63,902 nucleotides of DNA, taken from the NCBI GenBank assembly GCA_964016885.1, contig OZ024750.1:30690099-30754000 (forward strand). The letters run 5' to 3'. The stretch comes from Eledone cirrhosa. Lineage: Eukaryota. A model generated the notes under the pieces. It saw only the letters and a program-made list of their open reading frames with translations, was not told where the DNA came from and made no database searches. Below, piece by piece: positions 1-63,902 of this stretch. The translations under genes and the position numbers were made by a program. How positions within the stretch are numbered: the stretch's first letter is position 1; the number at the start of each line of letters is the position of its first letter.

Positions 1-35
1 ACAAAACAAAACCACAAGACAAAACCAAACAAACA

Positions 36-139
36 AAAATTGACCGGTTAATACATTTTCATACATCTATATTATTATATATTTGAAAATTGACCGGTTA
101 ATACATTTTTCATACATCTATATTATTATATATTTGAAA
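36..139. repeat. ~50-bp tandem duplication upstream of LINE copy A
   Basis: AAAATTGACCGGTTAATACATTTT(T)CATACATCTATATTATTATATATTTG occurs at ~36 and ~86. Confidence 0.85.
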
Positions 140-150
140 CCACGTGTTTT

Positions 151-476
151 CGAACTTGTGAGTACATTTTCCTTTAACTACAAATTATTATTATATACTT
201 TCGTCTTTTCATTAACTTAATTAATTTCAAATAACCAGAATATACATATATATATATATATATACTCATATTTATATATATACGCTTCTCACTCACACAC
301 AAGAAAAACAAAAAACAAAAATAAATCAAAAATAAATTTAAAAAAATATATATATATATTGAAATACTTAACTAAAACACACACACACGAACTTGTGAGT
401 ACATTTTCCTTTAACTACAAATTATTATTATATACTTTCGTCTTTTCATTAACTTAATTAATTTCAAATAACCAGA

Positions 477-516
<40 letters not shown>

Positions 517-650
517 CTCATATTTATATATATACGCTTCTCACTCACACACAAGAAAAACAAAAAACAAAAAAAAATAAATCAAAAATAAATTAAAAAA
601 AAAAAAAATATATATATATATTGAAATACTTAACTAAAACACACACACAC
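151..650 (+). repeat. Two ~240-260-bp 5' UTR monomers of the LINE, each with an internal (TA)n tract
   Basis: CGAACTTGTGAGTAC...AAAACACACACACAC starts at 151 and 388; the same monomer is at ~23505-23836 on the minus strand. Confidence 0.9.
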
Positions 651-661
651 TCAAAACTAGA

Positions 662-1830
662 ATGGCTAACCAGCAAAAATCCAAACAGAACTGGTCTGAT
701 AATGAAATCGACATTCTAATAAACACATGGCATTGCCTTTCCCAAACAGAAAATATAGATGCTTCATCTCTGAACGACATTGCTAAACGTACAGTTCAAT
801 TTTTGAAAACTCGATCTGAACAACAGATTCAAAATAAATTAAAGCAAATCGAAATTGCTTTTAAATTAATCAATAAACATTTGGATAAACTACGGTGTGT
901 TTTCTCTTCGAATGCTGTCCAGCAGCAGCAACAACAACAACAGCAGCTACAACAGCAACAACAACAACAGCAACAACAACAACAACAGCTACAACAACAA
1001 CAACAACAGCAACAACAACAACAACAACGACAACAACAGTGTGAACCACTCCTTGATTCATCAACAATGGCCGATCTACTAAATGAAACTATTGACCCCC
1101 CAGTGGCCTCTGTCTCACAGCATGAAACGCCACATCCTTTCTCTGGCCCAGCAGTCCAATCATCACCACTGCCAACATCTCTGCCTACTACTACTACTAC
1201 TACTACAACATTTTTGTCTACTGCTATGTCAAGGAATTTACCTTCTAATACCAGAACAAGAACTCTCCCTCCCACAGTCCACAAAGGTCGTCAAATCCTA
1301 CCCAAACCATCATCTACACCTCTCACAACACCCACACCCACATACCCACCCACTCGAAACCCCATCATTTGCCGCTACTCTCTACGCTATAGAATATGTA
1401 CGGATAGTGGCTGCAAATTCACCCATTTACCTAGGACAAAACGATCTATCCCCACAAACAGCCACCACCATAATACATACTCTATTTTAACACCAACACA
1501 ACCACCAATAACTCAAACAAGGAATCCACAAATCTGCCGTTTTTCCCTGCGAGACAGATTGTGTTTAGACCGGGATTGTCCCTTTACCCATCTCCCGGGA
1601 CCCGTCGGATAAATGAAAATAAAATTAAAAATAAAAGCAAAAACAAAAACCATAACCTACATAAAAATAACCACTACCACAGTCACCAACAGTCTTCTAA
1701 ACAGGAAACTTCTTCCTCTTTTTTAGCCATAATGAATCTGGCAAAAGAACTGGAAAAAAACATTCGAGCTATCACCCAGCACCACCCTCCACTATCACCC
1801 CACTGCACAAACTCCCATTGCTGCCATTAA
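662..1830 (+). pseudogene. ORF1 of LINE copy A (Myb/SANT-like N-terminus, polyQ, two CCCH fingers), one frameshift near 1600
   Basis: ORFs 662-1612 and 1561-1830 together equal the intact 394-aa ORF1 of copy B. Confidence 0.88.
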
Positions 1831-4800
1831 CAAACAAACAAATTAACAACACACCAAAACAATTAAAACCATCCACTCTCGCCTCTACATTTTTGCTTAA
1901 CGCCCAAGGCATCAGCCCTTCCACCAATACTCAAAAATGGAAGATCAAATTCCTGGAGGACTGGATTGATGTCCATCCAAACCACATCCCTTTCTTCGTC
2001 CTCACTGAAACCCATCTCAGTAACCTCCACTTGGAAGCCGAGGTGAAAGTGAAAATTTCAAAGCCATCCGTGCTGATCGCGCTGGCAGAAGAAAGGGCGG
2101 AACTGCCATTTATGTCCATAATTCTTTCTCAACAGAGGCTATGAACATATTCACTAATGGATACTGTGAGGCAGTCACTGTATTCAGTCAAACCAACAAC
2201 CTATTAGTAGTTGGGCTCTATAGGCCACCCCAAACGCCTGTACCATGCTTCAAGGAATGCCTCAACAGCATAAAGTGTTTCATCCAAGAGTGTCACCCTG
2301 ACAACATCTTAATGATGGGGGACTTCAACCTCCCCGGAGTTGACTGGTCCACAAACACCCTGCCACCAGGTTCTTCTGCCTCAACCTCTGACAGGGAAGC
2401 TGTGGAATCGCTTCTTGACTTCATGGATGATTTCTTCCTATCCCAACTAGTGCTCGAACCAACGAGGTGCCACAAAAACGTCCTAGACTTAATTTTCAGC
2501 AATCACACTGACAATATCCACAATATTGCAGTGGAGAAAACTCTACTCTCTGATCATGACATGGTTCTCTGTGATCTGAGTTTCCACCGTCCAATATACA
2601 AACCCAATGTCATTTCTCCTGTCCATCCGTTTGACGCTATGGATTTCCACAATGCAAACTGGGAAGCGATCAGTCATGATCTTGCACATGTCGACTGGTC
2701 CTTCACGCACACTCATACACCCACTAACATCAAAAAGTCCTGGCAGACATTTGTGGACACTGTTACAAACATATGTGCTAAACACACCCCATTAAGAACT
2801 ATAAACAAATCTAAGAGCAGAATCCCTAGAAATAGAAAAACACTCATCAGAAAAATTAAGAGAACGAACAAAAAAATCAACAAGCTGAAATACTGTCAGC
2901 AGCAACACATCAACTTGACTGCCATTTCATCACTAGAGATTAAAAAACATAACTCCAAAACAACATAATGTCCCTCATCAACAATCAGAGAAGAGCTGAA
3001 GAGGCCTGGGCCATTGAGAAGATCAAACTCAATCCCAAAGTGTTCTTTTCATTTGCAAAAAAACACAAAATCACTGGCTCTACTGTTGGCCCTCTAATTG
3101 ATGAAAATGGCACTCTTCAAGACAATGCTAAAACCATGGGTGAGATACTGCAGAAACAATACGGCTCTGTTTTCAGCAATCCTGATATGGCCGATCTGGG
3201 CTGTATCGGCGATGTTACTCCCCATTACACCTTATCGGACATAACGTTTGGCGCCCCTGATGTCTTGGCGGCAATAAAGGAAATCAAGCATAATTCAGCA
3301 GTAGGTCCCGATAGGTTCCCTGCTTGTGTCTTGAAGGCGTGTCAACACCAACTTGCTTCTCCTCTTGCCAATCTGTGGCGGAACTCACTGGATGCTGGAT
3401 ATGTGCCAGAAAACCTTCTATCCCAGTCTGTTGTCCCAGTTTTCAAAAAGGGAAACAAATCCCTTGCCGTGAATTACCGTCCAATCTCACTCACCTCTCA
3501 TATCATTAAGGTATTTGAGCGAGTGGTGAGATCGCGAATGACCCACTTCCTTGAGAGTAACAATATGCTGAACTCCAACCAGCATGGATTCCGTAATGGA
3601 AGGGATTGCCTGACGCAACTACTGCATCACTTTGATGACATTTTGAGAGCCTTGGGAGAGGGTTCCAACACTGATGTTATCTACCTTGATTTCAGCAAGG
3701 CCTTTGACAGGGTTGATCATAACATTCTACTGAGAAAGCTGTCCAATATTGGTGTCACTGGAAAGCTGCTGCAGTGGATCAAGAGCTTCCTGTCAAACAG
3801 AACCCACATGTTGTAGTTGAGGGAGTCAAATCAAGCCCAGCCAAAGTCAGTAGTGGAGTCCCACAAGGCACTGTGTTGGGCCCACTTCTCTTCATCATCT
3901 ATATTAATGACATCACTGACATCATCAAACACAGCAACATTAAAATTTTCGCTGATGATTCAAGCTCCAAAAGGTCATCAATGGCGTGGATGACCGGATA
4001 AGCCTTCAGTCAGACCTACTGGCTGTTACCCAATGGGCAGAAAAGAACAACATGTTACTGAACGAAGACAAATTCGAACTGATCCACTTTGGAAAAGAGG
4101 ATGCTCTGAAACTCCCGTACTCCCTTCCCTCCGGGGAAACTCTCGTGGCATCTAACAACATCAGAGACTTGGGAGTAACCGTGGACAGCAACATAAGCTG
4201 GACCACGCATATAAGCAGCAAAGTTGACATGGCCCGCAGAATGTGTTCCTGGATCCTCAGAACCTTCCAGTCGAGAGATTCCCGCACCATTATCCTTCTC
4301 TTCTCTACTTTCGCCCGACCACACCTTGAATACTGTTGTCCACTGTGGTCTCCCACACGAAACAAAGTATCATGAAACTTGAAGCTCCTCAAAGGGCAAT
4401 CACGAAAAAGATAGATGGCATGTCAGACCTTGACTACTGGGGTCGATTGGAAAACCTGAAACTTTACTCACTCCAACGTCGCCGTGAGCGTTATATTATC
4501 TGCATGATGTGGAAAATGTTCCATCATCACTGCCCAAATGATGTTGGCATCGCCTTCAAGATACACCCAAGGCTTGGGCCCCGTGCTATCCGTCCCATTC
4601 AAAATCTAAATCGCAAATCATAACAACAATACGGCACAATTATTTCACCTCAATCGGCCCTGCTCTCTTCAACATCACACCAGGACACGTCAAAACAGAA
4701 ACTGACCACACAAAATTCAAGAAGTCTTTGGACAAATTCCTCCAAGTAATCCGGACAAACCACCCACACCCGGATATGTCTCCGCAAACAGTAATTCTCT

Positions 4801-4831
4801 TCTCGAATGGGCCATGGTGCCCAAATCCTGA
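1818..4831 (+). pseudogene. ORF2 (APE endonuclease + reverse transcriptase) of copy A, split by ~7 single-base deletions
   Basis: Consecutive fragments carry ETH, GDFN, SDH, YRPISL, DFSKAFD, GVPQG, FADD motifs; collinear with copy B ORF2. Breaks may be assembly errors. Confidence 0.88.
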
Positions 4832-4950
4832 ATTGAAAGACTTCGCCAGGTGGTGCTATTAAGTTAGACATGGCCTGGGCCAATACTGGCCAAAACATTT
4901 CAAAGTTATTCAAAGTTATATATACATATATATATATACATATATATACA

Positions 4951-5004
<54 letters not shown>

Positions 5005-5005
5005 C

Positions 5006-5054
<49 letters not shown>

Positions 5055-5056
5055 TA

Positions 5057-5166
<110 letters not shown>

Positions 5167-5181
5167 AATATATATATGTAC

Positions 5182-5222
<41 letters not shown>

Positions 5223-5359
5223 CATATATATATATGTATATACATATATATATACATATATAATATACATATATATATATACATATATATATATACATAT
5301 ATATATATATACATATATATATATACATATATACATATAATATATATATATACATATAC

Positions 5360-5390
<31 letters not shown>

Positions 5391-5391
5391 C

Positions 5392-5426
<35 letters not shown>

Positions 5427-5447
5427 CATATATATACATATATATAC

Positions 5448-5484
<37 letters not shown>

Positions 5485-5488
5485 CATG

Positions 5489-5574
<86 letters not shown>

Positions 5575-5594
5575 CATATATATTATATATATAC

Positions 5595-5669
<75 letters not shown>

Positions 5670-5676
5670 CATATAT

Positions 5677-5775
<99 letters not shown>

Positions 5776-5840
5776 CATATATATATATACATATATATAT
5801 ACATATATACATATATATATATATACATATATATATATAC

Positions 5841-5923
<83 letters not shown>

Positions 5924-5935
5924 CATATATATACA

Positions 5936-6037
<102 letters not shown>

Positions 6038-6112
6038 ATTATACATATATATATATATATATATACATATCTATATATATACATATATATATATGTATAT
6101 ATACATATATAT

Positions 6113-6205
<93 letters not shown>

Positions 6206-6211
6206 CATATC

Positions 6212-6347
<136 letters not shown>

Positions 6348-6348
6348 C

Positions 6349-6433
<85 letters not shown>

Positions 6434-6434
6434 C

Positions 6435-6495
<61 letters not shown>

Positions 6496-6500
6496 CATAC

Positions 6501-6537
<37 letters not shown>

Positions 6538-6543
6538 CATATC

Positions 6544-6626
<83 letters not shown>

Positions 6627-6694
6627 ATACATATATATATATATATACATACATACATATATATATATATATACATACATATATATATATATAT

Positions 6695-6795
<101 letters not shown>

Positions 6796-7033
6796 CATAT
6801 ATATGTATATACATACATATATATATATACATGTATATATATAGATAATTTAATATATCAACTAACATAAGCGCACCGATGCACGTCCATTCCAGCAAAT
6901 ACACAGGTTATGTCATAGTACCTAGGTGGTTCAATGCAGGAGGATGCAGAACAATAATATAAAAGACGTAAAATAAGAAAATATTTTTTTTTAAATTTTT
7001 TAAAAAATTTTTTACTTACTTACTTAAATTTTC

Positions 7034-7115
7034 ACTCCAACTAATTAGTTTCTGCAATGGGATAAAGACAGTTACGTAATCCAACTGTCGAGAATTCATT
7101 GCGTCATCAGGGAGT
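7034..7115 (-). ncRNA. Type I hammerhead ribozyme
   Basis: ACTCC-CTGATGA-C-GCAATG...GACAGTT/AACTGTC...CATTGC-A-GAAA-CTAATTAG-TT-GGAGT; stems I, II and III all pair, GUU cleavage triplet. Confidence 0.88.
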
Positions 7116-7218
7116 CTATTCTCAGCTGAGTCTCCAGGCAATGCGCGGACACTGGCGGCTCATATAAAAATAATAATAATTCGGTAGATAGAACAGCTGG
7201 AGACTCAGCTGAGAATAG

Positions 7219-7300
7219 ACTCCCTGATGACGTAATGAATTCTCGACAGTTGGATTACGTAACTGTCTTTATCCCATTGCAGAAACTAATTAGTTGGAGT
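7219..7300 (+). ncRNA. Type I hammerhead ribozyme
   Basis: Same motif; stem II variant GTAATG/CATTGC (G-U pair). Confidence 0.87.
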
Positions 7301-7371
7301 GAAAATTTAAGTAAGTAAGTAAAAAAATTTTTTAAATTTTTTAAAAGATATTTTCTTATTTTACGTCTTTT

Positions 7372-7454
<83 letters not shown>

Positions 7455-7525
7455 CATATATATATACATATATATACATATATATATACATATATGTACA
7501 TATATATATATACAATATATATACA

Positions 7526-7609
<84 letters not shown>

Positions 7610-7611
7610 TA

Positions 7612-7785
<174 letters not shown>

Positions 7786-7814
7786 CATATATATATATAC
7801 ATATATATATATAC

Positions 7815-7845
<31 letters not shown>

Positions 7846-7863
7846 CATAATATATATATATAC

Positions 7864-7930
<67 letters not shown>

Positions 7931-7931
7931 C

Positions 7932-7962
<31 letters not shown>

Positions 7963-7983
7963 CATATATATACATATATATAC

Positions 7984-8020
<37 letters not shown>

Positions 8021-8024
8021 CATG

Positions 8025-8112
<88 letters not shown>

Positions 8113-8132
8113 CATATATATTATATATATAC

Positions 8133-8169
<37 letters not shown>

Positions 8170-8220
8170 CATATATATACATATATATATATATATATAC
8201 ATATATATACATATATATAC

Positions 8221-8257
<37 letters not shown>

Positions 8258-8261
8258 CATG

Positions 8262-8349
<88 letters not shown>

Positions 8350-8370
8350 CATATATAGATATATATATAC

Positions 8371-8407
<37 letters not shown>

Positions 8408-8434
8408 CATATATATACATACATATATATATAC

Positions 8435-8507
<73 letters not shown>

Positions 8508-8568
8508 CATATATATATATACATATATATATACATATATACATATATATATATACATATATATATAC

Positions 8569-8651
<83 letters not shown>

Positions 8652-8652
8652 C

Positions 8653-8701
<49 letters not shown>

Positions 8702-8707
8702 CATACA

Positions 8708-8767
<60 letters not shown>

Positions 8768-8838
8768 ATTATACATATATATATATATATATACATATCT
8801 ATATATATACATATATATATATGTATATATACATATAT

Positions 8839-8887
<49 letters not shown>

Positions 8888-8932
8888 CATACATATATAT
8901 ATATATATATACATATATATGTATATATATAC

Positions 8933-8985
<53 letters not shown>

Positions 8986-9055
8986 CATATATATATACAT
9001 ATATATACATATATATATACATATATATACATATATATATATACATATATATACA

Positions 9056-9093
<38 letters not shown>

Positions 9094-9113
9094 CATATAT
9101 ATTATATATATAC

Positions 9114-9144
<31 letters not shown>

Positions 9145-9158
9145 ATACATATATATAC

Positions 9159-9233
<75 letters not shown>

Positions 9234-9240
9234 CATATAT

Positions 9241-9337
<97 letters not shown>

Positions 9338-9416
9338 CATATATATATATACATATATATATACATATATACATATATATATATATACATATATATATAT
9401 ACATATATATATATAC

Positions 9417-9589
<173 letters not shown>

Positions 9590-9664
9590 ATTATACATAT
9601 ATATATATATATATATACATATCTATATATATACATATATATATATGTATATATACATATATAT

Positions 9665-9711
<47 letters not shown>

Positions 9712-9719
9712 CATACATA

Positions 9720-9757
<38 letters not shown>

Positions 9758-9763
9758 CATATC

Positions 9764-9899
<136 letters not shown>

Positions 9900-9900
9900 C

Positions 9901-9977
<77 letters not shown>

Positions 9978-9979
9978 CA

Positions 9980-10039
<60 letters not shown>

Positions 10040-10044
10040 CATAC

Positions 10045-10079
<35 letters not shown>

Positions 10080-10085
10080 CATATC

Positions 10086-10166
<81 letters not shown>

Positions 10167-10184
10167 ATACATATATATATATAT

Positions 10185-10215
<31 letters not shown>

Positions 10216-10236
10216 CATACATATATATATATATAT

Positions 10237-10305
<69 letters not shown>

Positions 10306-10333
10306 CATACATATATATATATATATACATACA

Positions 10334-10398
<65 letters not shown>

Positions 10399-10466
10399 AT
10401 ACATATATATATATATATACATATCTATATATATACATATATATATATGTATATATACATATATAT

Positions 10467-10501
<35 letters not shown>

Positions 10502-10556
10502 CATATATATATACATACATATATATATATATATACATATATATGTATATATATAC

Positions 10557-10607
<51 letters not shown>

Positions 10608-10677
10608 CATATATATATACATATATATACATATATATATACATATATATACATATATATATATACATATATATACA

Positions 10678-10715
<38 letters not shown>

Positions 10716-10735
10716 CATATATATTATATATATAC

Positions 10736-10770
<35 letters not shown>

Positions 10771-10781
10771 CATATATATAC

Positions 10782-10854
<73 letters not shown>

Positions 10855-10861
10855 CATATAT

Positions 10862-10958
<97 letters not shown>

Positions 10959-11039
10959 CATATATATATATACATATATATATACATATATACATATATA
11001 TATATATACATATATATATATACATATATATATATATAC

Positions 11040-11086
<47 letters not shown>

Positions 11087-11111
11087 CATATATATATATA
11101 CATATATATAC

Positions 11112-11212
<101 letters not shown>

Positions 11213-11333
11213 ATTATACATATATATATATATATATATACATATCTATATATATACATATATATATATGTATATATACATATATATATACATATATACA
11301 TATATATATATATGTATATATACATATATATAT

Positions 11334-11384
<51 letters not shown>

Positions 11385-11390
11385 CATATC

Positions 11391-11440
<50 letters not shown>

Positions 11441-11474
11441 CATACATATATATACTATATATATATATATATAT

Positions 11475-11529
<55 letters not shown>

Positions 11530-11531
11530 CA

Positions 11532-11611
<80 letters not shown>

Positions 11612-11613
11612 CA

Positions 11614-11675
<62 letters not shown>

Positions 11676-11680
11676 CATAC

Positions 11681-11717
<37 letters not shown>

Positions 11718-11723
11718 CATATC

Positions 11724-11804
<81 letters not shown>

Positions 11805-11820
11805 ATACATATATATATAT

Positions 11821-11851
<31 letters not shown>

Positions 11852-11872
11852 CATACATATATATATATATAT

Positions 11873-11971
<99 letters not shown>

Positions 11972-12209
11972 CATATATATGTATATACATACATATATAT
12001 ATATACATGTATATATATAGATAATTTAATATATCAACTAACATAAGCGCACCGATGCACGTCCATTCCAGCAAATACACAGGTTATGTCATAGTACCTA
12101 GGTGGTTCAATGCAGGAGGATGCAGAACAATAATATAAAAGACGTAAAATAAGAAAATATTTTTTTTTTAATTTTTAAAAAAATTTTTTACTTACTTACT
12201 TAAATTTTC

Positions 12210-12290
12210 ACTCAACTAATTAGTTTCTGCAATGGGATAAAGACAGTTACGTAATCCAACTGTCGAGAATTCATTGCGTCATCAGGGAGT
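12210..12290 (-). ncRNA. Type I hammerhead ribozyme (1-nt deletion in stem I)
   Basis: Core intact; CTCAACT instead of CTCCAACT. Confidence 0.75.
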
Positions 12291-12763
12291 CTATTCTCAG
12301 CTGAGTCTCCAGGCAATGCGCGGACACTGGCCGCTCATATAAAAATAATAATAATTCGGTAGATAGAACAGCTGGCGAGGACTGGATTCTATGTACTGAA
12401 ATTCTCACTGCTTCTAGTCAAATGGCCGATTCTAAAGAATCAATCACGTGACACAGAGGCTAGTTAGAAGGAATGGGATGGTAAGATGACTGGCGCCTAC
12501 TAACACCCCAAAATATTTAGAAGTGGTTTTGGCAGGTTTGCTCGACAAATCAGTGATTTGGAGATAAATATAGATAATTTAATATGTCAACTAACATAAG
12601 CGCACAGATGCACGTCCATGCCAGCAAATACACAGGTTATGTCATAGTACCTAGGTGGTTCAATGCAGGAGGATGCAGAACAATAATATAAAAGACGTAA
12701 AATAAAAAAATACTTTTTAAAAAATTTAAAAAAAAAATTTTTTACTTACTTACTTAAATTTTC

Positions 12764-12845
12764 ACTCCAACTAATTAGTTTCTGCAATGGGATAAAGACA
12801 GTTACGTAATCCAACTGTCGAGAATTCATTGCGTCATCAGGGAGT
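12764..12845 (-). ncRNA. Type I hammerhead ribozyme
   Basis: Identical to 7034-7115. Confidence 0.88.
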
Positions 12846-12948
12846 CTATTCTCAGCTGAGTCTCCAGGCAATGCGCGGACACTGGCGGCTCATATAAAAA
12901 TAATAATAATTCGGTAGATAGAACAGCTGGAGACTCAGCTGAGAATAG

Positions 12949-13030
12949 ACTCCCTGATGACGTAATGAATTCTCGACAGTTGGATTACGTAACTGTCTTT
13001 ATCCCATTGCAGAAACTAATTAGTTGGAGT
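12949..13030 (+). ncRNA. Type I hammerhead ribozyme
   Basis: Identical to 7219-7300. Confidence 0.87.
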
Positions 13031-13101
13031 GAAAATTTAAGTAAGTAAGTAAAAAATTTTTTTAAATTTTTTAAAAGATATTTTCTTATTTTACGTCTTT
13101 T

Positions 13102-13147
<46 letters not shown>

Positions 13148-13321
13148 CATATATATATATATATACATATATATTACATATATATACATATATATATATA
13201 CATATATGTACATAATATATATATACATATATATACATATATATATATATATATAGATATATATATATATATATATACATATATATGTACATATATATAT
13301 ATATATATATATACATATATA

Positions 13322-13495
<174 letters not shown>

Positions 13496-13552
13496 CATAT
13501 ATATATATACATATATATATATATACATATATATATACATATATATATATAC

Positions 13553-13683
<131 letters not shown>

Positions 13684-13684
13684 C

Positions 13685-13715
<31 letters not shown>

Positions 13716-13730
13716 CATATATATACATAT

Positions 13731-15323
13731 ACTCTTTTACTCTTTTACCTGTTTCAGCCATCCGGCTGAGGCCATGCTGGGGCACCGCCCTTGCTGCTAC
13801 ACACTTTATCTCCAGCCTGTATAGGTTGGCCACTGGTGTAGGAGGGAGTTTGTTGCTGCTGCCCTTAGGTTTCCCTCGTGTCTTGCTGTGGGCTCATCCG
13901 GGATCCTGGATAACAAGGTGTCGAGATGTTTCTTAAAGACATCCACCTCCACGTCATGCAAGTCTCGCAGATGCCTCGGCAGCCTGTTGAAGAGTTGAGG
14001 GCCCTTGAATCCCAGGCTATTGCAATACCTGCTCCTTATTCTAGATGTGGAAGACGGGACCTTTGGCACCACACAGTGACGTCCTGTTCGACGGTTGGTC
14101 CAGCTCCCAATGCCAAAGTTTGGTGCTAGTCCCTCCAGGATTTTCCACATGTAGATCACTGCGTATCTCTCCCGTCTTCGCTCCAAGGAGTAGAGGTTCA
14201 GTTCCTTCAGCCTCTCCCAGTAGCTTGTCTCCCTCATCTTGGCAATCCTCTTGGTGTAGCTTCGCTGGATTGCCTCAAGCTCTGTGGTTAGTTTGACACT
14301 ATGGGGTGACCACAGCTGGGAGCAGTAGTCCAGGCGGCTTAGGACAAAAGTCCTCCACAGTGTCAACATGGTGTCTCGATCTCTTGTAAGGAAAGTCCTC
14401 AAGATCCAGCCAGCGAATCGTCTACATGCTGTCGCCACCTTCATGATGTGTGAAGAAAAAGATGCATCATCGCTCATGTCTATGCCCAGGTCTCGTATCG
14501 ATTTTGACACGGGGATATCGGTCCCTCCTGGTCCTGTGTAGCTGTGTTCCGCTATATTTGTGTTTGTGTTTGCAGGTTTGTATTGTAGGGCTTGGAATTT
14601 GCCAGCATTAAACTGCATGTTGTTTTCTTCCGCCCATCTGTATATGGCATCCAGATCCTGCTGTAAGAGGGCAGTGTCAGCCGGGTTTTTGATTGCCTGT
14701 GCTACCTTAGTGTCATCAGCATAGCTAGTGAGGGATGTTGTTGCATGCACCACAGAGGGCATGTCCGAGAGAGCCACCAAAAACAGTAGTGGTCCCAGGA
14801 CTGTCCCCTGAGGCACCCCACTTGTTATCGGTGTTTCCCTCGAGAGAGCCCCATTTGCTGCGACTGCCTGGCTTCTGTCCCTCAGGAAGCCATGCAGCCA
14901 CTCACCTACTTTTCCAGTTATGCCGAGTCCGTGTAGTTTGTGACATATCATTCCGTGGTCGACCTTGTCAAAGGCCTTCGCAAAGTCAAGATATATCACG
15001 TCTACATGTGAGCTGTCTAGTAGCTGTCTCAGTACCCAGTCGTAGTGATGTAGCAGCTGTGTAAGGCAGCTTCTTCCTGGGCGGAAGCCATGTTGCGTGC
15101 TAGTCAGGCGGTCATTTTCTTCGAGGAAAGTGATTAGTTTCTTTCTGACGACTCGCTCCATGACCTTACTGATATGCGACGTCAGGGAGACTGGCCTATA
15201 GTTCTTGGCCTCCGCTCTACTACCTCCTTTATGGATAGGGCATATTGTGCCTTCTTTCAGCTCCCTGGGTAGTACACCGCTAGCCAAGGAGCTTCTGAAG
15301 AGCATCTTCAGTGGAGTTGCTAA
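13731..15323 (-). mobile_element. 5'-truncated LINE, family 2 (same broad clade as family 1), inserted in (TA)n
   Basis: RT plus C-terminus, 3' UTR hairpin and (AAAAGAGT)2 tail; TA tract on both sides. Confidence 0.93.
13806..15323 (-). CDS. Truncated reverse transcriptase, ~505 uninterrupted codons
   Basis: [47 protein letters not shown]; the YI N-terminus of the called ORF is microsatellite. Confidence 0.85.
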
Positions 15324-15333
15324 ATATATATAC

Positions 15334-15370
<37 letters not shown>

Positions 15371-15374
15371 CATG

Positions 15375-15464
<90 letters not shown>

Positions 15465-15484
15465 CATATATATTATATATATAC

Positions 15485-15521
<37 letters not shown>

Positions 15522-15522
15522 C

Positions 15523-15553
<31 letters not shown>

Positions 15554-15566
15554 CATATATATATAG

Positions 15567-15617
<51 letters not shown>

Positions 15618-15632
15618 CATATATATACATAC

Positions 15633-15717
<85 letters not shown>

Positions 15718-15782
15718 CATATATATATATACATATATATATACATATATACATATATATATATATACATATATATATATAC

Positions 15783-15865
<83 letters not shown>

Positions 15866-15877
15866 CATATATATACA

Positions 15878-15913
<36 letters not shown>

Positions 15914-15921
15914 CATACATA

Positions 15922-15989
<68 letters not shown>

Positions 15990-16058
15990 TACATATATAT
16001 ATATATATATACATATCTATATATATACATATATATATATGTATATATACATATATAT

Positions 16059-16109
<51 letters not shown>

Positions 16110-16154
16110 CATACATATATATATATATATATACATATATATGTATATATATAC

Positions 16155-16189
<35 letters not shown>

Positions 16190-16286
16190 CATATATATAT
16201 ACATATATATACATATATATATACATATATATACATATATATATACATATATATACATATATATATATACATATATATACATATAC

Positions 16287-16393
<107 letters not shown>

Positions 16394-33075: not shown

Positions 33076-33630
33076 CTGTTTCTACTTTTGGCACAAGGCC
33101 AGCAATTACCCAGTACATTACTGGTACTTTATTTTACCGTAAGGATGAAAGGCAAAGTTAACCTCGATGGGATTTGAATTCAGACCATAAAGGGCCGTAA
33201 CTCTTTGCTGCAAAGCATGGCGTCCGACCCTCTACCGATACTGCCATTTTATTTTTGTAATACTAGAAAATAAAAACATTTAAAAAAGTCTATTCAATAA
33301 AATTTTTTATCCACTCAAATTTATATAACGGAATTTTCGTTTTATGAGATCTTGCTCAAAGACAATAATTTTTGAGGGAGGGGAAATCGATAAATCGACT
33401 CCAGTGCGTTACTGTCGCTTTATTTTATCGACCCCGAAAGGTAAAAGGCACAGTTAACCTCGTCTACATTTGAACTGAGAACGTAAAGTGCCGGTTTAAA
33501 ATATGCTCTAGAAACGCCGTATGTCAAAGTCGATCTTGGCAGGATTTGAATTCAGAGAGCAGAGAGTCGGAATGAATACCGCAAAGCATTCTATCCGACG
33601 TACTAACGACTCTGTCATTTCGCAGCCTAA
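33076..33630 (-). mobile_element. Cluster of S1 SINE copies/fragments
   Basis: GGATGAAAGGCAAAGTTAACCTCG...GGATTTGAA core, three times. Confidence 0.78.
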
Positions 33631-34524
33631 TATTAGAAATTACTCCAGTACTAAATAGTAGCTGACCCTCTATAAACTCTCAAGTGTAATCATCATAATC
33701 AACATCTGTTTTCCCTGATAGTAAAGGCTAGAAATGTAGTCAAAAGACTGGTCAGGACTTGAACGGAATCTCAGACCTGTAGGTGGGCTGAGAGCCTGAT
33801 ATACAATTCTGTGCTCTATCAAGTGCATTTTATCATTCCAACAACATTATGGAAATTGTCATGTCTTAGATACAGACGAAGAAACCTCCCGACCTTTTGA
33901 CTGGAGGGGTTTTCTATGGCTAAATTCCCTATCACCAACCACTTTACAGAGTGTATTGAGTGGTTATCACGTGGGTCATCAACGCTAGGGAGGTTGTCAT
34001 ATCTATGACACACCTGAAAAGTCCTCTTGGCTCTTTGTTTGGCAAGCTTTCTACTTTTGGATGCCCTGTCTATCACAAATTACTTTTGAGTGGAACGATA
34101 ATTTTCCTAAACATACAAATATCCTTTACTTTGAATTTTTCAAGGATTGAAGAAAAAAATACTAGTGATACACTGTGTCAATAATATTGATTACCTCCCA
34201 TTTGTAGTATTTTATTTCTTGTTTAAAGGTTAATACAATATGATAAGAAGAGAAAACCGGATCTCACTTCTATTTGTAAAGATTAACTTATGTTTAGAAA
34301 GTGACTTGCGTCATATATTTTATGACTGTAACTTAAGTAGAAGTGACAGCTTTAATAGTGAAGAGAATTTTAGGCTTTGGAAAAATAAAATAGAAATCTA
34401 TGCGATTGATTGTCGGTGTATATATATATATAAATATATATTAGAAAGAGACGGTGCCCGACGGCTGAGATGTTGCCGTTTCGACTGGTAATACCAGAAT
34501 CCAAATACATTATATATATGTGTG

Positions 34525-34635
34525 ACTGAGTGGATAGAGAATTGAATTCGCAATCGTGAGATTGTGAGTTCGATTCTTGGACCGGGCGATGCGTTATGTC
34601 CTTGAGCAAGACACTTCATTTCACGTTGTTCCTTC
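34525..34635 (+). mobile_element. tRNA/CORE-like SINE fragment (family S2)
   Basis: GAGTTCGATTC...GTCCTTGAGCAAGACACTT. Confidence 0.65.
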
Positions 34636-35123
34636 TACCTGGAGTTGCGACCGATTAATAGTAATTGGAGAGACCAACGGAAATATTGTTTCCTCGGTCC
34701 GATTTGACGAAAGTCGATCGTTCCTATATATATATATATATTAGAAAGAGTCAAGACCCGACGGCTGGGGTCTTGTCGTTTCGACTGGTAATACCAAAAT
34801 CCAAACATTATATATATATATATAAACAGACTAAATAAAGATGGCGTAGAAAATACAATGCAACGGGAGAAAACAATAGCACCACTGACGATGTTGCAGA
34901 TGTGCAACGAAAGAACTTTGATAAACTATATATATGTGTTTGTGTCTATATTGTATCTGTATTATTTTTGACCGTTGGTCAGTCAATGGCAACATTAAGG
35001 ACCGAATAAATTAGATTACCGATATAAAAGACACAGAAGCGAAAAGCGAAAACCAACCAAACAGTGAGTGTGTTCTGTTATTAATTCTGGCAATATTACA
35101 CAAATATGGCCCTCCCCAAGTAT

Positions 35124-35161
<38 letters not shown>

Positions 35162-35353
35162 AATGTAAACTGAGTTTTTCGAATCTAAACTATAATAAAG
35201 GAAGGTCTGCGGGACTGCGTACGGCTTATTTTTTTTTATCCCGTTAGTAAAATAAATTGGATTACTTTGAATAAATAATTAATGAATTTTACATAATTTA
35301 TCTACTAAATTTCGTAAATAAAAATAATTTCGTAAAAATAAATAATTCAAAAT

Positions 35354-35460
35354 TGACGTCTTTTCAAAGTTGCACTTCCGGTATATCGTTGCCACCACCA
35401 CCACTTTAACTACCATATATATAAAGAAAGAGAGAGTGTGTGATGTCAACACTTCCGGTG
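35354..35460. promoter_or_regulatory. Probable Pol II promoter: CRE-like site and two ETS motifs
   Basis: TGACGTC at 35354; CACTTCCGGT at 35373 and 35450; candidate donor AAAG|GTAAAT at 35876 and acceptor TTTTACAG| at 36907. Confidence 0.5.
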
Positions 35461-35992
35461 GCGATCACTTAAATAAACATACTAATTTTCCGTCACTAAT
35501 TTTCTCCTAATGCGGTTTATATATAATATCATCTTTTTTTAATGTATCATGGATTACATTACTGATTACATAAGACAGTGTAACGCAGTCTTCGTTCAAT
35601 TTTTGTTTATAGTGTCAATTACGATTTTATTTGATGTATCATATCTACATGTATATATACTTGCGTATAATATCAATATACACACTACACATGCTAGCAG
35701 AAAACCACATGTATATATACACCACTAGTATTAATAATAATATTAGATTCATTTGCAATTATGGAAACAAGCTTCTTCCTACGGAGGGGTAAAGGAAAGG
35801 AGAGTGCTCTATGTATGCTACAGAACTATTTAATTAAGTAATAAACAACATAAGACGATTATTCCATCTACCAAAGGTAAATCTACGTATTCATTTTTTT
35901 TTTATTTGAATATGGCAAAGCCGGCCATTAATCGCTCGTATACAGGAAACCGACTCGCCAGTCTGCTGATATGCAAATACTTTTAAAGTAAA

Positions 35993-36181
35993 GAGCGGTG
36001 GATTGGCAGTATCGGTAGAGGGTCGGACGCCGTGCTTTGCAGCAAAGAATTACGGCCGTTATGGTCTAAGTTCAAATCCCGCCGAGGTTAACTTTGCCTT
36101 TCATCCTTACGGGGTCGATAAAATAAAGCATCAGTAATACACTGTGATAATTGCTGGCCTTGTGCCAAAAGTAGAAACAAT
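35993..36181 (+). mobile_element. S1 SINE, near full length
   Basis: A-box-like TGGCAGTATCGGTAG, B box GTTCAAATCC, 3' GGCCTTGTGCCAAAAGTAGAAAC. Confidence 0.85.
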
Positions 36182-36693
36182 TATTACTTTCAAAGTCATG
36201 AATGATACAAAATCAAACATATGTCTTGTCTCGAAAGTAATAATAATGTCTGCTCCTTATTTGGTGAGCTGTTTATGTCGAGAGGTTGGACTGCTATTTC
36301 TAGTGGACGAGAACCCTTCATGTCGTTGCGGGTGCTAAAATTCATGAATTGATACCATGTGCGTTTAGTCACTTTTTTTTTAACTTCAGAAATACATTCA
36401 TAATGTTACGAAGGAGATTGTGAAGTCAATCATCAGCTACAAATGGTATCATTTGAATTCGAAACACTGCTTTTTATTCCGTTCAGGTATGGATAAATAC
36501 CAACGACAAGCAATTGACTTGTAGTTAGAGACTGATTCCTGATTTGTAGAATAAACCTTAAAGAAATCCGAGAACAATATGAAATCAGATTGACTAAAGT
36601 ATTGAATTGAAATTGGTAATTTTCTTCGAAAAGAATTCTTCTAAACATTTTAACAGTGTAATTTGGTAATAATTAACATTTCATTTTCATTTT

Positions 36694-36880
36694 ACAGCGC
36701 TTTAGCATCGCCATCATCCGTGGTAATGCTGCGAGCGTGTTGGCTTGCCTCAAAGTGTTTAGTTAACCCCCAAGGTATGAGGTGCGGCCGATTGTCGCAC
36801 TTAGTCGTGAATTACCCCCCCCCCCCCCTCTTTTCCTTTATTATTTAATGAGTTATATAAATTTTATTTTCATAATAAAA
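36694..36880 (+). mobile_element. 3' fragment of a CRE-clade non-LTR element
   Basis: Encodes QRFSIAIIRGNAASVL, the C-terminal signature of CRE-like elements, then stop and AT-rich UTR. Confidence 0.6.
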
Positions 36881-37050
36881 TATTTGTACATGTTTGTTAT
36901 TTTACAGATAAATAAAATGATTAAAAAATCAGTGTCAAAAAAATCAACTTGTACCTGAAAGACAAACCATCTACATGGGTACCAGATTCGCTGTCTTAGA
37001 AAAATAAATCATACCACAAATGCGCCTTCACAAGTAAATCGACACAAAAC

Positions 37051-38457
37051 ATGAATCTCTATAAAAACACAAGAAAACAGTCAATTCATTGCGATAATCA
37101 CTCAAAAGGTTTGATATATCCAAATGTAAGTAATTTTCCTTTTGTTAATACTGGAAGTAACAATGCATCAATCTCCTTAAACGACAGTAAACGAAGGTTG
37201 ATGGCTTCCAGTATTAATAGCCGCAGATCAAATCAAAATATTGATAAGTCATACAATATTTGCAATAAGAATCACCAGAAAAATTATAATAATTTACAGT
37301 TTGCTATAAACGATAATTGTGCAGCTGAAGTTAGTTCTAGACGAAAGTTAACAAAAATGTGTTCAGATAATAATAAACATTCTAGTTATATGAATAATAC
37401 GAAAGAAGTTTCTTTTATTTCATTAAGTCAAATAGATGGAAAATATTGTAAACAACCTTGGTATGTACCTAACTTTGATTATTGTCTATCAAAAACCTCT
37501 GAGTGTTCTATAATGGATATTCAACGTGCGACAAATCTGTCTAAACAGCATGGCAGTTTAAGAAACATAAAAAGACAAACGATTCCTTCGAATAACAAAA
37601 TAGAAGCAACAGCAGATGTTTGTAACTTTAGAAAAATCATTGGTAGCCCCGAACACTGTTTGCAAACTGAATCAACGAACTTACAGAATTACCCAGGGCT
37701 GTCTGTCCAAAACGATATTTTAAAAGCGAACAATGCTTCTGCCAATCACAACAGCAAAACAAAGGAAGAAATAAAGAAGGAATCCTTGAACACGACATTA
37801 GAAATATTTACTAATGACTCTTCTGCTGTCACAAATGATTCAAATAACAAAAGAATGATATTGAAAAGCACTACAAAATATGCTCAAAAACATAGCTTTC
37901 GGGGAATAAAAACGAAGGATAATCTTAATCAAAATAAAGTAATTTTGACGAAAATGGAAAAGAATGATTTAAATGAAACGGTGAATGCAAGGAATATAAT
38001 ACAACACAAAAATAATCAAATTTCAGCCTTCCAGCTTGTTACGGCGGGAAAGAATGGGAGAAGGCACCAAAGAAAGACATTAGAAGATGAAACAGTAACT
38101 TCTAACTATGTTACCAGAGGATATTTAAAACCAGACAAAAAACAAAATTTGCCTGCGTTAACAGGTTTAAAGCTACCTTTACAAATATCTAACAAATATC
38201 TTATTCCTTGCCATTGGAAATATCTCAAGAACCATTCACATCAAGCTACACAAAGACAGACAAGCGGAAGTGTGTGTTTTAACACATGCCCTGCACTTCT
38301 GACCTTAAGAAACGTTGTCCGCCACGATGTAACATCCAGACAGTCAGCTGCTAAAGAAATCAATGAGGACAGAATCCATAAGTGGTTGGAAGACTGTTGT
38401 AAATTAGTTGCCGATACTAACTTTTCCAATATATCAGTATCTTCATTTTTAACGTAA
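37051..38457 (+). CDS. Uncharacterised N/K/S-rich host protein, 468 aa, single coding exon
   Basis: 1.4-kb ATG-to-stop ORF in non-repetitive AT-rich DNA; upstream splice and promoter signals; no domain recognised. Confidence 0.6.
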   Translation: MNLYKNTRKQSIHCDNHSKGLIYPNVSNFPFVNTGSNNASISLNDSKRRLMASSINSRRSNQNIDKSYNICNKNHQKNYNNLQFAINDNCAAEVSSRRKLTKMCSDNNKHSSYMNNTKEVSFISLSQIDGKYCKQPWYVPNFDYCLSKTSECSIMDIQRATNLSKQHGSLRNIKRQTIPSNNKIEATADVCNFRKIIGSPEHCLQTESTNLQNYPGLSVQNDILKANNASANHNSKTKEEIKKESLNTTLEIFTNDSSAVTNDSNNKRMILKSTTKYAQKHSFRGIKTKDNLNQNKVILTKMEKNDLNETVNARNIIQHKNNQISAFQLVTAGKNGRRHQRKTLEDETVTSNYVTRGYLKPDKKQNLPALTGLKLPLQISNKYLIPCHWKYLKNHSHQATQRQTSGSVCFNTCPALLTLRNVVRHDVTSRQSAAKEINEDRIHKWLEDCCKLVADTNFSNISVSSFLT

Positions 38458-39797
38458 CGGCATATGGCCTAATGGTTGTAGGTTCGATTCTTGGACCGGG
38501 TTGTGTGTTGTGTTCTTGAACATCAAGGCCTACAATCGCTGAAAGGCACCCTCCCACAGAAACAGGGCAGCATCACTACTCTTGTAAGGCCACTCTCCAA
38601 ACTGAGAAAGATGCATCTGTACATTGCACCGCTCTGGCCCCTTGTGAAAAGGATTTCCAACTTTATACAAGCCTGAGTTCTCCACTTCTCAAACATGATT
38701 ATTTTTTGAGTAGTATTCCCGTGGATAAATACTTCCCCTTCACTTTCCATTTTACATCCAGCGTCACACTGCCCACACATGATAAATCTCCTCCAATTCT
38801 ATCCCCTTCCACTCAACCTGCATACACATACCCTGAGTGCGAAAGTACCCCTGGTCTCTTCAAACCAAAACATGTGTCAGCCGTGGCAATATTCCTTCCA
38901 TCACACAGACAATATGTTACAGAGCAAGCCCCCCATATTTACCTAACCTTATGTAAGAAACTTTTCTTCGGTTATGTTGTAGATAACACCTTAATAATGC
39001 ATATATTAGTTATATTGCTAAACCCCTCCGAATTCATTATTTGCAAGAAATACTTGAAACATATTTGTTATATTTCATTAGAAATATGGTAATCAAAGGA
39101 TTAAAGGCATAAGTAAATACATAATAGTTGTTCTAGTGTTTTATGTATGTGTCATATCTATATGACGTACTTTAACAATTGGTGTGAGAAATTTTGTAAG
39201 TAGATCTGAATAAATTACCATAGTAGATGTATTCGAATATAGTCTACACTCATAATTATGGACTAAGAAATCTTGGAAAATTATACCCGTATATTAAACG
39301 TACTAGGGTTTGATGTTGAAGTAATTGCAGTTTTTTTGTTTGTTTCATATATATATATATATCACAATGCCCCAAATAGCTTAAGCACAAAGCTAGTTCT
39401 TGTGTATAACGTTCAGCCTTAATTTTAAGGTTTAAAAACCTGAAATAAAAGTATGCATTATACACGACTAAATACGGTAATATATAAACTTACGGAAAAA
39501 ATAATGAAATGGTATCTATTAAATTTGTTATTTTTTTTCCAATATGTTTGTAAAGTTTGTCCACTACTTACTATCGTTTTTCCTGCATTTTAATTAAAGT
39601 TAGTTGACAACTTTGTTCGTTGTTCGGAACTTCTGATGGTTGTGAGGGGAGGGGTCCCATAATCGCCTGCATCGTCAGAATATTTAGTGGTGCCATTCGA
39701 AGTCTTTGTCTTCAAACGACATTCATGGGAGGAAGATTTGAGTTTTGCTTGGCAAGTTAGCGTCAAATGTATTAACTATACAATACTCAGTGATGTA

Positions 39798-40291
39798 CAG
39801 TAATCCCCTGCTATATCGCTGTTCACTTTTCGCGGTCCCGCTACATCGCGAATTTTTCTTTGGAAAGTATCTAATTTCCTATCGCGGTAATCCTCGTAAT
39901 ATCGCGAATTTTTCGTTAGAACATATCTATTTTCTTATCGCGGTACCTACGTCTGAATAAAAAATGTTTAAAATTCAAACTTATTAAATAAGTTTCAATG
40001 TGAACTACAAACCCTTCGTAAATTGACGGGGGATCTGCAGAGTATTACGAAGTGGCTAACATGGCTGGTAATGGTTGTCATTAGGTACTAGTGTTATGAT
40101 CGTTGGTGGTATTTTCTATACGATCGCTACTGTCTGTTTTTGGTTTTTAAATGTACTTAAAGCGTGTAGGAGAGGTATTTTAAGGCTTAAACTATGAAAA
40201 CGGTTGTCTTTATGGTCTCTTGATATCGCGAATTTTCATTTATCGCGGTTGGCTCTGGAACGTATACTCCGCGATAAACGGGGGATTACTG
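39798..40291. mobile_element. Tc1/mariner (pogo/Tigger-like) MITE
   Basis: TIRs CAGTAATCCCC...GGGGATTACTG flanked by TA on both sides. Confidence 0.9.
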
Positions 40292-40375
40292 TATACTCTT
40301 AGCTAGTTGGACCAGACCTTAATTTTAGTTATGTCACGGCTGCATGGACACAGTGTAGCAAAATATGTTAAATAA

Positions 40376-40520
40376 TTGTTTCTACTTTTGGCACAAGACC
40401 AGCAATTATCCCTTGCATTACTGGTTCTTTATTTTATCGACCCTGTAAGGATGAAAGGCAAAGTTAACCTCGGCGGGATTTGAACACAGAATGACAAGGG
40501 CCGTAACTCTTTGCTGCAAT
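40376..40520 (-). mobile_element. S1 SINE, 5'-truncated
   Basis: S1 core and tail. Confidence 0.8.
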
Positions 40521-40724
40521 CATTCTCAATTATGTTTTAATTTGTTTCTAAATAAATGTAGACGTTTCCTTCATCTTTCATTTCAAATGTGATCTATATT
40601 CTTTTGATTAAAAAAATACTTTTTAGTAGACATTAAAAACAAAAATTGTTTGTATATAACCACTGCATCAAAAGGTAGTTGTATTTAGAGATTATTGGTT
40701 TAGTTGTTGGTGATTGTATGGAGT

Positions 40725-41050
40725 GAAGGAATGTGATTTAGTAATTAGTGTGTTTAAGCTCACGATTGTAAGATTGTGGGTTCGATTCCCGGCGGGGCGC
40801 TGTGTTCTTGAGCAAGACACTTTATTTCACGTTGCTTCAGTCCACTCAATCAGCGGCAAAAATGAATTGTACCTGTAATTCGAAGGGGCCAGCCTTGTCA
40901 CATTCTATACCACACTGAATCTTCCTGAGAAATACGTTAAAGGTACACGTGTTTGTGGAATGCTCTTCCACTTGCACGTCAATTTCACGAGCAGGCTGTT
41001 CCGTTGACCGTGTCAACAGAAATACTCGTCGTCACCGACGGAGTGACCCT
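40725..41050 (+). mobile_element. S2 SINE, near full length
   Basis: GGTTCGATTCC B box, TTGAGCAAGACACTTTATTTCACG core; related reverse copy at ~42975-43272. Confidence 0.8.
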
Positions 41051-41397
41051 GTAGATTGTATGTAGCAGAGTTCGATATGGTAGACAATAAAATTAAACTG
41101 AAAAACATTCGATTTATCGCCAATTTACGAATGATTAATTTGTGACTTTTTTTCTTCTTCATTAGTACATCTTTAAGTTTTATGGAAAAAAATAATTTAG
41201 AGGAATAGAAAACGTTTATAGGAAAGATTGATCTGCAAATATTTGTGCATGTTCGAATTGAATAAGTCACGAGCTGTACTGTGTTGCCTCTACAATTAAT
41301 TTATTGAATTAAAACAACATTATAAATTGCTCGCATTTCGTTCAGAAGAACATTACAAATATAATGTCGTTGGTAACTACAAATATCTCTCTCTCTC

Positions 41398-42540
41398 TCT
41401 ATATATATATAAAACATAGGATGTCTGTCTGTGTAAATCCCTAAAACTCGAGAAGTACCCAACTGATTCTTTTCAAACTTTACACATGCATTACTTATAT
41501 TTCTTGAAGTGCAATGGGCTAAATAATTTTAACTTTTTCTGCCCTATTAGGCGAAAACCGCATTTTAAAGGGATTTTTAGGCTTCTTTGAGGCGTAACTT
41601 AAAGATAATCAAGCCAATTTCCTCGAAATTTGCAGCACACATTAGTTCATCCCCTCGCATTGCTGTGGACAAAAAACATTCTGATTCCATTAATAGTTTC
41701 TAGGAAATTTACGAATTAGCATTGGGCATTACATGCCATTTTCATTTTCAATATAAACGCTACTTAAACTTCGTAAGTAGCGTATCATATTTCGTTAAAA
41801 ATTTGGTTTATTTAACAGAGGATACAACACTTACTTACTTTTAAGCAAGACCATTTTCAGAGGATTGAGGAAACGAGGAAGACCTTAAAACTTTTGTCGG
41901 CGCCCTGTTGACGCTTCGTACTTTCATCACGCGAAAATCCGGGCCCTGTGTACGTTGCCGTGTTATTGACACCGTAAAACTCACGTCTGTGCTACTTCTA
42001 CTAAGACCCCTTTTGTTGCACCTACACCGCAATATGAACGCCCTGCACAAGTACGCCGAACAGTGGTTGTGCTAATTCCGCGGTGACCCCTTTTGTCGCA
42101 CCTTTGTTGCTGTGTAAACGCAGTGCAACCAGTGTCGCCCAGCGTTTGTGCTAATTGCACTATGACCCCCTTCTGCTGCAGCTGCGTTGCCACGCTGATT
42201 TCGTCATCTCAATATCCCTACTTGGTTTTTACACAATTGACTACGTCGCTCCTTCAGACTGATGTGTGTTACCCATCCGGGACGTAATTCGCGAACAGAC
42301 TTACGACATACATCGCCCCACAACACTTACTCCTTTCGCATACAGGATTTCCGCAATCAGCCCACTGACACTGCTACTACTGGATTCAGCCTGATGGTGT
42401 TCTACGTTTCCAGTAGATGAACAATCATTCCCTGAGAATAAGGGAATTCAAAAAGTACACAGCTACCTTCTTCAATCTTTGCATATGCGTGTTGCTATTT
42501 CACGTTTCCTACCCCGTGCAACGCCGTGTCCTGCTGCTAG
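41398..42540 (+). mobile_element. Non-autonomous Helitron
   Basis: 5' TC(TATA...)AAAA start; 3' CCCGTGCAACGCCGTG hairpin remnant then CTAG followed by T. Confidence 0.75.
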
Positions 42541-42974
42541 TAAACGCATAAAAGAGAGAAAAATGGGGGAAGGCAGAAACAAAAACGACCATCAATTCAC
42601 CATCAAGTGCGACAATTGGTCGCACATCACGTCATAAGGATAACTAAACACTTTGAGGCTAGCCAATATGCTCGCAGCGTTGCCACGGGTGATGGCGAGG
42701 CTAAGGCACTGGAACAACCAGGCACACACATTTGAGCTTTTTCTTTGACCGTTTCTATGTAATCTCAGTATTTTGTATATGTATTTGTAATCGTTGGCGT
42801 CTACAATGTTTTGCTGATAAACATAATGTCATGAGCATAAATACCCCATGTAACTTTGACATCAAACGTTGCTTTACTAGGCTTACCTAAAGAACGTGTG
42901 AAAACTTGTATATAAGAGATACTACTACAAATGATCAGCTCCAATACTTTCTATACCCAAGTGTGTGTTGGACC

Positions 42975-43590
42975 TCTGTTGGTTACGACGAAGAGTGTTC
43001 CATTAGATTCGATCAAAGCTCGTGAAGTTAACGCTCAGGTAGCTAAGCATTCCATAGGCACGTGTATCCTTAACGTAGTTGACAGATTCTACAGGACGCA
43101 GTGTGTGACATGGCTGGTCCCTTTGAATTACAGCTACAACTCATTTTTGTCAGCTGACTGAGCTGGAACAACGTGAAATAAAGTGTCTTGCTCAAGGATA
43201 CAATGCACTATCAATTGAATCCACAACCTTACAATCGTGAGCTAAACACTAATTATTAAATCACATGCCTTCATATTTATGGAAATAATTTCTCTTGAAT
43301 TATTTTACGAACGTCCTTGTCTAAAGTCTGTGATGAGCCCCTGAGGCGCACCAGTCTGGTATTTATCCCAGTTTCCCTGGCGTGGAGCGACTACGAGTAC
43401 AAAACTTCCCCTTAGACATGACGCTGCTCCATTGCAGGTTAAACACCCAGCTATTGCTGGAGCAATGTGAAATGAAGTGATTTGCTCAAGAACACAACAC
43501 AACACAGCACACAACCCAGTCCAGGAATCAAACCCACGACATTAAGATCGTAAATCCAACACACTTACCACTACTCCACGCGCCTCCTTG
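42975..43590 (-). mobile_element. Two adjacent CORE-like SINEs
   Basis: GTGAAATAAAGTGTCTTGCTCAAGG and GTGAAATGAAGTGATTTGCTCAAGA cores. Confidence 0.7.
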
Positions 43591-44002
43591 AATAAAACAT
43601 AGATGGTATACTTTTCTCTTTTCCTTAGATATGGCAGCTTTGCTCTAAGACAAAAATAAACTAAAACACAGACAATATCCGTCTTAGGTTATGTAAATCA
43701 GGGGTGAACTGAACTGAACTGAACAGTATAAATCCTTTCTTCTGTTTAATCACTTATAATAATTTCCAATATGTATTTATATATTTCATGTAACTCAGCA
43801 TGGGACAATCAAACTATAACTAGAGAATGGGTGAGTGACAGTGGCTGGGTTAAAATATAAGTATATCTATTATTCTGTCTATCTGTTTATCTGTAGCTAA
43901 GTCTATTAGTAATATTGTTTAAACACTGCTTCTTTCCCCTTCCCTCCATCTATCTCCCTCTCTTTCTTTCTCTACCTCTCTCTCTCTCTCTATCTCTCCC
44001 AT

Positions 44003-44036
<34 letters not shown>

Positions 44037-44849
44037 CACAGTTCAAGAGTAACCAATCTTAAAGAGAGAGATGGAGATAGTAGAGGAGATATGAGAGGAG
44101 AGATTGGTGAGTTAGTGAGTAATATTATTATTATTATTAATATTATTATTATTATTCTCTACATTCCTTATATCAAACTAAAATATGTTGACAATCTTTT
44201 AATAATGTCTTCCTTGTGAAGTTTGTGGTCTTGTTTTGCTTAACTAATGCATATATATATATATATATATGTATACACACACACATATATATATAATAAG
44301 TTGACAGAACTAGCATAGGTATCACTGCTCGAACCGGTTGTATCTCAGCGTACTCAATAGGTAGTGTAAAATACACACACAGAGTATACACATAGTTATT
44401 CGCTTCAATAGAACACACGTAAATTGGTACCTTCAATTCTTCCCGAACTCGAGTTTTGGCCACACTTAATGCAGCAGTAGGGTGCACTTCACCCTCTGTC
44501 CGCATATATTATGCAACAATGCATAATTGGCGCATGTGGCTTCATCAACGGGTTTCGCCTAATCAATAACCAATCGATCAACAGAATTCGACTTCAGTCT
44601 GTGCCGGCTATGACTGATGATTATTTTACAAACACCAACTCAATAATGAGAAAGTTGGTTATATTACTAAATCATTTCAAATTATTGATTAATTTAAAAA
44701 TTATTTGAAAATCATAAACAATGTCTTTCATAAGGAATATAGTAATGAAAGGGCTGAACAAAAAATGACACTTTGAATAATGCAGCCCTAGATAAATAGG
44801 ATAGGATGGTTATAACTGGAATGTCTTTTATGATAGGTCTGTGCTAAAC

Positions 44850-47080
44850 AACAACAACAACAACAACAGTATCTGAGCACAGAGTTAGGTGAAATATGAT
44901 TATAGCCCTGCTAAATCAAGACAAAAGAACAATGACAACAACAACAACAAAAACAACATCGAATATAATCAGTGTTAGGTGGAATGTGATCATAGCTCAA
45001 CTAAATCAGGACTTATGTGGTGGTCAACAACAACAACAACAACGACAACAACCAATATAATCACAGTGTTAGGTGGAATGTGATCATAGCTCAACTAAAT
45101 CAAGACTTATATGGTGGTCAACAACAACAACAACAACAACAACCAATATAATCACAGTGTTAGGTGGAATGTGATCATAGCTCAACTAAATCAGGACTTA
45201 TGTGGTGGTCAACAACAACAACAACAACAACAACCAATATAATCACAGTGTTAGGTGGAATGTGATCATAGCTCAACTAAATCAAGACTTATATGGTGGT
45301 CAACAACAACAACAACAACAACAACCAATATAATCACAGTGTTAGGTGGAATGTGATCATAGCTCAACTAAATCAAGACTTATATGGTGGTCAACAACAA
45401 CAACGACAACAACCAATATAATCACAGTGTTAGGTGGAATGTGATCATAGCTCAACTAAATCAGGACTTATGTGGTGGTCAACAACAACAACAACAACAA
45501 CAACCAATATAATCAGTGTTAGGTGGAATGTGATCATAGCTCAACTAAATCAAGACTTATATGGTGGTCAACAACAACAACAACAACAACAACCAATATA
45601 ATCACAGTGTTAGGTGGAATGTGATCATAGCTCAACTAAATCAAGACTTATATGGTGGTCAACAACAACAACAACGACAACAACCAATATAATCACAGTG
45701 TTAGGTGGAATGTGATCATAGCTCAACTAAATCAAGACTTATGTGGTGGTCAACAACAACAACAACAACCAATATAATCAGTGTTAGGTGGAATGTGATC
45801 ATAGCTCAACTAAATCAGGACTTATGTGGTGGTCAACAACAACAACAACAATAACCAATATAATCACAGTGTTAGGTGGAATGTGATCATAGCTCAACTA
45901 AATCAAGACTTATATGGTGGTCAACAACAACAACAACAACGACAACAACCAATATAATCACAGTGTTAGGTGGAATGTGATCATAGCTCAACTAAATCTG
46001 GACTTATGTGGTGGTCAACAACAACAACAACAACAACAACCAATATAATCACAGTGTTAGGTGGAATGTGATCATAGCTCAACTAAATCAAGACTTATAT
46101 GGTGGTCAACAACAACAACAACAACAACAACCAATATAATCACAGTGTTAGGTGGAATGTGATCATAGCTCAACTAAATCAAGACTTATATGGTGGTCAA
46201 CAACAACAACAACGACAACAACCAATATAATCACAGTGTTAGGTGGAATGTGATCATAGCTCAACTAAATCAGGACTTATGTGGTGGTCAACAACAACAA
46301 CAACAACAACAACCAATATAATCACAGTGTTAGGTGGAATGTGATCATAGCTCAACTAAATCAAGACTTATATGGTGGTCAACAACAACAACAACAACAA
46401 CAACCAATATAATCACAGTGTTAGGTGGAATGTGATCATAGCTCAACTAAATCAAGACTTATATGGTGGTCAACAACAACAACAACGACAACAACCAATA
46501 TAATCACAGTGTTAGGTGGAATGTGATCATAGCTCAACTAAATCAAGACTTATGTGGTGGTCAACAACAACAACAACAACCAATATAATCAGTGTTAGGT
46601 GGAATGTGATCATAGCTCAACTAAATCAGGACTTATGTGGTGGTCAACAACAACAACAACAATAACCAATATAATCACAGTGTTAGGTGGAATGTGATCA
46701 TAGCTCAACTAAATCAAGACTTATATGGTGGTCAACAACAACAACAACAACGACAACAACCAATATAATCACAGTGTTAGGTGGAATGTGATCATAGCTC
46801 AACTAAATCTGGACTTATGTGGTGCTAAACAACAACAACAAGAAAAACAACAATCAAAATGATCAGAGAGTTAGGTGGAATATGATCATAGTTCTATTAA
46901 ACCAGGACTTATGTGGTGCTAAACAACAACAACAAGAAAAACAACAATCAAAATAATCAGAGAGTTAGGTGGAATATGATCATAGTTCTATTAAACCAGG
47001 ACTTATGTGGTGCTAAACAAGAAGAAGAAGAAAAACAACAACTAATATGATCAGAGAGTTAGGTGGAACGTGATCATGGT
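44850..47080 (+). repeat. ~90-bp satellite (65-bp core + (CAA)n), ~23 copies, 811-bp higher-order repeat
   Basis: AATATAATCACAGTGTTAGGTGGAATGTGATCATAGCTCAACTAAATC...GGTGGT(CAA)n. Confidence 0.95.
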
Positions 47081-47656
47081 TGTGGTCTTTGTTGGAAAGA
47101 AGAGGTCGATCTAGTAGTGTGGCTTTCATTTCACTTTCATCTTTTTGCTCTGATCTTCTAATTAACGTTTCTATCTTCGAGGAAAGCAGGAACATTTTAA
47201 ATTGCTACTTACCATCTTAGATCTTAGAACTTTCTAGAATCTCTGTTATTTTAATGTTTAGATAAGTTTGACAAACTAACACTAACATCAATCTTTGTTG
47301 GTTTCAATGATGAATAGTTAATTGCTAAATCCACTGAACCACTGACTCGTTGAATTTATGTGTAAGTGGCTGAGTATTCTACTGACATGTGTGCCTTTAA
47401 TATAACCCCTCAGGAAGAATTAGTGTGAGAGTGAGTGACAGTTACGATTAGGATTATAAATAATTCAGTGGGAAGATGCAGTTAAAGTATAACATATGAG
47501 CAGGCAATGGAAAATACTTTACAGGCAAGAGATGTGAGGACAAGTGGGTGGTCAGTTGACTTGTTCCCTTAAGTGAATTTAAATAAGGTGTCTCACTATA
47601 TTTTCTCATGTAGTCTCACTCATGTAATACACATCAGATATCGATAATAATAATAA

Positions 47657-48080
47657 TTGTTTCTACTTTAGGCACAAGGCCAGCAATTTGAAGGGGAGGG
47701 GAAAGTTGATTAAATCAACCCTAGTGCATTACTGGTACTTTATTTTATTGACGACGCAAGCATGAAAGGCAAAGCTAACCTCAGCGCGATTTCAATTCAG
47801 AATGTAAAAAGCTATACTGCCAATTACCACCCTTATAATAATTGTTTCTACTTTAGGCACAAGGCCAGTACCACCCTTATAATAATAATAATTGTTTCTA
47901 CTTTTGGCACAAGGCCAGAAATTATCCCAGTGCATTACTGGTACTTTATTTGATCGACTCCATAGGGATGAAAGGCAAAGTTAACCTCGGCTGGATTTGA
48001 ACTGAAACCACAAAGGGCCATAACTCTTTGTTGCAAAGCATGGCGTCCGATCCTCTACCAATTCTGCCAATCCACCGCCC
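47657..48080 (-). mobile_element. Tandem S1 SINE copies
   Basis: S1 core twice plus a tail fragment, (AAT)n tails. Confidence 0.8.
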
Positions 48081-48103
48081 AAAAGAGATAATAATAATAA
48101 AAA

Positions 48104-48480
48104 CTATACTTTTGAGATACTACTACTACTAATTTTCATTCCAGCTGTGCAGCACTCAGCATCAAACTTATTCAGTGCATGTCGGAGATCCCCTTCTGAC
48201 AAGTTAAGTAGTATGATGTCATCTGAAAATTCCAGCTGACTGATTCTACACCTGCCAGTCATGATATCACTTTCAATCCGGCTGTGTATATTAATCTTGT
48301 TCATGAAGATTATGAACTGGAGAGGTGATAGTACCCACACTAGGCAGAGTCTGGCACCAACATTGAATAGTTTCGATTTAGCACCATTTATCTACTATTT
48401 GAATACTAGGGCATCCATAGAGAGACATCATGTCAGCAAGAAGCTGTCCATCGATCCAACACTCCTACACAACCTACATT
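48104..48480 (-). pseudogene. Decayed RTE-like RT fragment
   Basis: VLSPLQFIIFM...LEFSDDIILL...GMKIS. Confidence 0.65.
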
Positions 48481-48961
48481 TAATTGTGATGCGAGGTGCA
48501 GTATGATACATTATCAATTTGATGTACAGCTTGCATGTGAAATGAGAAGTTGGACATTCCTAGTCAAAGACAACGCCCGAATTAACATCTGTTTATATTT
48601 ACAATTGAAATACGATATCTTAAATCATAGTATTTGTTTATTTTTGAATGGTGTGTAGTTTGCTTTTGTACTAGTTACTTGTAAGACGTAAAAAAAAAAA
48701 AAAAAAGGAGAAAGTAGGACAATCAGAGACAAAGAAATACTAGAATAAGTTCAAGAGAGACAATGGAAAGTATTTAGATAATTTAGTTATGGTACTGAAT
48801 TGAAATATATCTCTTAAATGGAGAAAGATGATAAAATTTAGTAGCAAATATTAGTGAATGTCGATGGAAAGGGAAAATAATCCAATTATGGCTAGTGCTA
48901 CCTGCTTACCTTTCCCTCCCAGTGCATCTGTGTTTGTTTTTATTTCCATAGGTCTAATTGA

Positions 48962-49621
48962 CAGGGTTGAATTAGACTTTGGAGGCCCAGGGCACTTCAG
49001 GTTTGTGGGGGGCCCTCATACAAAAAAATCAGAATACACAACAAACACCCCCAATTTTACATATCAAATTTGGCTTGCTGCAAGTAATTGGAATTGAAAA
49101 GTTATACATACAGGTATTAAATTAAAAAATTCTAACTATACTAAAACTAAAAAGCCCAGCTGAGGGCACAAATAAATTGCTATGACGATTGCTGTGAGTT
49201 CAATTCTCAGACCGGGTGATGTGTTGTTTCCTTGAGCAAGACACTTTATTTCACATTACTCCAGTTTACTCAGCTGTAGAAATGAGATGATAGGACTGGG
49301 GTCCCTAACATTCCACTGCAAAGTGGTCGTGGAGGTGCCACAGCAAAAAAAAAAAGCACCCAGCCCACACTGTAAAGTGGTCATGTAGGCACCACAGAAA
49401 AAAAGCACCCAGTACTCACTGTAAATGAGGTTGGTGTTAGGAAGGGCATCCAGCTGTAGAAATAAAGCCAGAATCAGCTCCCGTCCCACCCTTGCAAGCA
49501 GGGAAAAGCGGACGTAAAATGATGATGTGATGATGATGATGATGATGATTGCTGGTGGGGCACCCCACTGCAGGGGGCCTGGGGCAATTTCCCCCTTTGT
49601 CCCACATTAAATCTGGCCTTG
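48962..49621. mobile_element. Decayed hAT-like MITE with nested SINE
   Basis: Ends CAGGGTTGAATTA / TAAATCTGGCCTTG; 8-bp flanks CTAATTGA vs CCAACTGA (6/8). Confidence 0.55.
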
Positions 49622-49985
49622 CCAACTGATCCTCTTTGTAACATGATATGGACCCCAGTCCCTATCATTCCACTGCAAAGTGGTCGTGCAGGTGCCACGG
49701 CAAAAAAGCACCCAGCACTCACTGTAAATGAGGTTGGTGTTAGGAAGGGCATCCAGCTGTAGAAATCAAGCCAGAATCAGTTCCCGTCCCACCCTTGCAA
49801 GCAGGGAAAAAGCGGACGTAAAATGAAATGATGATGATGATATATTGTGAGTTCAATTCTCGGACCAGGTGATGTTTTGAGTCCTTGAGCAAGACACTTT
49901 ATTTTCACGTTGCTCCAGTTTACTCAGCTGTAGAAATGAATTGTGACGTCATTGGTGCCAAGCTGTATCAGCCATAGCCTTTCCC
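49190..49985 (+). mobile_element. Cluster of CORE-like SINEs with RTE-type (GAT)n tails
   Basis: TTGAGCAAGACACTTT core; AGGAAGGGCATCCAGCTGTAGAAA...GGACGTAAAATGATGAT twice; reverse copy at ~51650-51992. Confidence 0.75.
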
Positions 49986-50039
49986 TGGTCACCTGGGATT
50001 GATTATGCTTTCCTCTTAGAAAAATATCATAAGAGGGCT

Positions 50040-50748
50040 AGGAATTTTTTACCTACATTAGTTTTCACATTCAGTGAGAAAGGTGCTGCAAACCACATGA
50101 CATCTTTATGTCTAGATGTAGGGCACTGATCTGCAGAGTACATGATTTTTTTAGGAGAGGCCACTGTTACTTAATGCTGAATTATAGTAGGATGACTATC
50201 AAAGGTGGCTCTGCTGGAAGAGAGGTTGGAAACCCTCTTACTAATGTTGTTAATGAGTCCTTATGGATGTACTGGAGTTTCTCACTGGGTTTGTGGTATG
50301 GTCTATATGTGCATGTCTGTAGGTTTAAGTTAATGTCTAAGAAGTTAACATTGGTGAGGTTGGTTACTATCGTAATTTTTAAACCTAGGGAGCGATTAAG
50401 TTTTCCTAAAGATGTCCAGGTCATGGCCACTTTTATGGCTGGATAGTGCCCGACCGTCATCAAGATATAGCCCTGTATGGAAATCAGAGAATTTATTCTG
50501 TATAGTGTCTAGAATAAATAGGCTCACCAGATCACATATATTGGTGCTGTCAAATGATCCCATTGGTACATCAAATAGGTCATTGGTAGTAGATTTTTTT
50601 TATCCATGGGTTGCCATTGCTAAAGAAGAGGGTTTCCCTGCAGTAGGATATGACTAATCAGTCCAAACCATCTATGTTAGTGAATTTAGTAGCGAAATCA
50701 AGGGCCTTATCAAGTAGGATATTGAGGGGTAAAAGTCCATAATGTCAT
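50040..50748 (-). pseudogene. Decayed Penelope-like element RT
   Basis: DIMDFYPSI, LLDKALDFA, FDVPMGSFD, GLYLDDG, GLKITI...VNFLDINLNL...YRPYHKP across frameshifts. Confidence 0.8.
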
Positions 50749-50869
50749 ATATATATATATATATATATGTCAGATGTACACAATGTAAATGTTGGGAACA
50801 CAAGAGATGCATTAGTATAGTGTAGCAGTATAGTATAGATTAACAGAAAAGTTAAACTTTGTAAGTGGC

Positions 50870-51560
50870 AGATGCTCAACTATTGTTAGTAGTAAAAGCA
50901 TAAAAGCACAAGTAAAATAAACTTTTTCCAGTCCCAAGAAGGCTCCATAGAAGTAGTTGTTAGCTTTTGTTACCAAGTTGATAAAATTAGTGGGGGAGGA
51001 GGAGGCTACACCACGTGCATAATAGCTAAAGTAAGAACAGAATAGAAAAAGTTCAGGGAACTACTACCTTTGTTGACAACAAAAGGTGTCTCTCTATGAA
51101 AGAAAAGAAAGTTGTATAGTGCTTGTATATGAAGTGTGATGTTGTATGGTAGTGAGACATGGGCAGTAAATATGGAAGATATGCGATGGCTGGATAGAAA
51201 TGATGCAAGAATGCTTCAATGGATTTGCAATGTTAATATACATGAAAGGCAAAGTATAGAAGAGCTGTTGGATATGAGAGGAATCAGTAGTGTGCAAGAG
51301 AGAAGACTGTGCTGGTATGGACATGTGAGGTGTATGGATAATGTGCGTTGGGTGAAGAAGTTCTATGAAATCCCATGGGAAGGAAGCCATTGTAGAGCAA
51401 GGCTAAGGAAGACCTGGACAGAAGTTGTCAGAGGTGATCTCAAATTACTGAATCTCACAGAGGAGATGGTGAAGGACTAAACAATTGGAGTGATACTGTG
51501 CTCTAAAGGACCTGCCCAACCCATGCAAGTGTGGAAAAGCAGATATAAAATGGTGATGAT
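50870..51560 (+). pseudogene. Decayed RTE LINE 3' end
   Basis: MLYGSETWAV...RRLCWYGHV...RKTW, then CCCATGCAAG...GGAAAAG...GATGAT tail. Confidence 0.8.
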
Positions 51561-51649
51561 ATGTGTGTGTGTGTACACACACATATATATGGGTTAGATG
51601 GGTTGTTCTGTTGTGGGCAGTGTCCAGTCGGCTGACCTTGTCTTGCTCA

Positions 51650-51992
51650 TACGGGAACTGATTCTGGCTTGATTTCTACAGCTGCATGTCCTTCCTAACA
51701 CCAACCTCATTTACAGTGAGTGCTGGGTGCTTTTTATCGTGGCACCAACACGTCCACTTTACAGTGTGGGCTGGGTGCTTTTTTTTTTTTTTTTTTTTTG
51801 CCGTGGCACCTCCATGACCACTTTGCAGTGGAATGATAGGGACCCCAGTCCTTTCATCCCATTTCTACAGCTGAGTAAACTGGAGCAATGTGAAATAAAG
51901 TGTCAACGAAACAACACATCACTCGGTCCAAGAATTGAACTTACAACCTTTCGATTGCAAGCCCAATGCTCTAACCACTAAGCCATGTGCCT
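51650..51992 (-). mobile_element. CORE-like SINE
   Basis: Reverse complement of the element at 49190-49545. Confidence 0.75.
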
Positions 51993-52902
51993 CTATAAAC
52001 TTCTTCAACTTTGTTCTGTCCTTCACTATCACACTTTCAGAACATTCTCTCCAACAGTTGATTTGGTCCCCAAGGTAACAAAAGCTGTCACCCACTTCTA
52101 AGGATCATCCCAGGCAACTGAGTGTATTTATTTTACATGTGTTCTTAGTGCTTGCTTGTCTTGTGCATCTACTGCATGCAAAGTCTATCTTTTCTGTTAA
52201 TCTGTTTGTAATCCCACTAAATTTCTTGTGTGCTTAATGACTACACTGTATGTGCAACTTATGGAATTTCTGCCAACCCTTTCTAAAATATTGAACAAGG
52301 CCACTTTCCTGACGGTGTCAGCTCCTTGGCTCCTTTCCTATTTATTAAGACTTCCATCTTTGTTAAGTTTACTTTTAGGCCTTTTAAATCTAGGGTTTTC
52401 TTCCATGCTTGAAATTTGGCCTTTTACTCTGCCATAGATTCAGCTATGATGAGGACTAGGTCTTCAACAAACAAGAGTGCCAACATGGAGTGCCAATTTT
52501 AAACTCCTCAGTGATGGCCTGAAGGGCAATAACAAATGGAAGTGGACTGGAAACTGAGTTTTAGGCCACCCTCACATACCCTTCAGATTCACTACTGTAC
52601 TCATCAACCACTCTCACCTTTCTGGTTGCACTTTTATATGACTTCGAAGGTCCTCACAAGCTATTCATCAATGATGAAAGTAGGTCAGTGCACTAAAAAG
52701 TGTCAGGTTATTCAATCTCTGGTCAATAGTTTCAGTCTTAAAGGGTTATAAAGCAGTTGATTAATCAATTTTTTAAATCTTTTTATTTTTTATCTGATAA
52801 CTCCCAGCTGGTGGCGATGGTCGTTCTACCCCTATCACTATATATATATATACAGAGAGATAGAGAGGTAAAATCTTGATTGCAATGCCAAGAGATCTTT
52901 GC

Positions 52903-52941
<39 letters not shown>

Positions 52942-54524
52942 TTATTTCTATCTCTCACTCCCTTTCTCCCTCTTTTTTCTTATTTCTTCCTTTCTTTCTC
53001 TTTCTCCAGTCCCACTTCCTTTTTCTGTCAGTCTCTCTTCATTTGAGCCCTACCTATATTTCTCTCCTCATGTCTAGCTGTAAATATTTTCCATTCAATG
53101 TAGTCTCTCACTGCACAAATATAACTGTTATATTTACATTTGAAAGAATCTCCCAATTATGTACACTTTGCTTTGCTTTGTAACAGCATGATATATGTGA
53201 TTGATATATGATATATATCTGCGCATGAATTTACAATGAATATAAATGTACAAGGTATTTTTAGCCCACAACCTTTAAAAGAACTACTGTCCAGTTTTTT
53301 TTATCTATTTGTTGCCTTTGCTCTCAATAAAACAGCTTGACTATGGCTTTTGACATGTTTTATACATATCGACTTAAAATGAACAGCAGAAATAATCATA
53401 AAATCCGTCTTAAATTAAATGTATTTGTTTTCTAATCAATATTTATATAACTAAATGTTGTTCAAGCATAATCTATGACAACGCCCAGGGTAACATCTGT
53501 TTATATTTACAATTCAAATACGATATCTTAAATCATAGTATTTGTTTATTTTTGAATGGTTCGTAGTTTGCTTTTGTACTGGTAACTAGTAAGACATAAA
53601 AAGAAAGAGAATGTAGGACAATCTGAGAAAAAGAAATATTAGAATTAGTTCAAAGAGTACAATAATAAGGGAAATAACTCAAGAAAGACAATGGAAATAA
53701 TTTAGATGAGTTAGTTATGGTGATTTATTTTCAGGTCTCTTCAATAATCGTCCAATCCACCACCACCCTGCTTATTTGCTTTTCAGATTTTTTCGGATTG
53801 GATAATAGAAAATACCAGTCAAGAGAAGTGGATTAGCAGAGTTGTTAGAGAAATAAATGAAATGATTTGTATTGTTCTAGTTTTGAGTTCAAACCTTGTT
53901 GTAGCATACTTAGTTAGTAGAGTTAACCAGTTACCTGGTTTAACATCACTACATTGCCCTTGGGTGACATCTGTACAATTCAGTTTGTTGCAAGTATTCA
54001 AACATGGTCTCTGGTTTGAAGTTATAGCCTCCTCGAATAGTCCCAAAAGTCTTGAAAAGTACCCTGATTGAATGTTGTACACGTTTTGCGAGTCACTGCT
54101 TCCATGCAAAACATGAGAGGGTTTCAGACCCCTGTTGTGGTAGATCTCCTCTATCAGAAAGCTCAGATACCAGGATACCTTAACAAGAGATACTGGAATT
54201 GATAAAGATGACTGACAAATTTTGATGGGAAACAGAGACTGTGTGAAGTTGTGCTTGCTGTCTTGCATAAGGGCAATAGATAACAAAATATTAAAAACAA
54301 TGGACTTTCCTCTTAACCTCCTCCTTTATGTCTAAACAGTAAAAAGGTCATTATATTTGTGGTAGACGCAAACAACAAATTATCTTTGGAATAGAATTGT
54401 AATGTTTTGGTGAGGAAACCTTTCACAATCAGTGAGATTATTATATTTTGGATCTGGTCCTAACAGCTGCACACAATGTGAGAACATCTGGGTCCTGAGA
54501 TTTTCTACAAGTTCTACAATAGAT

Positions 54525-57500
54525 CAAGGATGAAGAATGTCCTGGCCATGAAGTGTATAAATTCCTCAATAGACCTAGCTGAAGAAAGTCCTGGCCATGA
54601 AGTGTACAAGGTTCACAATAGACCTAGCTGAAGAAAGTCCTGGCCATGAAGTGTACAAGGTTCACAATAGATCTAGCTGAAGAAAGTCCTGGCCATGAAG
54701 TCTACAAGGTTCACAATAGACCTAGCTGAAGAAAGTCCTGGCCATGAAGTATACAAGGTTCACAATAGACTTAGCTGAAGAAAGTCCTGGCCATGAAGTG
54801 TACAAGGTTCACAATAGACCTAGCTGAAGAAAGTCCTGGCCATGAAGTGAACAAGGTTCACAATACACCTAGCTGAAGAAAGTCCTGGCCATGAAGTATA
54901 CAAGGTTCACAATAGACCTAGCTGAAGAAAGTGCTGGCCATGAAGTCTACAAGGTTCACAATAGACCTAGCTGAAGAAAGTCCTGGCCATGAAGTCTACA
55001 AGGTTCACAATAGACCTAGCTGAAGAAAGTCCTAGCCATGAAGTCTACAAGGTTCACAATAGACCTAGCTGGAGAAAGTCCTGGCCATGAAGTATACAAG
55101 GTTCACAATAGACCTAGCTGAAGAAAGTCCTGGCCATGAAGTCTACAAGGTTCACAATAGACCTAGCTGAAGAAAGTCCTGGCCATGAAGTGTACAAGGT
55201 TCACAACAGACCAAACTGAAGAAAGTCCTGGACATGAAGTGTACAAGGTTCACAATAGACCTAGCTGAAGAAAGTCCTGGCCATGAAGTGTACAAGGTTC
55301 ACAATAGACCTAGCTGAAGAAAGTCCTGGCCATGAAGTCTACAAGGTTCACAATAGACCTAGCTGAAGAAAGTCCTGGCCATGAAGTCTACAAGGTTCAC
55401 AATAGACCTAGCTGAAGAAAGTCATGGCCATGAAGTGTACAAGGTTCACAATAGACCTAGCTGAAGAAAGTCCTGGCCATGAAGTCTACAAGGTTCACAA
55501 TAGACCTAGCTGAAGAAAGTCCTGGCCATGAAGTCTACAAGGTTCACAATAGACCTAGCTGAAGAAAGTCCTGGCCATGAAGTCTACAAGGTTCACAATA
55601 GACCTAGCTGAAGAAAGTCCTGGCCATGATGTATACAAGGTTCACAATAGACCTAGCTGAAGAAAGTCCTGGCCATGAAGTGTACAAGGTTCACAATAGA
55701 CCTAGCTGAAGAAAGTCCTGGCCATGAAGTCTACAAGGTTCACAATAGACCTAGCTGAAGAAAGTCCTGGCCATGAAGTCTACAAGGTTCACAATAGACC
55801 TAGCTGTAGAAAGTCCTGGCCATGAAGTATACAAGGTTCACAATAGACCTAGCTGAAGAAAGTCCTGGCCATGAAGTATACAAGGTTCACAATAGACCTA
55901 GCTGGAGAAAGTCCTGGCCATGAAGTGTACAAGGTTCACAATAGACCTAGCTGAAGAAAGTCCTGGCCATGAAGTGTACAAGGTTCACAATAGACCTAGC
56001 TGAAGAAAGTCCTGGCCATGAAGTGTACAAGGTTCACAATAGACCTAGCTGAAGAAAGTCCTGGCCATGAAGTATACAAGGTTCACAATAGACCTAGCTG
56101 AAGAAAGTCCTGGCCATGAAGTATACAAGGTTCACAATAGACCTAGCTGAAGAAAGTCCTGGCCATGAAGTATACAAGGTTCACAATAGACCTAGCTGAA
56201 GAAAGTCCTGGCCATGAAGTCTACAAGGTTCACAACAGATTAGAGATGAAGAAAGTCCTGGCCATGAAGTCTACAAGGTTCACAACAGATTAGAGATGAA
56301 GAAAGTCCTGGCCATGAAGTCTACAAGGTTCACAACAGACCAAACTGAAGAAAGTCCTGGCCATGAAGTCTACAAGGTTCACAATAGACCTAGCTGAAGA
56401 AAGTCCTAGCCATGAAGTCTACAAGGTTCACAATAGACCTAGCTGAAGAAAGTCCTGGCCATGAAGTATACAAGGTTCACAATAGACCTAGCTGAAGAAA
56501 GTCCTGGCCATGAAGTGTACAAGGTTCACAACAGACCAAACTGAAGAAAGTCCTGGACATGAAGTGTACAAGGTTCACAATAGACCTAGCTGAAGAAAGT
56601 CCTGGCCACGAAGTGTACAAGGTTCACAATAGACCTAGCTGAAGAAAGTCCTGGCCATGAAGTCTACAAGGTTCCCAATAGACCTAGCTGAAGAAAGTCC
56701 TGGCCATGAAGTCTACAAGGTTCACAATAGACCTAGCTGAAGAAAGTCCTGGCCAGGAAGTGTACAAGGTTCACAATAGACCTAGCTGAAGAAAGTCCTG
56801 GCCATGAAGTGTACAAGGTTCACAATAGACCTAGCTGAAGAAAGTCCTGGCCATGAAGTCTACAAGGTTCACAATAGACCTAGCTGAAGAAAGTCCTGGC
56901 CATGATGTATACAAGGTTCACAATAGACCTAGCTGAAGAAAGTCCTGGCCATGAAGTGTACAAGGTTCACAATAGACCTAGCTGAAGAAAGTCCTGGCCA
57001 TGAAGTGTACAAGGTTCACAATAGACCTAGCTGAAGAAAGTCCTGGCCATGAAGTCTACAAGGTTCACAATAGACCTAGCTGAAGAAAGACCTGGCCGTG
57101 AAGTGTACAAGGTTCACAATAGACCTAGCTGAAGAAAGTCCTGGCCATGAAGTCTACAAGGTTCACAATAGACCTAGCTGAAGAAAGTCCTGTCCATGAA
57201 GTCAACAAGGTTCACAATAGACCTAGCTGAAGAAAGTCCTGGCCATGAAGTCTACAAGGTTCACAACAAACCTAGATGAAGAAAGTCCTGGCCATGATGT
57301 ATACAAGGTTCACAATAGACCTAGCTGAAGAAAGTCCTGGCCATGAAGTGTACAAGGTTCACAATAGACCTAGCTGAAGAAAGTCCTGGCCATGAAGTCT
57401 ACAAGGTTCACAATAGACCTAGCTGAAGAAAGTCCTGGCCATGAAGTCTACAAGGTTCACAATAGACCTAGCTGAAGAAAGTCCTGGCCATGAAGTCTAC

Positions 57501-57988
57501 AAGGTTCACAATAGACCTAGCTGAAGAAAGTCCTGGCCATGAAGTATACAAGGTTCACAATAGACCTAGCTGAAGAAAGTCCTGGCCATGAAGTATACAA
57601 GGTTCACAATAGACCTAGCTGGAGAAAGTCCTGGCCATGAAGTGTACAAGGTTCACAATAGACCTAGCTGAAGAAAGTCCTGGCCATGAAGTGTACAAGG
57701 TTCACAATAGACCTAGCTGAAGAAAGTCCTGGCCATGAAGTGTACAAGGTTCACAATAGACCTAGCTGAAGAAAGTCCTGGCCATGAAGTCTACAAGGTT
57801 CACAATAGACCTAGCTGAAGGAAGTCCTGGCCATGAAGTATACAAGGTCACAATAGACCTAGCTGAAGAAAGTCCTGGCCATGAAGTCTACAAGGTTCAC
57901 AACAGATTAGAGATGAAGAAAGTCCTGGCCATGAAGTCTACAAGGTTCACAACAGACCAAACTGAAGAAAGTCCTGGCCATGAAGTGC
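54525..57988. repeat. 49-bp satellite, ~70 copies
   Basis: Unit GACCTAGCTGAAGAAAGTCCTGGCCATGAAGTVTACAAGGTTCACAATA. Confidence 0.97.
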
Positions 57989-58459
57989 TGTTGTAAATAT
58001 AAGAGCATCAGTGATTGTAAAGCATTGCATTTTAGCAACTTTGAAAGATTTAATGTTATACTGTCTTTGAAATAATATTATTTCAAAACTGGACATACCA
58101 TTACTCACCGTCTCTTTGAGAATAGAGTAAAGTGATTTGAAAAAATGTTATTTCAATACTGGACATCATCTCACCATCTTGCCTATGGCCACCTTCTAGT
58201 TCTTCTCCACTACCTTGTTGTTCACTCTGTTGTCTCTGAGACAAGAGACATGGCCAGCCCATCTATATTTGCCCTTCTTGATGGTCTTGATTATGTCGTT
58301 CACTCAAGTCTGCTGTCAAATACAGGTGTTACTTGTCCTGTCATGTTGGGCCACTGCAAGAGTCTCTGCAGTGCTGTCATCACCAGTAGAACATATTTAT
58401 TAATATAAATTGTGTTTATTTGTATATATAATTATGTACAATGATGGCACCAGTATCAT

Positions 58460-58600
58460 CACAACTCATTTCTACAGCAGAGTGAACTGGAGTAATATGA
58501 AATAAAGTGTCTTACTCAAGAACACAACACATCACCGAGTCTGGGAATCGAACTAACAACCCCCTGACTGTGATTTGGACACTCTAGCCATTAATCCACA
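58460..58600 (-). mobile_element. CORE-like SINE fragment
   Basis: GAAATAAAGTGTCTTACTCAAGAAC...GGAATCGAACT. Confidence 0.65.
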
Positions 58601-59315
58601 ATATCGATGACATTCTAGTATCAACAACTGGGTTTGTATATCATTGGACTCTCTCTTCCCATAAAAAAAAACTAATAAGATAATTCTTATTTAATAAATA
58701 TATTTAGAGGGATTTAACCCCTTACCCTAGAGGCAGAGGCATAACTAGAGTATGGCGAGGATGGCACGTGCCATAGGCGTCACTTGGACTAGGAACACAT
58801 TCTATTAAAGTCAAATAAGTCTCGTTGGAGAGTTAAGAAAAGAAACTCGTTCAGATATATGATTTGTCTCTGATTATCATGGGTTAAAACACTATCGTGG
58901 CTGGATCATTTAACCATTCCTATAAATTATTAGGCCGATAGATTAAAATAGAGTGCTGGGCAGGGGCACAATTTTAATGCTTGCCATAGGTGCTATTTTC
59001 CTTAGTTATGGGGTTTCATATTCCAGCATAGCAAGATATTTTTAAATAGATATAAAAATATGATTTAAACTACAATAATTTGACAGAACAAAGGTTGAAG
59101 ATTAAGAATGAAAATCGGTTTTTATTCAGAAATTACAATTTTAAAGAATATTCTTGTTTAACTTTTCTTTTCCATATAGCTGGAAATAAAAAGAATAAAT
59201 TGTGATATGACAAAAATGAAATAATAAAATAGATGTGAATTAAATTAACTTTAATAATTTCTTTAAATGAGTGGATTTTATAGTTAATTAAATCTATATT
59301 CTTTCCTTAGTTTAA

Positions 59316-59562
59316 CCCTTTAGCATTTAAGCCGGCCATAACCAGCCAGAATTCTCTCCCCTCTTTCTGTTCGTACTGGCTGTAACCGGCCACTCATACT
59401 GATGTTAAGGTATTGTTCTGAAAATAAATAATATCAAAGTCTCATAGATTCGATATTATGTGAGATAATTATGTGAGATAATTATGTGAGATAATTATGT
59501 GAGATAAATCTTTTATCACGAAAATATAATAGTAAATATAAAGTAATGTAAATGCTAAAGGG
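59316..59562. mobile_element. piggyBac-type MITE
   Basis: 14-bp TIRs CCCTTTAGCATTTA/TAAATGCTAAAGGG with TTAA on both sides; internal 13-bp repeat x4. Confidence 0.88.
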
Positions 59563-59967
59563 TTAATGATCTTGATACATCTACAAAAATCTGTAGTGAA
59601 GGTTTTGGGATGAAATGTATTTTAAAGGATAACAAAGAAAGAGGGGTATTTTTTCTAGCTAAACTAAGTAACTTCATTACTTGCCTTAATTGAAATGAAT
59701 TATCATATATACTTGAATCTAAGACTATCTGGATATAAGCCAAACACTTATTTTATGTCTGAGAAATAGGTGAAACTCTAAACCTTGTTTATGAACCGAA
59801 GCAGTGAATCAACACATTATTTACGTGGTGCATATAAGCCAACCTTCCATTTTCCTATTGATGTTTTGGTGACATATTCCTTAGCTTATATTTGAGTAAA
59901 TACAGTAATTAACAGATAAAAAGAAATACATATGTCTATTCATGATGATATTTAATAATAACAATAA

Positions 59968-60179
59968 TGTTTTCTGAATTAGGTACAAGACTAAATATTT
60001 GGGGAGCGGGAAAGTTGATTAAATTGACCCCAGTGCATTGCTGGGGTTTTATTTTATCAATCCCATAAGGATAAAAGGCAAAGTTAACCTCGGAGTGATT
60101 TGAACTCAGAACGTAAAGAGCCATAACTATGCTGGAAAGCATGGCGTCCGACTCTCTACCGATACTGCCAACTCATCAC

Positions 60180-60222
<43 letters not shown>

Positions 60223-60400
60223 TGTTTCTATTTTTGGCACAAGGCCAGCAAATACCCAGTGTATTACTGGTACTTTATTTTATCGACCCCGTAAGGATGA
60301 AAGGCAAAGTTAACCTCGGCGGGATTTGAACTCAGAATGGCAAGGGCCGTAACTCTATGCATCAAAAGATGGTGTCCGACCCTCTACCGATACTGCCAAA
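59968..60400 (-). mobile_element. Two tandem S1 SINEs separated by (AAT)n
   Basis: S1 core twice. Confidence 0.82.
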
Positions 60401-60980
60401 TAATAATAATAACAATAATAGACAGCTTAAATAAGGTGTCCATTGATAATTATAACAGCTTGTATAATTATATAAAATTATACTGAATATATACAATATA
60501 TTTGAAATATATGTTATTTAAATTACTATATTTTCTGGCCTATCAGATGCCCCTTCGTATAAGACATTCCCTATTTTTACAAGGTCACTTTGAGACAAAA
60601 AGAATTTTCATACATTTCTTTATAAATTTATTAAAACATTATTTCATTGTTTTCTCAGAAACTCTTATATAAGTTCGACATCATTTTGCTAATATAAATT
60701 GTATTGTATTACTGTATTAGTAATACTAATAGTAATACTAACTAAATTTTTTTTAACCATGATTATCCTCACCTTCAGTTGCCCTCCCATTGATGATAGT
60801 AGAGTATTGGACACAAGGAAGATCTTTTTTATGTTTTGTTTTAAACAAATGCATCCAATAGGCCAATTAATATGAAAATTAATTAGGTACTTAATTATTT
60901 TAATCTATTTTAATCAAATAATAAGTTGGACCACTATTTTGTAAAGATATCTGACGTCTACTTTAGAGACAACAATAAGT

Positions 60981-61193
60981 TCATCATCATCATCATCATC
61001 ATCATCGTTTAACGTCCATCTTCCACGCTTGCATGGGTTTGGACGGGAATTTTCCCACTTGAGGCAAGATTGGCTGACTTGCTCATATAGGACTGTCTGT
61101 GCGAGCAAGTCAACCAATCTTGCCTCAAGTGGGAAAATTCTCGTCCAAACCCATGCGAGCGTGGAAGATGGACGTTAAACAATGATGGTGATG
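60981..61193. repeat. Palindrome of two RTE-type 3' tails
   Basis: ~90-bp arms (~60995-61084, 61103-61193), each ending GGACGTTAAAC + (GAT)n-like tail. Confidence 0.85.
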
Positions 61194-61409
61194 TTAAGCT
61201 GATTATGTAATCAATATATTTGACTTCTTGTCTTCTTTCACAGTGTCATTGTTTATTGAGGTTTCACTTCACGTTACTAAACACACACATTACAAATACT
61301 AAGAAACACAATCTCTTTGTAACAACTTTACTTTAAAGACTAGTAACAAAACTATTTCAGTTGCTAACAAAATTAAATTGCTATTCACATGATATTTTTA
61401 GATATGTAT

Positions 61410-62465
61410 TTGTCAAAAAGCATTTGGCGGCATGCACAGGGAGTTGTTGTGGAACATTGTCCCCTTGTATGGCATTCTACAGAGTTTCATCACCATCTTC
61501 AAAGGCCTGTACACCAACTCGAGCTGTTGCGTGAGAACCAAATCCAGTACAATGGAGTTCTTTGACATCATCTCCGAGGTCAGACAAGGTTGCATCCTCT
61601 CACCCATGTTGTTCCTGCTGGCAGCAGATTTAGTATTGAAACAGACTGCTGACAGCGCCAATCAGGGGATCTTGTGGACAGGGAAATCAAGGCTGAAAGA
61701 CCTGAATTTTGCTGGCAACATTGCTTTGTTAGCCGAGGATAGTATGAACCTGCAAGAGTTAACAACCTCCCTGCAGCTGAACACCAAGAAGATCGGGTTA
61801 TGAATCAACACCCAAATGACCAAGGTTATGAAGGCGGTAAGTAACCCTGGCCAGGCGGCTGCAGTTAAGATGAATCAACAGGATCTGGACGAGGTCGACC
61901 CCTTCATGTACCTTGGCAGTATCCTGAACAACAGTGGTGACATTGAGCTGGATATCAACTGCAGGATTGGAAAGGCAGCCATGGTGTTGCAATGGATGCA
62001 CGTGATCTGGTGAAACGCAATCATCAGCACATACATCAAGCTGCACTATGCACCAGCATTGTGCTTCCCACAATCATCTACAGCTGTGTATGGAAACATG
62101 GAAATGCACTGTCAAAACACTTTCCATCAAATGTGCCTGCATAAGATTCTAAAGGTCACCTGGTGAGATCAGGTTAGCAGTGAAGAGATCCTGCACTGCA
62201 CAGAGCAGGGTCATGTACACTGCAGGAGATCATCATGGAGTATTGGTTCCATTTTGTGGGTCACATTCTGCATCTCCCAGAACATCACCCTCTAAAACGG
62301 TGATGATGTGGACTCCCCCGAAGGCATGCAGAAAAGAGGCCGACTGAAGATGACCTGGCAGTGGACATTCCAAAGCAACCTACAAACCATCAACATCACC
62401 TGGAACTGATGTCAACATGCAGCTGTTGACTGGCAGCATATGAGATGATGGAACAAGCTGGACTA
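61410..62465 (+). pseudogene. Decayed RTE-like RT and C-terminus
   Basis: VRQGCILSPMLF, DLNFAGNIALL, FMYLGS, RIGKA with stops. Confidence 0.8.
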
Positions 62466-62729
62466 AAAGCCAATTTATGAGCTAATGTATGTATGTATGG
62501 ACCCGTATCACCTCAGGTTGTAATGGGGGTACTATAATGATATAAAGTGTTTCTAGGGAATTTTAAAACCTAGCAGAAACCATCTATTCTCCAGGCTATA
62601 ATAAAGTGTGCCCAGTAAATGCTGTAAAATGGCTTGCATTAGGAAGGACATCCAGACCTAGAAACCAAACCAAAAATAGAATGTATGAGCAAGATTTGGT
62701 CATTTGCCTGGTCTAGCCTGAGAATGTGA

Positions 62730-63660
62730 CAACAAGTTAAATTGCTAGTCACATAGTAATGATATTTTTATATATAACAACAAAATAAATTGGTAGTCAC
62801 ATGCTACAATATTTATATATAATAACAAGTTAAATTGTTAGTCACATATGATATTTTTTTTTATATAACAACAAAATAAATTACTCGTCAACCCATGGAA
62901 AAGCAGATGAGTAAACAATGATAATGATATTTTTATATATAACAACAAGCTAAACTGCTAGTCACATGAGAAGAATATAGTATTTTTATATATATATCAA
63001 CAAAATAAATTGCTAGTCTCATGATATGATATTATTATATATAACAACAAGTTAAATTGGTAGTCAAATTATGATATTTATATATAACATCAAGCTAAAT
63101 TGCTAGTCACATTTAATGATATATATATATAACAACAAGCTAAACTGTTAGTCACATTACATAATATATATATAATATCAAGCTAAATTGCTAGTGATAT
63201 TATATGATATATGTATAACAACAAGCTAAATTGCTAGTCACATTATATGATATATATATATATATAACAACAAGCTAAATTGCTAGTCACATTATATAAT
63301 ATATATATAACAAGCTAAATTGCTAGTCACATTATATGATATATATATAACTGTTTCTACTTTAGGCACAAGGCCAGCAATTACCCAGTGCATTACTGGT
63401 ACTTTTATTTTATTGACCCCGTAAGGATGAAAGGCAAAGTCAACCTTGGCGGGATTTGAACTCAGATCGTAAAGGGACATAACTATGCTGGAAAGCATGG
63501 CGTCCGACCCTCTACTGATACTGCCAATCCACATATAACAACAAGCTAAATTGCTAGTCACATTATATGATATATATATAACATCAAGCTAAATTGCTAG
63601 TCACGTTATATGATATATATATATAACAACAAGCTAAATTGCTAGTCACATGAGAATAAT
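62730..63660. repeat. Degenerate ~40-45-bp minisatellite interrupted by an S1 SINE (~63350-63532, minus strand)
   Basis: ATAACAACAAGCTAAATTGCTAGTCACAT recurring. Confidence 0.85.
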
Positions 63661-63748
63661 ATAATTATATATCTAAAACAACACTATTGATGTTATACAA
63701 ACAAATCTAAGGTAACATCCCACAAAATGTATTCATTGACATGTCACA

Positions 63749-63858
63749 TTATCAATCCCAGAAAGATAACAAACAAAGATGGCTTCAGCAGGATTTGAAT
63801 CGGTCATTTCAAATCCTGCTGATGCCATCTTTGTTTGTTATCTTTCTAGGATTGATAA
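63749..63858. repeat. 51-bp inverted repeat, 8-nt loop
   Basis: TTATCAATCC...GGATTTGAA / TTCAAATCC...GGATTGATAA, 2 mismatches. Confidence 0.85.
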
Positions 63859-63902
63859 AGTAGCAGTCTAAGGAAATAGACTGATAGAAGCCATCTTTGT
63901 TT

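Follow-up and report, generated by a model that had tools for sequence, protein, structure and literature searches.

The element at positions 12018 to 13104 of the window (the whole 63,902-nt stretch of Eledone cirrhosa DNA analysed, from contig C10, positions 30690099–30754000, of a 3.0-Gb animal genome) is, by sequence definition, a metazoan non-LTR retrozyme that behaves as a non-autonomous Penelope element; it is a two-armed insertion into (TA)n of a non-coding hammerhead repeat, which a Penelope-type enzyme probably copied in trans from one circle at both ends of the target. The kind of element is already known, and the sequence-level features of non-LTR retrozymes are found in it: a type I hammerhead in each unit, tandem units, no coding capacity, dispersed copies and a GC content below 50%. 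The most informative part is the inverted second arm together with two fixed 3′ ends, which was absent from the first description of this DNA.

The long arm of the insertion (12018–12930, minus strand) comprises 1.65 units; its 3′ end lies at a position termed site B, ~205 nt past the predicted cut site of the hammerhead, and runs into the (TA)n-type microsatellite at 7380–12017. The short arm (12927–13104, plus strand) is inverted and 178 nt in length; its 3′ end lies at site A, ~83 nt past the predicted cut site in the subfamily of this element, and runs into a second (TA)n-type flank at 13105–13731. The 5′ ends of both arms meet at a 4-nt microhomology (12927–12930), as seen in the sequence and in the overlap of the BLAST matches, and the ~120 nt between sites A and B form a “tail” that is carried by the long arm only (12018–12134, minus strand). 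The upstream type I hammerhead is intact (12764–12845, minus strand), with its CUGAUGA core at 12840–12834, and cleavage is predicted to follow GUU at 12769; the downstream hammerhead (12210–12290, minus strand) has its core at 12285–12279 and a predicted cut after 12214, with one G missing just past the cut site. A third hammerhead occupies the inverted arm (12949–13030, plus strand), with a predicted cut after 13025. The earlier note had described 12018–12930 as a direct tandem monomer bounded by two minus-strand hammerheads 555 nt apart, and the spacing of the predicted cuts agrees with this; the monomer between them (12214–12768, minus strand) is a candidate circular RNA with ORFs of at most 35 aa. 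It was also correct that the ~195-nt segment at 12376–12570 (minus strand) completes the monomer, as this segment, which occurs once at the locus and is an ordinary piece of the family unit, continues back into the unit start, and that the monomer holds no meaningful ORF; ATG ORFs reach at most 35 aa, and stop-free frames at most 52 codons, when the unit is doubled. The direct repeats at 12571–12933 and 12018–12378 are 96% identical, but the insertion does not end at 12930 as had been described, since it extends to 13104 as the inverted arm with its own hammerhead.

Two sibling copies are present in the window, at 6842–7374 and at 17358–17891, both with an identical arm junction; each has one 555-nt unit fewer, and DNA duplication, with one unit lost, is their probable origin. 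A structural descriptor finds six hammerheads in 63.9 kb, all of them in the element and its two siblings; the downstream hammerhead of the element fails the strict form of this descriptor, as the G right after the cut site is absent. Window positions 4917–19210 are duplicated on a second contig (G000:C2:338013302–338024999; loci L040, L057 and L002), where the short copy, the TA tract, the long copy and a second LINE are all found, the LINE being longer there; this duplicate is either a recent segmental duplication or assembly redundancy. The C2 copy of the insertion (L002) has the G, and its internal differences from the window copy are five 1-nt homopolymer indels; the missing G may therefore be an assembly error. 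Whether the window copy is capable of double cleavage hinges on the reality of this 1-nt gap.

The repeat forms a dispersed multicopy family with a unit GC of 0.36–0.37. A 20-mer over helix III and the cut site has 9,418 exact matches in the genome while its reversed control has none, and together with the confinement of descriptor matches to copies of the element this argues that the hammerhead pattern is not due to chance; a site-A 20-mer has 8,188 genome matches, and a tail 26-mer has 11,549 with up to two mismatches. There are three subfamilies, F1 (555 nt, that of the window element), F2 (~530 nt) and F3 (~540 nt), which share roughly 72–86% identity and all still make multimers; the repeat is present and variable in four contig sets. 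The copies were studied in two samples. The position sample consists of 121 loci on contig C1: 62 are all the clusters among the first 100 matches of the cut-site 20-mer, 19 further loci come from the site-A 20-mer, and 40 come from the tail 26-mer list, of which about ten later clusters were left out. The ranked sample consists of 90 further non-overlapping loci ordered by identity. Three mixed or nested insertions (L277, L284 and L330) were excluded from the allele and rare-variant counts. As a separate matter, a 4.9-kb tandem segmental unit at 139.32 and 139.52 Mb of contig C3 (G000, L031–L034) carries one retrozyme insertion and is present in at least six copies.

In dispersed copies the 3′ ends are fixed, the 5′ ends vary and the arms are opposed. 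The arms end in (TA)n in 317 of 334 cases, and target-site duplications, which exceed 4 bp in those non-LTR retrozymes that have them, are unreadable at ends that lie inside (TA)n. The 3′ ends fall at one of two sites, A or B, and the two arms of an insertion do not share a site: among 82 two-armed insertions of the position sample, both ends can be classified in 65, and all 65 pair A with B; none are A+A or B+B, and the other 17 have an end at neither site. This rule was first seen in the initial 62 loci (35 of 35 classifiable insertions) and was repeated in the last 40 (23 of 23). In the ranked sample, 48 of 60 two-armed insertions are A+B, one is A+A, one is B+B and ten are unclassifiable; the lone A+A case (L003) is a three-piece insertion and the lone B+B case (L168) has a broken short arm. 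A mild excess of arm 5′ ends is seen family-wide 6–12 nt past the cut site (10–13 compatible arms per position, with a mean of 3.2), where a short A/T palindrome is possibly a favoured annealing point of two cDNAs. The involvement of Penelope that the earlier note had proposed is supported by the marks of insertion, namely (TA)n ends, A+B pairing, and a partial tandem with an inverted, 5′-truncated copy and two fixed 3′ ends that delimit the tail; a tail on one inverted pLTR (PMC3846280, PMC8557442) and two reverse-transcription start sites with both strands extended (PMC11167929) are described as Penelope traits in the portions of these papers that were available.

All parts of one insertion began from one sequence, since alleles are shared within a locus and between its opposite arms. 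At alleles shared in the population, F1 copies (55 loci) differ at 1.1 per 1000 sites within the same arm, 0.7 between opposite arms and 29.8 between loci; the corresponding values are 6.7, 7.3 and 51.0 for F2, and 3.1, 4.8 and 26.2 for F3. Alleles that are common to opposite arms and found at no third locus occur at 0.40, 2.22 and 0.83 per 1000 in F1, F2 and F3, as against 0.02, 0.09 and 0.08 between loci, which makes them 10–25 times commoner between arms than between loci; private differences are alike in all comparison classes, as mutation after insertion predicts. The predicted cut site leaves no scar on these copies: in 329 junctions, part of which were picked by a 20-mer across the cut site and are thus biased toward intact junctions, cut-site indels and substitutions are under background. 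In 265 arms, copying passed the cut site ~311 times with no surplus of stops there (p=0.48), and a recount over 334 arms agrees. Nor do 5′ ends accumulate at the cut site: five arms end there, compared with a mean of 3.2, and equally high values occur at 35 of 161 positions; the few arms that do end at it (L289, L014, L021 and L386) are not above those of neighbouring positions. Template jumps between cleaved linear monomers are ruled out by this lack of scars and stops. The arms mostly overlap on the unit, and non-overlapping twin priming on one molecule fits only 4 of 65 arm pairs. The options left all involve two priming events on a continuous template, which may be a single circle copied with strand displacement, a pair of like molecules or a multimer that was not cut.

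The predicted hammerhead consists of a 5-bp helix I, the CUGAUGA core, a 51-nt helix II region, GAAA, a palindromic helix III and the GUU cut site. Searches with Rfam models give no hammerhead match at either threshold, which is probably explained by the 51-nt span of helix II; the Rfam miRNA and snoRNA matches are far under their thresholds and were rejected, the best of them reflecting the inversion hairpin. When 16 divergent copies are compared, 96% of cells in the proposed helices are paired, with slid controls reaching at most 44%, and double-sided changes number 28, compared with 9.7 in shuffles; helix III is fixed by the extraction pattern and hence uninformative, so that the covariation signal is that of helices I and II and includes a second helix past the large internal loop of helix II. 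Recurrent variants are found at 0 of 11 core positions in F1, 1 of 11 in F2 and 2 of 11 in F3, and outside the core at 90 of 494, 168 of 484 and 75 of 486 positions, respectively. Because the helices covary and the core is depleted in recurrent variants, the hammerhead is considered, on these sequence comparisons, to be kept by selection. Folding predictions place the active fold of a lone motif 2.5 kcal/mol above an inactive pairing, while two motifs are predicted to fold as a double hammerhead (−52.8 versus 2 × −21.6 kcal/mol); the same switch is reported for tandem hammerheads with a weak helix III in the available part of PMC4209133. Circular monomers are predicted to be more stable than shuffles, with z scores of −3.3, −4.8 and −4.5 (25 shuffles each). 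The ribozyme may be slow, as its cut site is GUU and helix II has an unpaired extra C and an unpaired extra A at its base. Further points weigh against the reading proposed below: only 7 of 62 position-sampled loci carry two same-strand hammerheads that are strictly intact, eight of nine Xenopus retrozyme dimers did not cleave (10.64898/2026.07.22.740005), and insertion of the anole element in vitro did not depend on hammerhead cleavage (PMC11167929). Marks of A-to-I editing were not seen among 76 locus-shared rare variants, with five A>G and 18 T>C changes.

From these patterns we infer a route in which tandem transcripts would be cut by paired hammerheads into ~550-nt monomers, which would likely be ligated into circles; a Penelope-type enzyme acting in trans would then use the two nicked target ends as primers on one such circle, starting from site A with one and from site B with the other. 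How far each cDNA travels round the circle would vary (arms of up to ~4 units are seen), and a short microhomology would join the two cDNAs head to head. A circle is favoured because the hammerhead is under selection, the units are identical at birth and long arms are rare; the longest arm has 4.15 units, and only 4 of 192 position-sampled arms reach at least two, from which it would follow that multimers must be regenerated if arrays are not to shrink. The earlier proposal that partial multimers are left by rolling-circle reverse transcription is upheld in that one continuous template fits best; a linear uncut multimer would also supply such a template. A more specific version of the circle model is held tentatively, at somewhat less than even confidence: a dimeric, strand-displacing enzyme would extend both strands of the target from two fixed sites ~120 nt apart on a single ribozyme circle, and the long, covarying helix II would define a new subtype of hammerhead, one that is active in tandem transcripts and switched off in the circle.

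The linear template just mentioned, an uncut multimer or read-through RNA copied as a non-autonomous Penelope parasite, with the hammerhead aiding processing or protein binding and no circle being formed, is regarded as unlikely. Seamless junctions, the lack of stops at the cut site and, if the source locus is young, allele sharing would all follow from it, and the anole element uses unprocessed RNA in vitro by the account available from PMC11167929; however, daughters should then inherit the 0.5–2% differences between units of the source, whereas differences within a locus are nearly all private, and arrays could only shorten, yet the three subfamilies still make multimers at the divergence given above. 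It is decidedly improbable that the circle is correct and that the arms derive instead from two RNA molecules of one source locus, joined for instance through the palindromic helix III and placed at A and B by a protein dimer. The overlap of most arms, which obliges a single template to be copied with strand displacement, speaks for two molecules, as do a 12-nt palindrome, which favours RNA dimers, and the predicted dimer of the anole protein (PMC11167929, in the part available); with thousands of loci and several subfamilies, however, mixed-allele arm pairs would be expected, while opposite arms are as alike as tandem units.

Very little probability is given to the proposal that a single target end primes and that the inverted arm is a fold-back, self-primed copy of the first cDNA. 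Self-priming has been put forward for inverted pLTRs in the available text of PMC3846280, it would account for allele sharing, and the window arms (913 and 178 nt) fit it, as do 44 of 65 position-sampled pairs; the arm lengths are nevertheless incompatible with any order of folding back in 21 of those 65 pairs and in nine of the 48 ranked ones, and the position sample shows no correlation between the lengths of the two arms. Arm lengths thus exclude fold-back as a general route, and single loci may still fit it. Hardly any credence attaches to the view that the unit merely serves as the pLTR of a complete Penelope element, or that it is a satellite grown by unequal crossover, which is refuted for the bulk of copies. 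Local DNA duplication is real (three copies in the window and two on C2), tandem growth by crossover is discussed by Li et al. in the part of that work available (10.64898/2026.07.22.740005), and the search for an ORF rested on only four Penelope proteins as queries; against this, the unit is joined to a Penelope ORF at 0 of 121 position-sampled loci, the arms continue into the unit itself, and crossover produces neither the fixed 3′ and variable 5′ ends of dispersed copies nor their opposed arms. The preferred reading, held as more likely than not, is the copying of one circle from both target ends.

The earlier note had taken the element for a candidate retrozyme and had proposed looking for the monomer beside a Penelope ORF elsewhere in the genome; the result at the 121 loci supports a non-autonomous family of retrozyme type, as the monomer is not always just a pLTR. 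An ORF with reverse transcriptase and GIY-YIG domains between pLTRs is absent at all 121 loci. At five loci (L271, L370, L376, L377 and L388) a Penelope ORF lies upstream on the same strand within 1.5 kb; a TA run separates the ORF from the unit in four of them, the hammerhead of another family lies between the two in L271, and the unit in L377 is an insertion at the TA end of the neighbouring Penelope element itself. No ORF-linked relative was found through Penelope protein searches, which sampled ~90 loci among tens of thousands of Penelope pieces in the genome, through hammerhead scans downstream of endonuclease matches or through searches for site-A and tail motifs; a monomer profile run over 350 loci and the window likewise revealed no ORF-linked relative and no shared autonomous 3′ end. 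A young, ORF-bearing Neptune-like family displays the same TA targeting and the same pairing of a short and a long arm (4 of 4 insertions in one set, and ~19 versus 2 by eye); in this one young family the 3′ end is unrelated to the hammerhead unit, and the family is therefore considered a model of the mechanism and not the partner.

Copies of the Neptune-like family are found at L192:1019–4837 and L193:1927–5193, and a solo 3′ end is present at ~34830–35130 of the window; its stop-free frame of 1090–1270 codons contains a long asparagine-rich insert of a sort known from rotifer elements (PMC3846280, in the part available), and its two 3′ ends lie ~45–67 nt apart, one per arm. At 17.01–17.47 Mb of contig C12 (L149–L155 and L159), a ~60-kb tandem segmental unit with one Neptune-like insertion occurs in at least eight copies. 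The window also holds a broken fragment of another Penelope reverse transcriptase (50030–50599, minus strand). At least ten other type I hammerhead families occur among loci L071–L330, several of which have a helix II of 26–63 nt and a palindromic helix III; some are tandem, with a spacing of 467–468 nt in L108 and L194, and some lie 450–1000 nt behind Penelope endonuclease ORFs (L288, L271, L281 and L321).

Elsewhere in the window there are two LINE families of the apurinic-endonuclease type, which lead at their 3′ ends into the same (TA)n tracts and appear to target TA; the first is found at 638–4862 (plus strand), 19231–23516 (minus strand) and 28238–28385, and the second at 13735–15324 (minus strand). 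The copy at 19300–22437 has an open ORF2 of 1045 codons (Pfam RVT_1 and Exo_endo_phos) and an ORF1 with a Myb/SANT-like start, a poly-Q stretch and two CCCH-like motifs. A tRNA-derived SINE was considered as an identity for the hammerhead unit and rejected, as the unit has no tRNA match, two 3′ ends and no match to the window LINEs. Minisatellites with 92–97% match are located at 30595–31016 (42-nt repeat), 31774–32620 (94 nt), 44847–47077 (91 nt) and 54504–57986 (49 nt), and a stop-free frame of 485 codons at 37000–38457 (plus strand), in DNA that looks non-repetitive, is possibly a large exon.

By the accounts available, the metazoan non-LTR retrozymes (PMC7229834; 10.64898/2026.07.22.740005) resemble the present family in their non-coding units, which are arranged in tandem and each contain a single type I hammerhead, a GC content below 50%, thousands of copies, a palindromic helix III, a predicted circle that is self-paired, and Penelope elements in the same genome. 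The unit of 530–570 nt is larger than the retrozymes of 170–400 nt that have been tested and inside the 51–972 bp range of Li et al. (10.64898/2026.07.22.740005). The present family differs from these retrozymes, as they are described in the same two sources, in that helix II spans 51 nt, copies are mostly short two-armed inversions with fixed (TA)n ends instead of long arrays, and the unit yielded no pLTR homologue. The Penelope-like elements that bear an endonuclease (PMC3846280, PMC8557442 and PMC11167929, in the portions available) share the 5′-truncated partial tandems with an adjacent inverted copy, a pair of fixed 3′ ends that lie downstream of the hammerhead, and the AT-rich or (TA)n targets. 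In contrast to those elements, no ORF is present here and the tail is 115–122 nt instead of 30–40 nt; moreover, the Penelope tail is described as optional on one inverted pLTR in what is available of PMC3846280 and PMC8557442, whereas here each of the 65 classifiable insertions of the position sample carries it on one arm and not on the other.

The minimal hammerheads of Penelope type, as far as the available part of PMC4209133 describes them, also have a short helix I, a larger helix II, an extra nucleotide after A9, a G10.1–C11.1 pair, a palindromic helix III and a predicted action as dimers; the present motif departs from them in that helix III is formed (3 bp with a tetraloop, or 10 bp in the dimer), an additional A precedes G12, and helix II includes both a large internal loop and another helix that covaries. 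The nonautonomous elements of Chlamys, such as MRC1 (PMC8557442, in part), are likewise non-coding, mobilised by Penelope, provided with pLTRs and inserted as head-to-tail multicopies; they generally resemble the 3′ end of an autonomous family and mostly lack a canonical hammerhead, whereas no partner match was found here and the hammerhead is conserved. Within the accessible literature, to which subscription papers mostly do not belong, no count of obligatory A+B pairing, no allele test for a single template and no retrozyme with a helix II of this length was found; the hammerhead listings in the supplements of PMC4209133, PMC7229834 and PMC8557442 may hold similar motifs.

Reverse transcription of animal retrozyme circles by Penelope enzymes has been proposed and not demonstrated (PMC7229834; 10.64898/2026.07.22.740005), and the later steps in the origin of the Penelope inverted copy and tail are left open (PMC11167929), as far as the available text of these sources goes. 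The present family offers genomic constraints that can be counted, namely strict A+B pairing, one template sequence per arm pair and no stop at the cut site; with these, and with a defined 555-nt substrate and two named start sites, both the copying of circles and the origin of the inverted copy and tail become testable. If a dimeric enzyme does prime both target strands on one circle, the Penelope tail and the inverted pLTR would be obligatory products of insertion, and animal retrozymes would replicate through circles.
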